IMG/VR virus record: IMGVR_UViG_3300037455_000467
Coordinates: 16,425 to 80,424 of that record
Direction: 5' to 3' (one strand)
Source: a virus
Lineage: Duplodnaviria; Caudoviricetes
DNA length: 64,000 nt
Part shown: piece by piece, positions 1 to 64,000 of the stretch
Layout of the letters: each line of letters begins with the position of its first letter
Position numbering within the stretch: position 1 is the first letter of the stretch
Translations under genes and position numbers: made by a program
The notes under the pieces: model-generated
Seen by the model: only the letters and a program-made list of their open reading frames with translations
The model's database searches: none
What the model was told of the DNA's origin: nothing

Positions 1-366
1 TTTTTTGCGACATCCTTATCTATGTCATCTTTGATATCATCTAGAGCATTATTTAAAAGGTTTGCATACATATTAATGCCTTCTAAATATCCAAAACGAA
101 GACCAATATCAAGACCAGATAATAAACCTTCATAAAATCCGGCAAGTACTAATGAATTTTTATCATCGGAATTACTTGGAACTATAGAACTATCTGAACC
201 GGCTCGCTCAATTAAATATAACATATCGAGGCTATTTAATCTAATATCAATACTTTTAGAATTTAGTATTTCTTCTAATTTAGAACTATCAGGATCATCT
301 AACACTTGTTCCATGAATGTAGTTACTTCTTTTCGAACCATCTCTTTTAATTTTTCAGACGCCATA

Positions 367-639
367 TTAATCCTCATCCCGTGCTAGCAACATTGCATAA
401 ATATAAGCTAGACGAACACCTATACGAAGTCCTCGTAAAAAATCAACATTCTTATCCGATTCTCTATACTTTTTGTAATCTTCAATCATCTTAAGAATGT
501 CATCGCGCATAAGGGTAGATAAATATAAGTCATCATCAAGAGTGATTTCGTAATGAAATTCTCTATGATTTATGTCAGTAATTGTGGACACACCAAAACT
601 TTCAATAATATCTTCAAGTTCAGTCATCATCAACCACAA
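367..639 (-). CDS. hypothetical phage protein
   Basis: ORF in tightly packed minus-strand array; no recognisable motif. Confidence 0.55.
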   Translation of the reverse strand: MWLMMTELEDIIESFGVSTITDINHREFHYEITLDDDLYLSTLMRDDILKMIEDYKKYRESDKNVDFLRGLRIGVRLAYIYAMLLARDED

Positions 640-877
640 ACTGAATCAGATCGGAACCTTCTTTACCTTTTAATTTTCCAAGTTCATAACGTAATGTAGC
701 AATAGCTGTATCTTTTTCAAGATTATCTTGTATTAGACGAGCATTTTCATCTTCTAATTTCATATAAACATCCTTAATTTCTTTAATAAGTTCATTATTC
801 TTTTCGCATTGTCGTCCAATTATAATAGAAATCCCACAAAGCATCCCTATTGCAAAATATTCTGTAATACTAGACAT
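620..877 (-). CDS. hypothetical protein, N-terminal TM helix plus coiled coil
   Basis: YFAIGMLCGISIIIG hydrophobic stretch followed by heptad-like region. Confidence 0.55.
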   Translation of the reverse strand: MSSITEYFAIGMLCGISIIIGRQCEKNNELIKEIKDVYMKLEDENARLIQDNLEKDTAIATLRYELGKLKGKEGSDLIQFVVDDD

Positions 878-880
878 TAT

Positions 881-1324
881 TTATTCCACCTCGGTTCCTA
901 CAAGTTCATTCAGTCCATCAACAATAGCACTGATCTTATCAATTTGAACATTAGTGCGCTTGATAAAATCATCAAGCTCTGAAATGATCTTGAGACCAAT
1001 TAAATATAATGCACGTTTCTCATCATCTGTATTAGACCATATAACATAAACTCCTTTTTCTAATTTATATAATACCTTGTCAGGGAATTCTGAGATTTCG
1101 ATACGCTTACGATTTTTAAAATCATTAGCAAAGAAATGATCTTCTTCAATAGTTGTACCTTGATGGAATGTCTGACGCTCAAATGTTAAATCACGACTTT
1201 TAGTAAGAACTTTCTCATCGATATCATAAATATAAAGAAACGGTATTTTCTTGATGCTCATCTTCGTCTCCTTGTCAATCTGAGCATTACTAATTACACC
1301 ATTTGAAAATGTTACATCAATCAT
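881..1324 (-). CDS. hypothetical protein
   Basis: 147-aa ORF abutting neighbours. Confidence 0.6.
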   Translation of the reverse strand: MIDVTFSNGVISNAQIDKETKMSIKKIPFLYIYDIDEKVLTKSRDLTFERQTFHQGTTIEEDHFFANDFKNRKRIEISEFPDKVLYKLEKGVYVIWSNTDDEKRALYLIGLKIISELDDFIKRTNVQIDKISAIVDGLNELVGTEVE

Positions 1325-1330
1325 AAAATA

Positions 1331-1612
1331 TCAGTCCATAGTTACAGTTTGTTTAATAATTTTAGCCCCACACTCAGAGCAATATTTCATATGAATCGAA
1401 TACATACGTGTATTACAACAAGAACATATTACATGTCCAGTAACAGTATCATTATTAATGTGTATTTGAGCAGTTGCAGTTTTCTCTGGAATATAAATCC
1501 ATTCTTTATTAGGTTTAGTATTGGCCTGTATCACATGGATTTCTTTTGGAAAAGTTCCATCTAATCGTCCATAAATATAAGTAGTTTCATAGTCATTAAT
1601 TGGAACTTCCAT
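1331..1612 (-). CDS. zinc-ribbon protein
   Basis: C-terminal CSCC...YCSECGAKI; start reassigned to ATG 1612 with GGAGG upstream. Confidence 0.6.
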   Translation of the reverse strand: MEVPINDYETTYIYGRLDGTFPKEIHVIQANTKPNKEWIYIPEKTATAQIHINNDTVTGHVICSCCNTRMYSIHMKYCSECGAKIIKQTVTMD

Positions 1613-1837
1613 CAACAAGCCTCCTAACAAAGAATATAACATATGAAAGTGCTTAGCCCCACCACACCACCTAAGCACACTATTCACCAGCATTAAAAAT
1701 ATAAAGTTTTATGTGGATTGCACACCCTACGGACCTTAGGAAAGTAATGTAGAAAGGAACTTCATTACGAAGAGAAATTCAATGGAGCAAGAATAGCTAA
1801 ACTTTAATATTAATAATACTATGAATACCCAAACTTT

Positions 1838-2071
1838 TTACAAATGTATAATAAATATAATCATCAACAAAGCGCCTACGATTATTAGAAAAAGAAGTAA
1901 TAATGTAAAGCTATAAATTAGAAACTTAGTTGTTGATGACGCTGAATTCAAACTTAGTCGAGTCTTAAGAGCTTCTGCTATATGCTGTGGAAAATATATG
2001 TTTTTAATATATAATCCATATAAAATAGTTAAAATTAAAATAATGAAATATACTTTTGCAAAAACACTCAT
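1838..2071 (-). CDS. two-TM membrane protein
   Basis: two long hydrophobic segments. Confidence 0.55.
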   Translation of the reverse strand: MSVFAKVYFIILILTILYGLYIKNIYFPQHIAEALKTRLSLNSASSTTKFLIYSFTLLLLFLIIVGALLMIIFIIHL

Positions 2072-2081
2072 ATTAAGACTC

Positions 2082-2384
2082 CTAATTTAAAAAGTTAAGA
2101 AACTTAGATGGAATTCTAAGCTTGTCTTCAATAATTTCGCATACATTAGATATCATACTAGGATTATCAGAATACATTTTTACTAATATATGAACTCGAC
2201 CAGATTCTCTATCAACATACCATCCATACGATTCAAGTTGGCAACCATTCTGAAGTTTTACTGCTCTAGAAATATCATTGAATAGACGATCTTCAAAATC
2301 TTGCATCTTTTTAGTAAATTCATCTTTAGTGTGATGTTTAGTACTGACATCTAGAATATGCATTAGTAGTCCTTTACATCCCAT
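2082..2384 (-). CDS. hypothetical protein
   Basis: ORF in array. Confidence 0.55.
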   Translation of the reverse strand: MGCKGLLMHILDVSTKHHTKDEFTKKMQDFEDRLFNDISRAVKLQNGCQLESYGWYVDRESGRVHILVKMYSDNPSMISNVCEIIEDKLRIPSKFLNFLN

Positions 2385-2449
2385 TCATTAAATGCTTCTG
2401 TAAATGTATCACAATTTCTTATAGTAACTAAAATCGTTACTTTCATGCT

Positions 2450-3085
2450 TTACTGGTTATTAACCAACTTAGTATCAATAGTCCAATCATTTATGCATTG
2501 TTTATCAATTGTATCTTTTAAAAGATCCAAGAAATTTTCAACTTTTTTACGAGTATTAGTTGAAAATATAATGGCATTACGATGCTCGTTATACCAATCA
2601 AAAATTTCATATAATCCAGCTATAGGGTCATTAGTATTTAAAGTATTTAATTCAAAATGACGTTGCCAACTGAATGCCCACCAATCACATATCATTTCCA
2701 CAATAAAATCATCAGGAATATCAAGACCAATAGGCTTATATTCTTTTACTGTCTTATCGCCGTCATCAGTAATCAAACACCAATACTGCCAATGATGTTT
2801 ATTCTGATGAATATGATGTAGCCATGCTTTATTAAAATCATCAAGAATTTTCTTGGATTTACTATTTGATCCATAAAAATAATCATTATATGCTTTATAT
2901 TCATCAGGTGAATATTTCGATTTATCATGATTTACAATATTAAATTCTAAATTAAAATAGTTTAAATCTGGAAAAATTTTAGAAATTTTATCCTGAGGAA
3001 CAAAAACCTTTATCCATTCATAACCGTGACGAACATTATTAATATGATTATATAAATATGAATCATAATCTGAATTTCGTATCAT
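2450..3085 (-). CDS. HD-superfamily-like putative metal-dependent phosphohydrolase (DUF5662-like)
   Basis: H...HDKSKY, HIHQNKHHWQYW and MICDWW motifs. Confidence 0.65.
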   Translation of the reverse strand: MIRNSDYDSYLYNHINNVRHGYEWIKVFVPQDKISKIFPDLNYFNLEFNIVNHDKSKYSPDEYKAYNDYFYGSNSKSKKILDDFNKAWLHHIHQNKHHWQYWCLITDDGDKTVKEYKPIGLDIPDDFIVEMICDWWAFSWQRHFELNTLNTNDPIAGLYEIFDWYNEHRNAIIFSTNTRKKVENFLDLLKDTIDKQCINDWTIDTKLVNNQ

Positions 3086-3152
3086 GGTGTATACTCCTAT
3101 TTAATTTCATTATCCATTAATAGTCCTTTACATTCCACTCATTTCTTCATAA

Positions 3153-3359
3153 CTATTTAAATATAGGCTTTTTAGTAATAGAAGTTATGTATTCATTAAC
3201 TTTTTTATTACATGATTCGCAGACTTCATACTTAAAATTAGAAGGATTAGAATTTTTCATACTTCTAATATCATTTAATTTTCGCGAGCTTAAATCAAAC
3301 ATCTGCCCTCTAACAGCATGTTGACAAATATCGCAAACTTGTATAGTAGCCATAATCAT
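3153..3359 (-). CDS. small CxxC...CxxC zinc-binding protein
   Basis: CDIC and CESC; similar to 7286..7489. Confidence 0.6.
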   Translation of the reverse strand: MIMATIQVCDICQHAVRGQMFDLSSRKLNDIRSMKNSNPSNFKYEVCESCNKKVNEYITSITKKPIFK

Positions 3360-3371
3360 CTCCTAAAAATA

Positions 3372-3399
3372 TCAATTAGCCCCACCCTCCGCTAATTGA
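3372..3399 (-). terminator. stem-loop (9-bp stem, GGAGGGTGGG loop) followed by TATTTTT
   Basis: TCAATTAGC/GCTAATTGA inverted repeat. Confidence 0.55.
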
Positions 3400-3541
3400 C
3401 TAAACTCACTACAATAGTAACTATGACGAAAGGGACGAACAACAAACGCATAAACACATGACCGGCCACTTATGCTGCTTTGTTCTAGAAAACTTATAAT
3501 ACGATTGGATGCGTCACTATTATACAAGTTTCCCTAAAATA

Positions 3542-3802
3542 CTATTTACTACGCTTTTTCTTTTTACTATTAAAATAGACAAATATAAATGAAGCTATAC
3601 GATGACTAGCTTCGTAACCAAATGGAATATCATCGCATAAAGCACATGCAAAGTCATATAGATACTTTTTATTAACTTTACCATCAGTATCTTTTAGTTC
3701 CTCCTGTTGAAATGTTATTAGCCATTGATGGAAATACTCATCTAAATTTTCCGGAATATCGATATGTTTTGGGAAAGTTTCAGAATAGCTTCTAATTTTC
3801 AT
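3542..3802 (-). CDS. hypothetical protein
   Basis: ORF in array. Confidence 0.55.
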   Translation of the reverse strand: MKIRSYSETFPKHIDIPENLDEYFHQWLITFQQEELKDTDGKVNKKYLYDFACALCDDIPFGYEASHRIASFIFVYFNSKKKKRSK

Positions 3803-3815
3803 AATAAATCACTCT

Positions 3816-4265
3816 CTAAAATATCATAATGTTGGGATTGAACACTAATAAAGAATCACAATCCCATCCGTAAAGAGCATAGTAAATATCATTTGTACTA
3901 ATAATCACTTCCATTCCATCGTATCCATCATGTATCATACGCTCGAAATTAAGATTCCACCAAGTATGTCCAGGACGTTTAGGCCAATGGTAACGAAGAT
4001 CATTATCATAAATATCAAGTTGATACAAATCATCATTAGACCAAATTCGAAGAATTTTGGCATCTGGCTCTATATCAAATATAAATGATTCTTTTAACTT
4101 TTCTACTTTATAGTCATTGTTTAAACACCAATCTTTCCAGCAATAATGAGCTTCATCAATTGGAGAAGCCCATAAACCACCGAGAGGCTTATTTGTTTCT
4201 TGATTAGTAATCATTCCAAACTTATTGATATCAAAATCACTAGAACCATAATGAATATAACTCAT
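3816..4265 (-). CDS. conserved phage protein, possible ADP-ribosyltransferase-like fold
   Basis: YIHYG, GLWASP, GYDG, YGWDCDSLLV pattern; fold is inference. Confidence 0.45.
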   Translation of the reverse strand: MSYIHYGSSDFDINKFGMITNQETNKPLGGLWASPIDEAHYCWKDWCLNNDYKVEKLKESFIFDIEPDAKILRIWSNDDLYQLDIYDNDLRYHWPKRPGHTWWNLNFERMIHDGYDGMEVIISTNDIYYALYGWDCDSLLVFNPNIMIF

Positions 4266-4280
4266 ATAATATTTTCTTTC

Positions 4281-4628
4281 CTATAATAATGTTAAAACAG
4301 TATCTTGATACCATATACGAATTTCATCAAATTCATAATCAACATATTTATCCGCACATTTTTTTATTTCTTTAAGTAAGAATTTAGTTATATCTGAATC
4401 GAACAATGCAATTTCACTTGGATGGCCTACAGTATAAATAGACATAAATTGATTAGTTTTTCTAGTAGGATTAGTTCTCAGATATCTAATAATTTTTTCA
4501 TCAAAGAACCATGAAAAATTAGTTGAAAATAATGCTGTTATTACTGCTTCTTTATACTGTCTTTCATGTTCATATTTTGATTTAATTAAATCACTATCGA
4601 TTGTATATAGAAATTCTATATGGTTCAT
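4281..4628 (-). CDS. hypothetical protein
   Basis: ORF in array. Confidence 0.55.
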   Translation of the reverse strand: MNHIEFLYTIDSDLIKSKYEHERQYKEAVITALFSTNFSWFFDEKIIRYLRTNPTRKTNQFMSIYTVGHPSEIALFDSDITKFLLKEIKKCADKYVDYEFDEIRIWYQDTVLTLL

Positions 4629-4641
4629 TTTATTACTTTCC

Positions 4642-4932
4642 TTAATAACAATCTAATCCAACAATATAATTTGATAATACTGGTTCTCTACGTAAGCATG
4701 TTATGATATCTTGTCCAATATATATTGCTGTACTACTAAGTTTTATTTTCAATTCATATAAATTATAGTTTACATTTAATGTAAAATTTTCAAAACCAAT
4801 ATCATTATTCTTATAATGCCACTTAAAATTTTCTTTTACTTTTTCAACAATATAATAATGAACGAATGGTAATATATGTTCATTCATCAATTCATCGTCT
4901 TTTCTTAGACGGATTAAAACGTTTTGTGCCAT
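4642..4932 (-). CDS. hypothetical protein
   Basis: ORF in array. Confidence 0.55.
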   Translation of the reverse strand: MAQNVLIRLRKDDELMNEHILPFVHYYIVEKVKENFKWHYKNNDIGFENFTLNVNYNLYELKIKLSSTAIYIGQDIITCLRREPVLSNYIVGLDCY

Positions 4933-4941
4933 TTTGTTATC

Positions 4942-5460
4942 CTAATCTAAATTTAAATCTCTTTCAAATATAACTTGCTCACAATGAGCAATTTCTGTTA
5001 AACCTGTTTGATTTATTAAACTAATACATAAAGTATTTGCTTGTTTTATCCAATTAGTAATAGTATCAGCAATAACTCTATCGTTACCAAGATTAAGATT
5101 TCTAGCTGTTCTTAACTCATCAATAGCTTTCTGTAAATATGCTACTTGACGTAAAGATGTTAATGTTCCAAAATTAACTTCCTTTACCCACCAACCATAA
5201 TCTTCATCAATATTATCACCCATATATTGTCGCATTATTTCTAATGCTTCAAACATTGTTTTCTTACCAATAATGATACAATAATCTGGATCTTGACCCT
5301 TAGTATATCCAATGTATTCTTTTACAATAGTTTTAGATATAGCTATACTACAATCGCGTAGATATCCAATTAATTCTTGACAAAGAAACATACTTTCTGT
5401 ATAATCAGTTGAATTATTAAATTCTTCAATTTTCTTTATAATGTCTTTATCAATTTTCAT
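4942..5460 (-). CDS. hypothetical protein
   Basis: 172-aa ORF in array. Confidence 0.6.
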   Translation of the reverse strand: MKIDKDIIKKIEEFNNSTDYTESMFLCQELIGYLRDCSIAISKTIVKEYIGYTKGQDPDYCIIIGKKTMFEALEIMRQYMGDNIDEDYGWWVKEVNFGTLTSLRQVAYLQKAIDELRTARNLNLGNDRVIADTITNWIKQANTLCISLINQTGLTEIAHCEQVIFERDLNLD

Positions 5461-5473
5461 AAAATATCACATC

Positions 5474-5731
5474 CTATGAATACCATTTATATGTGTTATT
5501 AAATGCACTTACGAGATATGGATAACCTAATCCTATAAGTAATTTACATAAATATTCATCCATATAAATATGCTTAAATTCAGTATTATCGCCAGTTATT
5601 TTATCAATAGTTTTAAGATCAATATATGCTTCGGAATCTGTAGGCATTTCTTCATTGAAATCTATTTGTATATGATAGTCATCGACATATTTAATAGTAA
5701 CCGCCATAATTATAAACCTTACTAATACCAT
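5474..5731 (-). CDS. hypothetical protein
   Basis: ORF in array. Confidence 0.5.
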   Translation of the reverse strand: MVLVRFIIMAVTIKYVDDYHIQIDFNEEMPTDSEAYIDLKTIDKITGDNTEFKHIYMDEYLCKLLIGLGYPYLVSAFNNTYKWYS

Positions 5732-5901
5732 TTTGGAATTTTACGGTAATTCTTAATACCCTTAGAATATCCAAGCGTTACACATAAATAGTCATCTAAA
5801 AGAAAATGCTGCATTTCTTGATCATTATTCCAATCATCAATAATAGCTTTAATCTGCTGATTAAACTCTTTTGGAGTCGGTGCATTATTCTTTTTACTCA
5901 T
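5722..5901 (-). CDS. 59-aa hypothetical protein (not in ORF track)
   Basis: manual translation MSKKNNAPTPKEFNQQ...IPKWY; ATGA overlap with upstream stop. Confidence 0.6.
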   Translation of the reverse strand: MSKKNNAPTPKEFNQQIKAIIDDWNNDQEMQHFLLDDYLCVTLGYSKGIKNYRKIPKWY

Positions 5902-6164
5902 ATTGAATCCAATACTGGTAATCCATGTAACCTAACAACTTCTCTAGCCCATAACATACCTTCATGTAAACTTCGCATAGCATTTTCTTTTTCCTTACAA
6001 TCTGGAAAATGATCATTTATTAATAACATTGCTCCAAACATATTAGTCTCTAATTCCTTAAATACAGCCTGCTCATCATCAGATAATTTTCTATCTTTAG
6101 AATATACATAAGATCTTTTTAATACATCATCTACAGTCATAACTACTCCAATGTTTTTAAACAT
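5898..6164 (-). CDS. Acb2/Tad1-like helical hairpin protein (candidate immune-signal sponge)
   Basis: RKLSDDEQ..FKEL and P.C.EK..A...L.EGMLWA pattern. Confidence 0.45.
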   Translation of the reverse strand: MFKNIGVVMTVDDVLKRSYVYSKDRKLSDDEQAVFKELETNMFGAMLLINDHFPDCKEKENAMRSLHEGMLWAREVVRLHGLPVLDSI

Positions 6165-6180
6165 CTAACACTAATACATA

Positions 6181-6486
6181 TTAGCTAGATTCTTCATCCC
6201 AATATCCTTCATTATTTAATAATTCTAAATATTTGGATAACATGTTAGCAATAGCATCTGGACTTTTAAGTCTATAAGTATTGGATTTTACTCGAAGTCT
6301 AGGCTCTTCTCGTTTGTCACATAATATAAGTTTACCATGAATTCTGCACTCAATATAATAATTATCTGCTAAAAGTTGTCGTCTTTCACCAATAGCTGCT
6401 CGATCATTTACTTTATAAGAATATAACAATCTATAGCAACAATCAATAAAATCATGAGATATAGTTTTAGGATCATAATGCGACAT
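6181..6486 (-). CDS. hypothetical protein
   Basis: ORF in array. Confidence 0.55.
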   Translation of the reverse strand: MSHYDPKTISHDFIDCCYRLLYSYKVNDRAAIGERRQLLADNYYIECRIHGKLILCDKREEPRLRVKSNTYRLKSPDAIANMLSKYLELLNNEGYWDEESS

Positions 6487-6824
6487 TATTTACATCCTTT
6501 ACAATGTTTAAAAACGTTAAGTCTATTTTCTGTTTCTTTAATACTTGCATAATTTGATAAATATAACAAGCATTGTCCTGCAATAGCTGCTGCGTCAGAC
6601 CAGTTTAGGCCGTCCATGTGTTTTCTTAATTCTGGAATTTCTTCTGGATTTACCAATAATGCTGGATCAATAAATTTATCTTCATCAACAGTTTGGTTGT
6701 ATAAATATGTAGAATATAATAGAATCCCAAGATATGCTTGATATTCAGTAATATTTTCACAAGGCATTATTTCTCCAATAATCTCTTTCTTTTTTCCACT
6801 TTTCTTCGTATGTAATTTTAGCAT
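6486..6824 (-). CDS. hypothetical protein
   Basis: ORF coupled to neighbour. Confidence 0.55.
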   Translation of the reverse strand: MLKLHTKKSGKKKEIIGEIMPCENITEYQAYLGILLYSTYLYNQTVDEDKFIDPALLVNPEEIPELRKHMDGLNWSDAAAIAGQCLLYLSNYASIKETENRLNVFKHCKGCK

Positions 6825-6984
6825 CTAATAACCATAATATTATACTAATAGCCAATAATATACAAACCCAATCAATATCTCCGTAATTAGATACTCTATA
6901 TAGTATCATATATAAATCTATTCCACTTATAAAACCAAGTAGATATGGTTTGAACCAAAGTTTCATAATGTTTATACCAATCAT
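6757..6984 (-). CDS. small membrane protein
   Basis: two hydrophobic segments; overlaps next ORF. Confidence 0.45.
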   Translation of the reverse strand: MIGINIMKLWFKPYLLGFISGIDLYMILYRVSNYGDIDWVCILLAISIILWLLDAKITYEEKWKKERDYWRNNAL

Positions 6985-7017
6985 ATTATAATAATATAGA
7001 CAATAAATATTATTTAT

Positions 7018-7296
7018 CTAATATGGATAAAATTCACTAGTAGAGGAATCTACGTGCGCATCTGTTATTTTTATAATAGATCCATCTTCAACGTTAAACT
7101 TTACTACTCTTGATTCGTATTGTTCAGCCACACCATTAGCCATAAAATCTACAAATTCTGGATATGGAAGCTGCCTATAATTTGTACATGCACTAATATA
7201 ATTGTCTTTATGCGACTCATCGATTTCCATATAGAAAATATCATAATCTTCTAATTTAGATTCTTTGATAAGTTTTATAAGATCTTTACCTTTCAT
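7018..7296 (-). CDS. hypothetical protein
   Basis: ORF in array. Confidence 0.55.
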   Translation of the reverse strand: MKGKDLIKLIKESKLEDYDIFYMEIDESHKDNYISACTNYRQLPYPEFVDFMANGVAEQYESRVVKFNVEDGSIIKITDAHVDSSTSEFYPY

Positions 7297-7489
7297 AATT
7301 TAACCATCTTCTAGCATAATCAAGTTCATTATAAAGTCTCTCGGCACAAGAATGACAAATATCATAGTTAAATGCAGGTTTCTTACCTTTATTATAGACC
7401 GCAGTTTCGATCTTGCACGTTAGTGAATATAAACTATTCTCATTTGGAATTATCTGCTTACACAAATCGCACGCTATTAATCTAGCCAT
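7286..7489 (-). CDS. small CxxC...CxxC zinc-binding protein
   Basis: CDLC and CHSC; similar to 3153..3359. Confidence 0.6.
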   Translation of the reverse strand: MARLIACDLCKQIIPNENSLYSLTCKIETAVYNKGKKPAFNYDICHSCAERLYNELDYARRWLNYER

Positions 7490-7517
7490 GTCAATCCTTT
7501 TTTCATGTTACTCTCTT

Positions 7518-7730
7518 TTAAAAATGAATATTTCTTAATTTATCATAAATTTCAGCTTCAACTCTAGCACAATCTTCAAAAGTTCTAACCTCATCAATCG
7601 AGTTTTCTTGTTTTCGATTATTTACATGATTTATAAGATCTAAAATATCTGAAGCTTTTTCATTTCCTTCTTCTTTAGCTTTTTGTAATGCATACAGCAT
7701 CATGTAGAAACAGTCTATATTAATACTCAT
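7518..7730 (-). CDS. hypothetical protein
   Basis: ORF in array. Confidence 0.5.
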   Translation of the reverse strand: MSINIDCFYMMLYALQKAKEEGNEKASDILDLINHVNNRKQENSIDEVRTFEDCARVEAEIYDKLRNIHF

Positions 7731-7761
7731 TATTTATGCACCATTTCTAAAAATATAAAGG

Positions 7762-7842
<81 letters not shown>

Positions 7843-7860
7843 TAAACATGTCAACATTAA

Positions 7861-8379
7861 TTATTCTTTTTCATTATCAGTATCTATGACAGTATAACTC
7901 ATCGGAAAACGTTTATAGTTATTAATAATTTCTTTTAAATCATAATTAGTAGTTGCAAGAGCAATATGTCTAATAGCAGAATTATAAAATGATTTTATTT
8001 CATTTTCGTAATTATTTTTAGCACCTATATAAGCATACCAATTTTTATCAATCGGATCGATTGCCAATCTGCTAGAAAGTCGTTTTAACCATTCTTCTTT
8101 TAATTCTAATATAGGATGAATTGTTACAATATCAAAATCTTTACTTGGTAAATACATTTCAAATTCATTTCTAACATCTTTGTGAGAACTTACGCATACA
8201 ATATATCCTTGTTTAGCTAAATCTATTGCTATTTTGCAATATATTATATGCCAATATATCACTCTTTCATTATTAATTTTAAAATTACTACTTTCTAAGT
8301 CAATAATTTTATCATTATTTTTACTGATTGATGACTTACCGATTCCTTGATATCCAATCACTATAAGACCTTTAGTCAT
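7861..8379 (-). CDS. P-loop NTPase (nucleotide kinase-like)
   Basis: N-terminal LIVIGYQGIGKSS Walker A followed by IIDLES. Confidence 0.7.
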   Translation of the reverse strand: MTKGLIVIGYQGIGKSSISKNNDKIIDLESSNFKINNERVIYWHIIYCKIAIDLAKQGYIVCVSSHKDVRNEFEMYLPSKDFDIVTIHPILELKEEWLKRLSSRLAIDPIDKNWYAYIGAKNNYENEIKSFYNSAIRHIALATTNYDLKEIINNYKRFPMSYTVIDTDNEKE

Positions 8380-8447
8380 TATATTCTCCTTTTAAGGCAA
8401 TTAATCAATTTCTTCAATTTTTCACCATAAAAGCTTTAAAATATCAA

Positions 8448-8639
8448 TTAAATTTTTATTGTACCACGTTGTTGATAATATAATGTATCAATATTAAGTA
8501 CAAATATTGAAGTATCATCATATTCTGTTTTATCTTCGTCATTTCTAAATATAAGACTATTAGTATCCGGATCAAAAGATACTGTATAATCTTCTAAATC
8601 TTTATGTCTAATAATATAATCAAGTTGATAACCAGTCAT
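8448..8639 (-). CDS. hypothetical protein
   Basis: ORF in array. Confidence 0.5.
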   Translation of the reverse strand: MTGYQLDYIIRHKDLEDYTVSFDPDTNSLIFRNDEDKTEYDDTSIFVLNIDTLYYQQRGTIKI

Positions 8640-8678
8640 ACGTATTCCTTATTAAAAATCATGCTTTCTAAAATATAA

Positions 8679-9014
8679 TTACAAATTATTTATTAAAGCC
8701 TGCTTTATAAAGTGCTTATTTCTAGTAACAAAACAACTTGTATACCCAGAAAAGTAATGTGATATTAACAAATTAGCATTCGATTCAGATAGTTTATTTG
8801 AATATATTAAAATATGTACTATATATAAATCCTTTTCTTCATTACTATTTTTATCAATAATGCTCCATACATGTTCCGGATCAATGTTAATAAATTTTGA
8901 TAGATCAATTCTAAATTTACCAAGTTGATTTATCATATAGTTCATTGCAGATAAGAAATTATTATATATAAATGAAATCAAAATCCGATCAGTATAATCC
9001 ATATTAATCCTCAA
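8679..9014 (-). CDS. hypothetical protein
   Basis: ORF in array. Confidence 0.5.
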   Translation of the reverse strand: MRINMDYTDRILISFIYNNFLSAMNYMINQLGKFRIDLSKFINIDPEHVWSIIDKNSNEEKDLYIVHILIYSNKLSESNANLLISHYFSGYTSCFVTRNKHFIKQALINNL

Positions 9015-9336
9015 AATCTTTTACATGATCTTTTTCGATTTCCTTACACATTTCTAACATTTTTATACATCCATGAACCGCTCCTAAATCAAACTCATGT
9101 TGTATTTTCTTCGACATACTATTAATTCCATTAGAATAATGATAAAAAGCATATAACGTCTGCCATAATGCTGTACATTCCGGACCAATTGAAGTGTTAG
9201 ATTTAATCATATAAGTTAATGACTTTATAAAATTTTCTAAAGTTTCTTTAGGAATTTTAACCTTAGATTTAATACATTTATTAATTTCTTTGGCGCAATG
9301 TTCATTAATAATTTTATCTATTTCATTAGATAACAT
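9004..9336 (-). CDS. hypothetical protein
   Basis: ORF in array. Confidence 0.55.
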   Translation of the reverse strand: MLSNEIDKIINEHCAKEINKCIKSKVKIPKETLENFIKSLTYMIKSNTSIGPECTALWQTLYAFYHYSNGINSMSKKIQHEFDLGAVHGCIKMLEMCKEIEKDHVKDFED

Positions 9337-9350
9337 ATTTATATACTCGA

Positions 9351-9632
9351 TTAATCAAACGGAACTTCACTTATAGCAATAAACATATCAGCATCCATGT
9401 CACGATAATCAGTATAATCTACTTTATGATTATCATACTTATTATCCCATGTATCTTTAAAAGACTCTCTATATTGTTTTTTAATCCATTCTTTTGTATA
9501 TTTATGATCTGTTAATTCATATACCTTATCAGTAGCAAAATCTATAGCAGTTTCTAAAGAAGTAAATATATGATCAAATCCAATTATAGATGCATGATAA
9601 TCACTTCTATAAACAATGTATGCTTTTGACAT
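9351..9632 (-). CDS. hypothetical protein
   Basis: ORF in array. Confidence 0.55.
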   Translation of the reverse strand: MSKAYIVYRSDYHASIIGFDHIFTSLETAIDFATDKVYELTDHKYTKEWIKKQYRESFKDTWDNKYDNHKVDYTDYRDMDADMFIAISEVPFD

Positions 9633-9817
9633 TATAAATTCTCCATATTATTTGCTGCTTCATAAATTTTGTTAATTATTTTAACGCAAGGTTCAATTTC
9701 TTCAAAAAGCGTAGAATAAAAGTCCCATCCTTTATTCCAAGCATAATCATCTAATAAATCTTCAGTTTTACTTAATGCTTTTAATTCTTCTTCAGAAATA
9801 TCAATAGTTACTTTCAT
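9632..9817 (-). CDS. hypothetical protein
   Basis: stop/start coupled ORF. Confidence 0.55.
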   Translation of the reverse strand: MKVTIDISEEELKALSKTEDLLDDYAWNKGWDFYSTLFEEIEPCVKIINKIYEAANNMENL

Positions 9818-9819
9818 TA

Positions 9820-10152
9820 TTATGCCATCATTTCTAATTTATTTGCTATATCAATTTCAACATCATACGGTACTCTTAGAATATTAACTTTCCCTTTACA
9901 ATGAGACGATTCTATTAATCGAATAACTGTAGATAAATCGCTTTCCATAAATCCATGCGAATTTTCTATTTGTATAAAATATATCATTCCATATGTTTTT
10001 TCATTATCATCTACTTGTATTTTACTTCTTAAAAGTTTAACTTCAAATAATTCTTCAAGTTCATGCATGAATTTACCGTTATATGATGTTATGTATTCTT
10101 CTAATTCGTTGAATGAATCGAAAACTATTTTCAATAAATATGCAATTGTCAT
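9820..10152 (-). CDS. hypothetical protein
   Basis: ORF in array. Confidence 0.55.
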   Translation of the reverse strand: MTIAYLLKIVFDSFNELEEYITSYNGKFMHELEELFEVKLLRSKIQVDDNEKTYGMIYFIQIENSHGFMESDLSTVIRLIESSHCKGKVNILRVPYDVEIDIANKLEMMA

Positions 10153-10179
10153 TATTACTCCAAAACATCTAACTCTAAT

Positions 10180-10629
10180 TTAAGCATTTCTTACCGCCAT
10201 TGAAATATCTTTAATTTCTATAATCATTTCAGTATACTTATGATCATATGTATCACGACAAATAGTTCTAACCGGAAATATATAATTGTTATGAACTTCA
10301 TGCCAATAACCATTATAATAAAATTTTGTAATATTATCACAATTAAAATCATGTGGAATGTAATATAATTCTGTAGCACTACCAGCTATGTTAATACCTA
10401 ATGCATTTCCTAATAATTTATGTCCTTGTTTTATAATCTTTAAATTCATGCATGTAGCAATAAAACTCATTGGTGGAGCATAAATATAAGTAGCACCTCC
10501 ATAAATGGATACTAAAATATACTCATCACCCATCCACTCATATTGAAGCATCCATATAACTTCGTCATCTAAATCTTCTCTTATATTAACTGCAAATAAC
10601 TCACCCATTGCATTTTTAACAGTAAGCAT
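10180..10629 (-). CDS. hypothetical protein
   Basis: ORF in array. Confidence 0.55.
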   Translation of the reverse strand: MLTVKNAMGELFAVNIREDLDDEVIWMLQYEWMGDEYILVSIYGGATYIYAPPMSFIATCMNLKIIKQGHKLLGNALGINIAGSATELYYIPHDFNCDNITKFYYNGYWHEVHNNYIFPVRTICRDTYDHKYTEMIIEIKDISMAVRNA

Positions 10630-10642
10630 GCGTTAGCTCTTT

Positions 10643-10852
10643 CTAAAATTTATAAATGTCATCACTTTTGGACTGTTCTTCCCATTCTATAGCATCAATC
10701 TCGCCGTGATCTATAATTTCGTTCAAATTCACCAAACCACAATAATATTTTATATAATATGGATTTGTAAGACAATCATTTACTTCAACACACATAGCAC
10801 ATTTCCTGCCCATACATTTTCGTCTAATAAGAGGACAAAATTTCTTCGCCAT
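10643..10852 (-). CDS. small cysteine-rich protein
   Basis: CPL...C...CAMC...C...CGL. Confidence 0.55.
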   Translation of the reverse strand: MAKKFCPLIRRKCMGRKCAMCVEVNDCLTNPYYIKYYCGLVNLNEIIDHGEIDAIEWEEQSKSDDIYKF

Positions 10853-10864
10853 AAAATATAAACC

Positions 10865-11104
10865 TCATACTTTTTGCGTGAGTTCACGTTCAATCATGTC
10901 GCCATTTGAATCGAACTTTATTTTAAGTGTCTTATTCTTATCATTAATATATAAATTCATTTGAAAAGCAGTAGAACTATTATAATAATGTTCATAATCA
11001 GGAGCACATGCTTCAAATTCTAAATTAATTGTAGAATTTTCTGATAATTCAAATTCTTTAACAAGTTCATCAATTTGCTTGACTGTTATAGGGTTTCTCT
11101 TCAT
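10865..11104 (-). CDS. hypothetical protein
   Basis: ORF in array. Confidence 0.5.
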   Translation of the reverse strand: MKRNPITVKQIDELVKEFELSENSTINLEFEACAPDYEHYYNSSTAFQMNLYINDKNKTLKIKFDSNGDMIERELTQKV

Positions 11105-11285
11105 TTAAATACCTTCTCATAGTTCTAACATTCGTATGCTGATCTGGAAATTTATAAATAGGACAATTTAGACAAGTATTGTCTTTCATTTGACCAACTT
11201 TACACTTAGGCTTAAAATATAAACCATGCTCTCTACAAATCTCTTCCTCATACCATGGACAATTATAATCTAAATATTTACTCAT
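11070..11285 (-). CDS. small cysteine-rich protein
   Basis: CPWY...C...C...CLNCP. Confidence 0.55.
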   Translation of the reverse strand: MSKYLDYNCPWYEEEICREHGLYFKPKCKVGQMKDNTCLNCPIYKFPDQHTNVRTMRRYLNEEKPYNSQAN

Positions 11286-11698
11286 TCTACGTTCCCGTTA
11301 AAATATAATGGATTACTATGATCTATCAAATATATGTACTTAGCTAATAATCTATTAGCAAATGTATCGAAAGAAATATCCTGATATGCAACATAAGTTA
11401 ACCAAGTAGAACTCTCATGCGCACAATCGCGAATTTCAATTCTATACTTAGTTTTCTTTAGATAAAACTTATCATCTTCTGGAATTTTAGCAATGTCAGC
11501 ATCTTTGTAACTAATTAAGTACCGTAATGCAGAATATAAATTGTCTTTTAATTTACCAATATTAAAATATTGTTTAGTATGAATATCATACTTCCTTGTA
11601 ATTACATCCATGATAAAATCTTGAAGTTCTATAACAGATGTATATGAATCTACGCTGCCAGTTTCATCTCGCATTTTAAAATCCTTTCTAAACTCCAA
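11282..11698 (-). CDS. hypothetical protein
   Basis: ORF in array. Confidence 0.55.
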   Translation of the reverse strand: MEFRKDFKMRDETGSVDSYTSVIELQDFIMDVITRKYDIHTKQYFNIGKLKDNLYSALRYLISYKDADIAKIPEDDKFYLKKTKYRIEIRDCAHESSTWLTYVAYQDISFDTFANRLLAKYIYLIDHSNPLYFNGNVE

Positions 11699-11972
11699 AT
11701 ATCATTCTAAAAAATCTAAATATAAATGGATGTCGTTTAATGTTATATAACATTTGATGATTAAGCTCTAAATTAACAGTTTCAAAATTTCCAGTATCAA
11801 TAATCCAATCAGAAACAATAAATAAATCTTGCCAAAATAAACTAAATTTACAATATTCTTCTAATTGAGTACCATTATGATATCTGTCATATAATGCTTC
11901 GTCAAGCATTTCTAATCGATCAATATCAAACTTTGCCATATAAATCTCCAAAAATATAAAACATTCTTTCAC
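11688..11972 (-). CDS. hypothetical protein
   Basis: ORF in array. Confidence 0.5.
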   Translation of the reverse strand: MKECFIFLEIYMAKFDIDRLEMLDEALYDRYHNGTQLEEYCKFSLFWQDLFIVSDWIIDTGNFETVNLELNHQMLYNIKRHPFIFRFFRMIFGV

Positions 11973-12205
11973 ATTGTTAAAAAGTTCTTTATTTGTTAAC
12001 GACTTCGTTTACTTTTTAACATCTTCATTTTCTACCCTTTAAATCGAACAATATTAAATCTTCTTTTGATGGTTTGTATTTTTTCATTTCTTTTAGAAAA
12101 TCAGATAATTTTTGTTTAGTATTATTTAAATGAATTATTTCATAGTTATTCAAATTAAATTTTTCAATTTTATCATTCATAAAAACCTTTTTCAAAATAT
12201 AAATG

Positions 12206-12278
12206 TGGGCCCTATGGGAATCGAACCCATGACCTTGAGATTAAAAGTCTCCTGCTCTACCAACTGAGCTAAGGGCCC
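12206..12278 (-). tRNA. trnK: tRNA-Lys (anticodon TTT), CCA not encoded
   Basis: GGGCCCT/AGGGCCC acceptor stem, GCTC-AGTTGGTA-GAGC D arm, loop CTTTTAA, T arm ATGGG-TTCGATT-CCCAT. Confidence 0.95.
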
Positions 12279-12472
12279 AATACAAACAAATATCAGCTAT
12301 TTATAGTCTGACACTTGTCTTGTATACTATTATCCACAGATGTTAATACTGTTGGAATATCAAACAAAATAGCTAATCCTCTCGCAAAAGTATCCATGTC
12401 TTCTTGTTGTATAGGACCAGAGGAATTTTCATCCAACCTAATGTGAGAAATATAACGCGTATCGCTCATCAT

Positions 12473-12709
12473 TTAAATCGCCCTAGCAAAAGTTGCACCA
12501 TCACAAGCTTTAACAATCTGATCAACTAAATCATAAACTTCAACAAAATCAGTATGAATGTAAAAACAATAAATTCCATGTCCATACTCTTCAACTTCAG
12601 GAAGAATTTTTATATAACTTTTAGAAATCTTTTTAAGATTAGAGAATATCGACTTAATTTCAAGTGCTTTATCTTTATTACCAAAAATAGCTCTAATTTC
12701 ATACATCAT
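12473..12709 (-). CDS. hypothetical protein
   Basis: ORF with GGAG upstream. Confidence 0.55.
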   Translation of the reverse strand: MMYEIRAIFGNKDKALEIKSIFSNLKKISKSYIKILPEVEEYGHGIYCFYIHTDFVEVYDLVDQIVKACDGATFARAI

Positions 12710-12749
12710 GTTAATACTCCTTATAAACTTTTTGATAACTTTAAAAAGT

Positions 12750-12779
12750 GATACTAAGCCCCTCCCTCCACTTAGTATC
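12750..12779 (-). terminator. stem-loop (9-bp stem, TGGAGGGAGGGG loop) followed by CACTTTTT
   Basis: GATACTAAG/CTTAGTATC inverted repeat. Confidence 0.55.
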
Positions 12780-12931
12780 GTTATTCAATCGACCATTAAA
12801 TATCATACAGCAGGTGAAAAGCCGTATCATGCGCCTAGTTGATAAACTTTTATTCGTGTATAGGTTTGACATTAAAGTCAGAGAAGCAAACCGCATGATA
12901 AATAATAGTCATGAATACCCAAAATATAAAC

Positions 12932-13159
12932 TTACATCATCTTAAGAAGATGATTGACTGTGCGCATATTCCCTTCATATACGCCTTGAGAAATCATTTG
13001 TATTGGCACGGCTACACTAATGACAACTAAGGCTCCACAGAATAATGCAGTAGTAATGATAGGATGATCTTCTATTACTTTAGAAACTTTGTCTTTCATA
13101 ATGCAATCCTTTCCGAAAAAATATAAGAGGAGCCAAATCGTCAGTTCCTCTTCCGTCAT
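12932..13159 (-). CDS. small membrane protein
   Basis: IITTALFCGALVVISVAVPI TM segment. Confidence 0.5.
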   Translation of the reverse strand: MTEEELTIWLLLYFFGKDCIMKDKVSKVIEDHPIITTALFCGALVVISVAVPIQMISQGVYEGNMRTVNHLLKMM

Positions 13160-13173
13160 TATAGTAATGGTAA

Positions 13174-13467
13174 TTATTGCGAATTTCTAACCTCTACCCA
13201 TTTAAAATATTCTTCATTAGTTAGTCCTTCGCTCTCTATTGACCGAGCCCTAGCATTAGCATATGCTTGCGTAATAGTAGCCTCAGCATAAATATCAGCT
13301 TCAAGTTTTTTAGTATAAGTATTAAGTACGTTATGCCCCCATGTAAAGTATAGAAGCACAAATATCAATCCGATTACAATAATTCGAACGAGTCGAACTA
13401 TCTGCTTATTATCATCTGCATCTATTTTAAGCTTAGCAAGTTCAGCAGAATCAATATCAACTTTCAT
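13174..13467 (-). CDS. single-TM protein with coiled coil (weak resemblance to SPFH C-terminus)
   Basis: TM helix then AEA...A.A.A...SEGLT. Confidence 0.45.
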   Translation of the reverse strand: MKVDIDSAELAKLKIDADDNKQIVRLVRIIVIGLIFVLLYFTWGHNVLNTYTKKLEADIYAEATITQAYANARARSIESEGLTNEEYFKWVEVRNSQ

Positions 13468-13705
13468 TAAGCGCCCTTTCTATCTCATCATAGTCAATGT
13501 TAGTTTTATTATATATAATAATTTTAGACTCTGTTGACCAAGGAGTACTATCAATAGTTGATAATAGATAATCATTTAGGATACTATTTTTATCCATCCA
13601 ATTATCAGCATACTCACTAGCTTCTTCATAAGTTAAAGATACAAGTTTGACTATTTTACCATATTGACTATAATGAAACAAATATAAATCATAAAGTGTA
13701 GGCAA
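13457..13705 (-). CDS. hypothetical protein
   Basis: ORF in array. Confidence 0.5.
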   Translation of the reverse strand: MPTLYDLYLFHYSQYGKIVKLVSLTYEEASEYADNWMDKNSILNDYLLSTIDSTPWSTESKIIIYNKTNIDYDEIERALNES

Positions 13706-13711
13706 TTGTCA

Positions 13712-13918
13712 TCACCCTTTTATAGTTCGACTCATGTATTTCTTACGTTCTTTTTTCCAATCTTTAAGTTTCTTTACACGAGTTTGATGTCTATTATAGA
13801 CTTTATTACCGTCTTCATAACCTCTAGCATAAGCAGTTTTAGCTACAAATATACATGCAATAGTAGTAATTATAGTAAACGGAATGAACATGATTGCAAA
13901 CATGAAAATATCCGACAT
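13712..13918 (-). CDS. single-TM protein with basic tail
   Basis: N-terminal hydrophobic helix. Confidence 0.55.
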   Translation of the reverse strand: MSDIFMFAIMFIPFTIITTIACIFVAKTAYARGYEDGNKVYNRHQTRVKKLKDWKKERKKYMSRTIKG

Positions 13919-13939
13919 ATTATAGCTCCTTAATAAACT

Positions 13940-14623
13940 TTACTCTTCAACTGGATGAAGAAACTCATTGTTAAAATTATTAATCCAACCAATAGGAATG
14001 TCCTCAATACCAAAATATAAACCAGCTAAAGCACCAGTAACTGCTAGAATACTAATCGGGCAATTGTCAAAGCTCATAGCTCTATTTAATGCATCCATGT
14101 ATGTCTCAGAGAATATAAATGACCACATGCTAGCAAAGAATACATTTTTAGCGTTATAGTCAATAACTACTTCACTTTGATTTACATCAAGCTCTGGAAG
14201 AATCTCTAAAATATCATTATCATCTTTAATCTGGTTGTACACAATATCATGTAGCAAATGAACGTACTCGATAGCTACTCCATGAGCGATTCTATCTTCA
14301 GTAAATATAGAACAAATATTACTTATAACGTCACTCATCTTACCATCATATGAATATGAACTAATAAACCCTAATGGAGAAATATAAATCAACACATCTC
14401 CGTCATTGAACGAATTCCTTAGCTGATCAGCAGTAAGAATAGATTCGAGTCCATTGCGAATATCAGTAGGATTAACTTTATTGGTATCAATAATAGTTCG
14501 AGTTATTGAAATTAGCAATTCAGTAGGAATCTTATACTCGGGAACTTGACTCATAGCATAACAAGCACCAGCTAAAATATCAGTGATGTATTTAACTCGC
14601 GTAGATTTCATAGCAAACTCCAA
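13940..14623 (-). CDS. ADP-ribosylglycohydrolase-fold protein, catalytic acidic motifs apparently missing
   Basis: C-terminal AVTGALAGLYFGIEDIPIGW matches the ARH/DraG signature; no GDAxG, TDD or DxD seen. Confidence 0.65.
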   Translation of the reverse strand: MEFAMKSTRVKYITDILAGACYAMSQVPEYKIPTELLISITRTIIDTNKVNPTDIRNGLESILTADQLRNSFNDGDVLIYISPLGFISSYSYDGKMSDVISNICSIFTEDRIAHGVAIEYVHLLHDIVYNQIKDDNDILEILPELDVNQSEVVIDYNAKNVFFASMWSFIFSETYMDALNRAMSFDNCPISILAVTGALAGLYFGIEDIPIGWINNFNNEFLHPVEE

Positions 14624-14633
14624 TCAGAAAAAT

Positions 14634-14666
14634 ATGAGGATTAGTAAACTTTCTACTAACCCTCAT
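14634..14666 (-). terminator. intrinsic terminator-like hairpin
   Basis: ATGAGG-x-TTAGT/ACTAA-x-CCTCAT stem then ATTTTTC. Confidence 0.55.
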
Positions 14667-14671
14667 GTTTA

Positions 14672-14860
14672 TTAAGACCTATTCCTGCGCATTCTATGAT
14701 TTCTTACTCGAATATCAATCTTTCCTTCTTCGACATCCTCAATGCATCTATCATAACCATTCCAGTCACCCAATTTATAACCTGCTATAAAGGTTATAAT
14801 AATGACTACCATCGTTAGAATAAATGCTAAGTCAAACCCCGTAAAGAAATGATTAAACAT
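14672..14860 (-). CDS. single-TM protein
   Basis: LAFILTMVVIIITFIAGY. Confidence 0.55.
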   Translation of the reverse strand: MFNHFFTGFDLAFILTMVVIIITFIAGYKLGDWNGYDRCIEDVEEGKIDIRVRNHRMRRNRS

Positions 14861-14889
14861 TTTTGCTCCAATCTTCCTACGTTTACAGT

Positions 14890-14917
14890 CCTATATAAGT
14901 ACTGGTAAATTGTGCGA
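14890..14917 (-). promoter_or_regulatory. repeated promoter-like motif TCGCA-N14-TWWWAT-AG (copy 1 of 7)
   Basis: TCGCA caatttaccagtac TTATAT AGG upstream of ORF 14672..14860. Confidence 0.6.
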
Positions 14918-14943
14918 AAATATGGAGATTTTGTGTTTAAGTA

Positions 14944-15606
14944 TCAATATTCGATGTCATCAAAGCACCAAGGAGCCAAAGTTTTAATCTCTTCAAATAA
15001 AGGAATCATTACTTCTCGCATCTGATAATGTGCATGCGAATCGCATCGAAGATTGAATATATTACGCCACTCTCGATAGTTAGTTGTTACATAAAGCTCA
15101 GTCTTAGTATCAGTTGGTAAACATCCACGAGCTTCTTCTGGAGTTTGTCCAGCTTCAAGACGTTTAAAATATTCTTCTTCTGCTCGCTCAAGTCCATCAA
15201 TCCAAATATTCTCAACAGCAGATTCAAATGATGCTGAGTCTTTAATAAAAGTTATCTGTTTGCCGAAACGTCCACCACTATAATTACAATATCGACTACT
15301 TTCTTGAGCATATGCAGTATGTCGATGTCGTACTATTTCATGAGAAATGCCTCGATTGATTATAAATAGAACACTAAGGCTAGAATGCTCAAGTGGACTA
15401 TGATGAGGATGCTTAGGATCTCGATCACGAATCCTACGGATGAGTGCACATTGCTCTTCATATGTTTGTAGCTCTGGAAACTTATAGCAGATTCTTGCAG
15501 CTTTGGCTATACGACGAGCATCTTCTCGTGGCTCGAAATGATCAATTTCATATTTTGCATCAATTATTTGCATTATTACCGCCCTCAATAATTTTATTAT
15601 GAGCAT
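14944..15606 (-). CDS. thyX: FAD-dependent thymidylate synthase (likely start ATG 15573)
   Basis: HHSPLEH, RGISHEIVRHR..AYAQESSRY, ARGCLP, LR...HAHYQMR. Confidence 0.92.
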   Translation of the reverse strand: MLIIKLLRAVIMQIIDAKYEIDHFEPREDARRIAKAARICYKFPELQTYEEQCALIRRIRDRDPKHPHHSPLEHSSLSVLFIINRGISHEIVRHRHTAYAQESSRYCNYSGGRFGKQITFIKDSASFESAVENIWIDGLERAEEEYFKRLEAGQTPEEARGCLPTDTKTELYVTTNYREWRNIFNLRCDSHAHYQMREVMIPLFEEIKTLAPWCFDDIEY

Positions 15607-15898
15607 CTACTCCACAAACTCTAATATGCCATCTATCAATTTTTGCTTCTTTAGCAATATCATCAACCGATAGTCCAAGAGTTTCTACACAAATCATAAC
15701 GTCAGTAAGTTCTTCAGAAATATTATCATCAATCTCGAACATCTTACGAGGAGTATAATTTTCATTACGAATCTTACGAGCCTTTTTTAAACATGCATGT
15801 GCGAGTTCGATGCATTCTTCAGCCATCTGTTCGAACTTTGCTGCATCAGAAAGCTGATTACGAATATCATTTAGCATAGCTTCATATTCAAAACTCAT
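15560..15898 (-). CDS. MazG-like nucleoside triphosphate pyrophosphohydrolase
   Basis: QMAEECIEL...ISEELTDV EExxE/EExxD motif. Confidence 0.75.
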   Translation of the reverse strand: MSFEYEAMLNDIRNQLSDAAKFEQMAEECIELAHACLKKARKIRNENYTPRKMFEIDDNISEELTDVMICVETLGLSVDDIAKEAKIDRWHIRVCGVDAHNKIIEGGNNANN

Positions 15899-16281
15899 AG
15901 AAATCCTTTCGGCTGTTTTACTTGTAAAATTAATCTAGTGGCATAACATTGTTCGTTGTTATATGTTTTATTAGAATATCGCTTAAGGGCTAATTCTTTG
16001 ATTGTTACTAAATCAATTGGAATATAACGTAATTTCTCATCACTCAGGTTAGTTACTCGAATTCCATTAAGTTGAATACGAGTATTATTATTGAGTCTAA
16101 CTTTAAGGGAAAAGAAACTATCCTTATCATGATGTGGTACAATATCATGCTCCATTAGACGAACTACGTCTTTTCGAGCTATATTAACTATTACATAGTA
16201 TCCTCTATCAGAATAGTTGAATAACTCGATTGGAGATACTGATAAATATAAATTAGAGTCTTCGAAGTAGCAGTTCTTCAT
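15895..16281 (-). CDS. hypothetical protein, possibly OB-fold/SSB-like
   Basis: beta-rich pattern weakly reminiscent of phage SSBs. Confidence 0.3.
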   Translation of the reverse strand: MKNCYFEDSNLYLSVSPIELFNYSDRGYYVIVNIARKDVVRLMEHDIVPHHDKDSFFSLKVRLNNNTRIQLNGIRVTNLSDEKLRYIPIDLVTIKELALKRYSNKTYNNEQCYATRLILQVKQPKGFL

Positions 16282-16366
16282 TCATAGAATCCAGTCTCCA
16301 TTCAGCTCATAGTGAAGTAAATATAAGTCCCAACAAATCGAGGCACGAATACTTGTGAGACATGAC

Positions 16367-16669
16367 TTACTTCAATACATTCATTTGACGCAAAATATCA
16401 TAAACATCTTCACCATTGAGCTTACGGTATCTAATCATTTGTTTTTCATTATTTGAGAGTTTACGTTTTAAATCCCAGTGAATCATAGATGATGGATCAT
16501 AGTATGTTTGCTCGGAAGAAATATAACGACGATTTACTGACATTGTTTGAGTTAGTCTAACAATAGTTGATAAACATGTAATAGCTGCCACAATAATAGC
16601 AGTTGCTTCTCTTGGATTATTTGCTGCATAGTTAATAATTTCTTTTACAGTATTCTTATCAACATTCAT
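16367..16669 (-). CDS. single-TM hypothetical phage protein
   Basis: TM then YYDPS..HW.LKRKL...E motif. Confidence 0.55.
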   Translation of the reverse strand: MNVDKNTVKEIINYAANNPREATAIIVAAITCLSTIVRLTQTMSVNRRYISSEQTYYDPSSMIHWDLKRKLSNNEKQMIRYRKLNGEDVYDILRQMNVLK

Positions 16670-16732
16670 AATTTTTCCAATCTTTTGTAAAAATATAAAA
16701 GTAGGGTAGAGTGTAAAATTTGTTTTATAACT

Positions 16733-16957
16733 TTATGCTTTCTTATACATTATACCATCGATTGTAATATAATCATTCTGGTTGTCATCTTTTAGTTTTT
16801 CTTGAATGCTGTCAAGAATACTTGCTGGATTATCTTGGTCATCAGAATCCACTTCTTGACCACGACGATAACCAGCCTCGTATGCAGCAGACAACATAAA
16901 ATATAAACCAATTCCTGCCCCAACAATACTACAAATATTATAAAATTTTCTTAACAT
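16733..16957 (-). CDS. single-TM protein enclosed by a 14-bp inverted repeat
   Basis: ICSIVGAGIGLYFML; SD AGAAAGGA. Confidence 0.6.
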   Translation of the reverse strand: MLRKFYNICSIVGAGIGLYFMLSAAYEAGYRRGQEVDSDDQDNPASILDSIQEKLKDDNQNDYITIDGIMYKKA

Positions 16958-16995
16958 AATTTCTTAAATCCTTTCTAAATTTTTATACACTCTAC

Positions 16996-17023
16996 CCTAT
17001 AAAGTAGATAGTAATTTTTGCGA
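16996..17023 (-). promoter_or_regulatory. TCGCA-N14-TWWWAT-AG motif copy 2
   Basis: TCGCA aaaattactatcta CTTTAT AGG. Confidence 0.6.
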
Positions 17024-17032
17024 CTACTCTTA

Positions 17033-17215
17033 TTAAGAATATAATTGTATATATGCTTTTAGTTCTGAGATTCGTTTATTAAGTTTTTTAAGTTTTTTCT
17101 GAATGCTATCTTTCTGCAGTTCTATTTCAGAAAGACTTGATAGTATGTTATGTTTAGAATCTATCAAGAAGTCTAAAGTCTTTTTAGCTTCATCGACAAA
17201 CTGCAAATATAACAC
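17033..17215 (-). CDS. small coiled-coil protein
   Basis: heptad pattern; GGAGG upstream. Confidence 0.55.
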   Translation of the reverse strand: MLYLQFVDEAKKTLDFLIDSKHNILSSLSEIELQKDSIQKKLKKLNKRISELKAYIQLYS

Positions 17216-17218
17216 CTC

Positions 17219-17467
17219 CTAAAATACAGCATCTATTATTAATGGTAGACCAAGTACCTGAGTATCATAAATTACATACTCATCAAAATGCTCGTAATAA
17301 TTTTGCCAATATTGTACTTTAGATGAAATGGTATTACCAAATGGATCAATCTCTGTAAAAATATCAACTCGTTTCCTAGTATCTGCTATAGCATGATCAA
17401 ATACTTGAACTTTATTCAAGTCCATTTCGAAATATTTAGCTATAAATATAATTTCACTAAGTTTCAT
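17219..17467 (-). CDS. hypothetical protein
   Basis: ORF in array. Confidence 0.55.
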   Translation of the reverse strand: MKLSEIIFIAKYFEMDLNKVQVFDHAIADTRKRVDIFTEIDPFGNTISSKVQYWQNYYEHFDEYVIYDTQVLGLPLIIDAVF

Positions 17468-17533
17468 TGGTAATGCATCCTATTTTCAATGGGTAATTAG
17501 TCATATAGATTTAAAAGTACCCTTTAAATGGCT

Positions 17534-17938
17534 TTACAGCGCCTCATTTACCTGCGATTTTGATAGGGTTCTATTTTGGTCAATTTGATAAAGTTTTTGG
17601 GCTAAAAATATAACTTCAGCAGTCTTTTTACCTACTCCTGGTATATTAAATACTTCTTTACTTGATAAATACGCCCATTGCTTAACATCTTTGTATCCTT
17701 CAAGATGAAGACTGTTTGTAGCTCGAACACCAACATCGGATTTTAGAACTTTACATGCTCTCCAAATATAATAGTCGACATCGTCTGGAACTTTCTTTTG
17801 CTTCTGTATCATTCTTATGTTAATTTCTCGAACGCGTGCTGGGGTAATTCCATAAAATCTAGCAACTTCATTATATGATTTACCACTTTTGATAGCTATG
17901 CGAATGTCTCGATTTCTATTGATTTTTTCTTCAGCCAT
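17534..17938 (-). CDS. HTH plus RNA polymerase alpha-CTD-like (HhH) transcription regulator
   Basis: SYNEVARFYGITPARVREI HTH; VRATNSL..EG...LSSKEVFNIPGVGKKTAEVI resembles alpha-CTD. Confidence 0.7.
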   Translation of the reverse strand: MAEEKINRNRDIRIAIKSGKSYNEVARFYGITPARVREINIRMIQKQKKVPDDVDYYIWRACKVLKSDVGVRATNSLHLEGYKDVKQWAYLSSKEVFNIPGVGKKTAEVIFLAQKLYQIDQNRTLSKSQVNEAL

Positions 17939-17953
17939 AATAAAATATAACTC

Positions 17954-18241
17954 CTAGGAGAATGCCCATATATGTTTCTTGCCATTCATAACACTAAGTT
18001 GACCACCATTAATCGAAATAGTTTTTTCAACCTCTGTATCATCAGAGCCAGTATGAATATAACATTTAAATTCGTAAACAGGAGCACCAGTTCTAGTTAA
18101 GTCTTTCTCTTTAGAAACTCGTACCGGATCAATTACAATGATATCATCAAGTAGTTTTGTTCCTCTGAAATCTTCTATGAGATTTGCTCGTGCATTATAA
18201 GCGTCTTTCTGCTCAATAAATCTAACTACAATCTCAACCAT
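17954..18241 (-). CDS. hypothetical protein
   Basis: ORF in array. Confidence 0.55.
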   Translation of the reverse strand: MVEIVVRFIEQKDAYNARANLIEDFRGTKLLDDIIVIDPVRVSKEKDLTRTGAPVYEFKCYIHTGSDDTEVEKTISINGGQLSVMNGKKHIWAFS

Positions 18242-18257
18242 AAATATTCCTTTCTAC

Positions 18258-18527
18258 TTAATCATTTGGTCTATTAGCGAGAACTTGATTTCTAAAATTT
18301 ATATAAGCTAATCGATCTTTTTCAACATCTTGAATTTCATTAATCAAGTCTTCACTCTTAATATACTCTGAACCACTTGATTGACGATACCATTGCTGAA
18401 TTCTGTAATATAATCTTTCTTTATGAAGATTATACGTTCGTTCTAGTTGATTCAGCATTCGAAAAATATAATCTCGATCTTCTATACCATTCTCTTCTAG
18501 TCGTCTATTTATGTAATGTTCTAGCAT
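18258..18527 (-). CDS. hypothetical protein
   Basis: ORF in array. Confidence 0.55.
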   Translation of the reverse strand: MLEHYINRRLEENGIEDRDYIFRMLNQLERTYNLHKERLYYRIQQWYRQSSGSEYIKSEDLINEIQDVEKDRLAYINFRNQVLANRPND

Positions 18528-18663
18528 GATGAAACTCCCGAGAAAAATATAAATAGTTATTTTATTTACCTACCATCCCTACCGTACATGAGTGCTTTGG
18601 CTCCACTCCATCTGAAGTACGCCCTCCTCTCCTAAGCCTCGTCGTACTCTACAAACACTCTAC

Positions 18664-18691
18664 TCTATTATACAAGTGGGAATTTTTGCGA
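18664..18691 (-). promoter_or_regulatory. TCGCA-N14-TWWWAT-AG motif copy 3
   Basis: TCGCA aaaattcccacttg TATAAT AGA. Confidence 0.65.
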
Positions 18692-18702
18692 AAAAATATA
18701 AA

Positions 18703-18730
18703 TCCCCGGAAATTCAACGATCTCCGGGGA
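18703..18730 (-). terminator. GC-rich hairpin ending the HHG-leader operon
   Basis: TCCCCGGA/TCCGGGGA 8-bp stem followed by TTTATATTTTTT. Confidence 0.65.
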
Positions 18731-18740
18731 AATATAAATA

Positions 18741-19637
18741 CTATGAAGCGGCCTGTAAATATCTAATAGATTGTCTATTCTTACTATTTGTACTAGATTT
18801 ACGATTAGTAGAAGATTTTGGAGTTGATGTAGTCTTACGCTGAGTAGTTGCTGAGGTATTAGATTTCTTAGTTGTAGTTGAAGAATTTTGTTTAGGTTGT
18901 TCATCAGTATTAAATTGTTCATAAACAGCTTGAGCAGCTTTACGAGCCTCACGTGCTTTACGTACTTCATTCATAGTCTCTACAGTACGTCCACCATTAC
19001 GCTCTTCTTCTGCCATCTTCTTTTTAAGGTCATCGATACGTTTCTTAGCAGCATCAAGATCTTGCTTAGCTACGTCACGTGCTTTAGTTTTTCCATACTT
19101 ATTAATAAGATTATCATAAACTTTCTTACCAGTAGACTCGTAATGTTGTTTAGATTTTACAGAACCAGCATCAGCTGCTTGTTTAGCTTGACGTTGTCTT
19201 TGATATTGTTCTTCGCGCTGCCTATCGCCACGAGATTCATATTCTTGTTTTGCTTTACTTCCAGCATCAGTTTCTCTTTTAAAATTATTAGCATAGTCTT
19301 TAACACGATCTTTATATTCTTTAGCAGACTCTGCTTGTTTCTTCCATGAATCAACATAGCTATCCATCATTTTATTTTGAGCATATAAAGCTGCTCCGCC
19401 TAAAGCTACACTTCCTGCTACTAATCCAGCAGTTTTAAGAGCTGCTTTTTGTGACTTAGTAAGACCTCTACGCTTCTTACTAGTCTGTCGATCATGGACT
19501 TTACCTTTAGCAGTTCGAGTACCATCAGGATTCTGATATCTACGAACTCCCCATTTCATACCTTTTATGCCGTGATGAGAAATATAATCTACATCAAGTT
19601 GATCAACAAATGTTGGAGTATAATACACTACATACAC
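18741..19637 (-). CDS. HHG-leader protein 1 (TM helix, charged coiled coil, S/T/K tail)
   Basis: YISHHGIKGMKWGVRRYQNPDG; AGLVAGSVALGGAALYA. Confidence 0.8.
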   Translation of the reverse strand: MYVVYYTPTFVDQLDVDYISHHGIKGMKWGVRRYQNPDGTRTAKGKVHDRQTSKKRRGLTKSQKAALKTAGLVAGSVALGGAALYAQNKMMDSYVDSWKKQAESAKEYKDRVKDYANNFKRETDAGSKAKQEYESRGDRQREEQYQRQRQAKQAADAGSVKSKQHYESTGKKVYDNLINKYGKTKARDVAKQDLDAAKKRIDDLKKKMAEEERNGGRTVETMNEVRKAREARKAAQAVYEQFNTDEQPKQNSSTTTKKSNTSATTQRKTTSTPKSSTNRKSSTNSKNRQSIRYLQAAS

Positions 19638-19640
19638 CTC

Positions 19641-20126
19641 CTAAATATCAATAGTTCCAAGAGATTCTTTACTATAGGCTTTACGACCACCAGCCCATAC
19701 GCCATTCTTAACTTTATTCATATTATAGTCAGGCGATGCTAATGCTGAATATACTCCAAGTTCTCCACGCTTAGCTACAAATCTAACTACTCGTCCAGAT
19801 GGTGCTGGAATATCCTCAACTCGTTCATTCATTAGTCGAGCCATCTCACGATTATATTGATTGATAGCATTTTTGCTCATGAGTCCACGACTAGTATAAT
19901 ATCCACCTTGACGCTGAAGTTGTTTATCATACTGCTTCATGTCTTTAGCAACAAGTTTTTCAGTTTTCTTTTGAATCTTATTAGCATTTCTTTTTGCCCA
20001 TTTAGCATCTTGCTTTTGCAAATGCTTAACACCAGCAGGAGTTAAAGATCCGTCTTCATTTTGATATCGTCTAACGCCCCACCGTTGTCCTTTAATTCCG
20101 TGATGCATTAAATATAAGTCATTCAT
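19641..20126 (-). CDS. HHG-leader protein 2
   Basis: YLMHHGIKGQRWGVRRYQNEDGSLT. Confidence 0.8.
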   Translation of the reverse strand: MNDLYLMHHGIKGQRWGVRRYQNEDGSLTPAGVKHLQKQDAKWAKRNANKIQKKTEKLVAKDMKQYDKQLQRQGGYYTSRGLMSKNAINQYNREMARLMNERVEDIPAPSGRVVRFVAKRGELGVYSALASPDYNMNKVKNGVWAGGRKAYSKESLGTIDI

Positions 20127-20128
20127 AG

Positions 20129-21026
20129 CTATAGCATACCAACCATTCTTCTTCCAGCAGTATATGCTTTACTTTTATATACTTCACCCATAGTAGTACG
20201 ATATGATCCTTCAGATATAATAGAATCCATATTAAATACTATAACAGGACTTTGCGCTTGAACTGAATTATATAATGCATCATTCGTGTCTAATACCGCA
20301 TCGTATCCATTTTTTTTTTAATTCATTAAAAAACTTAGCTCTTTGCGTAGCAACATCTTTTGCATATTTTTTATTACCTCCAGCATCAGATGGAATGGCA
20401 TGATTAAATATTGGATAAATATCATTTAAATCTTTATCTGTCGGAATATAATTTGGATCTTTTAAACGATCCATTGCTGCTCTTCCACGAGCATATCCTG
20501 GACTAATTTTATGAACGCCATCTTCAAAACGAGCTCTAAGCCTATTTTCATCAGTTACAAAATTATAAAAGTCTCTATCATTTTCATATAATTTTCTAAA
20601 AGCTTTTGCTCCACTATCTTCTGATGCAACTTTAATTTCTTTATTCGCTTTATTTTGAATAGAATATTTATAAAAATTACCAGTTCCTATATTATTTCCA
20701 TTATCATCATAAATTGGCATAGGTGCTGGTTTATCAAAAAATTCTTTGTAATGATCAATATCTGCTTTTGTATGCGATGCAAAAAACATGTCAGTATTTG
20801 ATGTACGATTTTTATCATAAGATAATGTTTTAAAAACAGTACCTTCTTGTAATACATTATCATAATGTTTTTTATTATATCTACTATATTTTTTCTTGCG
20901 TTCTGCTTTTATAGCTTTTTGTTCTGTTTTACTATATGATCCACCTTTTAATGGATATGGTGGTCCATTACGTGTCCCCCATTTTTGACCAAGAATTCCA
21001 TGATGCATTAAATATAAGTCATTCAT
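20129..21026 (-). pseudogene. HHG-leader protein 3, frameshifted at an A10 tract (possible ART-like cargo)
   Basis: YLMHHGILGQKWGTRNGPPYPL; removing one A at 20310-20319 gives ...ELKKNGYDAVLDTND...VGML ending at TAG 20129, 2 nt before next ATG. Confidence 0.7.
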
Positions 21027-21030
21027 ACAC

Positions 21031-21435
21031 TCACCTATTTTCTTCAATGCCATAAACATTATTAATAGGATCGTATGTTAAATGTTTATCTTTTAAATTC
21101 ATTTTAGACATTAATTTTTTAACACGTTCAATATCTTTTTGATTTGTTTTAGCCCACTTTATAGCAGCATCTTCTGTTTGTTTCATTTGTTTTTTCATGT
21201 ATGATTTTTTATATAATTGTGGATATCGTTTAGCTTGAGCTTCCATTCTACCACGAGCAGATGCATTATCTAGCATTTGTGCATTAGAATACGCTTCTCG
21301 TCTAGCAGCTTTATTAAGTTTTTTTAAATATCTTTTTTCACCAGCAGGAGTAAGAGTCCCATCATAGTTTTCATAGCGACGTACACCCCAATGCATGCCT
21401 TTAATCCCATGATGCATTAAATATAAATCATTCAT
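21031..21435 (-). CDS. HHG-leader protein 4
   Basis: YLMHHGIKGMHWGVRRYENYDGTLT. Confidence 0.8.
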   Translation of the reverse strand: MNDLYLMHHGIKGMHWGVRRYENYDGTLTPAGEKRYLKKLNKAARREAYSNAQMLDNASARGRMEAQAKRYPQLYKKSYMKKQMKQTEDAAIKWAKTNQKDIERVKKLMSKMNLKDKHLTYDPINNVYGIEENR

Positions 21436-21462
21436 TGCACCTCAATTCAAACTTCGAAAAAA

Positions 21463-21489
21463 CATAGAGCTAGTAAATTTAGCTCTATG
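21463..21489 (-). terminator. intrinsic terminator
   Basis: CATAGAGCTA/TAGCTCTATG 10-bp stem then TTTTTT. Confidence 0.75.
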
Positions 21490-21498
21490 CTATAGGAT

Positions 21499-21816
21499 TT
21501 AATCCAACTTAATGTATGGATACTCACGAGTTATAAAATCTTTAACAATGACTCGCAGGCAGTCACAATCAGTTTTATCCTCAAGAATTTGATCTAAATC
21601 TTTCTTAAGAAACAGCTTTTTAGTTTCAAGCTCCATTATTTTATTCCGTCGACAAGTGATCTCATCTTTAATATCACTAATTTGCTGATCGTAATTATCA
21701 ATCATAGCTTGAACTTCATCGGCTTTCTTTGAATAATAGTCAAATTCCTTACTGAATTCACCATAATATTCAACTGCAACATCACGTGTTGATTTTACTC
21801 CACTCATAAATATCAC
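21499..21816 (-). CDS. small coiled-coil protein in its own promoter-terminator cassette
   Basis: GGAGGTG SD; heptads. Confidence 0.65.
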   Translation of the reverse strand: MIFMSGVKSTRDVAVEYYGEFSKEFDYYSKKADEVQAMIDNYDQQISDIKDEITCRRNKIMELETKKLFLKKDLDQILEDKTDCDCLRVIVKDFITREYPYIKLD

Positions 21817-21837
21817 CTCCTTTTAACGGATGTCAAT

Positions 21838-21865
21838 CCTATAAAAGAGGCAGTATTTATTGCGA
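21838..21865 (-). promoter_or_regulatory. TCGCA-N14-TWWWAT-AG motif copy 4
   Basis: TCGCA ataaatactgcctc TTTTAT AGG. Confidence 0.6.
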
Positions 21866-21875
21866 AAAATATCAA

Positions 21876-22034
21876 CTATTTAGTTTTATCTTGAAGATCA
21901 GAAAGCTTATGGAACAGCATTTTTCTTTTGAATACTAAATCACAAATTGCCTTGTCGAGATTCGAAATATCTTCTTTAACGTTTCGAATCTCATCAAATA
22001 TAATAGATTTGTCATCAGACTCATTATAAGCCAT
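21876..22034 (-). CDS. 52-aa coiled-coil protein (not in ORF track)
   Basis: AGGAG SD; MAYNESDDKSIIFDEIRNVKEDISNLDK...DKTK. Confidence 0.6.
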   Translation of the reverse strand: MAYNESDDKSIIFDEIRNVKEDISNLDKAICDLVFKRKMLFHKLSDLQDKTK

Positions 22035-22114
22035 GATTACCACTGCTCCTTAAAATTGTAAAAAGAAAGTAATGGTAATTTCTACCACAACTCTCTTTTT
22101 TGGTTAAATCATTG

Positions 22115-22327
22115 TTACATCCATAACGGATATCTCATAATTATATTGTATTCTTCTCTAGAAAGCAAGCTCAATAGATAAGATGCTTGCTTATCATTGA
22201 TCACACTCCAACATCCCATAAAATATCCTTCGCTGTAAGTCTTTGCAGCTTTGATATCAATTTTGTTGTTGAATGATCGCCAATTAGCAATCATTCTTTG
22301 AACTGCTTTCTTTTCTCTTCTTTTCAT
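22115..22327 (-). CDS. hypothetical protein
   Basis: GGAGG SD; follows promoter motif. Confidence 0.6.
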   Translation of the reverse strand: MKRREKKAVQRMIANWRSFNNKIDIKAAKTYSEGYFMGCWSVINDKQASYLLSLLSREEYNIIMRYPLWM

Positions 22328-22366
22328 ACTTCCTCCTAAATATCCGTGAGATCCACATTGATCTCT

Positions 22367-22393
22367 CCTATAAAGAGGTAGTATTTATTGCGA
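22367..22393 (-). promoter_or_regulatory. TCGCA motif copy 5 (1 nt shorter)
   Basis: TCGCA ataaatactacctc TTTAT AGG; spacer near-identical to copy 4. Confidence 0.6.
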
Positions 22394-22399
22394 AAAATA

Positions 22400-22672
22400 T
22401 CACACAACATTTCTAGAAACAATTTTCCAATCAAGATAACGATAACAATTATCGTATACTTCTTTATAACAAATAGACACTTGCATTTCATCTGGATTTA
22501 TTATTACATCTCTAATATGCATTAGGCCTTTATTATGTATGTAAAAAAAGCCATCTAAATCTTTTTCTATATGAAGCCAAGCATCTTCTATTTTAAAATA
22601 TAAATTGGGATAACAAACTGAATCCATGTCAAATCTTAATACAGATCGTTTTTTAATTTCGAAAACTCTCAT
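22400..22672 (-). CDS. hypothetical protein, tandem paralog of 22678..22950
   Basis: shared LYFKIEDAW and IINP..MQV.I.YKE. Confidence 0.65.
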   Translation of the reverse strand: MRVFEIKKRSVLRFDMDSVCYPNLYFKIEDAWLHIEKDLDGFFYIHNKGLMHIRDVIINPDEMQVSICYKEVYDNCYRYLDWKIVSRNVV

Positions 22673-22677
22673 AACTA

Positions 22678-22950
22678 TTATCTAACCTCTCTATGAATAA
22701 TATCAAAACAGGTATATTGATAATAATCATAATAAGTTTCTTTATATATAATACATACTTGCATTTTAGTTGGATTAATTATAATATTATGAATATGAAT
22801 GGCGCCCATATCATGACTTCGAAATTCCATCTCTAAATGCTTACCAATTTCAGTCCAAGCATCTTCTATTTTAAAATATAAATACAAATCACGGTCACTA
22901 ACCTCGTATGATTGCATTACTTTACGTCTCTTAATTTCCCAAACATCCAT
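22678..22950 (-). CDS. hypothetical protein, tandem paralog of 22400..22672
   Basis: shared LYFKIEDAW; 29-bp identical DNA. Confidence 0.65.
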   Translation of the reverse strand: MDVWEIKRRKVMQSYEVSDRDLYLYFKIEDAWTEIGKHLEMEFRSHDMGAIHIHNIIINPTKMQVCIIYKETYYDYYQYTCFDIIHREVR

Positions 22951-22979
22951 GATTTCTCCAGAATTATTTAATCATAATT

Positions 22980-23543
22980 TTATTGATTCTTTCTAGAATA
23001 TCCATATACCGACCATTCATCATTGCTTTTATCAGCTTCATATTCAAAACCAACTTTTTCAGCAATATGAGTAGAGCCAGTATTCTCTTTATAAGCTCCC
23101 CAGCCAAGATAAGTAGCACCATATTTGTCTGCATTTTTATCAAACCAGTTGACGCCTTGCTGAGCTAATTTTAATGCTCGTCCCTGACCTCTATAATTAG
23201 GATCAGTACCGACAGCTACAGTTAAATGACCTTCACGAGTTGTTGTCATAATATCAAGAAAAGCTACTGGAATATCACCATCTTTTTCTAAAAATCGTTT
23301 AACAACATACTCGCCTTCTTGAAGTGTTAAGAATTCGTTAGATCCTTCATCATCACCAAGAAGATATTTATCTTTTTTGGACATAGAATTATAGATACGA
23401 TCTACATCATTTTTAGTCTTAGCAGCACGCTGCATTCGTCTATGATAAATACCTTCTTCAGTCAAAGATCCATCAGCATTCTGATAACGTCTAACACCCC
23501 ATTTCATGCCTTTTACGCCATGATGAGCTAAATATATATTCAT
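22980..23543 (-). CDS. HHG-leader protein 5 with GNAT acetyltransferase domain
   Basis: YLAHHGVKGMKWGVRRYQN; VAVGTDPNYRGQGRA (motif A) and ENTGSTHIAEKVGF (motif B). Confidence 0.8.
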   Translation of the reverse strand: MNIYLAHHGVKGMKWGVRRYQNADGSLTEEGIYHRRMQRAAKTKNDVDRIYNSMSKKDKYLLGDDEGSNEFLTLQEGEYVVKRFLEKDGDIPVAFLDIMTTTREGHLTVAVGTDPNYRGQGRALKLAQQGVNWFDKNADKYGATYLGWGAYKENTGSTHIAEKVGFEYEADKSNDEWSVYGYSRKNQ

Positions 23544-23571
23544 GAGTAAAAGTCCTTACTAAAAATATAAA

Positions 23572-23599
23572 GCTAGCCGTAAATTTCTTCACAGCTAGC
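23572..23599 (-). terminator. intrinsic terminator
   Basis: GCTAGCTGT/ACGGCTAGC stem then TTTATATTTTT. Confidence 0.7.
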
Positions 23600-23615
23600 C
23601 TTATAGAAACTAACT

Positions 23616-23912
23616 TTAATCCTCTTGAGAGAATTTTTCTTTATACTTCATTACAGCAGTTCGCTCCATGAACATCTTAGCACCTTCATGGGTGAGCCTA
23701 TCTATTTCAGATTTAACGACACAACGATCTCTTTTTAAAGTATCAAGCTCGTTCTCTAAGGTCTCAATAGCATCCTCAAGCTGATCGAACTTAATTTTGA
23801 GTTCGTGTTTCTCATCATCTTTAGCATTGACTCGTTCATGAATATCATCTAAGATCTCTTCACAAAGTCCAACTATGTGATAATTTATACTCATAACTAA
23901 CCTCCTCTCCAC
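23616..23912 (-). CDS. small coiled-coil protein in promoter-terminator cassette
   Basis: GGAGG SD before internal ATG; heptads. Confidence 0.6.
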   Translation of the reverse strand: MERRLVMSINYHIVGLCEEILDDIHERVNAKDDEKHELKIKFDQLEDAIETLENELDTLKRDRCVVKSEIDRLTHEGAKMFMERTAVMKYKEKFSQED

Positions 23913-23931
23913 AATAGTCTTTCTGTCAGTT

Positions 23932-23959
23932 CCTATTATAGAAGAAGTTAGTTTTGCGA
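23932..23959 (-). promoter_or_regulatory. TCGCA-N14-TWWWAT-AG motif copy 6
   Basis: TCGCA aaactaacttcttc TATAAT AGG. Confidence 0.65.
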
Positions 23960-23969
23960 GAAAAAAGAA

Positions 23970-23999
23970 AAGGTGGTTAATGATTCAACTAACCACCTT
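23970..23999 (-). terminator. intrinsic terminator
   Basis: AAGGTGGTTA/TAACCACCTT 10-bp stem then TTCTTTTTT. Confidence 0.75.
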
Positions 24000-24017
24000 A
24001 AATCTTAGAATATAATT

Positions 24018-24497
24018 TTAGATTGACGGTCGAACCAACTGGCTCATTCCATTAACAAGTCTTTGAGGAACTGTACTATTCCTTTCAAGACCAATCCAGA
24101 AAGCTAGAATAATACCATATGTTACAATGCCACCCATTTTTAACATGGTTTGCGAATATCCATCTTGTCTCTTGTTTTGCGCTTCTATTATCTGAAGCTT
24201 TATTTTGTCTTTTTCAGAACTTCCTTTCTCAAGGGAATTCAGAATATCACTTAAAACTTTCAGATTATTTGCTGCCATTTGATACTCAGGTGTATCAGCA
24301 TGCAATGTTGACATTGTACTGATGGCATTAACCATCTCTTCCTTTATTAGTTCTTTGATTTTTTCATAATCTAATTCACTCTCATCTTCGTTAATAGATA
24401 CAGCAACTTTGGTTACCGATCCATTATTGTATCCCAAAAGATTTAATAATGTTGGTGAATTTACCATACCTTTTCCTTTCGTCCTAGGAAGAATCAT
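24018..24497 (-). CDS. membrane-anchored hypothetical phage protein
   Basis: coiled coil then IVTYGIILAFWIGL TM. Confidence 0.6.
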   Translation of the reverse strand: MILPRTKGKGMVNSPTLLNLLGYNNGSVTKVAVSINEDESELDYEKIKELIKEEMVNAISTMSTLHADTPEYQMAANNLKVLSDILNSLEKGSSEKDKIKLQIIEAQNKRQDGYSQTMLKMGGIVTYGIILAFWIGLERNSTVPQRLVNGMSQLVRPSI

Positions 24498-24514
24498 TCT
24501 CTTCGATTCTTCTC

Positions 24515-24542
24515 TCCTTTATAGAAAAAGTATTTTTTGCGG
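24515..24542 (-). promoter_or_regulatory. motif copy 7 (CCGCA variant)
   Basis: CCGCA aaaaatactttttc TATAAA GGA. Confidence 0.5.
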
Positions 24543-24548
24543 AACTTA

Positions 24549-25478
24549 TTATAACAAATTATTATACTTCTGATCATTACCAGTTGTACGTAATCTCTCC
24601 CAATCAGGCTCTCCATACTTTTCAACATATGACTTGTAACCAACAAAGTCCTTACCATACCGTCTTAAATTACTTTCAAGAACAGCCTTGGTAGCTTTAT
24701 CATAAGTCTTTTGGAATTCTGAAGCACGCTTCTTTTCGCGTTCAACTTCAGCCGCTCTACGCTTATTCTCTGCAGCAGCTTCTTTACGAGCCTTATTACG
24801 CTTCATGCCCCAATAATCAGCTTGCTCTCGTGCTGAATCTCTGTTTCGATTAATATCACGTGCACTAAATGTTGTGTCTTTATTTACAACCTTAGCTTCT
24901 GGACCATTATATCGTCCTTCGCGCATATTATTAACGAATTCTTTACGAGCATCTGAATCTCGAACTGATTTCATAGCATCAGATATCTTAGTTTTTGTTG
25001 CTGCTTTCTGCTGATTCTTAGCAGTCTTCATATTGTTATAATTAGCTCGTGTAAATTGATCTGCTATAGCTTCTCGTTCTTTATCAGTATAACTATAGAA
25101 ACCAGGATTTTCTTTAATTGCTTCATTTGCATACTTCTTAGCAAGATTATACTGGTGAGTATCGCTTACTTTATTAGCGGCCATATTAGCAATATAAGCA
25201 GTAGCAAGAACCCCACCAGCAATTGCAGCACCTTTAGCAATTTTCTTATAAGTCTCTTTAGCTTCATCTGATGTCAACTTTTCTTTAAGAGCATCTCGCT
25301 TTTCTTGTTTAGCAGCTTTACGATCTTGACGATTCTGCCAATATTTAGCATAGCGTTTCTTACCAGCATCTGTGAGTTTTCCTGCAGCAGTTTCATATCT
25401 ACGGACACCCCACTTCATGCCTTTTACGCCATGATGAGCTAAATATAAATCATCAGTATAACTTGGTAAATACTCCAA
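24549..25478 (-). CDS. HHG-leader protein 6 (TM helix, Ala/Lys-rich coiled coil)
   Basis: YLAHHGVKGMKWGVRRYE; GAAIAGGVLATAYIA. Confidence 0.8.
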   Translation of the reverse strand: MEYLPSYTDDLYLAHHGVKGMKWGVRRYETAAGKLTDAGKKRYAKYWQNRQDRKAAKQEKRDALKEKLTSDEAKETYKKIAKGAAIAGGVLATAYIANMAANKVSDTHQYNLAKKYANEAIKENPGFYSYTDKEREAIADQFTRANYNNMKTAKNQQKAATKTKISDAMKSVRDSDARKEFVNNMREGRYNGPEAKVVNKDTTFSARDINRNRDSAREQADYWGMKRNKARKEAAAENKRRAAEVEREKKRASEFQKTYDKATKAVLESNLRRYGKDFVGYKSYVEKYGEPDWERLRTTGNDQKYNNLL

Positions 25479-25493
25479 AATATAAACACCTCC

Positions 25494-26567
25494 TTATCTA
25501 TTAATTCCGAATTGATTCAACAAGTTATTAGTTGCTTCTATTGTTGATTGATTAAGATTACCAATCATCTCAGAAATATCACCGGATTTAACAGATTTAG
25601 CAGCATTGTAAACTGTTTTAGCATCTTGAATAGTCTTTGGAGCATTCTTTATTTTAGATACTGTAGTCTTAGCTTTTTCAAATTGCTCAGCAGTATCATC
25701 AGTATTACGTTCTCTAGTTCTACGTTGTTCATACCGAGCTTGTTCTTTTGCTTTTTTAGAAGCTTCGTTCTTTTCTTTAACAACTGTAGCAATACTTTTT
25801 GCGGCATTACCAGCAGTATTCTTAACGGTGTTGACAGCTTTTTTAGCATTATCGCTATTTAAATACTTGCTAGTGCCGTCTTTAATCGTAGAAATTTGCT
25901 GTGCAAAAATATCACTAGCAGCTTGTTGCTTAGTAGCTGCTGCTCTAGCTTTAGAAGCCTTAGCATTAGCTTCTTTAATAGCATCAGAAGCTCGATGAGA
26001 TGCGGGTTCGACATTCTTTGTTGACTTCTTAGCAATATCAGCAACTTTACTATTCTTAAGCTTACTAGTAGCTGCCTCAATAAGTTGTTTATCCTTACCA
26101 GTTTTGTGAAGAGCATAAGCAGTTCCACCAACTAAAGCAGCTCCTGCAGCAGCTTTAAGTCCCTTTGAAACAATTCCAGATTTAGGAGATCTATTTGAAG
26201 CAACTGCTTTCATGTATTTATTGTGCTTAGCTTTTCTACGAGCACTATTAGCTAAAGATGCTCCAGCACTAGCAGCTGTAGCTCCTGCAACATATGGAGT
26301 AGCTTTATATAAATATGGATTCTTTCTAACAGCAAGTGTAGCAGCTGTTCCAACTACACCTTTAACAGCTGCTTTCTTTAAAGACTTGGATGACTTTTTA
26401 TCATACTTGCTAGCTAGTTTAGCATACTTCTTTCTACCAGCAGGAGTAAGAGTCCCATCATAGTTTTCATAGCGACGTACACCCCATCGCATACCTTTGA
26501 TACCGTGATGAGCTAAATATAAATCATCTACGTATGAAGATGAGTACTCCACATTTAGTACCTCCAA
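25494..26567 (-). CDS. HHG-leader protein 7 (several Gly/Ala TM-like helices, Lys/Ala-rich)
   Basis: YLAHHGIKGMRWGVRRYENYDGTLT; AAAGAALVGGTAYAL. Confidence 0.8.
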   Translation of the reverse strand: MEVLNVEYSSSYVDDLYLAHHGIKGMRWGVRRYENYDGTLTPAGRKKYAKLASKYDKKSSKSLKKAAVKGVVGTAATLAVRKNPYLYKATPYVAGATAASAGASLANSARRKAKHNKYMKAVASNRSPKSGIVSKGLKAAAGAALVGGTAYALHKTGKDKQLIEAATSKLKNSKVADIAKKSTKNVEPASHRASDAIKEANAKASKARAAATKQQAASDIFAQQISTIKDGTSKYLNSDNAKKAVNTVKNTAGNAAKSIATVVKEKNEASKKAKEQARYEQRRTRERNTDDTAEQFEKAKTTVSKIKNAPKTIQDAKTVYNAAKSVKSGDISEMIGNLNQSTIEATNNLLNQFGINR

Positions 26568-26572
26568 ACTTC

Positions 26573-26773
26573 TTACTTATTATTGTAAGCTTTAGTACTA
26601 ATCCCAAGCAATGCACCCATAAAAGTGTCGATTGCAGTAATAGTACCAACAACTTCATTACTATTAGGAAGTCCCCAAATAGCTGCCAAAGTGAAATATA
26701 AAGTTCCTAATGCAGGGAGAACAATCATAGCTATAAATTTTAAAATATCATACGTTTTATTGTCCATTAGCAT
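26573..26773 (-). CDS. holin (Dp-1-type)
   Basis: NKTYDILKFIAMIVLPALGTLY...GTITAIDTFMGALLGIS. Confidence 0.85.
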   Translation of the reverse strand: MLMDNKTYDILKFIAMIVLPALGTLYFTLAAIWGLPNSNEVVGTITAIDTFMGALLGISTKAYNNK

Positions 26774-26831
26774 GACATTCCTCCTTTTGTTTTTATAAAA
26801 AATCCAATCGGGAAAATTTTGGCATTTTGTT

Positions 26832-27020
26832 TTATCTAATTGAAAGACTTATTATGAATATAATTATGATAATAATTGAAAATAAATCGAATAAACATTT
26901 AGAAAAGTAATTATTATTGAAATTGTAATAAAAATCTTCTAAAAATCCACCAGCAAAAATATACAAAGCAATCAGACTGAACGTCATCAAAGTACTTTCT
27001 CTATAAAAATACGAATCCAA
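26832..27020 (-). CDS. small AT-rich membrane protein
   Basis: two hydrophobic stretches; start uncertain. Confidence 0.45.
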   Translation of the reverse strand: MDSYFYRESTLMTFSLIALYIFAGGFLEDFYYNFNNNYFSKCLFDLFSIIIIIIFIISLSIR

Positions 27021-27165
27021 CTATATACATAGTGCCTAATGCTATAAGCACTAAGGTTCCAAAAAATAATACAATATCATACTCTCTAAATCTAGCAACA
27101 AGACATAATACTAATGCTATTGCTAAAAATATAAGCAATAGAAACCAAAATTTTAGAAGTATCAT
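27001..27165 (-). CDS. 54-aa two-TM protein (not in ORF track)
   Basis: MILLKFWFLLLIFLAIALVLCLV...IVGFVFL; ATGA overlap with lysin stop. Confidence 0.55.
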   Translation of the reverse strand: MILLKFWFLLLIFLAIALVLCLVARFREYDIVLFFGTLVLIALGTMYIVGFVFL

Positions 27166-28808
27166 GCAGGTTGAACACCAGCTCCGGCATCAAGAACTAG
27201 ACCAGATTTAATGCTAGCAATCCTAATATTACCATCAGAAGACTCAATGAGTGCCCAGCGCTGAGCATCAGTACTATTGCTCGGATGAATCCAAATACCA
27301 GTCTTATTCTCAGTGCCGCCATTAATAACGTCAAGTCTCATGCCAGGTGCGCATTTAGGCTCAAGCTCGCAGTACGTACCGAAAGCTTTAGGAACCCAAA
27401 TAAGTTTCCAAAGCTGTCCGTCAGAGTTGAGTTTCTTCCATACTCGAACTGGCGTATGATCATCAGATAAAGCATCTCGAACATCAAGATACATGTCTCG
27501 ACCAATATTACGAATTCTGAAATATCCATCATTATTGTTGATGAATTCGAAGTGTTGCATCGGAGTATTATTAGTCTGATAGATCTTAGTAGAATATCCA
27601 TCCGGAATTACTGGAGTAGGTTCTGGCGTTGGCTCAGGTTCAGGAGTAGGATCTGGTTTTGGAGCAGGCTTAGTACCATACTTAGGACGAATAACATATC
27701 GAATAGTACTCAATGCACGAGTTTTATTTTGAACCGAGTTAGAGACATTACCTTCAATTGTCTCGACATATCCGCCAACAAGTGAACCCTTAGCAAAGCC
27801 AATATGATCAGTTGTGGCAGTACCCCAGTTCCAGTCAAATATCAGAATGTCACCACGTTTAATACTAGTACGCTCAACAAGAAGCTTATTAGCGCCTCCA
27901 TTAAGAGCAAGGTCAGTATTCTGAGACGGGAATCCTGCAACTTCAACACCAGCCTTATTCAAGACCCAACTGACAAACATGCAGCACCACCAAATCTCAA
28001 CTGATGGTCCTGCCATCCAATCTTCACCAGTTATTTGAGCCATCCAACGACCATACTTAGATCCGCGCTCAGGATCATTAGGAGCATAATATCCAAGCTC
28101 GCCTTCAGCAATGCTAATAACATCATCAGCTGTTCCACCAGAGCTAGGCACAGTCTCATCCTCCTCATATGATGTATCGCCATTGTTAATACGACTTGGA
28201 TAGTCAACAACACACCAGTCAACATCATGGAAACCAGAAACATCATCATATACGATCATACCATCAGAGTAGCGCATACCACCCTGCTGCCACATACCAA
28301 TATCGCCAGCTTCATAAGGCCACTTGGCACGCCACCAAGCAATCCAGTTAGCATACTTATCGAGTTCGTTTCGATACATGTTATTAAGCCACGCTGAGCC
28401 ACCCGTGTATAGACCGGCATAATATCCAAGCTGAATCAACTTATCGCAGAAAGCTTTAATAACATCTGTAAGATTACGAGCAGGAAGAGCAAACTGACGA
28501 TTGTCCTCTACATCCATGTAACACGGGAGATCGTATTTACGACCCTTGAGAATATTGGCAAAGTGCTCAGCATCTTTTATAGCATCAGTAGTATTAGTAG
28601 AGACAGTATAATAATAAAAGCCGATATGAAGGCCCGCAGCCTTAGCGTTTGCATAATGACGCTCAAACCATGAGTCTGTGTATCGATTAAGACCAGTTTC
28701 ATGTCCACCAGCTTTAATTATAACTCCCCATAAATTATGCTTCTGCTTCCATGCAGCAAGGTCAATATCAGAATCGTATTTGGAAATATCAAGTACTAAT
28801 TCGTTCAT
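27162..28808 (-). CDS. endolysin: GH25 muramidase, CHAP/NlpC-type domain, ricin-B lectin repeats
   Basis: LDISKYD...YMDVED (GH25); WCCMFVSW...TDHIG...TIEGN (CHAP); QHF/QLW/QRW repeats; PEP-rich linker. Confidence 0.9.
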   Translation of the reverse strand: MNELVLDISKYDSDIDLAAWKQKHNLWGVIIKAGGHETGLNRYTDSWFERHYANAKAAGLHIGFYYYTVSTNTTDAIKDAEHFANILKGRKYDLPCYMDVEDNRQFALPARNLTDVIKAFCDKLIQLGYYAGLYTGGSAWLNNMYRNELDKYANWIAWWRAKWPYEAGDIGMWQQGGMRYSDGMIVYDDVSGFHDVDWCVVDYPSRINNGDTSYEEDETVPSSGGTADDVISIAEGELGYYAPNDPERGSKYGRWMAQITGEDWMAGPSVEIWWCCMFVSWVLNKAGVEVAGFPSQNTDLALNGGANKLLVERTSIKRGDILIFDWNWGTATTDHIGFAKGSLVGGYVETIEGNVSNSVQNKTRALSTIRYVIRPKYGTKPAPKPDPTPEPEPTPEPTPVIPDGYSTKIYQTNNTPMQHFEFINNNDGYFRIRNIGRDMYLDVRDALSDDHTPVRVWKKLNSDGQLWKLIWVPKAFGTYCELEPKCAPGMRLDVINGGTENKTGIWIHPSNSTDAQRWALIESSDGNIRIASIKSGLVLDAGAGVQPA

Positions 28809-28996
28809 AGAGAGACCCCTCTTTTCTTTTTATTAATATCAGAATTCAAAATTTCTTCTACTTTAGCTTTTGCTTCTTCGATACTAGTTCTTCGATTTGT
28901 AATCTCGTCAATTTGCTTTTTCTTACGAGTAACTATACCTCGACCCTTGCGCTGTGCTTTGATCAACTCTGTGAAATCAATCATTGGGCTCTCCAA
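28805..28996 (-). CDS. small basic protein
   Basis: ORF coupled to lysin start. Confidence 0.5.
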   Translation of the reverse strand: MESPMIDFTELIKAQRKGRGIVTRKKKQIDEITNRRTSIEEAKAKVEEILNSDINKKKRGVSL

Positions 28997-29003
28997 ATAT
29001 CAA

Positions 29004-29435
29004 TTAAATTTTTTCAATCCAAACAGCATCAATAGGTGATCCAAGTCCACCAAGAACCTCACCCTCAACATTAGAAGTGTTCTTAGAGGCTAGCCATGAA
29101 CCACCCTTGCAATGAACAGAGAATATAAATCCCTCGCCAACAAGCTCAATACCAGTAATATCAGTGCCATCGCCGAGAGATACAAAGTTCTTTTTATAAG
29201 GAAGCCACTTACCTCTACGATTGCGTACACGAGCCTTCCTAATACCTTCACATTCAATCTTAAAATCAGTCATATTAAGACCAATAATACCGGCATGATC
29301 TAGGTCACTACCATCAACAGCCTCAGTTCCAATCATCTCAATGCCCCAACCATTCTGAGATGCAGCAACATAATGTGGCTCAGTATAAGTTACAGGTGCA
29401 TTAGTGGTATCAGCCATGACTAATCTCCTTCTCAA
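29004..29435 (-). CDS. putative stand-alone cell-wall-binding/beta-repeat domain protein
   Basis: two GxW(L) repeats and SPIDAVWI, ChW-like pattern. Confidence 0.4.
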   Translation of the reverse strand: MRRRLVMADTTNAPVTYTEPHYVAASQNGWGIEMIGTEAVDGSDLDHAGIIGLNMTDFKIECEGIRKARVRNRRGKWLPYKKNFVSLGDGTDITGIELVGEGFIFSVHCKGGSWLASKNTSNVEGEVLGGLGSPIDAVWIEKI

Positions 29436-29791
29436 ATAGTCTTAACGTCTAAATCGTTTATTCTATCAATATAACTTGATACAAAGTGATTGTGTCCAAC
29501 TAAATCATCATATCTCTCGTGTAAATTAAGAATAGAAGAAAGTTCTTCAGCTGTTATCCAGCCTCGTTTAAGACACTTCTCACAACTATATACAATATTA
29601 ACTCGCATATCAGCTTTTGTAGCATCAGATAGTCGATCAAGCTTCTCATCTAGCTTATCTCGCCATTCTTTGCTTTCTTCACGATACTCTTTAATTCTAT
29701 CAAGTGCAATCTTAACTATCCATCCTACTATGCCTGTGACAATAGTATTCAAGATAAGTTCGATAGGTATTTCAAATTCCAATATATTCAC
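29432..29791 (-). CDS. single-TM lysis-region protein
   Basis: N-terminal TM, coiled coil, GWIT.EE...YDDLVG.N.FV. Confidence 0.6.
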   Translation of the reverse strand: MNILEFEIPIELILNTIVTGIVGWIVKIALDRIKEYREESKEWRDKLDEKLDRLSDATKADMRVNIVYSCEKCLKRGWITAEELSSILNLHERYDDLVGHNHFVSSYIDRINDLDVKTI

Positions 29792-29800
29792 CTCGCCTCT

Positions 29801-30211
29801 CTAAGCGACTCGCTTTATACGGAGACAAGGATTGCTACCGATATTCACAGTAGTAGTGCCAGTATTAATCACCGTAACAGACTCGCATCCAATGCAGCAA
29901 CATGTCTTAAGTAATGTGCCAGATGAAACATTATTAAGATCCCCTGCTGCAGAAGTAGTACTAATCATAGTAGTCTCAAGCAAAGCTGAGTTATCTATAG
30001 CTATAGCAAGTTGTGCTTGCTCTGCTTCAGTAGTAGAGCCAATATTAGCATTAAATATAAGTTCATAAATAGCATTCTTAGCTGTTAGATTTACTACTCC
30101 GGAATTTGGTCTGTGACATTCAGCACGCCCAGTATTAAGGACAATCGTATCGAAAGTTATTGACTGACCCGGAAGAACAGTCTGATCAATCGAATTCGAA
30201 AGAACTAACAT
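29801..30211 (-). CDS. BclA C-terminal-like beta-sandwich protein
   Basis: QTVLPGQSITF...YELIFNANI...AQLAIAI pattern. Confidence 0.55.
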   Translation of the reverse strand: MLVLSNSIDQTVLPGQSITFDTIVLNTGRAECHRPNSGVVNLTAKNAIYELIFNANIGSTTEAEQAQLAIAIDNSALLETTMISTTSAAGDLNNVSSGTLLKTCCCIGCESVTVINTGTTTVNIGSNPCLRIKRVA

Positions 30212-30375
30212 AGTATACCTCCTTGTTTTTACTAAAAATTCAACTGGGGTAAATTTTTAGTTTTGAAAAATATAAACTCTGGCCCGCCGAGTAGCCACAA
30301 CACTCCAGAACACTTGCGAGATGTTCTATCTTTATGGGCATCCGCGATTTACGCATTTACCAGAGTTTTTAATAC

Positions 30376-30705
30376 TTAACTATTTATAATTTCTTCATAA
30401 TATCGAATAGTTTCTTCAAGTGATCGAATAAGTTCCCCATGAGTAGCTTTATTAATATAAGCTATATCAATGGTTATAGTATTCCCAGAACTATCAAAAA
30501 CATCGATATTATTACTATCTCGCAAACTTGTTGATTCTAAGCTTTCCTTATTACCAACAATAATAGAACCATTAGAAGCATGAGCTATATATCCGGATAA
30601 TAAAGTTTCTGAAGTTACTGTATCCGCAGTTAGATCTATTATAGTTCTATTATTTACAACAACTTTATTATAATTTTTGATTGACATATAGCTCATCTCC
30701 TTCAT
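30376..30705 (-). CDS. tail-associated protein (NKV..NG..IDLT.DTVT family)
   Basis: paralogous N-terminus to 30716..31321. Confidence 0.55.
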   Translation of the reverse strand: MKEMSYMSIKNYNKVVVNNRTIIDLTADTVTSETLLSGYIAHASNGSIIVGNKESLESTSLRDSNNIDVFDSSGNTITIDIAYINKATHGELIRSLEETIRYYEEIINS

Positions 30706-30715
30706 TTAAAAATTT

Positions 30716-31321
30716 TTATCCAATTGTAAGAGTGATACCACCAGCCTGATTATCAGTCTCGGAAACAGGAATGGCATTAACAGTGACCTGAGAGAGATAA
30801 TTCTGAGCAGGAGAAGTGGTAGAATCAGGAACAATCGTCTGCTGGGAGAAAGTCGGGGTAACAGTCGGAGAACCAGCGACAACATCCTCCGTACCAGTCA
30901 TGCTACCCTCAACGCCAAGGATCGTCACACCCTCGCGAATGTTAGTGGCAACAATCTTAGCCTGCTCAGTAGAATCGATAGCAACAGAACCAGAACCGTC
31001 ATGATAACCATTCTGAATCGTATAAGTACCAGCAACAGTCGAAATCGTGCCAGTAACACCACCACGATTCGGCATAGTACCAGTTACCTTGGACTTATTA
31101 ATATAAGCAGTCTTAGTAGCAAGAATTTCGCCCTCAACTGCAGTAGCATCAGTAGTATCAGAATCAAAAGTACAAGTACCCGTGATAGGAGCACCAGACT
31201 TATCATGAGCAGTATAATCCTTAAGGATTTTTGATGCTGTAACAGTATCTGCAGTAAGGTCGATCTTAGTCTGACCGTTAACGATAATCTTATTGTAATA
31301 AGTATTGGCCATGAATATCAT
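30716..31321 (-). CDS. tail-associated structural protein
   Basis: NKIIVNGQTKIDLTADTVT, LSQVTVNAIP, NQAGGITLTIG; structural-gene codon use. Confidence 0.6.
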   Translation of the reverse strand: MIFMANTYYNKIIVNGQTKIDLTADTVTASKILKDYTAHDKSGAPITGTCTFDSDTTDATAVEGEILATKTAYINKSKVTGTMPNRGGVTGTISTVAGTYTIQNGYHDGSGSVAIDSTEQAKIVATNIREGVTILGVEGSMTGTEDVVAGSPTVTPTFSQQTIVPDSTTSPAQNYLSQVTVNAIPVSETDNQAGGITLTIG

Positions 31322-31575
31322 CCTCCAATATTCAGTGTGTAACCGCCGGAATCATTACCAACAGTTGAAACAGGAACTTTCTTAATAGTAATGTCATTTC
31401 TTAAATATTTACCTTTTGTAGATATAATTTGATCTTCAAAGGAAGTTTCTATTTCATAGTCTTCGCTGTATTCCTCAGATGGTTTAACATTACCATGTAT
31501 GTAATAGTTTTGAGATTCTTCGATTACTGCTGAAATACTATATGGAGTTGATAACTTAGCAGAAATACCATCCAT
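31318..31575 (-). CDS. tail-associated protein
   Basis: C-terminal NDSGGYTLNIG paralogous to 30716..31321. Confidence 0.55.
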   Translation of the reverse strand: MDGISAKLSTPYSISAVIEESQNYYIHGNVKPSEEYSEDYEIETSFEDQIISTKGKYLRNDITIKKVPVSTVGNDSGGYTLNIGG

Positions 31576-31904
31576 TAATCTACCTCTTCTTCAAGTTTAA
31601 GAATAGATTTGGATATAAATGTATCTACGGTACCATCTGCAAAAGTAATTTGTAAGTCATAAACATATGTACCAAAGTCAAGATTTTTTGTATCTTCAGG
31701 CTTAATTTCAAGAATTAAAGTATCATTTGGAACTATAATAAAAATAGATGCTTCGGAATCTGAATATTTTTTCTTAGCAGCAAACCGAATAACATCACCT
31801 TCATTAGGAACAAATTCATTTCCATCACTATCAGTTAATACCAATTTAATTCTGCAAGTATCGCCTCTAGTCATTATTATGGTATTGTTTGTCACCTTCT
31901 TCAT
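31575..31904 (-). CDS. BppU N-terminal-like baseplate/fibre-attachment protein
   Basis: MTRGDT...GTYVYDLQITFADGTVDTFI. Confidence 0.65.
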   Translation of the reverse strand: MKKVTNNTIIMTRGDTCRIKLVLTDSDGNEFVPNEGDVIRFAAKKKYSDSEASIFIIVPNDTLILEIKPEDTKNLDFGTYVYDLQITFADGTVDTFISKSILKLEEEVD

Positions 31905-32062
31905 GAAATATCACCTACTTTTTTCTTAGGAAATGTATTGATTCCTATAACAATTGGTAGTAATATAATAGTGACAAGCATTGCAACTAAACGAGCTATA
32001 GTGTTATCATGCAAATATAGAAAAAGTGCTATGCAATACCTAATAGCCAATGCAAAGTACAT
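31901..32062 (-). CDS. 53-aa membrane protein (not in ORF track)
   Basis: MYFALAIRYCIALFLY...KVGDIS; TAATG and ATGA overlaps at both ends. Confidence 0.5.
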   Translation of the reverse strand: MYFALAIRYCIALFLYLHDNTIARLVAMLVTIILLPIVIGINTFPKKKVGDIS

Positions 32063-32889
32063 TACATACAGCACCCATTACCACAATTGCAGAAAGGATT
32101 ATACCCTGCATTATAAGCAGTGCTCATCGGATAGCGAACAACACCAGCTACTGCATTCTGAAGCTCAAGACCCTGGACCTTCTGCTGAAGCTCCTCAATC
32201 TTATTCTCCTGCATCATCTGTCTAGTAGCGGCGCCATCCTGCTGAATAGCCTGAACAATGGCAGATGTGTTCATAGCTGCATCATAACGATTCTGAGCCA
32301 AAGCAGAATTCAAATTAGCATTGCTGAGAGCAGCCTCATAACGATTCTGCGAAATACCAGCATTGAGATTAGCGGTATTCAGCGCTGCATCATAGCGATT
32401 CTGAGCAAGTCCTGCATTGATCGCTGCCGTATTATCCTGAATCAGCATCTTAGTCGAGCAGCAACAATCATTCTGGTTATTCATAGACTGCTGCTGAAGA
32501 ACTGCAATACCAGCAATATCACGCTGAAGCTCATTATACTTATCATTCAGCATACCACTCATATACTGAGTATTCATATTGGCGTTTTGCATACCCTGCA
32601 TAGAGTTGGAATTAATCGCAGCAAGGATCTCACGCTCATTTGCCATACTGTTCTGATTATCGAAGCCACGCTGAACCTCATTCGAAGTGGCGAGGTTCTC
32701 ATAGCCAATAGCATTCTGGAAACCATTATTTCCCCAGCCATTATTTCCCCACATAGCCCAGAAGAGAATAAGGATCCACCACCAATTTCCATCACCAAAG
32801 TTATTGTTGTTGCCCATAACAGCAGCCATATCAGCAGGAGTCATTCCGCCACCAGTAAGAGCAGTCTCGCCCATGATATGTCCTTTCAT
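32062..32889 (-). CDS. Asn/Gln-rich spore-coat-like phage protein
   Basis: MTPADMAAV..GDGNWWWILILF..WGNNG, CCCSTK, GVVRYP, C-terminal Cys cluster. Confidence 0.6.
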   Translation of the reverse strand: MKGHIMGETALTGGGMTPADMAAVMGNNNNFGDGNWWWILILFWAMWGNNGWGNNGFQNAIGYENLATSNEVQRGFDNQNSMANEREILAAINSNSMQGMQNANMNTQYMSGMLNDKYNELQRDIAGIAVLQQQSMNNQNDCCCSTKMLIQDNTAAINAGLAQNRYDAALNTANLNAGISQNRYEAALSNANLNSALAQNRYDAAMNTSAIVQAIQQDGAATRQMMQENKIEELQQKVQGLELQNAVAGVVRYPMSTAYNAGYNPFCNCGNGCCM

Positions 32890-33125
32890 TCAATAGACAC
32901 ATGCTCCCATGGTCTATTTGGATATACAGTTTTGTAAGCATAAATATAACGCATGTATTTATTTATCTGCTTTTCAATTTCATCTATATGCCCTTGTATG
33001 ATTCGTTGTGTCCACTCTAATTTATACAATTTGAACTTTAAATCATCTATTCCAGTACTATAATGTACATACTCCATAGCATCATACAGTTCTTCTTCAG
33101 TTTTGCATTTACTTGTATCGATCAT
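32886..33125 (-). CDS. hypothetical AT-rich protein inserted in the cluster
   Basis: ATGA-coupled ORF. Confidence 0.5.
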   Translation of the reverse strand: MIDTSKCKTEEELYDAMEYVHYSTGIDDLKFKLYKLEWTQRIIQGHIDEIEKQINKYMRYIYAYKTVYPNRPWEHVSIE

Positions 33126-33137
33126 TTTAATAACCTT

Positions 33138-33398
33138 TTAAAATCCGAAAGTATTCATTATCTGTCTTGGATCTACATTTTTAAACTGATTATAGTCAAG
33201 TCCAACTTCTTGAAATGCTTGTTCTGGAGTTTTATTTCGTACATGATCAGCCAACATCCTAAAATTCGGATTAGTATTATATAATTTATTAAACATCATT
33301 TGCTGCATTAAATTAGCTGGTCCGCCCATTCCTTGTTGTGGCATTTGATTGGGCATTTGGTTGACCATTGGATTTTGACGAGGACGTAGAGGGTTCAC
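33138..33398 (-). CDS. Gln/Met/Pro-rich small protein of the same cluster
   Basis: MNPL...QMPNQMP...KTPEQAFQE. Confidence 0.6.
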   Translation of the reverse strand: MNPLRPRQNPMVNQMPNQMPQQGMGGPANLMQQMMFNKLYNTNPNFRMLADHVRNKTPEQAFQEVGLDYNQFKNVDPRQIMNTFGF

Positions 33399-34407
33399 TA
33401 CCGATCATCTCCTCAATAATCTGAATAACATCTTCTCTTGTTAAACCTATTTGTTGCTGTGGCATAGAATTATTAAAACCGGTATGCATCAATGGCGATA
33501 AATGTTGAGGCATCTCTTCAGAGCATTCCTCAAATTTATAAACATTAATACCATTACACTGTCCATTTTGATCATAACTACAAATATACATGAGCGGCTG
33601 ATCCTCATCAAATCTAGCCATTCGTGAATTTGGAGTCCCTGTAGTATTTTTTGCTCCTTCAATACCAATTACAAATGACAAATCATTAGACGGCATTTGA
33701 CCTTGTGGATATCCTTGCTGCCAACCTTGATTCATTGGTTGATTATATGGCATTCTCATGTTAGCATTAGCTTGAGAATATCCATTCATCTGACCAAGAT
33801 TGCCTTGCGGATATCCAGTATTCATCGGAGCTGTTGTCTGAGGCCAAGGGCCCGTATTCGAACCAAATTGAGGATATGCATTATTCATTGGCATAGTATC
33901 ACCTTCTTCGGCGCCATTAATATCGGTCTCATCTTCATCAGGTGGTCTTAAAATATAATCCCATCCCTTATCGAAGGTGATTACTGGATGTTTACTAATT
34001 TCTTGGTCTGTTTGATCTCCACTTTCTCCAACAAAGCCACCATTTTCAGAAGCATTTGCGCTGATCGATTCGCCATCACCAACATATACTTCTGCATGCA
34101 ATGCTAGGTTAAGGAGAATATCACCTATTTTGAGATCACTTATACCAACATTAGCAAACGGTAAAATTTGAAACCCTGCTTTTTCAAAATCTTTTAGCAT
34201 AGTTCCCGTAAACCTTACCTTATCTCCTCCAGAACCGACAGGGAATCCAGCTTGATTTGCAGCATAATATATCAATGAAGCACAATCAAAATCTGGTCCC
34301 CATCGGCCTGAAGGTGGTTTTTGAGAATATCCATAAGTATTATCGTCTGCTATTCTCTGTATCTCATTTACAAATTTGTCTTTACGTGTCGGCGGTGATC
34401 GTGTCAT
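33313..34407 (-). CDS. NlpC/P60 amidase fused to Gln/Pro/Met-rich domain
   Basis: YGYSQ..RWGPDFDCASL...HAEVY (Cys-His); C-terminal IGIEGAK..P..DEDQP.MYI. Confidence 0.75.
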   Translation of the reverse strand: MTRSPPTRKDKFVNEIQRIADDNTYGYSQKPPSGRWGPDFDCASLIYYAANQAGFPVGSGGDKVRFTGTMLKDFEKAGFQILPFANVGISDLKIGDILLNLALHAEVYVGDGESISANASENGGFVGESGDQTDQEISKHPVITFDKGWDYILRPPDEDETDINGAEEGDTMPMNNAYPQFGSNTGPWPQTTAPMNTGYPQGNLGQMNGYSQANANMRMPYNQPMNQGWQQGYPQGQMPSNDLSFVIGIEGAKNTTGTPNSRMARFDEDQPLMYICSYDQNGQCNGINVYKFEECSEEMPQHLSPLMHTGFNNSMPQQQIGLTREDVIQIIEEMIGSEPSTSSSKSNGQPNAQSNATTRNGRTS

Positions 34408-34429
34408 TTGTTGGGCTCCTTTCTATTAA

Positions 34430-34642
34430 CTATTCCTCAACAGCCTCTTGAGGCGTTGGGCAAGGAATATTAGTACGTATAGTATTAAGTGATTTAATTG
34501 CACTATTGTAATTAATTTCAAGTATTGTTTTCGATATCATTTCCATAACTATTCCGGCATCCAATTTAAATTTTGATACTTCTGATGAAATAAAATCAAC
34601 AGTATCATTTGATAATTGATAAATAATTTCTTGATAAGTCAT
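34430..34642 (-). CDS. hypothetical protein
   Basis: ORF with GGAG SD after tail spike. Confidence 0.5.
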   Translation of the reverse strand: MTYQEIIYQLSNDTVDFISSEVSKFKLDAGIVMEMISKTILEINYNSAIKSLNTIRTNIPCPTPQEAVEE

Positions 34643-34656
34643 TTAAAATCTCCTTT

Positions 34657-37600
34657 TTAATTTACTTCAACATTGACAAGCCATCCATTCCAAAAAGTTA
34701 ACTCAAACCAGACATCATCTTTAGACACCCAACTTACAGTAGCCGATAATGCCCAATCTGTTTGCCTTGTTTGTCCGTTATATACTTTAACTGATCCAAA
34801 CTTTAATCCATCAAGAACATCATAAGTTATTTCACCAGCCGTTATGGTATGAGCTTCTATTCTATCGCCATTAATATATCCACTAGTAATATTATTAGCA
34901 TCAAGATGTGTTACATCAATATATCTAGCATCGATTTCTCCGCCTCGAATGCGATCAGCATTAATATAACCACTAGTAATATTATCAGCATTAATATTAG
35001 TAACATATACTCTAGATGCATCAATAGTACCAGTAGTAATATGTCCACCATCAATAACTGTAGTAGTTTCATCTTTACTTGGATATGAAGTAGTAACGGA
35101 TCCATCAGACATCTTCATTTGAGTAGCCATAAATATTACTGGATAACTACTACTATATTGTGGTCTAGAAATAGTCCAAGTATAGCTTGATGGAGTAGTT
35201 GAATCATTTGTAACCCAACTAGATGGCATATAATTATTATTAATATATGATGCACTGGTTCCACTACCAGCTCTTAAATATATAGTTTGAACTGCTGATA
35301 ATGAATCAATATTTTTAATAGCATTATTAATCTTATCTAATCCTAATAATGTAGTTCTAACATCTCCATCATCATATAATGTTTGAACTGCTTGATAAAG
35401 ATAATAACTACTAGATAATTGAAAAACATACGTAGTCCAAGTATCATTATTAGCACTTGTATTTGATACCCAATAACTAGGTAAACTTGGAGTAGAACTA
35501 TAATAACTTCTATAATAAACATATTGAACATCGGTTATAGCATCTTCTTTTTTAGTATAATTATTTATTCCTTGGAAATTGGTAACACTAATATGCTCAG
35601 TATCAAGTTGTGTTGATGTAATAGAATGTGTTAAAATATGTCCACCGTCAATAACAGTTGTAGTTTCATCACGTTTTGGATTAGTAGTAGTTAATGATCC
35701 ATCATTATATAATGTTTGAGTAGCTACATATAAATAGGGGTATGAAGAACTATATTGAGGTCTATAAGTAGTCCATCTATTTTGATAACCAGTTTCATCA
35801 GTTATCCAATAAGTTGGAATTTGGCTAGAACTAGTAATTATATTACCTTGATTACTAGAAAAACTTTTATAAATTATTTGAGTTTTATTAGCATTTTCAG
35901 ATTTTTTAGAATAATTTGATCCATCTTTAAGTGATCCAACTGTTATTTGATTAACTGCAACTCGTGCTGCATCAATCGTACCAGTAGTAATATGTCCGCC
36001 ATCGATTACTGTAGTAGTTTGATCTTTTTTAGGAGTAGTACAATTTATAGTACCATTTGCAAACTTAGTCTGCTTAGCAACAAATAATACAGGATAATTA
36101 CTATTATACTCAGGTCTTGTGCTAGTCCAAATGTTCTGATTACCAGTAGTATTAGTGACCCAACTAGTAGGGGCAGCCATAGAATTAGTACCGGACACTG
36201 CAGATTTGTAAATATATTGATAATCATTAACCGTAGACATAATATCGGCTTTATTATCATCGATATCATCTACTCTATTATTTAAACTAGTAAATGCTGT
36301 ATTACCAATAAGATTAATTCTATTAGCGTTAATTGTTACATTTTCTGGCGATTGGTTAATCATGGAAATGATTTCACCTTTATCAGTTTTTGCAGAAACG
36401 ACTGACATAATATTATCACTAGTAAGCTTAACATAAGCTTCTGTAGATTCAACTATTGCATCGCCAATTTTACGCATATAATTTTCAGTATAATCATCAC
36501 CATCTTCTGGAGCAGCAGTCCAGTCTGTAGCTTTACTTCCTATCTCAAACTTCATACCACACACATAGGCTTTATTACTACCATAAAGTCTAAGAAGAAT
36601 ATAACGATTAACTTCGGAATAACTCTCAGTACAGAACCATCTAACCCAATACTTTGTCCACTCTCCATTTAACTGAATATTAGCTTGTCCATTATAATTA
36701 TTATCGATCTCAACATCTTGACAAGTTAAAATATTAAATTTAGCTGAATTAGAATTTGAACCAAATATAACTTGTAGTGAGCCAACTCCCTTAGCATAGA
36801 ATCCAAGACAATAATATTCGCCAACTTTTGGAATTATTACATTGTTAAATTTAGCAAAATCTTTATATGTTGAACTAGAAGCAGAAGTATTATCCAAATA
36901 TCTAATAGCAAGATCCCTATACTTAAGTGTATCAAGAATAGAATATCCGCCAGAATAACTTCTATCATCAGATGATCCTATAATATTGATGTTACTATCA
37001 ATAAGATCCTTTCCATTACTATCTAAATATCCTTTTCCAGTAAAAGCTTGTGTATTCAGAAGGTAATTTCTACCACCTATCTGCATATTATTAAATTCGC
37101 CTTTACTAGTATAATCTTCACTAACTCTTGCTAAAATATCACTACTTGTTTGACTAATTTCACTACTTCTATTAACAATTTCAGTAGCAATTAATTCATC
37201 AACATATCTTTGGTTAATAGTTACAGTTTCACTAATTCTAGAAATAAAAGTCTTTTCAGTTGCTTCAATAAGATGTTGATTTTGTTCAACTCGTTCATAT
37301 AAATCAGAAAGAGTTAACATATATGTATCATAATCTTCTGGAGCAGCCGTCCAATCACTCATATTATTATTTTGTTCAAATTTTAATCCATAAATAGAAG
37401 CTTTATTACCACCATATAATCTCAGCAATACATTTCTCTTTTGCTGAGATTCAATACTATCATTAGTAAGATTCCATTTTATCCAATATCTAATCCAAGT
37501 ATTAGATAAAGTAATCTCAATCATTCCATCAGAAGAAGTTCTTGTAATATTTTGAGAAGTAAGCGCCGTAATAGTTTCATTGTTTTGAGCTGGATAAAAA

Positions 37601-40600
37601 TATGCTGTAATATTTCCAGAACCTTTAGCCCAAAAACTAAAATAATATGTTTTATCTATTGCTGGTTCTATAACATTTGCATACCTTGCAAATTCGCTAT
37701 ACATTAAACTAGATAATAAAGTATTATCCAACTCTCTAACATAGTATCCCGAATCATTTGGAGTATTAGATACATTAGATTCTGCAAAATCTAATGCTCC
37801 ATCCATATATCTTCCGATAGAAATATTATTGCTATCAAGAATTGGACTACCTTTGCTATCCGTTAAATCAATACCAGTAAACACTTTAGTATACTTTAAC
37901 AAATTTCGACCATCAATATAAATATTATTAAATTCAGTTTTAGTAATATAAGTTGCGTCAATATTTGCATAAATACCATCAGTAGCAACTGCTATAGCAG
38001 AATTACGATTAGATGCTTCTATCGATACAAGATTTTCTGTCTCTTGTTTCGTATATACACTTGACGTATCAGCTTTAAGATTAATTGCATTTGCATTCTG
38101 AGTAATATTAGTTTCGGCAGAATTAAGTCTTTCTGAAATAGTTGCAGCTTCAGTTTTAGTATAATAAGTATTACCGACTGTTGTTTTATAAGTGTCAAGG
38201 TCTTGGTATAATTCTGAATATTTGGTCACAATATCTTGCTGACTAGCTGTACCATCATCGTTAGTTCCCATACGAGTAGTAAGATTTCTAATAGTAGCAC
38301 TATTAGTATCAGCAGTTTGTTTAACTTCATTAACTGTATTCGATGTTGTAACAGTTGTGATATTAGTTTGTTGGAATGAATCTCCAACATACGCCATAAG
38401 TTGATTTGTAGATGAGAAACTGCCATTGGTAGCAGAGCTCATAACACCGAGTGGAATATAATAATAATTATCAACTGCTACTGGAATGGTTGTTGTAAGA
38501 TAATTGTTATCAGCTATAGTAAATGTATTGCCAACAACAGTACCCTTAAGATAAATTACTTTATCTTTACTTCCATTTTGAATGATTCCATTGGAACTAT
38601 AATTAATATTAGAAGCCATTAAATCATTATTATTACCTGTACTACCTTGTACAATAGAATCCCGTGAATAAAGAAGTGGATGAGATAAATTAAATGATAC
38701 TCCAGCTCCAATATTCTTATAACCAGAATTTGTACCACAAATTATTCGTCCACTATTAATTGCACTTGCAGCAGTAATATCAGATTCATATCGAGTTCTA
38801 TTATAAGTATCTTCAGTCCAGTAACCAGTAGCTCTCCAATTAGTTCCATCATATGTTAAATTAATAACTGAATTAGCTTCAAACTGTGTTGTTACTCTAC
38901 TATCATTAATATAAATTGGAATAGCTTCACTAAGAGTTCCGTCGCTTAAAGTAAGTCTTAAAGTAGCATTTCCACTTCCCGCATATGGAAGTTTATATGC
39001 AATACTTTTACCAACTTTAATTTCAGAATCTCTAGTTATACCAGTCCATGCTCCTGTTGAACTAGTTTGAGTTCCAATAATATACTCAACACTTTGATCA
39101 AGAGCTGTTTCGGTAATTTCAGTAATTGTAGTAATTGTTGCACTATTTTCAGCTACATCATGAACAAGTTCATTAAAGACATTACTTGTAATCCTAGTTT
39201 CAAGTTCAGTCATTACTAAATCTGTTTTACTTTGAAGTTCACTAGTAGCTGTATCTAAAATTGGTTCAGACCACCCATAAGTACCATCACTAAATTGATA
39301 CTCATAGCAATAAAAATAATAAGGAGTACCAGGATTATAAACTGGAATAAATACATCCCATTTAGTTTGAGTTGCTATTGGTTTGTTAGAGCTATCTAAA
39401 ATATTATACTCAGAATCGTCATCTAAATATTCATAATAAGTACCAGCACCAGTTCTAGAAATATCAGTTGGTGCAGATGGAATTGTATCATTATTACGAA
39501 CAGTCCAAAGTTGAATAGTAGCTTCTATACCAACAAAATTATTTCTATATGTGTCAGATAATCCTCGATCATAAACAACATCTGACCATCCATAAGTGCC
39601 ATCAAGATACTGATATTCATAGCAATAATAGTAATATGGTTTAGACTCATCATAAGGTGGTATAGTAGCATACCAATATTGACAAAGTATAGGATTACCA
39701 TCGCTATCAAGAATATCAAAAGCAAGATTATCGGTTAAGAATTGACCATTAAGTACTGGCTGTTCGGGCTTCCCAGGAGGTGTTTCACTATCGGTGTTAA
39801 TCCAAACCTGTGTTGAACTTACAAGAGATTTATTAGTAGCAGTGACTAAATTGTTATAACTTTGAATAAGACTACCTAATGAAGACTCGGTATTAGTACT
39901 CCACATCTGAATATTGCTGTCAAATTGCTGAATAGCTACAATATTATTCTCGGCAGTAGTAATTCGAGCAAGAGCATCAGATATAGCAGTATCGCGAATT
40001 AGCTGCCATGAATAGACTCCATTAATCTTCGAAAATCGATAGTTATAACCATCATACTCGGAACCAGAATCCATGACATAATACACATCGCCAACATGAG
40101 CATCTTTAAGAGCATCAGTAGTCCAGTCACTTGCAGGATAATTTACAAGTGTAGGAACTGCCGTACCAGTATATGTATCAATAGCACCATCAATGCGAGA
40201 ATTTAGTGTAGCTACAATAGCTTCAATTTCTTCAGCTGTATAAACTTGTTCATTGAGTGAATTAAGAGAAAGAGTACCTTCACCAACAAGCTGACCATTA
40301 ATTGTACCAACTGTAATATTAGATGCATTAAGATTATAAACCCTAATGACACCAGCATTAATTTCGCCAGCTGTTAATTTATTAGCACTAACATCATTAA
40401 TCATAGCATCTGATATAGATGCATCTCTAATTACACCACGATTAATCCATGAATTTTGTACATTTGAAATATCAACAAGTGCATAATGTACATCCAAGTC
40501 ATTAACATCTGCATAACTAATAGTCGCATTATCGATTACACCACGATAAATATGAGCATAATTGGCTTCGAGATCTATAACATCAGCATAGCCAATTTGT

Positions 40601-42165
40601 GCATTGTCAATTACGCCATCAACAATATGAGCATAATTAGCAGCAAGATTATTAACATTAGCTTGATCAATAGTCGCATTATCGATTATACCATTCTGCA
40701 AATGTGCATAATGAGCACTCAAATCTTGAACTCTTGCATAATTAATATAAGCATTATCGATTAAACCAGCAGTAATATGTGCATAATTAGTCGATAAATC
40801 ATTAACGTCCGCATGGTCAATCTTAGCATTATCAATTATACCGTCAACAATATGAGCATAATTAGCTTCAAGGTCATTAACATCAGCATGATTAATAGTT
40901 GCATTATCGATAACTCCATTTGAAATATGAGCATAATCAGCCAGCATAACTTCAGTTTGAAGAACTGCGCTTTTCTCGGCTGCTGATATAGCTTGTGATA
41001 CTCCAGATATAGTTGCAGAACTCTTACCCGTCATGCTACTAGAGCTATCATCACGATAACCAAGATAGTAAACAGTATTATCAGGAGCATCTAATGAAAT
41101 ATCAATCTTATTAATCGGGAACCAACCATCAAGACCATGAGGAGTCGATATACAATGAACAAGTTCAAGCAATTCAAATGACGGCTCGTCATTGATGAGA
41201 TAATGCATATCAATTGCTTTAATCTCCAAATTCATGCTTGCAAATTGGAGTTCACTTAAATATTCATAAGCAAGATCTAAAAGATCACTAGGTTCTTCGA
41301 CATCGGAGAATTGAATAACTTTTTCAACTCGACCATAAATATCAATAGTATCTTGATCTATTACATAAATACTTCCATCATTAACTGATGCAACTGTAAC
41401 ATACTCACGTCGAGTTTCAGTAGTCGTAGTGATTAAAGACTCATCCTCACTATCAGAATCACTTTCCTCAGTCTCTATTTCAATCTGCTTACCAAATGGA
41501 ATAACTACTGTAACTACGTCAGTTATGTTAAAATCTCTCGTAAAATCAAGAAGATTATTGCCAAAGTTAATTTCCTGACTATCTTGATTATAAGTATAGT
41601 CATATAAATAATCAAGATACATTCGATTATCAGAACTACGATATCGAATTCGCATATGGCCATTTGGAATACGATCAAGCAGGTTGGTTTTTATTGCATT
41701 CCAAGTACTTATATAATTAGTTTGATAAATATAAGCACTATCTGAATCATGAACCGTAATATTTCCTGGATAAATTCGCCTATTAGCATCAACTTTAGCG
41801 TTATGAACAGTAAGACAACTTATAAGAAATAGTGCTGGATCAAAATGAATTGGATCACGCGGCTCTTGTGTACTATCATTAAGAAACGCTAAAGAACCCT
41901 CACAAGTATAATTTATGTTATTATAAAAATCTAATTTTTTAGAAATTGGACGACCAATCCAAATTTTATCATCATCTTTTTCTACAATAATAGTTGATAC
42001 AAACAGTTCAACAATATCATACGCTACATTACTTGTAGGCAAAGTAAAAGAAAATGAACCAGCTACACTATCAGCTATTTGTAACTTTGGTGATCCAACA
42101 TGAATGGATTTATCAGGAGAAGATCCATCATGAATTAGAATACTATCACAATAAATACGATACAT
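34657..42165 (-). CDS. large tail spike / Tal-like baseplate hub and host-recognition protein
   Basis: N-terminal siphovirus endopeptidase-tail-like region (QEINFGNNLLDF), beta-helix repeats, two GRN(L/Y)L...DWTAAPED CBM-like modules, TTVIDGGHI repeats. Confidence 0.85.
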   Translation of the reverse strand: MYRIYCDSILIHDGSSPDKSIHVGSPKLQIADSVAGSFSFTLPTSNVAYDIVELFVSTIIVEKDDDKIWIGRPISKKLDFYNNINYTCEGSLAFLNDSTQEPRDPIHFDPALFLISCLTVHNAKVDANRRIYPGNITVHDSDSAYIYQTNYISTWNAIKTNLLDRIPNGHMRIRYRSSDNRMYLDYLYDYTYNQDSQEINFGNNLLDFTRDFNITDVVTVVIPFGKQIEIETEESDSDSEDESLITTTTETRREYVTVASVNDGSIYVIDQDTIDIYGRVEKVIQFSDVEEPSDLLDLAYEYLSELQFASMNLEIKAIDMHYLINDEPSFELLELVHCISTPHGLDGWFPINKIDISLDAPDNTVYYLGYRDDSSSSMTGKSSATISGVSQAISAAEKSAVLQTEVMLADYAHISNGVIDNATINHADVNDLEANYAHIVDGIIDNAKIDHADVNDLSTNYAHITAGLIDNAYINYARVQDLSAHYAHLQNGIIDNATIDQANVNNLAANYAHIVDGVIDNAQIGYADVIDLEANYAHIYRGVIDNATISYADVNDLDVHYALVDISNVQNSWINRGVIRDASISDAMINDVSANKLTAGEINAGVIRVYNLNASNITVGTINGQLVGEGTLSLNSLNEQVYTAEEIEAIVATLNSRIDGAIDTYTGTAVPTLVNYPASDWTTDALKDAHVGDVYYVMDSGSEYDGYNYRFSKINGVYSWQLIRDTAISDALARITTAENNIVAIQQFDSNIQMWSTNTESSLGSLIQSYNNLVTATNKSLVSSTQVWINTDSETPPGKPEQPVLNGQFLTDNLAFDILDSDGNPILCQYWYATIPPYDESKPYYYYCYEYQYLDGTYGWSDVVYDRGLSDTYRNNFVGIEATIQLWTVRNNDTIPSAPTDISRTGAGTYYEYLDDDSEYNILDSSNKPIATQTKWDVFIPVYNPGTPYYFYCYEYQFSDGTYGWSEPILDTATSELQSKTDLVMTELETRITSNVFNELVHDVAENSATITTITEITETALDQSVEYIIGTQTSSTGAWTGITRDSEIKVGKSIAYKLPYAGSGNATLRLTLSDGTLSEAIPIYINDSRVTTQFEANSVINLTYDGTNWRATGYWTEDTYNRTRYESDITAASAINSGRIICGTNSGYKNIGAGVSFNLSHPLLYSRDSIVQGSTGNNNDLMASNINYSSNGIIQNGSKDKVIYLKGTVVGNTFTIADNNYLTTTIPVAVDNYYYIPLGVMSSATNGSFSSTNQLMAYVGDSFQQTNITTVTTSNTVNEVKQTADTNSATIRNLTTRMGTNDDGTASQQDIVTKYSELYQDLDTYKTTVGNTYYTKTEAATISERLNSAETNITQNANAINLKADTSSVYTKQETENLVSIEASNRNSAIAVATDGIYANIDATYITKTEFNNIYIDGRNLLKYTKVFTGIDLTDSKGSPILDSNNISIGRYMDGALDFAESNVSNTPNDSGYYVRELDNTLLSSLMYSEFARYANVIEPAIDKTYYFSFWAKGSGNITAYFYPAQNNETITALTSQNITRTSSDGMIEITLSNTWIRYWIKWNLTNDSIESQQKRNVLLRLYGGNKASIYGLKFEQNNNMSDWTAAPEDYDTYMLTLSDLYERVEQNQHLIEATEKTFISRISETVTINQRYVDELIATEIVNRSSEISQTSSDILARVSEDYTSKGEFNNMQIGGRNYLLNTQAFTGKGYLDSNGKDLIDSNINIIGSSDDRSYSGGYSILDTLKYRDLAIRYLDNTSASSSTYKDFAKFNNVIIPKVGEYYCLGFYAKGVGSLQVIFGSNSNSAKFNILTCQDVEIDNNYNGQANIQLNGEWTKYWVRWFCTESYSEVNRYILLRLYGSNKAYVCGMKFEIGSKATDWTAAPEDGDDYTENYMRKIGDAIVESTEAYVKLTSDNIMSVVSAKTDKGEIISMINQSPENVTINANRINLIGNTAFTSLNNRVDDIDDNKADIMSTVNDYQYIYKSAVSGTNSMAAPTSWVTNTTGNQNIWTSTRPEYNSNYPVLFVAKQTKFANGTINCTTPKKDQTTTVIDGGHITTGTIDAARVAVNQITVGSLKDGSNYSKKSENANKTQIIYKSFSSNQGNIITSSSQIPTYWITDETGYQNRWTTYRPQYSSSYPYLYVATQTLYNDGSLTTTNPKRDETTTVIDGGHILTHSITSTQLDTEHISVTNFQGINNYTKKEDAITDVQYVYYRSYYSSTPSLPSYWVSNTSANNDTWTTYVFQLSSSYYLYQAVQTLYDDGDVRTTLLGLDKINNAIKNIDSLSAVQTIYLRAGSGTSASYINNNYMPSSWVTNDSTTPSSYTWTISRPQYSSSYPVIFMATQMKMSDGSVTTSYPSKDETTTVIDGGHITTGTIDASRVYVTNINADNITSGYINADRIRGGEIDARYIDVTHLDANNITSGYINGDRIEAHTITAGEITYDVLDGLKFGSVKVYNGQTRQTDWALSATVSWVSKDDVWFELTFWNGWLVNVEVN

Positions 42166-43365
42166 TTACTCGGATCCCTCCTCAGTAATTACCATTTTAT
42201 TATCTATTATTTCTATATGTTTATTAAACAATGACGAATATAACTTTAACAATCCTTCTCGTTGATCTTTAGACATTAACTTATGAAAACCACCCATCCA
42301 TGAACGAAACATATTTTCTACGTTCATGTATTCTATTTCTCCAGAATCTATTTTAGCTTTAAGCTTTCTCAGTCTCTTTCTCATAGTAGTAACCCGTTTA
42401 GGATTTATTCGTTTTATGATTTTTCCTGTATTTGTCATTGAATATTTGACTTGTAAATACTTATAAGTTGAAGATAGTTTAGTAATATAAGTCTTTTTAC
42501 AATTAATATGTAATCCTAAAGGCTTACCTATTTCAACTATATTATGAAGTAAATCTAATAATTCTTTTCTAGAATCAGATATAATGTACCAATCATCCAT
42601 ATAGCGGCCATAGTACTTTTGTCCTCGTACTATTTTCACATAATCATCAATTCTATGCGGATAATAAATACCTATCTGTTGAGAAAGTTGATCTCCAATA
42701 GATATTGATTTCGGCATCATTCGTTTTTTAGATCTAGATTTATGTTCTTCTTCATATAGTATCTTATCAAATACTCCGTTATAAATATCATTGTATTCTT
42801 CATCAGTTAAATCGCTAACATCAACTTTAAAACTGTCAAAAATTATATCAAATATCCATGATAAATATGTATCTTGATCTACTAAATCTAATAGTTGTTT
42901 TTTAGCTACTTCATGAAGAATATTATCATAAAATTTACTAAAATCACCAAATAATATCCATCCTTCATTACTACCATGATGCATGTAATATTTTCTCAAA
43001 TGAACTTCAAAACGTTTTCTAGCATGAGAAATACCTCGACCTTTTACAGAAGCTCCATTATCGTAAATAATCTTCTGCTGTATTAAAGGTGCTAAAATAT
43101 CATCGCATAATACATGACGAACTGATCTATCCACTATATTAAAACCATCAACTCGTCTTATTCTGCCTCGTTCAGATAAAAGGAATTGTGATTCCGGCTT
43201 ACTTGTATAAGTTTGATTATCTAAAGAATCAGAAATATCGAATGCTAATGACAAAATGTTATTCCGTGCTCGTTGACTGCTAGGCTTCCAATTACTATTA
43301 GCCGTTGATTTAAGAATGCCATCATAGATAGCATTCGGATCAGTCATGATGTCTTTGTAATTCAT
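42166..43365 (-). CDS. DGR reverse transcriptase
   Basis: GDFSKFYDNI, SIGDQLSQ (DGR-type IGxxxSQ), YGRYMDD; adjacent TR and Avd. Confidence 0.95.
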   Translation of the reverse strand: MNYKDIMTDPNAIYDGILKSTANSNWKPSSQRARNNILSLAFDISDSLDNQTYTSKPESQFLLSERGRIRRVDGFNIVDRSVRHVLCDDILAPLIQQKIIYDNGASVKGRGISHARKRFEVHLRKYYMHHGSNEGWILFGDFSKFYDNILHEVAKKQLLDLVDQDTYLSWIFDIIFDSFKVDVSDLTDEEYNDIYNGVFDKILYEEEHKSRSKKRMMPKSISIGDQLSQQIGIYYPHRIDDYVKIVRGQKYYGRYMDDWYIISDSRKELLDLLHNIVEIGKPLGLHINCKKTYITKLSSTYKYLQVKYSMTNTGKIIKRINPKRVTTMRKRLRKLKAKIDSGEIEYMNVENMFRSWMGGFHKLMSKDQREGLLKLYSSLFNKHIEIIDNKMVITEEGSE

Positions 43366-43528
43366 TTATTCACCGTTCTAGTAGTATCTATCGTAATAGA
43401 CCACATCGGCTTTGTCATTGATTTCGCAGTGACTACGAAAACGGACGCCCTCTCCTTCCTTGGAGCTCCAAATTGTATCTATAGTCCCCCCTTGCGGGGA
43501 ATATAAGACACAGAAAGCTCTAAGTAAT
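43366..43528 (-). ncRNA. DGR TR-RT spacer with stem-loops
   Basis: TCCCC-ccttgc-GGGGA and GTCAyTG-atttcg-CArTGAC hairpins in a non-coding gap. Confidence 0.5.
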
Positions 43529-43616
43529 CAGGACGAACCCCATTAGAATTCGAAGCGTTGTTGTTGTTCGCATTGCCATTGTTGTTCACATTAGCGAAAT
43601 TCGTGCCGGAAACAAC
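43529..43616 (-). repeat. DGR template repeat (TR)
   Basis: 72/88 identical to 44703..44790; AAC-rich; 15 of 16 mismatches at TR adenines. Confidence 0.95.
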
Positions 43617-43622
43617 GCAAAA

Positions 43623-44108
43623 TCATAGAAGACGCCCTTTAAACAATTTCCTATCAGATTTTCTCCATGCTTTTATTAAATGGATTTCTTTATCGAGATG
43701 CTCGATAGAATTACGAAAATAGGAAATATCAACATCAAAGACTCTTGCTACAGATTCTAACTCTGTTTTAATTGCTTGACACTTAGCCAATGCTGTATTC
43801 TGATAAGACAGACGAACATCATATTCACTTTTAAACCTTGGATAAATAATTTTAGCTCCATTAAGATCATCGATCATTTCATTTGCTAAACGATCGATTG
43901 TTTCAGTTTTCTTAAATATAATGTTATCTATTCTATCAGAATTGCCCTCTAAATGAGCGGCATTCTCATACTTTCGTCTTAATGGAGAATGCTTAGACCT
44001 TATACCAAAATCTCTAAGGCATAAGTCAGTAAGTACTTCATGAGTTTTAATAGCATGGGACAGTACTTCCATCTTAGATGGTTTCCTGTCCCCTACATTT
44101 ACCGCCAT
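43623..44108 (-). CDS. avd: DGR accessory variability determinant (Avd/four-helix bundle)
   Basis: 161-aa basic helical ORF directly upstream of TR; ends LIKAWRKSD; EY..RL.YQ..A pattern. Confidence 0.8.
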   Translation of the reverse strand: MAVNVGDRKPSKMEVLSHAIKTHEVLTDLCLRDFGIRSKHSPLRRKYENAAHLEGNSDRIDNIIFKKTETIDRLANEMIDDLNGAKIIYPRFKSEYDVRLSYQNTALAKCQAIKTELESVARVFDVDISYFRNSIEHLDKEIHLIKAWRKSDRKLFKGRLL

Positions 44109-44125
44109 TTTAGAATATCAATGAC

Positions 44126-44260
44126 TTAATACTCTTCACCTGTAATGAGTGTAAACTCCTCAGCCGTAATCCACTCGTGAACAACTGCATCACGAACCTG
44201 AGAAATAGTCCACTTACCTGTACGATAATACTTACGAATCTTTTCAAACTTACTAGACAT
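44126..44260 (-). CDS. XkdX-like small tail protein (not in ORF track)
   Basis: MSSKFEKIRKYYRTGKWT...WITAEEFTLITGEEY. Confidence 0.8.
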   Translation of the reverse strand: MSSKFEKIRKYYRTGKWTISQVRDAVVHEWITAEEFTLITGEEY

Positions 44261-44275
44261 TTTTATCTCCTTTTA

Positions 44276-44653
44276 TTACATATCAATGTCGATATCGGCC
44301 ATCATAGCAATATAATCAAGCTTGGCCTGAATATCAAGTTCCATCTGCTCAAGAGGAGTAACCTGAGAGAAGCAAATCCAATACTCACCTTCAAGCGTAT
44401 GAATCACATTAGCAAATTTCCAATCAGTATGCTCCTCACGACTACCCTGACTATCGATAACAATTATAAGAGAATCATTATCATCCTCGAAAATCTCAGT
44501 ATTAACTGGAGTTGTCGAGACGAATACATCACCATTAGCTATAAGATTAGTAATAGACTGACCATCTGCAAAAGTCAATGTTATCATCTTTACACCTTTA
44601 CTTCCATTTTGAATTATAGGGGAATAAAACTGTGAATTTGTTATCTCAGACAT
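44276..44653 (-). CDS. tail-fibre-associated/chaperone protein
   Basis: ends A.LDYIAMMADIDI, typical neighbour of XkdX. Confidence 0.6.
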   Translation of the reverse strand: MSEITNSQFYSPIIQNGSKGVKMITLTFADGQSITNLIANGDVFVSTTPVNTEIFEDDNDSLIIVIDSQGSREEHTDWKFANVIHTLEGEYWICFSQVTPLEQMELDIQAKLDYIAMMADIDIDM

Positions 44654-44655
44654 AA

Positions 44656-44669
44656 ACGCCTAAAGGCGT
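44656..44669 (-). promoter_or_regulatory. hairpin immediately downstream of VR/target stop (candidate homing cruciform)
   Basis: ACGCCT-AA-AGGCGT, 4 nt after stop codon. Confidence 0.55.
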
Positions 44670-44673
44670 CAGA

Positions 44674-45552
44674 TTAGCTGGTCGTACCCTTAACAGCGAA
44701 GACAGGACGAACCCCATAAGAAACCGAAGCGTTGTTGGTGTGCGCAACGCCAGCGGTGCCCACCGTAGCGAAATCCGCGCCGGAAACAACATCTCGCAAC
44801 CAATAAGTATACCGCATATTAACCATCGCAGAATTCAATCTAAAGAGTGCAAGTTGAGATTTCTCTGTAGTATAGTTTGTAGAATGACAAGACTTAATAC
44901 GACATCCATAAACTTCAATTTCACTCATTAAATCCACAGTAGATGAAGTCCATGCTCCTCCGGTCTCAGCTCCATTAGATACTGTAGTAGGAAGATACTT
45001 CTTAATAGTAGCAAGATAATTGCCAAATGCTGTAGAAATTGCAGTTCTAGCAGTATTAAGAACACTAGAAGCATTAGTATACATCTTTGAGCCAACATAA
45101 GCTCCAGTAGTATCATTTGAATCATTCATCTTATCATTACCGAAAGATGCATCGGGAACGAGAACAATATGGTTAACATTAAAGTCCGTATCGCCAGTTC
45201 TCTTCCAATAATTAAAGTCTGCAATCCTATAAACTTTGTTATTAATGGTCCAATAATCACCAATGAATAAACCGGTAAATGAACCATCTGCAATAGCAGC
45301 TCGCTGAGCAGCCGTCGATGCACCCTCAAAAGTAGTACCTGAACCGAGACTAGCACCTCGATACATACCAGACTTACCATAAGGCTTAGCAGCACCAGCG
45401 GCAGAAAGCTTATCGCCCATTGCCTCAGCAAGAGAAAGTGCAGAAATTTTTCTAGAACCATTAGTACCATCAAGAATAAACACATCAGCATCAGCCAATG
45501 ATGGAGTACCCTGCGAAGATGTAGAAGCATTATACTCTGTAATTCGTGGCAT
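44674..45552 (-). CDS. DGR target protein (receptor-binding, C-type-lectin-like C-terminus)
   Basis: C-terminal YWLRDVVS...GVRPVFAV contains the VR. Confidence 0.9.
   Translation of the reverse strand: MPRITEYNASTSSQGTPSLADADVFILDGTNGSRKISALSLAEAMGDKLSAAGAAKPYGKSGMYRGASLGSGTTFEGASTAAQRAAIADGSFTGLFIGDYWTINNKVYRIADFNYWKRTGDTDFNVNHIVLVPDASFGNDKMNDSNDTTGAYVGSKMYTNASSVLNTARTAISTAFGNYLATIKKYLPTTVSNGAETGGAWTSSTVDLMSEIEVYGCRIKSCHSTNYTTEKSQLALFRLNSAMVNMRYTYWLRDVVSGADFATVGTAGVAHTNNASVSYGVRPVFAVKGTTS
44703..44790 (-). repeat. DGR variable repeat (VR)
   Basis: VVSGADFATVGTAGVAHTNNASVSYGVRP versus TR VVSGTNFANVNNNGNANNNNASNSNGVRP. Confidence 0.95.
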
Positions 45553-46304
45553 TATAACTCTCCTTTTCTAAAACTTACTGTTACTTGTCCTGATCCAAAT
45601 AAGTTTAATACACATGTATTATTATCGCTCATCATAGACAGGATTAGATCATAAAATTTATAATTACCATTACTAGTTATTTGTTTTGTCAAATCAATTA
45701 TTCCAAGTTCTGTATTAGTTAATGATACTGTTATACCAGTACTATCAGTATTTGATACAGATATCAATGGAACAACTGGCATTGCACCAAGATCATTAGT
45801 ATTAAATGATAATACAGTCGATCCCTGAGAACTAGTTTTAGTAAAAGTTTTATCGGTTTTGTAATACTTATAAGGATCTACGTCATATTCGATAGTAACT
45901 TCAGACCAGGTTCGATTGTTATTAGATTTCCAATTTCTAATTAACCAATGGCCTTCATAGTAATAATCAGGATCATCCTCTAAGTATGCTCGAACTCTTT
46001 TCCCATTAATACTCCTTGTTATCATTTCCAAAATATCCATCCAGCTATAGCCTTGATGATCATTAAGAACAGCAAAATCTAATGAACCAGATCGATTTTC
46101 ATAAACTGGATACTTTGTTAAAATATAAGTCAGATCAAGTTTTCCACTAGCACCAGGAATCTCAGCATAATTAGTTTTTTGAGCAGGAAGTTCTATTACT
46201 GGTCTAGAAGTTGGTACTAAAAACCAATCTTCATAAGTATTATAAGTACCAATAATAGTATCACTTACAGCATTCATTACATCAAATTTTACACTGTAGT
46301 ACAT
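45552..46304 (-). CDS. distal tail protein (Dit)
   Basis: follows tape measure; IPGASG.LDL, DDPDYYYEG, EYDVDPYKY. Confidence 0.8.
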   Translation of the reverse strand: MYYSVKFDVMNAVSDTIIGTYNTYEDWFLVPTSRPVIELPAQKTNYAEIPGASGKLDLTYILTKYPVYENRSGSLDFAVLNDHQGYSWMDILEMITRSINGKRVRAYLEDDPDYYYEGHWLIRNWKSNNNRTWSEVTIEYDVDPYKYYKTDKTFTKTSSQGSTVLSFNTNDLGAMPVVPLISVSNTDSTGITVSLTNTELGIIDLTKQITSNGNYKFYDLILSMMSDNNTCVLNLFGSGQVTVSFRKGEL

Positions 46305-46305
46305 A

Positions 46306-49300
46306 TTATCTTACTCCTCTTTCAGCCATAGCATACTCAGTACCAAGTGCTTGATTTATTTGAGGAGTTATCTCTCCAACCAATGTGCCAGTATCAAGAA
46401 CTAACTGAAGTTGACTAATAACATTAATTCCTTGATTTATAAGCTCTTGTATTGATGCATTTGCATGTTGATTTTGCTCAATAATCTCTTCGTAACCAGC
46501 TCTTACAGTTTCAGTTAATGATTGTATGGCCATATGTTGCTGATTATTAAATTCTTCAAAATTAACATTAATACTTCTTGTAATAACAGCATCCAATTCT
46601 TCTGTGTGCATTCCATTTTGAACTTCGCTAAGATCAAGTACTGGAGTAACCGTTGGTGCAAATTCAGCTTCATCAACTCCAGACATAGCATCAAGCGCTG
46701 CAGTAGCAACACCTCCAGCAGATTCTGCAACATCACTTTTAAGAGAATCAATACCATCAATATATCCTTGAGCCGTATTCAAACCCTGCTCAAATGTCTT
46801 TTTAGATGGCGAATGCTGATCCGTTGTTTGAGTAATAGCATCGAGTGCATCCTGTGCAATACCACAAGCAGCTTCCCAAAGACTTGCACCCAATGAACCA
46901 ACACCATTTATAAATCCTTGAACAAGATTTGCACCAGCATCAAAAATACCATCAATAAATTCTTGTGCACTAAAGTTGTCAATGAAATCATTAAGAAGAT
47001 TTGAGCCTGCTTCAACAACTCTACCAATACCATCAATAATAGCATCAACTATTGCTGTAATAAGATGACCTATTGCATCAAATAATGCATCATGATTATC
47101 TTCGATAGCCTGAGCAAGTCCTTCGATCCAAGAAATGATCAATTTGAATGCTGAATCAACTAATTCAGGCATTTTTTCAGCAAGACCATCCATAAATGCA
47201 ACTGCAATATTAATAGCAGATTTAGTAATTTCGCCAATATTATCAGCCACTGCTTGTAAGAAGCCTTGAATAATTTTAAGAGCTGCATCGGCCATTTGAG
47301 GGATAAATTCAGCAAGACTCTTTAAACACTCAGTAATAAGCGATAACAACGTGGTAACAATATTTGGAATAGCTGTATTAATAGTTTCTAATACAGTATT
47401 AAGAAGTGTTATTAATGTTTCTCCAATTAATGGAGCATTAGTATTTATAGCTTCAAGAATTGCTTGTAAGCATGTAGATATAGTTTGAACTATTTGCGGG
47501 AAATTGTCTGATACAAAGCTGCAAATTTCTTGCAATAAAGTAGATAAGATACTAAATATTTCTGGTATCTGCTCACGTATAAATTCCCATAAACTACTAA
47601 AAACAGTTCCAAGAGTATCAAAGAACTGTGGTGCAAGATTTCCAATAGTTTCAAATAAATTACTAAGTAATGACTCAACAAAATCAAATAATTTTGGAAG
47701 TAGATCAACTGTAACCAAATCAAGTAATGTTGATGCTAAATTTACCAACGATGAAGCAATATCACCAAGTCTATCAGCTAAAGTTGTTATAAAATTAGCA
47801 AGACCATCAGCAAGTTCAGTAGCAACTCGTGGAATAAATGTAATTAGTTGCTCTAAGAACCATAACAATAATACACCATCAGCACTAATTGCAGCTCCAA
47901 GTACAGCCAAACCAGAGCCAAATGCTAGCATACCAACACCAACAAGTGCTACAGCTGCACCAACTAATGTCATTGTTCCAGCCATTTCTGGAGTAAATAC
48001 CGCAGCAGCAACGCCCATAACCGTTAAAGCACCAGCTATTGCTACTAAACCGGTACCAATTTCTGGAAGACTTAAGCCACTAAGCATTAATAATGCGCCC
48101 GCTAATGGAACCATAGCCGATGACATTGCAAGAATGCCAACACCAGTAGCAACCATATCTACACCACTTGTGAGTTTGCAGACTGCTACAAATGCCGCTA
48201 ATGGAGCACAAAGACCTAATAATGCAGTGCCAATTTGCGGAAGTGATAAATCGGCAACCATTGTTATAGCTTGAGCTATTGCAATCAAACCAATAGACAT
48301 CATCAACATTGATTCGCCAGCAGCAACCATTGCATCATTACCGACATTTTCATCAAGAATTATTACAGCAGCAACCATTGCGCCAAGACCACCTGCAACA
48401 CCAATTAGTCCTTGAATCATGTTTTCAAATGGAATGCTACCAAGTTTCTCAACAGCTTCTGCTAGCATCTTTACGCCAGCTGCAATTTGAATAATAGCTG
48501 CACCAGTTTCAAATTTAATAGGATGTTGACTCAACTCATAAGCAACACCAGTTAAAGCAGCCATCAATGCTATAGTACCCATTAAACCTTGAGCAAAGCT
48601 ATTCCACTCCATGTCACCAAGAGTCTTAACTGGAATAACAAGTAAGTCTAGTGCAATTGAGAATGCAATTAATGCTGTCGCACCTTTTGCTAAATCTTTA
48701 TCAAAGTTGGAAAATTGCTCTGCTACTTGTACGAGAGATTCCATAAGCACTAATACACCTATCAAACCTCGTACCATATCCTCAGCATCCATACTACCTA
48801 TAATAAATATAGCACCAGCTAGCTCAAGGACAGCATTACCAAGAGTTTGCATTGCTGCAGCAGCTCCGAGTAATGTAGCAGTATCTGATGTACTAAAATT
48901 AGATATTTCAGCTAATAATCTTTTAATAAGTTCGAACAATGCAGCTATTGCACCAAGAGCACTAGCAAGAGACGTACCATCAATCATTGCTAACACAAAT
49001 ACTGCACCAGCAATCTCAAGTAATGCAGTAGCAATTTGCTTGATTGAGTCAACTTTAATTCGTTCTGCTAAATTACTAAAAGTATCAGCAATGGCTTCAC
49101 CAATTGATGTAATAGTATCAATTATCTGTGAGCCACCACTAGCCATGTTAAACAGATTTTTAAGGAACTCTATAAGTTTCTTTACAGCAAATACAATTCC
49201 CCCACTAGTAAGAATCTTACCAGCATCTAAATTTCCATTGTCATCAGAAAATAACTGCTTAATATTATCAATGAGTCCCTTAAGTTTCTTGCCAAGTGCA

Positions 49301-52089
49301 TCCAAGAAACTAATATCTTCATCACCAACCATAGCGTGTTTCAAACCGTCTAAAAATCCAGTAATGGATTCCTTTAACCTATCAACTATGGCTAAGTCTT
49401 TAATATTAGCAACAAAATCTTTTATCTTGCCACCAAGAGTTTCAACTTTGTTACCAGTTTCTTCAGTATCATTACCAGAAACAAACCCTTTTAATTTATC
49501 ACTAAATTCTATAAGTTTATCTCCAGCAAGCTTTAAAGCGTCTCCAACTTTTTCAGAAGGAGGAAGTATTCCAGAAAGTTTATCAGCAAGTGTATCCCAT
49601 GCAGTAACGAATGCGCTTCCAAGAATCTCAGCAAGAGTTTTAATAACTGTAAATATACCTTCAAATAATCTCTGGATACCTTCCATAACTGGACCAGAAA
49701 TTATTAATTTCTCAGTAAAATCATGAATTCTATCAATTACTTGAACAATAAAATCAACACACTCACCAATAGCTGGTGCAAGAACACTAGCAAATGCAGC
49801 AGCAACTGGAGCAATAACAGCGCCTAAAGCCTCGAATAAGTTAACTATTGTATCAAGAACATTCGTTAATGCTTCAAACCTAGTTCCATCATCATTTGAA
49901 AGGACATCAACTATAGCGTCAAATATAGCTGAAATTCCAGAAAAATCAACATATTGATCAATAGTATCGAAGAATTGGGTTAATCCATTAGCCAAAGTTT
50001 GAAACATTTGGTCGATGCGATTGACATCTTCACTATGAGTAAATGTATTCCATGCCTGTGCAAATGTAGACATTTTATCGCCAAGTTTGCCCAGCATAGT
50101 AGCAATTGTTTCACCATCTGGAATTACATGATTGATTACATCACCAAGAGCTCTTAGTCCACTTGTAATGAGTTCAATTTTTGTCCAAATATTCTCTTCA
50201 AGAAGACCTTTTAAACCGCCAAAGAACTTCATAAGTCCTTCGCGGTTCTTAGTATCTTCTCCACTTGATGCAAAATTCTCTTTAAATGCTGTTCCAAAAT
50301 CTTTTATTAAATCTGTAAATTTTCCGAGCATATCTATTGCTGTATCCAAAGTACTAATGTTAAAAAATGATGAATGGAAAAAAGAATCAGCAATAGTAAT
50401 TATTCCGCTAAATACATCGCGAATACCATCATAAGCAGTTCGCATATTTGTAGCGAAATCGTTAAATGCATTTCTAATAGCCGTAAGTCTTGGCGTAGCA
50501 TTACCATCTGCATCAGTTAAAGAATCTTTAAAATTACGAGTAAATTCTTCAAATTTTCGACTTAATGCTATAAGTTGATCGCCAGTTATTGAAATATCAT
50601 TATCTGTACCTTTTCCAAGAAATGATTCATCCCATGCTTGACTAAGTTGTCTAACAATCTCAAACATTCCTTGAAAAGTATTACGCATTCCTTGAATAAC
50701 AAGTTCTCGACCACCCATTGCATCGGCAAGCATCTTTTGACCTTCAACAAGCTCACCAGTTTCAGCAATTATCAGTCGTCCTTGTTCATCATAAGAATAT
50801 GTAGCTTTAGACCAAGCCTCAAGAACTCCATTTCGTGCATCAGCAGACCTGCCAATGTACAAATTCATAATATCAGAAATCTCAGTCCAGAAAGCTTTTG
50901 CTTGCTCAAAGTCACCGAATATGTATTCCCAACTTTGAGTCCATCCAGACTGCATAGCTTCTTTAACAGTATCAAGCAACTGAGTGAAAGTCTTAACTTT
51001 AGTAGCAGCATTAGTAGCAGCTGTACCCATCTCCATGATATGATTTACTTGTTCTTCTGTAAATCCTTTATCATACCATTTTTGACGAACGTTAGCTTCC
51101 TCTTCTTGTGTTAATACATGCACTGCACTGGTTAATTCTTGAATCTGCTGTTCAGAATATCCACGAGCTCGCCACATTTGTTGCATACTTTCAAGCTGAG
51201 CTTGTGTATAACCTTCTGTACCAGCTGTGAATTTCTCAAGAGTGTTTGTAAGAACATCTGCAGAAAGCCATCCAGAACTTAATGACTCTCTAAATGTTGT
51301 TTCATTATTGATGAGATCTTGAAAATCTTCATCCATAACACCCATAGCTTTAGCAGTATCAATTAATTCATTCTGAAATAATTTACCGCCCATACCTGCA
51401 TTTACAACTGAATTCCAATCCTGCAATTTGACAGAACCAGATGCAATAGCCTGAGAAAGCTGATACATTGCTGTACTAGCTTGTTGACTATTTGACCCAG
51501 ACATTGCTGCCAAATTTGCAATACCCTGAATTGCAGTAGCAGCTGTATCAAGATCAACACCGGCAGCAGTAAATGTACCAATATTTCTAGTCATCTCGGT
51601 GAAATTATAAATCGTCATGTCAGCATAATGATTTAATTCATCGAGAACAGTATTAATTTTCTCAATTCGATCATGCTCAGAAGTTAAACCTTGATCTTTA
51701 AGAGCATCACCAGTATTTGCTAGAATTGTTTGAACTGAATTAATCTGAGTCTCGTACTCTTCAAGACCTGATTTAATTGGTGCAATTGTTACATTTTCAA
51801 TTAAACTTTTACCGACTTTTATAACACCGTCAGTAATATCCTCAAGAACACGTTTAGCAATAATTCCAAGAGCATCAAATTCATTCTTAACAGTGAAAAT
51901 ACCATCTTGCATGGCACTAAATGTAATGCCTTTAGCAGTATTTCCAATAGTCTGAAGACCATCAGTTGCTTTATCAAATTTTAATGCATTTTTGAGTTTA
52001 TCTATTGTAGAAAGACTTGTTCCGACATTTGATTCAAAATTAGAATTATCAAACATCAGCTTAACAACTCTACTATCAACTACACTCAT
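46306..52089 (-). CDS. tape measure protein
   Basis: 1927 aa, helical Ala/Gly-rich repeats, tape-measure N-terminal domain (ELNHYADMTIYNF, YQLSQA). Confidence 0.95.
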   Translation of the reverse strand: MSVVDSRVVKLMFDNSNFESNVGTSLSTIDKLKNALKFDKATDGLQTIGNTAKGITFSAMQDGIFTVKNEFDALGIIAKRVLEDITDGVIKVGKSLIENVTIAPIKSGLEEYETQINSVQTILANTGDALKDQGLTSEHDRIEKINTVLDELNHYADMTIYNFTEMTRNIGTFTAAGVDLDTAATAIQGIANLAAMSGSNSQQASTAMYQLSQAIASGSVKLQDWNSVVNAGMGGKLFQNELIDTAKAMGVMDEDFQDLINNETTFRESLSSGWLSADVLTNTLEKFTAGTEGYTQAQLESMQQMWRARGYSEQQIQELTSAVHVLTQEEEANVRQKWYDKGFTEEQVNHIMEMGTAATNAATKVKTFTQLLDTVKEAMQSGWTQSWEYIFGDFEQAKAFWTEISDIMNLYIGRSADARNGVLEAWSKATYSYDEQGRLIIAETGELVEGQKMLADAMGGRELVIQGMRNTFQGMFEIVRQLSQAWDESFLGKGTDNDISITGDQLIALSRKFEEFTRNFKDSLTDADGNATPRLTAIRNAFNDFATNMRTAYDGIRDVFSGIITIADSFFHSSFFNISTLDTAIDMLGKFTDLIKDFGTAFKENFASSGEDTKNREGLMKFFGGLKGLLEENIWTKIELITSGLRALGDVINHVIPDGETIATMLGKLGDKMSTFAQAWNTFTHSEDVNRIDQMFQTLANGLTQFFDTIDQYVDFSGISAIFDAIVDVLSNDDGTRFEALTNVLDTIVNLFEALGAVIAPVAAAFASVLAPAIGECVDFIVQVIDRIHDFTEKLIISGPVMEGIQRLFEGIFTVIKTLAEILGSAFVTAWDTLADKLSGILPPSEKVGDALKLAGDKLIEFSDKLKGFVSGNDTEETGNKVETLGGKIKDFVANIKDLAIVDRLKESITGFLDGLKHAMVGDEDISFLDALGKKLKGLIDNIKQLFSDDNGNLDAGKILTSGGIVFAVKKLIEFLKNLFNMASGGSQIIDTITSIGEAIADTFSNLAERIKVDSIKQIATALLEIAGAVFVLAMIDGTSLASALGAIAALFELIKRLLAEISNFSTSDTATLLGAAAAMQTLGNAVLELAGAIFIIGSMDAEDMVRGLIGVLVLMESLVQVAEQFSNFDKDLAKGATALIAFSIALDLLVIPVKTLGDMEWNSFAQGLMGTIALMAALTGVAYELSQHPIKFETGAAIIQIAAGVKMLAEAVEKLGSIPFENMIQGLIGVAGGLGAMVAAVIILDENVGNDAMVAAGESMLMMSIGLIAIAQAITMVADLSLPQIGTALLGLCAPLAAFVAVCKLTSGVDMVATGVGILAMSSAMVPLAGALLMLSGLSLPEIGTGLVAIAGALTVMGVAAAVFTPEMAGTMTLVGAAVALVGVGMLAFGSGLAVLGAAISADGVLLLWFLEQLITFIPRVATELADGLANFITTLADRLGDIASSLVNLASTLLDLVTVDLLPKLFDFVESLLSNLFETIGNLAPQFFDTLGTVFSSLWEFIREQIPEIFSILSTLLQEICSFVSDNFPQIVQTISTCLQAILEAINTNAPLIGETLITLLNTVLETINTAIPNIVTTLLSLITECLKSLAEFIPQMADAALKIIQGFLQAVADNIGEITKSAINIAVAFMDGLAEKMPELVDSAFKLIISWIEGLAQAIEDNHDALFDAIGHLITAIVDAIIDGIGRVVEAGSNLLNDFIDNFSAQEFIDGIFDAGANLVQGFINGVGSLGASLWEAACGIAQDALDAITQTTDQHSPSKKTFEQGLNTAQGYIDGIDSLKSDVAESAGGVATAALDAMSGVDEAEFAPTVTPVLDLSEVQNGMHTEELDAVITRSINVNFEEFNNQQHMAIQSLTETVRAGYEEIIEQNQHANASIQELINQGINVISQLQLVLDTGTLVGEITPQINQALGTEYAMAERGVR

Positions 52090-52478
52090 TTATCGGTTAC
52101 CTCCTCCCACAATTCCTCAGTGAATTCATCAGAAACAGCTTTTAATGCTGGATTAATATAATCTTCTCCAGGTACATAACCGCCTTGACGAGTACCATAA
52201 CCATACTCAAGACCTAATGCAACATTAAAGCCACTAATTTCATTATCATTAAACCAGTTAATAACATCCTGGCCATTCTTATACTTAATAAGTTCATAGT
52301 CCCATAACTCGGATGTTAATCCAGTATCAAAAGGCGTTTCATCGGATAAATATCCGCAACCGATATCTCCGTATTTATTTAACAAAGCTTTAGCATCAAA
52401 CTTAGACATCTTTTTTAAATAATCAGATGTCTTTTTATACTCACCGCTTTGCTTTATTCGAATACCCATAAATATCAA
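52086..52478 (-). CDS. tail completion protein (HK97 gp10-like)
   Basis: TP.DTGLT..W, LEYGYGT..GGYVPG.DYINPA. Confidence 0.7.
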   Translation of the reverse strand: MIFMGIRIKQSGEYKKTSDYLKKMSKFDAKALLNKYGDIGCGYLSDETPFDTGLTSELWDYELIKYKNGQDVINWFNDNEISGFNVALGLEYGYGTRQGGYVPGEDYINPALKAVSDEFTEELWEEVTDK

Positions 52479-53023
52479 CCCTTCGTATGTAGTTTCTTCC
52501 TACGAGCTCGATTAAGTGCTCTATTCTGTGCAACCAAATCTGTTTTGTTCATCTTCTTAGGATTATTCTTAATGCTACATACTCTAATAAGGGTTATCAA
52601 TCTATTCAAATGCCATTTTTCACATTCAAATGGTATATTATATAATACCATCCAATAATATATAAGTTCAGAAGTAATAGTTTCACTTTTACCTTTTTTA
52701 GGAGTACTATCATAAATTTTAGTAGCAGTCATTGGTGATGAAATATACTTATTAATAGCTTTCATATTATCCATAGTGAGTGCTTGATAAACATCATCGT
52801 TAACATTATTATTTAACGTCATGCATTTTATATAATCAAGCATCTCAACTGCTGTATGAGAGTCTTCTTTCTTATCCACAATAAATGGCTTACACCACTT
52901 TGACTCCCATTTTGAAATAGAAAGGAGAGAATGCTCCAATTTCAAAGTTGTTTCTTTAGTTTGAATAAATTGCTGATTAGTTTCATCAAATAATTCAGCC
53001 GCTGGTACAACTATTTGAAGCAT
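52475..53023 (-). CDS. tail assembly chaperone
   Basis: position; LEHSLLSISKWESKW, WHLNRL. Confidence 0.65.
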   Translation of the reverse strand: MLQIVVPAAELFDETNQQFIQTKETTLKLEHSLLSISKWESKWCKPFIVDKKEDSHTAVEMLDYIKCMTLNNNVNDDVYQALTMDNMKAINKYISSPMTATKIYDSTPKKGKSETITSELIYYWMVLYNIPFECEKWHLNRLITLIRVCSIKNNPKKMNKTDLVAQNRALNRARRKKLHTKG

Positions 53024-53040
53024 TCTCTCCTCCTAACATT

Positions 53041-53472
53041 TTACGTTGTTGTATTTTTCATGGCCAGAAGCAAAGCACTCTTCGGATCATCACCAATATG
53101 TTCCTTTACACTAGACGGGATTATACCAGCAATAAACTCTGCAGCATAATCAGCATCCGTTGCAAGCTCCATGTAAAGGATATCAAAAGCGGGATTCTGC
53201 TCGAATGCTTCACGAACATCATCATTCTTAATAAACCGCTTTCCATCAGCAGATTTAACACCATACGACTGAAGAAGAATTTTCTTAATTGTAGAAATAA
53301 TCGTAGGCATATCATTAGACTTGATAAGGTCCGAAATAGAATCACTAAGACTTCCGCCAGGAACAACATTAAACTCTAGCTCAACAATTTCGACACGTGT
53401 TAGATTAAAATAGAAATCCTCAGTTCTAGTAGTGCCGTTCCAATCTTCATAAGTAATCGTCTTCTTGAGCAT
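53041..53472 (-). CDS. tail assembly chaperone
   Basis: directly after major tail; EDFYFNLT, YG.KSADGKRF. Confidence 0.7.
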   Translation of the reverse strand: MLKKTITYEDWNGTTRTEDFYFNLTRVEIVELEFNVVPGGSLSDSISDLIKSNDMPTIISTIKKILLQSYGVKSADGKRFIKNDDVREAFEQNPAFDILYMELATDADYAAEFIAGIIPSSVKEHIGDDPKSALLLAMKNTTT

Positions 53473-53512
53473 CTTTACATCTCCTTATTTAATACATTTT
53501 TAATTACATATT

Positions 53513-54178
53513 TTACGCCATAGTTGTAAGAATCTCAGCAGGCAATGGAAGCTTAGGCTCAGTATTAGCAGAGCCATAAAGAAGATTCTTGATAGCGGTC
53601 ATCTTAGCCTCAGTGGTCTTAGTAGAATCAATCGTCAGAAGAGCAGTCGGCTTAAAGCCGGAAACATCAACCGGCGTGGTAGAAACAGACCAACTAAAGC
53701 TAATAGCCTCAGGTGAGTCATTAACAGTAGCATAGCCACGATCAGAAGGAGAAGCAAAGCAGCCATAAGCAATATGAATCTTATAACCATAGTCATCAGA
53801 CTTCTGATCATTACCAATACGAGTACGATAGGAAAGACCAAACTGCTTACGAGCCTGCTGACGAATATTAACACCACTAACGAGCTCGCGAGTACCATCA
53901 CACTCCTCAAACTCTTCAGGATAGGTATACGCCTCAATAGTAAGAGACGCCTCCTCAGCAGAAATGAGGTTCAGATACTTAATATTGTCAGCCCAAAGAG
54001 CAGTAGGCTCACCGCCAGAAGAAGACTCACTAATGTTAGTAATTCCATTCCAAGCAACACCAGCCATATATGGATCAGTTGGATCAGTAATAGTATCCTT
54101 GAGGCGATACAGAACACAATGGTCTACGCCAGTTTCATAAATATGAGTTCCGACCTCGTCCCAAACAAGAGCGGCCAT
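53513..54178 (-). CDS. major tail protein
   Basis: YETGVD..VLY, GVAWNG, LWADNIKY, FGLSYRT, EAISFSW. Confidence 0.9.
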   Translation of the reverse strand: MAALVWDEVGTHIYETGVDHCVLYRLKDTITDPTDPYMAGVAWNGITNISESSSGGEPTALWADNIKYLNLISAEEASLTIEAYTYPEEFEECDGTRELVSGVNIRQQARKQFGLSYRTRIGNDQKSDDYGYKIHIAYGCFASPSDRGYATVNDSPEAISFSWSVSTTPVDVSGFKPTALLTIDSTKTTEAKMTAIKNLLYGSANTEPKLPLPAEILTTMA

Positions 54179-54187
54179 AATCCCTCC

Positions 54188-54502
54188 TTAATAATATAAC
54201 ACAAATGCATCATGATTTAAACTATCAACTGCATAAAAACGATTATAGGTACAATATGGCAAGTCCAATATTCTTTCCACCAAATCACTTTCAGGAGATC
54301 GGCCGATAAGGAGTATAGAATACTTGACTTTATTTATGTAGCGTTTATTGTCAGCATACTTTGTATCAATGTCATCTCTACCATAGATTATGCATGGATA
54401 CTGTAGTTTAATAGTTGGAGGTGGTTGAAAATATACATTATTGGATCCTAGGATGTTCAGGAGAATCTGGTGTAATTCCAGCCTTCGGTCCATTGTATAC
54501 AC
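54188..54502 (-). CDS. tail terminator/completion protein
   Basis: NVYFQPP...YPCIIY, D.LNH..F.LYY. Confidence 0.7.
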   Translation of the reverse strand: MYTMDRRLELHQILLNILGSNNVYFQPPPTIKLQYPCIIYGRDDIDTKYADNKRYINKVKYSILLIGRSPESDLVERILDLPYCTYNRFYAVDSLNHDAFVLYY

Positions 54503-54806
54503 CTCCTATACTAAGTATCATTCTCGGATACTCAACGTCTACGCTAGTAATTTCCCAGTAAGCATTGAGCCATTTTACATAACGAATAGTATTAAGATGA
54601 TTAGATAAGTAGGGGTCAATTATTATAGAAATTGTATTCGAGATATTTAAATTTTTATTTAATTGATCTCCAGATTCCCATCTACGATGATTTTTAACTA
54701 CTTGACCCCTATACATTCTTTCACTTGGAATTTCCTCCCAGATTCCAGAACCTTCAGGAGTCTCAATAGAATCAACAAACCCGACAGGACCATAGAATAC
54801 ACTCAT
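54438..54806 (-). CDS. head-tail joining (head closure) protein
   Basis: FYG.VGF, G.W.E, IIIDPY, IL.IGGVYNG. Confidence 0.7.
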   Translation of the reverse strand: MSVFYGPVGFVDSIETPEGSGIWEEIPSERMYRGQVVKNHRRWESGDQLNKNLNISNTISIIIDPYLSNHLNTIRYVKWLNAYWEITSVDVEYPRMILSIGGVYNGPKAGITPDSPEHPRIQ

Positions 54807-54832
54807 AATAATTGACCCCCTTCCATTTTGAA

Positions 54833-55227
54833 TTACTCAGTCTCTAACGTAAGACCAGAGAGATCGTACTTGTAAGTGGACGAGACCGTACCATCACTGA
54901 TGACAACAACGAACTTCTGGTTATCCTTATCAGTAACCTTCCATGCGCCATTCTTATCAGGATCGTCAATAATCTCGACTAAGCCGCCACCATGACTGGG
55001 TTCCATACCACACTTAACACTCGTGAAGTCAGTGAAGTCATTATCAGACCAGTCAAGGCACAGGAAGTTACCAGCACCCCAACGATCAGGCAATGCGCCC
55101 TCATCAACATACTTCAGAGTACCGGTAATGAGCCCATCCTCAATTTCGACATCTTCCTGAAGATCAGAAACAGTATGTCCAAAGATAACAGAGCTTGAAC
55201 TTATGGGCTTAACGTCAAGCTCGTCTA
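54833..55227 (-). CDS. putative -1 frameshift C-terminal extension of the major capsid protein
   Basis: open -1 frame across TCT TTT TAG; no SD/start after the capsid stop; capsid-like codon use. Confidence 0.65.
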
Positions 55228-57231
55228 AAAAGACTCGACCTCGAGAGCAATCGCGCTGTACGGATGAGTAAGAGCACCAGAGCAACGGGTCTCGATCAAA
55301 TACTTCATCTGGTTGTAATCGATGTCAAAGTCATCAAAGAGCGACACTGCGCCACCCTTATCAGCACCAACAGTGTAATCAACCGGATTGAAGATCAGAG
55401 CCTTAAGAGACATCTGCTTAGAAGTAGTGGTCTCAACACCGTTATTAGTAGTAGTGATAGAAGCAGTACGAGTAATGCCCTCCATCACAGGAACCTCAAC
55501 GATCTCAGAAACACGCAGAGCAGCCTGAAGCTCATTCATGTCCTTGTAGAGACGACGACCAATACCATCCTTAGCAAGAAGCATATCAGCAATCACATCA
55601 TTAGTAGCGAACATCTTGGGATTGCCGGTGCCACGATACTCCTTACGAGCACGGACAGCAGCGTCAACCATCTTGCTAGCCTTAACGCTATCAGTGTCAC
55701 CATCCTCGTAAGTAACCTCATAGTAAATAGTGTAAACATCATCATCGCCATAAATCGGGCGGATGCGATCAGTCTTAATCTTGTCAGGAGCATTAACGCC
55801 ACGACCGTCACCAACAAGAATAGCACGACAAAGCTCCTCATTAAGCATAACACGAAGCTCCTGCTTAAGCCATGCAATGACATCAAGATCAGTAATATCA
55901 ATCACGTCATCACGATCAAGAGTCTGCTTCTTGTAAATGGTCTGAGGAGTGGTCTCACGGGAAAGCAGAGTGATAACCTGATCAGCCTTCTTATTACCCT
56001 TGACATAACCCTTCGCCCTTGCCTGATCGGCAGTGAGATTAGCAGCAATAGACTTAATACGCGCAAACGGAGTACGCTTAACAGCATTCCAAAGAATATC
56101 AACCCAGCCCATATTACGAGTAATCATATCAGGAGTAGGCTGAACCATACGAGCCTCAGGGAAGAGAATATCAATATCCTCAATGCCATGAGCAAGGAAC
56201 GTATCCTTTAGAGAATTAGAATTATAGGCATCCTCCATGATAGCGGTGAACTCGTCATGGGTCAGGACGTCGGACTCATCATAGCCGTCAGTGTACTCAT
56301 CATCGAAAACATTGTGCTTCATATCATTACCTCCATAATTAAACTCGGAATGCTCTGCCTCATTCTCATCGATTGCTTGACCAATCAAGAAGTATACAAT
56401 ATCTTTCTGCTTATCAGTAAGAGAATTAAATACATCCTCTACTGTCTCATCATCGTCTGCATGCTGCATGTCCTCATCGGACTCGTCATCTTCATAATAC
56501 TCATTCTCATCGTCATCGGCATGCTCAAGAGCATCCTGTATGGCAATTTCAATGAGCTTACCAACGGCCTCAATCTGATCATCAGTAAGGTCGTCAAGAA
56601 CAGGATCATCATCCAAATCATCTACAGCATCATCAAGTGCTGCATCAATGATCCTATCAATTGCATTAATCTGTTCATCGGTGAGCTCATCGAGAACATT
56701 ACCGTTGTTAGCCACAGAATCCTCCTCATCATCGTTATCGTCTGCGTGACTAAAATACTCAACAGAGTTAATGCCAGTAAATATAACTGCTTCATCATCA
56801 ACATCTGTGTAAGTACCATCTGCATGTGCAAAGCTAACGTTTTCGATGTATGCTCCAGGATTCGCTCCAGCTAAAACAAGGCTAACTTCACGAATAACGC
56901 CGTGAATAACGTCGCTGCCCTGCTGCTTAAGACGGTTAGCATAAATAGACATTGAAACAATATCACCATTACGAACCATCTCTTTGGCGTGTTGTCCTGC
57001 AGGAGTCTTATTAAACACTCCATAAGCATACACTCCGTCATCACGATTCTCAAGAAGAGCATGACCTAACACATTTGTGGGATCAGTATGTACATGCTGC
57101 CACACAAGTGGGACTTGCTTACCATCATTACCCTTGAAAGCATCGTGACGGATTACGCGACCATCTGCACAACGAAGATCATTTCTTGTGGCATACCCAC
57201 AAAAATCGTAATCCATAATAGTACCTTTCAT
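55225..57231 (-). CDS. fused prohead protease and HK97-fold major capsid protein
   Basis: VPLVWQH...VLGH, SIYAN, EVSLVLAGANPGA (protease); acidic linker; DFDIDYNQMKYLIETRCSGAL (capsid). Confidence 0.92.
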   Translation of the reverse strand: MKGTIMDYDFCGYATRNDLRCADGRVIRHDAFKGNDGKQVPLVWQHVHTDPTNVLGHALLENRDDGVYAYGVFNKTPAGQHAKEMVRNGDIVSMSIYANRLKQQGSDVIHGVIREVSLVLAGANPGAYIENVSFAHADGTYTDVDDEAVIFTGINSVEYFSHADDNDDEEDSVANNGNVLDELTDEQINAIDRIIDAALDDAVDDLDDDPVLDDLTDDQIEAVGKLIEIAIQDALEHADDDENEYYEDDESDEDMQHADDDETVEDVFNSLTDKQKDIVYFLIGQAIDENEAEHSEFNYGGNDMKHNVFDDEYTDGYDESDVLTHDEFTAIMEDAYNSNSLKDTFLAHGIEDIDILFPEARMVQPTPDMITRNMGWVDILWNAVKRTPFARIKSIAANLTADQARAKGYVKGNKKADQVITLLSRETTPQTIYKKQTLDRDDVIDITDLDVIAWLKQELRVMLNEELCRAILVGDGRGVNAPDKIKTDRIRPIYGDDDVYTIYYEVTYEDGDTDSVKASKMVDAAVRARKEYRGTGNPKMFATNDVIADMLLAKDGIGRRLYKDMNELQAALRVSEIVEVPVMEGITRTASITTTNNGVETTTSKQMSLKALIFNPVDYTVGADKGGAVSLFDDFDIDYNQMKYLIETRCSGALTHPYSAIALEVESF

Positions 57232-57361
57232 CTTTTAAGTATAACAAACTTCCATTTTGAATTGTTTTAGATCTAATTACCAATTAAGTATGTTTGTGTA
57301 TCTTAAATAATTATGTAACTAAATCTATTAACAAAATCATCAATAGAAGTTGTATGCAATA

Positions 57362-60300
57362 TTACGCTATTCGTCGCCGAACTAATCCAGATCGACGTTT
57401 AACCGCAGTTGCCCTAGCCATGTTCATAAGCAAATTGCGAGTATTGATCTGTTGGTTATTATTTTGGGAATTATTAGATGATGAATTAGACTCTGATTCA
57501 GACTTTTGTCTAGCAGCTTCTGCCTCAGCTCTATCCAACTCCAAAGCTTCTTGTAGCATACGCTCCTCAGCTTCTTGCTGTCTACGTTCTGCTTCTTCAG
57601 CTTTTCTAGTACGTTCATTCTCTTGTATTGTTTCAATCTGAGAATTAATACCATCAACTTGTTCAGCTAATTGTTCGCGTAATTTATCAATTTGAGCTCT
57701 CAAAGAATCAGTTAATTCTGAATGAGAGTCTCTAAGTTGTTTAATCTTATCTCTAATTGTTTGAATTTTATCTCTTTCGCCATCTTTGAATGACTTATCT
57801 TTTTCTCTATTTTGTTCAAGAGTATTACGTATGGGTTCAATCTTTCCTTGCTTTTCTTCACGTTTACTCTTAATGTCTTCTCGAATTTGTTTAATCTTTT
57901 CTCTATAATGTTTGCTCTTAGACCTACGTTCGGAAGCAGACATACCTTTTAATTCAGCCTGTAAGGATTTAATTTCAGCTTTTTGCTTAGCATTAAATTC
58001 TTTAAATTCATTATTAATGGATTTAATATTTCCTCTAAGGCCAGTAGAAATTTGTTTTGCCTGAGCTGTATAAGCTTTAATGCCTTCTCTAATAGCTTCT
58101 ATTGCAGCTTGCTGTGCTTTAACTTCTTCCTTATGAGCTTTCCGTTTCTCAGCAATTTCGTTTCTAATAGCATCAACTTGTGCCTTAGACTCATTACGCA
58201 ATTGTTTTATCTGATTTCGTAATTCTTGTACTTGATTCTTAGCAGCTTGGACTTGCTCTCGTTCAGATCGAGCTCGTTCTATCTTCTCTTGTGCTTCTTG
58301 CACATATGATTTAGTTACTCGAACTCCGGTCTTAGCCGATTTCTCAGCTTCTTTTTGATCTTTCTTTTGAGCAGTCTCTAATTGTTTACGTTCACTTTCC
58401 TCTTGGTTCTGCTGTCGAACATTTTCTTTACGTTCTTTCTCAGACTCTTGAACTTGAGTTATCTGCTTTTGAATGCCATCTACTTGCTGAGCTAATTGCT
58501 CTCTAAGAGCTTCTATTTGTTTTCGTAAACCTTCTGTCATAGTAGAATGAGATTCACGAAGTTGTTTAATTTTTTCTCTAATCTTTTCAATCTTACTTTG
58601 TTCTTGTTCTCTATGTTGTTCTTTTTGATTATTATTAGATTCTATAGTATTACGAAGTTGTTCAACTTGATTCTGCTTTTGCTCTCTTCTAGAACTAATT
58701 TGATCTCGCATCGATTCGATTTTGTTCTGATACTCTTTACGCTTATTTTTTCGTTGAGCTTTAGACATACCTTTTAATTCAGATCTGAGAGCTTTAATCT
58801 GACTTTGCATGTCTAAATTAAATGCTTTAAATTCACTATTAAGTGATTTGATATTACCTCGAATACCTTTATTAGTATTAGATACCCCATCACTATAAGT
58901 TTTTAAAGCATCTCGAATAGAAAGTATCTCATTCTTAAGATCAGTAATCTCCTGCTTATTCTTCTGAGCACTCTCTTTTATCTCATTTTGAATATTTGTA
59001 ACTTGTTCTTTAGTATTATTACGTAACTCTTTAATTTGATTACGTAACTCTTGAACCTGAGTTTTAGCAGCCTTTGCAGCTTCACGATTAGCTCGGGCTT
59101 TCTGAATAGAATTAAGAGTATTCTGATAATGGTTGGTATTAGCTGAGCCAGTAGCTTTTCCTTGTTGAGCTCGTTCAGCTTCTTTCTGCATTGCTTTAGA
59201 ATCTTGTTCCGCAGCTTTAGCCAACCGAGTTTCTTCTTTACTATCTCGCTCAGTTTCTTTTCTATTTTTCTCAGCTTCTTGAACGTCTTTAATTTGCTTT
59301 TGCAATCCATCTACTTGCTGATTAAGTTGTTCTCTAAGAGCAGCTATTTGCTTTCTTAGAGTTTCAGTCATAGTAGAATGAGACTCTCGAAGCTGTTTAA
59401 TCTTTTCTCTAATTGCTTCAATTTTACTTTGTTCTTGTTCTTTTCGCTGATCTCTACTAGTATTATTAGATTCTATAGTATTTCGAATCTGCTCAACTTG
59501 ACTTTGCTTTTGTTCACGTCGAGCTTTAATTTGATCTCTGAGTTGTTCAATTTTATTCTGATACTCATCACGCTTTTTCTTTCGCTGCGCTTTAGACAAT
59601 CCTCGAAGTTCCATTTGCATAGACTTTATTTGTCCTTGCAAATCAGCATTAAATTTCTTAAAATCATAATTTAATGATTTAATATTACTTCGAAGACCAT
59701 CATTAGTATTTTGAGATGTCTTAACAATATCCTTAATAGTATTTCGAATATTAGAAATTTCATCTCGATAAGAAGTCAACTCAGCTTTATAATCTTTAGT
59801 AGATTGAGTTATTTGATCACGAATAGACTTAATATCAGCATTTGTTTGAGTCTTTAAATCTTTTATACTTTTACGAAGATCTTGAATAGCACGTCTAGCA
59901 TTTTCAGCGGCTTCACGACTATTCCTAGCTCGTTCAACTTTTTGTTGAGCTTCCTCATACGCTTGATTTGTCTGAGAAGCAGCATTTAATGCAGCAATTT
60001 GCTTTTGAGCTTGATTTCTAGCAATTGGATTGTGAGCTAATCGAGCATCAGAATTAAGCTGATTTAATATCTGCTGAATCTGTTGTTGATTTTGTTCTTC
60101 TAATCTTCTTCGCTGTTCATCATCACGTTCTCTAGCTTGCTGTAATTGCTCTTCTTCTTTTTGACGTTGTTGCTCTTCACGTTCTTTACGTTGAGCTTCA
60201 AGCAATTCTTCAATACGTTCCTGAAGTTGCTCAATTCTTTCTCGCATCTCATCACGTTTATCTTGAATAGTCTTCCTTTGAGATTCAGTCTCGCTAGAAT

Positions 60301-61150
60301 GCTTTTCTCGAACGGATTTGATGTCTTGTCTAATTTTGTCAATTTTATTACGTTCTTCTTCTTTATGTCGATCAGTTTCAGCTTTATTCGAGTCAATCTT
60401 ATTACGTATTTGATCAACTTGATTCTGCTTTTGTTCACGTCTTTGTGAAATCTGATCTCGTAAAGAATCAATTTTATTTCTGTACTCTTCACGCTTCTTT
60501 TTACGTTGAGTACTACTCATTTCTTTTAGCTCTAGTCGCAGTTTATCTATTTCACCACGAAGACCTAAATTAAATTCTTTAAAATCATTATTTAAAGTCT
60601 TTATATCAGATCGTAATCCAGATGCAACTGTTTTGGCTTCATCCGAATATGTATTAAGATCAGCGCGAAGAGTTTCTGCTTGTTCTTTATACTCATCAAC
60701 AGTCTCTTTATACTCAGCTTTTGATTTCTCAATAGAATCTTGAATTTCAGCAATACCAGTATGAGTTGTTTCTCGAATTTCAGCAATTTCAGCACGTAAT
60801 TGTGCAATTTGGCTTGCATAGCCACTTTCAGAAGATGAAGCTTGTTCTTCTCGTTGACGATGAGACTCCTCAATCTTTTCAAGAGCCTCTTCATAATGTG
60901 TCTTTTTAGGCTGCTCTTCTTCAGTTTGAGTATCTTTATTAACTGGCTGGTATTCTTCTGACTGAGTTTGAAGCTTCTTTTCTTGATCTAAATTACGAAA
61001 TAATGATGGATCAGATGCAGCACTTGTACCAAAGCCTCTGTGTCCACCATATCGATCTTTATAACCTTTTAATTCTCGAATACGCAGATAATACTCATGC
61101 GCCTTCTCTGAATTGTAATATGGATTTGAATATTGAGGCATGGTAATCAA
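57362..61150 (-). CDS. 1262-aa head-module coiled-coil protein with four ~280-300-aa repeats
   Basis: N-terminal YNSEKAHEYYLRIRELKG; four copies of R.NIK.LN.(D/E)FK.FN...ELK.MS...R. Confidence 0.85.
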   Translation of the reverse strand: MITMPQYSNPYYNSEKAHEYYLRIRELKGYKDRYGGHRGFGTSAASDPSLFRNLDQEKKLQTQSEEYQPVNKDTQTEEEQPKKTHYEEALEKIEESHRQREEQASSSESGYASQIAQLRAEIAEIRETTHTGIAEIQDSIEKSKAEYKETVDEYKEQAETLRADLNTYSDEAKTVASGLRSDIKTLNNDFKEFNLGLRGEIDKLRLELKEMSSTQRKKKREEYRNKIDSLRDQISQRREQKQNQVDQIRNKIDSNKAETDRHKEEERNKIDKIRQDIKSVREKHSSETESQRKTIQDKRDEMRERIEQLQERIEELLEAQRKEREEQQRQKEEEQLQQARERDDEQRRRLEEQNQQQIQQILNQLNSDARLAHNPIARNQAQKQIAALNAASQTNQAYEEAQQKVERARNSREAAENARRAIQDLRKSIKDLKTQTNADIKSIRDQITQSTKDYKAELTSYRDEISNIRNTIKDIVKTSQNTNDGLRSNIKSLNYDFKKFNADLQGQIKSMQMELRGLSKAQRKKKRDEYQNKIEQLRDQIKARREQKQSQVEQIRNTIESNNTSRDQRKEQEQSKIEAIREKIKQLRESHSTMTETLRKQIAALREQLNQQVDGLQKQIKDVQEAEKNRKETERDSKEETRLAKAAEQDSKAMQKEAERAQQGKATGSANTNHYQNTLNSIQKARANREAAKAAKTQVQELRNQIKELRNNTKEQVTNIQNEIKESAQKNKQEITDLKNEILSIRDALKTYSDGVSNTNKGIRGNIKSLNSEFKAFNLDMQSQIKALRSELKGMSKAQRKNKRKEYQNKIESMRDQISSRREQKQNQVEQLRNTIESNNNQKEQHREQEQSKIEKIREKIKQLRESHSTMTEGLRKQIEALREQLAQQVDGIQKQITQVQESEKERKENVRQQNQEESERKQLETAQKKDQKEAEKSAKTGVRVTKSYVQEAQEKIERARSEREQVQAAKNQVQELRNQIKQLRNESKAQVDAIRNEIAEKRKAHKEEVKAQQAAIEAIREGIKAYTAQAKQISTGLRGNIKSINNEFKEFNAKQKAEIKSLQAELKGMSASERRSKSKHYREKIKQIREDIKSKREEKQGKIEPIRNTLEQNREKDKSFKDGERDKIQTIRDKIKQLRDSHSELTDSLRAQIDKLREQLAEQVDGINSQIETIQENERTRKAEEAERRQQEAEERMLQEALELDRAEAEAARQKSESESNSSSNNSQNNNQQINTRNLLMNMARATAVKRRSGLVRRRIA

Positions 61151-61154
61151 CTAC

Positions 61155-62540
61155 TTAGCCTAGTTGTGATTCCAATTCATCGAGCAATCGCTCAGTTTCA
61201 TCGAAATCTCCATTATCATTAGCTTCGTTAAGCAAATCTTCTAATCCGTCTAAGTCACTTCCACCAAGTTGATCAGCTAATGAACCTGAATTACTTCCAT
61301 TTTGATTTCCACTACTAGTTCCTGGAGCAATCTTATCAATTGGCATGTTCTTATTAATAAGCTCATCCGACCTAGGATTATCGCTAGCCTTATAGCCAAG
61401 AATAGCACGAACTTCATTAGCTGAAAGAATCTCATTACGACTAAATGCATTAGCCATGTTAGCAACTTCATCTGGAGTTACAAGATCAAATGCATCAATG
61501 TAATAAGCAATCTTCTGACCTTGAGTTCTAGCAGTAGGAGTAAGAAACTTTCTAGTAAATTCAAGCTCAATTGTATCAAGAATTGGTTTTAATACTTTCT
61601 TGTTATATACAAGCATCTGTTCTTGATTGGCAGTTCCACGGAATACATCGCCGCTTATACCAATCTGATTGTATAATTGCTCAGTAAGAGTTGTAATTTG
61701 ATTTGGAAGATCATTCTCAATTGATCGGTTAAGTTGTGTAACATGCTCTGTAGAATCGATGTATCCAACACCATACTTAGATCCAACTAGTTGATCTTCA
61801 AGCATCTTTCTACGCTCTTCCGCTTGTGCTTGTCTACTAGGAGACTTTAATGAGTATGGAAGTTGCACAAGAAGATTAAGTTTGGAAGATGCTTTTTGAC
61901 CATCAATCTGATCAAGAAGATTCATCTTATAAACTAGACGCTTAAGTGTTGAATTTGGCTCATTCATTACTGAATAAAATGGATTCTCAAGTATTGCTAC
62001 TTTATCCTTTGGTAATGTAATATCTTCTCTTTGACCATTTCGATCATTATATACATTAACTCGAACATATGATGGCATCCAGTCAACTATCTTACCAGTT
62101 CGCAATGACAAAATATCAAATGAATTATTTCGATCAAGATTAACATTTGTATCAACTGGAACTACAGCAATAACACCTTCGTCCAGCATGGATAAGGTTA
62201 CATCAACCCAAAAATCTCTAGCAGTTTGATCAATATTAGCCGATAATGTTATACAATCATTCAAGCTACTTTTAATATGGTCAACAAATCTGTCGTTAGA
62301 ATCGACCCTAACATGCTGAATCTGAATGGAGGCAACATCGTTTGCTATTCTATTAAATATAGAATTAAGAATAGATCGCTCACTACTATAACGCATTCGA
62401 TGACGATCTTGTCTAAAATAACTAGTTGATCCAATCTGACTCATCAAGGAGCGACCAGCTTCATCAGTAGTCTCAGATCGACGCTTTTCTTCAGATTGAA
62501 AAGCATTCCATGCACTAGCAAATCGATCTTTTAATGACAT
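61155..62540 (-). CDS. portal protein
   Basis: NRIANDVA, SANIDQT, RTGKIVDW, IENPFYSVMNEPNSTL, E.LS.NEVR..LG. Confidence 0.9.
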   Translation of the reverse strand: MSLKDRFASAWNAFQSEEKRRSETTDEAGRSLMSQIGSTSYFRQDRHRMRYSSERSILNSIFNRIANDVASIQIQHVRVDSNDRFVDHIKSSLNDCITLSANIDQTARDFWVDVTLSMLDEGVIAVVPVDTNVNLDRNNSFDILSLRTGKIVDWMPSYVRVNVYNDRNGQREDITLPKDKVAILENPFYSVMNEPNSTLKRLVYKMNLLDQIDGQKASSKLNLLVQLPYSLKSPSRQAQAEERRKMLEDQLVGSKYGVGYIDSTEHVTQLNRSIENDLPNQITTLTEQLYNQIGISGDVFRGTANQEQMLVYNKKVLKPILDTIELEFTRKFLTPTARTQGQKIAYYIDAFDLVTPDEVANMANAFSRNEILSANEVRAILGYKASDNPRSDELINKNMPIDKIAPGTSSGNQNGSNSGSLADQLGGSDLDGLEDLLNEANDNGDFDETERLLDELESQLG

Positions 62541-62590
62541 TAGTCACCTCCTTTAAAATATTAATTCAGAATTTTCATATTATTTAAATA

Positions 62591-63115
62591 TTAAATTCCA
62601 ACCCAGCTATATGGATTTGTATAAGCTCTAACATATGATTTTGCAGCAGCTTTTGCTTTAGAATCTCCTTGATTACGATATCTATTATATGATCCACGAA
62701 CAGAGCCTTTAACAAGTGCTGATTTAGCCATCTCAGTACGATGCGCTTTTTTAGCACTCTTTATTTTAGCAGCATCTCCACTAGCTTTAGCAGTATAAGT
62801 ATTGGCATAAATTCTATCTCGATTGGCTGCAACACTATATGCATCAGAAAGCCCTCTTGTACCAAATTTATCATATTTTTTAGCTTTTGCTTCTGATTCA
62901 TCAGCACGCTTATTTATTTTAGCAGCTTTTGCTTCATACTTAGCCTTACGTTTCTTACCTTTATCAGTAAGAGTACCATCAGAATTCTGATAGCGACGAA
63001 CTCCCCACTTCATACCTTTAATACCATGATGGTAAAGCGAATCAGTCCAGGAAGGTTCTACATGATATAGATAGCTCATAGCTACCTCCTTTAAAATATC
63101 ACTCAAATGCTTCAC
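62591..63115 (-). CDS. HHG-leader protein 8, between terminase and portal
   Basis: SLYHHGIKGMKWGVRRYQNSDGTLT; likely start at MSYLY (GGAGG upstream). Confidence 0.8.
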   Translation of the reverse strand: MKHLSDILKEVAMSYLYHVEPSWTDSLYHHGIKGMKWGVRRYQNSDGTLTDKGKKRKAKYEAKAAKINKRADESEAKAKKYDKFGTRGLSDAYSVAANRDRIYANTYTAKASGDAAKIKSAKKAHRTEMAKSALVKGSVRGSYNRYRNQGDSKAKAAAKSYVRAYTNPYSWVGI

Positions 63116-64000
63116 GATTTAGCTTATAAGATACATAAGCATCCATCATTGCAGCTACACTATCAATCTTTTTATCATTACGTTTCTTTAATAATTTACG
63201 ATTACCATTAGTATCTTCAAGAGTAATACAATTTCCCATACAGAATGACATAAGCTCTTCATCAAACAGCAATAACCGCTCTTCAGCAAGCTTCTTCAAT
63301 TCACCGAGAGGAACAGATTCTGTCTTAGCTCCCTGTATTACTTTTTCAACACCATACGGTCCATTCTCAGTACACCATCTAGCAACAAAATCTTTAGCAT
63401 TATATGGATCATACCCAAAACTAGCAACTTCATAGCCTACTTGTAAAATATATGCATCTAAATCATTATAGACTTCCATCATATCAAGTACTGCACCATC
63501 TAGTACAATGAGACTACCTTCATTAATAAAATCATCATACTTTTGACGCATAGCAAGTGGAAGTTTCTTAACAGTTAACTCAGATACATAACATCTAGTC
63601 TTAATTCCAAATGCTCCATCTCGCAATGGAAACATGAAAGTAAACGCACAGAAGTCATCACCTTGTGAAAGGTCGGCACCCATTGCACATCTCATTCCCC
63701 AGAAACTATGAGGACGATGTACTTTAGTTTCTTCATAAGTAAAGAAATATGTATAACCTTCCATAGGAATTCCAAAACGTTTTGCTAAAATATCATTGCG
63801 TGAAGCTGGATTCTTTTCAGCTCTCTCAACATCAAGCTGATAAGTTTCATAACTAACTGTCTTACCAATATTTGGCTGTGCTTTTATCCACATAGCCGGA
63901 TCGGCAACTTCTTTAACATCATCTAATTTATAATACCAAATCGAAACATGCGGGTTTACATACTCACCTTTAAGTATCGACATTAATTCCATTTTGATTG
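63099..64000 (-). CDS. terL: terminase large subunit, C-terminal nuclease part (truncated by window edge)
   Basis: W.KA.PNIG, GADLSQGDDF, FGYDPYNA, KIDSVAAMMDA. Confidence 0.9.
   Translation of the reverse strand, partial: IKMELMSILKGEYVNPHVSIWYYKLDDVKEVADPAMWIKAQPNIGKTVSYETYQLDVERAEKNPASRNDILAKRFGIPMEGYTYFFTYEETKVHRPHSFWGMRCAMGADLSQGDDFCAFTFMFPLRDGAFGIKTRCYVSELTVKKLPLAMRQKYDDFINEGSLIVLDGAVLDMMEVYNDLDAYILQVGYEVASFGYDPYNAKDFVARWCTENGPYGVEKVIQGAKTESVPLGELKKLAEERLLLFDEELMSFCMGNCITLEDTNGNRKLLKKRNDKKIDSVAAMMDAYVSYKLNREAFE

Follow-up and report, generated by a model that had tools for sequence, protein, structure and literature searches.

Eight open reading frames (ORFs) on the minus strand of the window, the whole 64,000-nt stretch of DNA analyzed here, encode proteins (H1 to H8; Table 1) that share the tag LYLxHHGIKGMKWGVRRYQNxDG(S/T)LT, or, as a fuller consensus of ~33 residues, (D/N)xLxHHGIKG(M/Q)KWGVRRYQNxDG(S/T)LTxAGxKRY. 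The expression HHG[IV].G..WG[VT]R gave exactly eight matches in a six-frame translation of the window, all near the N terminus of minus-strand ORFs. The motif is itself Pfam DUF7211 (PF23847), an entry that records no function and whose model covers 25 residues, compared to ~33 to 40 residues for the conserved unit in the present analysis. DUF7211 matched all eight proteins; seven pass the cut-off of 27 bits (E 2.4e-7 to 9.4e-12), and H3 falls short of it (17.9 bits). Searching the entire 80.4-kb record returned the same eight tagged proteins and no ninth, confirming the motif that the first-pass annotation had described on eight ORFs. The positions given there are indeed low-coordinate ends of these ORFs, but they are the stop ends, opposite the leaders, which are found at the high-coordinate ends. 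Two further variants of the tag extend beyond Pfam DUF7211, namely, xRNGPPYPL and the polymerase form HYGxxRRSGRYPWGSG. The source phage is a gut phage.

Table 1. Tagged genes and neighboring features in the window
Feature	Position	Strand	Details
H1, DUF7211 protein	18741..19637	-	298 aa, pI 10.0; tag 19476-19598; DUF7211 E 2.9e-10
H2, DUF7211 protein	19641..20126	-	161 aa, pI 10.1; tag 20004-20126; E 2.4e-7
H3, variant tag HHGILGQKWGTRNGPPYPL + ART-fold cargo	20132..21026	-	tag 20904-21026
H4, DUF7211 protein	21031..21435	-	134 aa, pI 9.9; tag 21313-21435; E 7.3e-10
TCGCA-N14-TWWWAT promoter-like site (here TTTTAT)	21841..21865	-	precedes orf105-H4-H3-H2-H1 unit
H5, DUF7211 tag + GNAT acetyltransferase cargo	22980..23543	-	187 aa; tag 23424-23543
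Terminator-like hairpin	23970..23999	-	12-bp stem then T run; end of lysis-H7-H6-orf159 unit
H6, DUF7211 protein	24549..25478	-	309 aa, pI 9.8; tag 25335-25457; E 9.4e-12
H7, DUF7211 protein	25494..26567	-	357 aa, pI 10.1; tag 26409-26531; E 1.1e-10
Dp-1-type holin, directly upstream of H7	26573..26773	-	PF16938 E 1.3e-28
Prohead protease (S78)-major capsid protein fusion	55225..57231	-	phrog_3270 E 1.6e-208; PF05065, PF04586
Portal protein	61155..62540	-	tblastn vs annotated portals, ~49% identity
H8, DUF7211 protein, between TerL and portal	62591..63115	-	tag 62930-63052; E 3.6e-11
Large terminase (TerL), nuclease half only	63099..63998	-	PF20441 E 5.4e-37

The H3 gene is frameshifted at an A10 run (20310-20319): frame 0 meets a stop at 20280, and the +1 frame, to which the conserved block KKGYNALLDxND..PxIVFD of intact H3 homologues aligns, runs to 20132. 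The end at 20129 proposed earlier for this ORF holds only if the frameshift is read through. H8 has 174 aa from GTG 63115 or 162 aa from ATG 63079; the latter is probably the start, as in a 100%-identical database copy of 162 aa. The orf105-H4-H3-H2-H1 unit ends at a hairpin (18703-18730). The window holds five matches to the pattern of its promoter-like site (0.9 expected), and all of them, this site included, fall on the minus strand at 13 to 24 kb.

Downstream of the tag, the best match between tails of H1 to H8 had an E value of 0.12, and pairwise blastp found no significant similarity among them, in agreement with the earlier description of these sequences as unrelated. At the DNA level, the leader copies share 60 to 87% identity and differ at many synonymous positions (for H4 and H7, identity is 87% across 104 nt). 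This divergence indicates that the motif is kept by protein-level selection and does not reflect recent duplication. The H5 cargo is a GNAT domain, as had been proposed: it scored 26.6 bits against PF00583 (cut-off, 20.7) and 26.0 bits against PF13302, and its AlphaFold2 model (mean pLDDT 90.2, with the first 20 tag residues at 50 to 60) gave 423 Foldseek matches in the PDB at E<=1e-3, to GNAT folds, the best at 1.5e-7. An ART-like domain had also been proposed. The cargo of an intact H3 homologue, modeled with confidence (pLDDT 85 to 95), matched MbcT, diphtheria toxin, ParT and Tne2 of the ART superfamily (Z up to 7.2), and its best Foldseek match was 9k3a_B, a capsid-internal ejection protein in the cyanophage A4 pre-ejectosome (E 7.8e-3). 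The claim thus stands at the level of predicted fold; the match is modest, however, and conservation does not extend to the canonical catalytic residues. A papain-like cargo (Gln_amidase, PF15644), lying behind a hydrophobic segment, was found elsewhere in the family. Most cargos family-wide are basic proteins of 100 to 250 residues without recognizable activity; 73 to 89% of cargos are basic with a pI above 9, as are seven of the eight window proteins (pI 9.5 to 10.1). The suggestion that the tag carries diverse effectors fits the GNAT, ART-fold and papain-like cargos, but the majority are not recognizable as effectors. Nor are the cargos freely shuffled. Although the cargos are unrelated to each other, the tag was present on 38 of 42 homologues of the H5 GNAT cargo and the H3-like tag-cargo pair recurs in 24 loci; several such pairs are old, stable families. 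The H2 cargo family is present in 14 loci, and an atlas search with H2 returned no function. H1, with one weakly hydrophobic Gly/Ala segment and a Ser/Thr/Lys-rich tail, weakly matches phrog_35934 ("virion structural protein").

We then surveyed the neighborhood of tagged genes in 87 loci, searching within 10 kb for TerL, portal and the S78-capsid fusion, which were found in 80, 77 and 67 loci, respectively. The packaging/head module houses the tagged genes in ~90% of these loci, where they form same-strand arrays that flank TerL and lie 5' of the portal and the protease-capsid fusion. At least one tagged gene lies between TerL and portal in 56 of 74 loci, and this slot, occupied by H8 in the window, is also filled in the F. 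prausnitzii phage FP_oengus. The 80.4-kb record ends inside the TerL gene, so that the upstream region, which in relatives is home to more tagged genes including the "core" gene, is missing; the ATPase half of TerL was not found at the opposite end. The other seven tagged genes of the window sit after the lysis cassette, outside the head module, and H7 starts 6 nt past the holin stop. The same order of holin and tagged gene occurs in loci L005, L006, L033 and L080 and in phage 1706. The tag might thus be a cytoplasmic handle on proteins that Gly/Ala-rich segments anchor in the membrane beside the holin. Such proteins could regulate lysis, exclude superinfecting phages or act as enzymes of a signal-anchor-release-like type, and the hydrophobic segment found in 16 to 26% of cargos family-wide, including the papain-like ones, and a weak match of H1 to a spanin PHROG would fit such a role. 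However, the majority of cargos lack such a segment. The transmembrane helices initially assigned to window proteins proved to be weakly hydrophobic Gly/Ala stretches, as in H7: no 19-residue window reached a mean Kyte-Doolittle value of 1.6, and only H1 reached 1.44. Moreover, multi-module chains would need a topology alternating through folded enzymes, and in most loci the arrays surround TerL and no holin was matched close by (holin match in 7 of 87 loci). We consider an association with membrane or lysis improbable.

The DUF7211 family comprises 35,186 cluster representatives in a library of 1.84 billion proteins. Of 201 bacterial genomes sampled, 3 contained it, each time in clusters, and it was absent from all 14 control genomes. 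The family travels with phages, and one huge lineage of related Firmicutes siphophages (the Oengusvirus/Lactococcus 1706-like branch) carries the tag. Among relatives, we observed chains with two to seven tags at a median spacing of 224 residues, confirmed as real open frames under table 11, in which one tag opens each module. A tag also stands at the start of every such chain, and conservation is equal in internal and terminal tags, H, G and W being invariant in the internal ones. The description of the tag as an N-terminal leader is thus accurate for the eight window ORFs but too narrow for these long relatives. In two AlphaFold models (H5 and the intact H3 homologue), the pLDDT of the tag was under 50 to 60, compared to 85 to 98 for the cargo. 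An invariant tag modeled as disordered beside a confident cargo is what a peptide docking in trans would show, and the tag is probably a docking peptide without a stable fold of its own.

The position of the tag at the opening of each module could also mean that it is chiefly a processing signal at the boundaries of polyprotein units, cleaved by the S78 prohead protease or some other protease and kept by stand-alone genes as an evolutionary remnant or propeptide. Consistent with this, stand-alone genes start 5 to 9 residues ahead of HHG, and each of these phages carries a protease-capsid fusion. However, alignment revealed no conserved pair of cleavage-type residues immediately flanking the motif; conservation there is confined to L at -4 and D/N at -6, both of which look motif-internal. 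Moreover, ~99% of the family score as single-tag proteins (213 of the 35,186 representatives reached E<=1e-30), for which no boundary signal is needed, and an invariant stretch of 33 residues far exceeds known prohead-protease sites. Processing as the chief role appears unlikely to us, although it could coexist with loading into the head.

The phage also encodes a two-barrel RNA polymerase of 935 aa with the GADFDGDT motif and an N-terminal sister motif, LxHYGxxRHSGRYPWGSG. The polymerase identity of the GADFDGDT protein has been argued previously (bioRxiv 10.1101/842583). Among 33 polymerase homologues in the surveyed loci, the full-length ones begin with the sister motif too, and in the L006 homologue the sister motif is replaced by canonical DUF7211 (E 2.3e-19). 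These findings bear on whether the tag has any common function at all, since the tagged proteins might be expanded paralogues whose N terminus was kept for folding or expression while the tails diverged past recognition. Low-complexity basic tails could hide homology. Yet GNAT, ART-fold and papain-like domains and the two-barrel RNA polymerase all follow the same tag, and tails with such distinct folds did not arise by divergence of a single domain. Since the tag is disordered in the models, it is not a folding core, and tags are conserved within fused chains. This explanation is, in our estimate, highly improbable.

In Lactococcus phage 1706 (EU081845), ORF7, directly upstream of TerL, gave two matches to the tag profile (full E 4.3e-11) and also matched the core-tail profile (E 1.8e-7). 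Both ORF7 and the polymerase ORF75 are annotated as "structural protein" in this record. The same label is given to ORFs outside the morphogenesis block, and calls made from sequence are worded "putative" in this record; together these suggest an experimental basis for the "structural protein" labels. ReqiPoco6 gp106 carries the same label. A tagged "core" gene usually sits immediately 5' of TerL (54 tagged ORFs at <=150 nt from it), and no small terminase is recognizable. The tagged proteins might accordingly act unpackaged in the infected cell. The tag would then dock them onto a common hub, such as a host protein, replicating phage DNA or the terminase motor, and they might assist DNA packaging, stand in for a small terminase or help to take over the host. 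Like DNA binders, the cargos are strongly basic, and the promoter-like site of H4 to H1 is shared with nonstructural genes. In contrast to a small terminase, however, the different tagged proteins of one genome can number eight or even more; neither the eight window proteins nor the core family matched TerS, HTH or other DNA-binding families; a structural label on the two-tag protein of 1706 would be unexpected for a small terminase; and the enzymatic cargos (ART fold, GNAT and papain-like) fit effectors better. We regard a purely intracellular role as unlikely.

On balance, and with modest confidence, we favor the view that DUF7211 is a probable head-incorporation and delivery tag whose cargo enters the host with the DNA. 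Indirect support comes from the residence of tagged genes in the packaging/head module, from the predicted disorder of the tag next to well-folded cargo, from cargos of enzyme kinds known to be injected, from the sister tag on the phage RNA polymerase and from the annotation of the 1706 two-tag protein and polymerase as structural. The tag of ~33 residues would bind a conserved component of head assembly, probably the portal or a scaffold-like inner part of the protease-capsid fusion; this fusion is a candidate tag receptor and/or processing enzyme. Tagged proteins would be built into the procapsid, be retained next to the DNA in the virion and pass into the host on infection. The payload would consist of the ART-fold enzyme H3 (frameshifted in the assembly), the GNAT acetyltransferase H5, the six strongly basic proteins H1, H2, H4, H6, H7 and H8 and, through its sister motif, probably the phage's own RNA polymerase. 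Gly/Ala-rich segments of some basic proteins could enter the host membrane, and in fused chains each module might dock separately or the capsid protease might cut at the tags. Against head loading, we count the location of seven of the eight genes after the lysis cassette and the possibility that H4 to H1 differ in temporal class from the structural genes, since a TCGCA-type site also precedes small genes beyond them. The internal tag is also unlike known N-terminal capsid-targeting sequences, most cargos lack recognizable activity and the ART-fold match is modest.

By analogy, the role of DUF7211 is probably comparable to that of the capsid-targeting signals of T4 and P1, to which it is unrelated in sequence. 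In T4, the prohead protease removes the signal, a short leader at the N terminus, whereas DUF7211 is ~33 residues long and also stands at module starts inside chains. MuF-domain polymorphic toxins and phage "polyvalent proteins" have reportedly been described by Jamet et al. in 2017 and Iyer et al. in 2017. Such genes lie in the head module beside the portal, have swappable C termini of ART, deamidase or acetyltransferase type, are presumed to enter the host together with the DNA and, like the DUF7211 family, include very long multidomain chains. Their constant part, however, is a folded domain of ~100 residues or more in MuF and a disordered peptide before every module in DUF7211, and MuF genes follow the portal whereas DUF7211 genes lie upstream of it. 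No MuF domain was found in the eight window proteins by Pfam search, nor was a sequence relation of DUF7211 to MuF or the T4 leader. In T4, a short addressing sequence directs IPI, IPII, IPIII and Alt to the prohead for injection with the DNA (PMC3012670). There, too, diverse and often basic proteins, including an ADP-ribosyltransferase, have only a short sequence in common; DUF7211 differs in occurring in Firmicutes siphophages with a protease-capsid fusion, where packaging is only proposed. In P1, the N-terminal 30 residues of DarB suffice to send a reporter into the capsid (PMC9024508), and internal proteins (DarA/Hdf) bind the inner capsid surface and exit with the DNA (PMC12810830). The Dar signal belongs to a single P1 protein and DUF7211 to a whole family without sequence relation to it, and P1 loading relies on dedicated adaptor proteins, of which no equivalent was identified in the window phage. 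Finally, DFDGD-loop polymerases of crAss-like phage phi14:2 (gp66) and P23-45 (fused to the TMP) are packaged and injected and transcribe early genes (bioRxiv 10.1101/2020.03.07.982082 and 10.1101/2022.12.01.518664). In line with this, the 1706 homologue of the window phage polymerase is labeled structural. Those polymerases have no DUF7211-like N terminus on record, whereas the polymerase of the window phage shares its tag, or sister motif, with many small proteins.

The motif claimed to open eight ORFs was found exactly eight times in the six-frame translation, each time near an N-terminus, and a scan of the whole record (80.4 kb) gave no further canonical copy. The motif corresponds to DUF7211 (PF23847), a 25-residue family of unknown function with a gathering score of 27 bits. 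All eight proteins, here named H1 to H8, matched this family, seven of them above the curated cutoff (30.5-44.6 bits). H3 scored 17.9 bits (20.8 bits in the genome scan), because the second half of its motif is an RNGPPYPL variant instead of RRYQNxDGSLT. The cargos that follow this tag proved unrelated, as the first-pass annotation had stated: no alignment extended past about 40 residues, and the best tail-versus-tail blastp match had an E value of 0.12. Seven of the eight proteins have a pI of 9.5-10.1, the exception being H5, which carries a GNAT tail. Plain paralogy was considered as an explanation of the shared leader. The closest copies, H4 and H7, share 87% of their leader DNA over 104 nt, a similarity that may be a conversion tract. 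Across all copies the leader DNA was 60-87% identical with synonymous differences throughout, indicating that the peptide is maintained by selection and does not stem from recent duplication.

Searches of NCBIfam and PADLOC with the eight proteins returned nothing meaningful, and the tag profile matched no PDB chain even at an E value of 10. With H1 or H8 as a query, tblastn matched the motif alone, in eight records. There were no close DNA relatives of the window among annotated phages, and our literature search retrieved no paper mentioning DUF7211 or the motif strings. A Tat or Sec signal was rejected by inspection, no hydrophobic stretch following the RR of the motif. YQNxDGxLT presumably resembles a choline-binding, cell-wall or YD-repeat hairpin, a repeat-fold reading disfavored by the single copy per module and by the disorder of the tag in models. 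Gly/Ala transmembrane helices had also been proposed. Hydrophobic stretches are indeed present in H1, H6 and H7, but they stay below transmembrane grade: no 19-residue segment of the window's proteins reached a Kyte-Doolittle mean of 1.6, and H1 alone reached 1.44, a crude test whose result is compatible with weakly hydrophobic SAR-like segments. A membrane or lysis role of the tagged proteins would draw on these stretches and on the holin just ahead of the array.

We then estimated the size of the family by running a profile built from the eight leaders against 1.84 billion representative proteins. This search, suggested in the first-pass annotation, yielded 35,186 cluster representatives at an E value of ≤1e-3, most of them from phages of gut Firmicutes, among them a Faecalibacterium prausnitzii phage; 20,562 matched at ≤1e-10 and 213 at ≤1e-30, a score that requires at least two motifs. 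Longer relatives carry two to seven motifs. Among 373 relatives fetched, the motif stood at the start of every chain (HHG at residue 6-35, 5th-95th percentile), and successive motifs were separated by a median of 224 residues. Internal copies were as conserved as terminal ones, with H, G and W invariant and a conserved unit spanning L at -4 through Y at +26. Stop-codon read-through was excluded as the source of the long multi-tag proteins, which translate under table 11; P0121 (1745 aa, seven motifs) and P0177 (650 aa, three motifs) are both open on their contigs under this code. Thus, the proposed leader is modular, but it is a module-opening element and not strictly N-terminal, since it recurs inside chains. 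The seven-gene array of the window has fused equivalents elsewhere. Recurrence along a chain would also suit a role of the motif as a processing site, and any cleavage at the tags would be compatible with head loading as well. Of 803 modules, 73% had a cargo with a pI of >9 (89% for single-motif proteins) and 11% an acidic one; a hydrophobic segment was present in 16-26% of cargos. The family was absent from all 14 control genomes and occurred in 3 of 201 cellular genomes sampled from one order; this sporadic, clustered occurrence indicates that it travels with phages.

The window is the last 64 kb of the 80.4-kb virus record, with all genes on the minus strand and a G+C content of about 33%. 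Since the record stops inside the gene for the large terminase (TerL) and the ATPase half of TerL is not at its other end, the left end of the genome is missing despite the "100% complete" estimate. In relatives, the counterpart of the missing region contains a connector gene and more tagged genes. The 1262-aa protein encoded next to the portal may be an internal head or ejection protein; a relative (L006) has a 1554-aa protein just ahead of its portal. The reverse transcriptase and fiber genes look like a diversity-generating retroelement.

Features of the window and, where marked L087, of this phage's own record
Feature	Position	Strand	Remarks
TerL, nuclease half only	63099-63998	-	truncated by record end
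H8		-	second in transcription order, between TerL and portal
Portal	61155-62540	-	
1262-aa protein	57362-61150	-	between portal and capsid gene; no family match, coiled-coil-type hits only
S78 protease fused to major capsid protein	55225-57231	-	
Tail genes		-	downstream of capsid fusion; include reverse transcriptase beside 2502-aa fiber gene
Reverse transcriptase	42166-43365	-	RVT_1, E 4.5e-12; directly upstream of fiber-like gene
2502-aa tail-fiber-like gene	34657-42165	-	
GH25/CHAP/ricin-lectin endolysin	27162-28808	-	
Dp-1-type holin	26573-26773	-	just before array
Array H7, H6, H5, H4, H3, H2, H1	26567 down to 18741	-	followed by many small genes and two tRNAs
Two paralogous 90-aa genes in array	22400-22672; 22678-22950		adjacent; unknown function; 52-nt stretch 83% identical
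A10 run in H3	20310-20319		
Promoter-like sites, TCGCA-N14-TWWWAT	13158-13182; 14893-14917; 18667-18691; 21841-21865; 23935-23959	-	exact matches
Weaker TCGCA-type copies	near 22372-22402 and 24521-24551		
Terminator	18703-18730		bounds H4-H1 together with promoter-like site 21841-21865
935-aa protein	L087:555-3362 (G000:C1, outside window)	-	HTH domains at both ends; two-barrel RNA polymerase loop GADFDGDT
Two paralogous DUF6353 proteins	L087:12053-13000; L087:14510-15424		E 1.8e-62 and 9.5e-60; replication-side region

The folds of two cargos were modeled. The predicted GNAT domain of H5 was borne out by PF00583 (26.6 bits, cutoff 20.7) and PF13302 (26.0 bits, cutoff 25.4) and by a very confident AlphaFold2 model (mean pLDDT 90.2). 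The model had 423 PDB matches at an E value of ≤1e-3, GNATs throughout among the matches listed, and its fold is that of a generic GNAT. DUF7211 was carried by 38 of 42 H5-type GNAT homologues, down to 54% identity; they form a stable tagged family. The first 20 residues of the H5 tag are invariant, yet they lack structure in the model (pLDDT 50-60). A peptide of this kind, invariant but disordered beside a folded cargo, would be expected if the motif binds to a partner in trans. That partner could be an intracellular hub, as an alternative to a head component.

Intact H3 homologues have a conserved C-terminal block, which in the window lies in the +1 frame past an A10 run, so that the H3 gene is frameshifted in this assembly; judged by these homologues, its true reading goes on in the +1 frame. 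The interruption may stem from misassembly, be a site of transcriptional slippage or mark a genuine pseudogene. In the AlphaFold2 model of an intact homologue from locus L005 (56% identical), cargo residues 65-295 had a pLDDT of 85-95 and the tag was unstructured (pLDDT <50). The closest folds were MbcT (Z 7.2) and diphtheria-toxin-type catalytic domains (Z 5.7-6.5), followed by ParT, Tne2, Tse6, ExoA and PARP domains (Z 3.8-5.2). These ART-superfamily matches are mutually consistent, yet modest, all lying below Z 8, and Foldseek with the H3-type cargo returned nothing at an E value of ≤1e-3. Short of that threshold, the cargo also matched a domain of a cyanophage A4 ejection protein located inside the capsid (E 7.8e-3 and probability 0.96 in Foldseek, VIA Z 6.4), whose structure has been reported (PMC12002296). 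Residues D99, Y103, S145, G240, A243, D246, D249, P260 and V263 are near invariant, but the alignment of H3-type cargos has no invariant Arg, His or Glu that would give an ART signature (R-S-E, H-Y-E or R-E-S). Thus, the claim of an ART-like domain stands for the predicted fold only, the canonical catalytic residues not being conserved.

We further compared 87 loci with tagged genes (79 from IMG/VR, six from other assemblies, phage FP_oengus of F. prausnitzii and the window). Within 10 kb of a tagged gene, a TerL homologue was present in 80 loci, a portal in 77 and a protease-capsid fusion in 67. Same-strand arrays of one to eight tagged genes flank TerL. At least one tagged gene lies between TerL and portal in 56 of the 74 loci having both, most of which have a further one to four immediately upstream of TerL; the cultured phage FP_oengus likewise has the order TerL, tagged gene, portal, capsid. 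An array after the holin was found in a few loci (the window, L005, L006, L033 and L080). The 260 tails fell into 100 clusters, 68 of them singletons and some recurrent: H3-type tails in 24 loci, H2-type tails in 14, and GNAT and papain-like tails in at least 16. An atlas search gave no function for the H2 cargo. The papain-like cargo has conserved Cys, His and Asp residues (NCxxC..YELRRRGYDV..GxHS..D), and its long relatives match Gln_amidase (PF15644); it could be a deamidase/peptidase effector or a wall-active enzyme. In six loci (L024, L046, L062, L074, L034 and L070) tagged proteins have a Gly/Ala hydrophobic segment followed by the papain-like domain.

One core family (phrog_32444) was found in 68 loci, with a single member per genome, mostly placed immediately upstream of TerL. 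Behind the tag, its members have a basic linker and a conserved helix (MSDxELRxxxNRLQLExQY), and they end in a hydrophobic segment rich in Gly/Ala. Against solved structures its profile gave insignificant coiled-coil matches only, the best being the 80alpha scaffold protein (E 0.19). No core member was found in the window; the likeliest reason is that the contig breaks off within TerL, so that the stretch in which core genes usually sit is absent from the assembly. Its place beside TerL would also be compatible with a packaging-accessory role, for instance as the small terminase (TerS). No TerS or HTH match was found in the eight window proteins or in 36 core-family members, and loci hold one to eight tagged genes versus the single small gene expected of TerS.

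A related motif is found on a putative polymerase. The 935-aa protein opens with FLMHYGTPRHSGRYPWGSG, a sister motif of DUF7211. Among the 33 homologues that the loci contain, those of full length open with the same sister motif, except that the L006 homologue has canonical DUF7211 in its place (E 2.3e-19). In 251 phage records, some of them from actinophages that lack DUF7211, the sister motif is present as a single copy per genome. For the FP_oengus homologue, an RNA polymerase identity has been suggested, and it has been put forward as a signature uniting phages of the present kind, Lactococcus 1706-like phages and several actinophage clusters in one supercluster (bioRxiv 10.1101/842583).

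Virion presence is touched on by the GenBank record (EU081845) of Lactococcus phage 1706, a phage with a laboratory host (L. lactis SMQ-450). Its order is holin, ORF6, ORF7, TerL, portal and capsid/protease fusion; ORF6 and ORF7 are labeled "structural protein," as is ORF75, the polymerase homologue at the far genome end. Besides two matches to the tag profile, at residues 30-43 and 180-199 (full E 4.3e-11), ORF7 (462 aa) has a match to the core-tail profile at residues 45-136 (E 1.8e-7), indicating that it is a two-module DUF7211 protein including a core module. In the same record, ORFs remote from the morphogenesis genes bear the label too, and sequence-based calls read "putative" or "unknown"; the labeling suggests an experimental basis. 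The authors of the 1706 study reportedly examined purified virions by mass spectrometry. It is the labels on ORF7, with its two tags, and on ORF75 that make up the evidence pointing to tagged proteins in a virion. On gp106 of ReqiPoco6, another polymerase homologue, "structural protein" is repeated by similarity. Reviews mentioning 1706 contain nothing on its virion proteins, and the FP_oengus paper reports no proteomics (PMC5883640).

Several observations argue against head loading. Seven of the eight tagged genes here sit after the lysis cassette, the transcription unit of the holin also takes in H7 and H6 and ends at a strong terminator (about 23970), and the hydrophobic stretches of H1, H6 and H7 fall short of transmembrane grade on a simple scale. 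Moreover, the motif TCGCA-N14-TWWWAT had five exact matches versus 0.9 expected; every one is on the minus strand, within the 13-24 kb region. It may represent a phage-specific promoter class, possibly serving the phage RNA polymerase or a phage-modified host enzyme. Such a site also precedes small non-structural genes beyond the array, so that H4-H1 may differ in timing from the structural genes.

From the directly observed motif, modularity, neighborhood, tag disorder in models and cargo folds, we nevertheless slightly favor docking of the tag onto the head-assembly machinery. The tag would bind a conserved component, which could be the portal or else the scaffold-like inner part of the protease-capsid fusion; a docked bearer would end up inside the procapsid and reach the host together with the DNA. 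Less probable alternatives, of which none explains as much, are a processing-site role, an intracellular hub-docking or packaging-accessory role, a membrane/lysis role and plain paralogy. A wider reading, which we offer tentatively, is that DUF7211 might be the transplantable packaging-and-injection address of a very large gut and dairy Firmicutes siphophage lineage. One disordered peptide would bring into the head the RNA polymerase of the phage itself, a conserved core protein active on membranes, interchangeable enzymes (ART-fold, GNAT and papain-like) and DNA-coating basic proteins, and multi-module chains would be polyproteins that the capsid-fused protease cuts at every tag.

Phage-injected proteins (anti-restriction factors, host-modifying enzymes and RNA polymerases, for example) have been described for a few model phages that infect Gram-negative bacteria, and to our knowledge they are almost impossible to recognize in phages known from metagenomes. 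Should DUF7211 prove to be a head-loading tag, the injected payload among tens of thousands of phage protein families would be marked by a motif of 33 residues; a F. prausnitzii phage has been reported in up to 40% of human samples (PMC5883640). Head loading would also explain the arrays of small basic genes kept around the terminase, the absence of a recognizable small terminase there and how a siphophage could deliver its own RNA polymerase, and it would offer a simple tag for packaging foreign proteins. The wider reading, if true, would provide a general rule by which injected effectors could be located across thousands of phages that have not been cultured, and a means of getting foreign proteins into such phages.

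[quoted passage not shown] Delivery of a polymerase has a precedent in the virion RNA polymerases of crAss-like phages. The T4-type leader directs heterologous proteins into the capsid and is cut off by the prohead protease. MuF polymorphic toxins differ in carrying an N-terminal Phage_Mu_F domain, whereas no Pfam or PHROG match to a MuF domain (Phage_Mu_F, SPP1 gp7-like) was found in any of the eight window proteins. In contrast to the T4-type leader, which is short and N-terminal only, DUF7211 spans about 33 residues and recurs, equally conserved, at up to seven positions of a chain.
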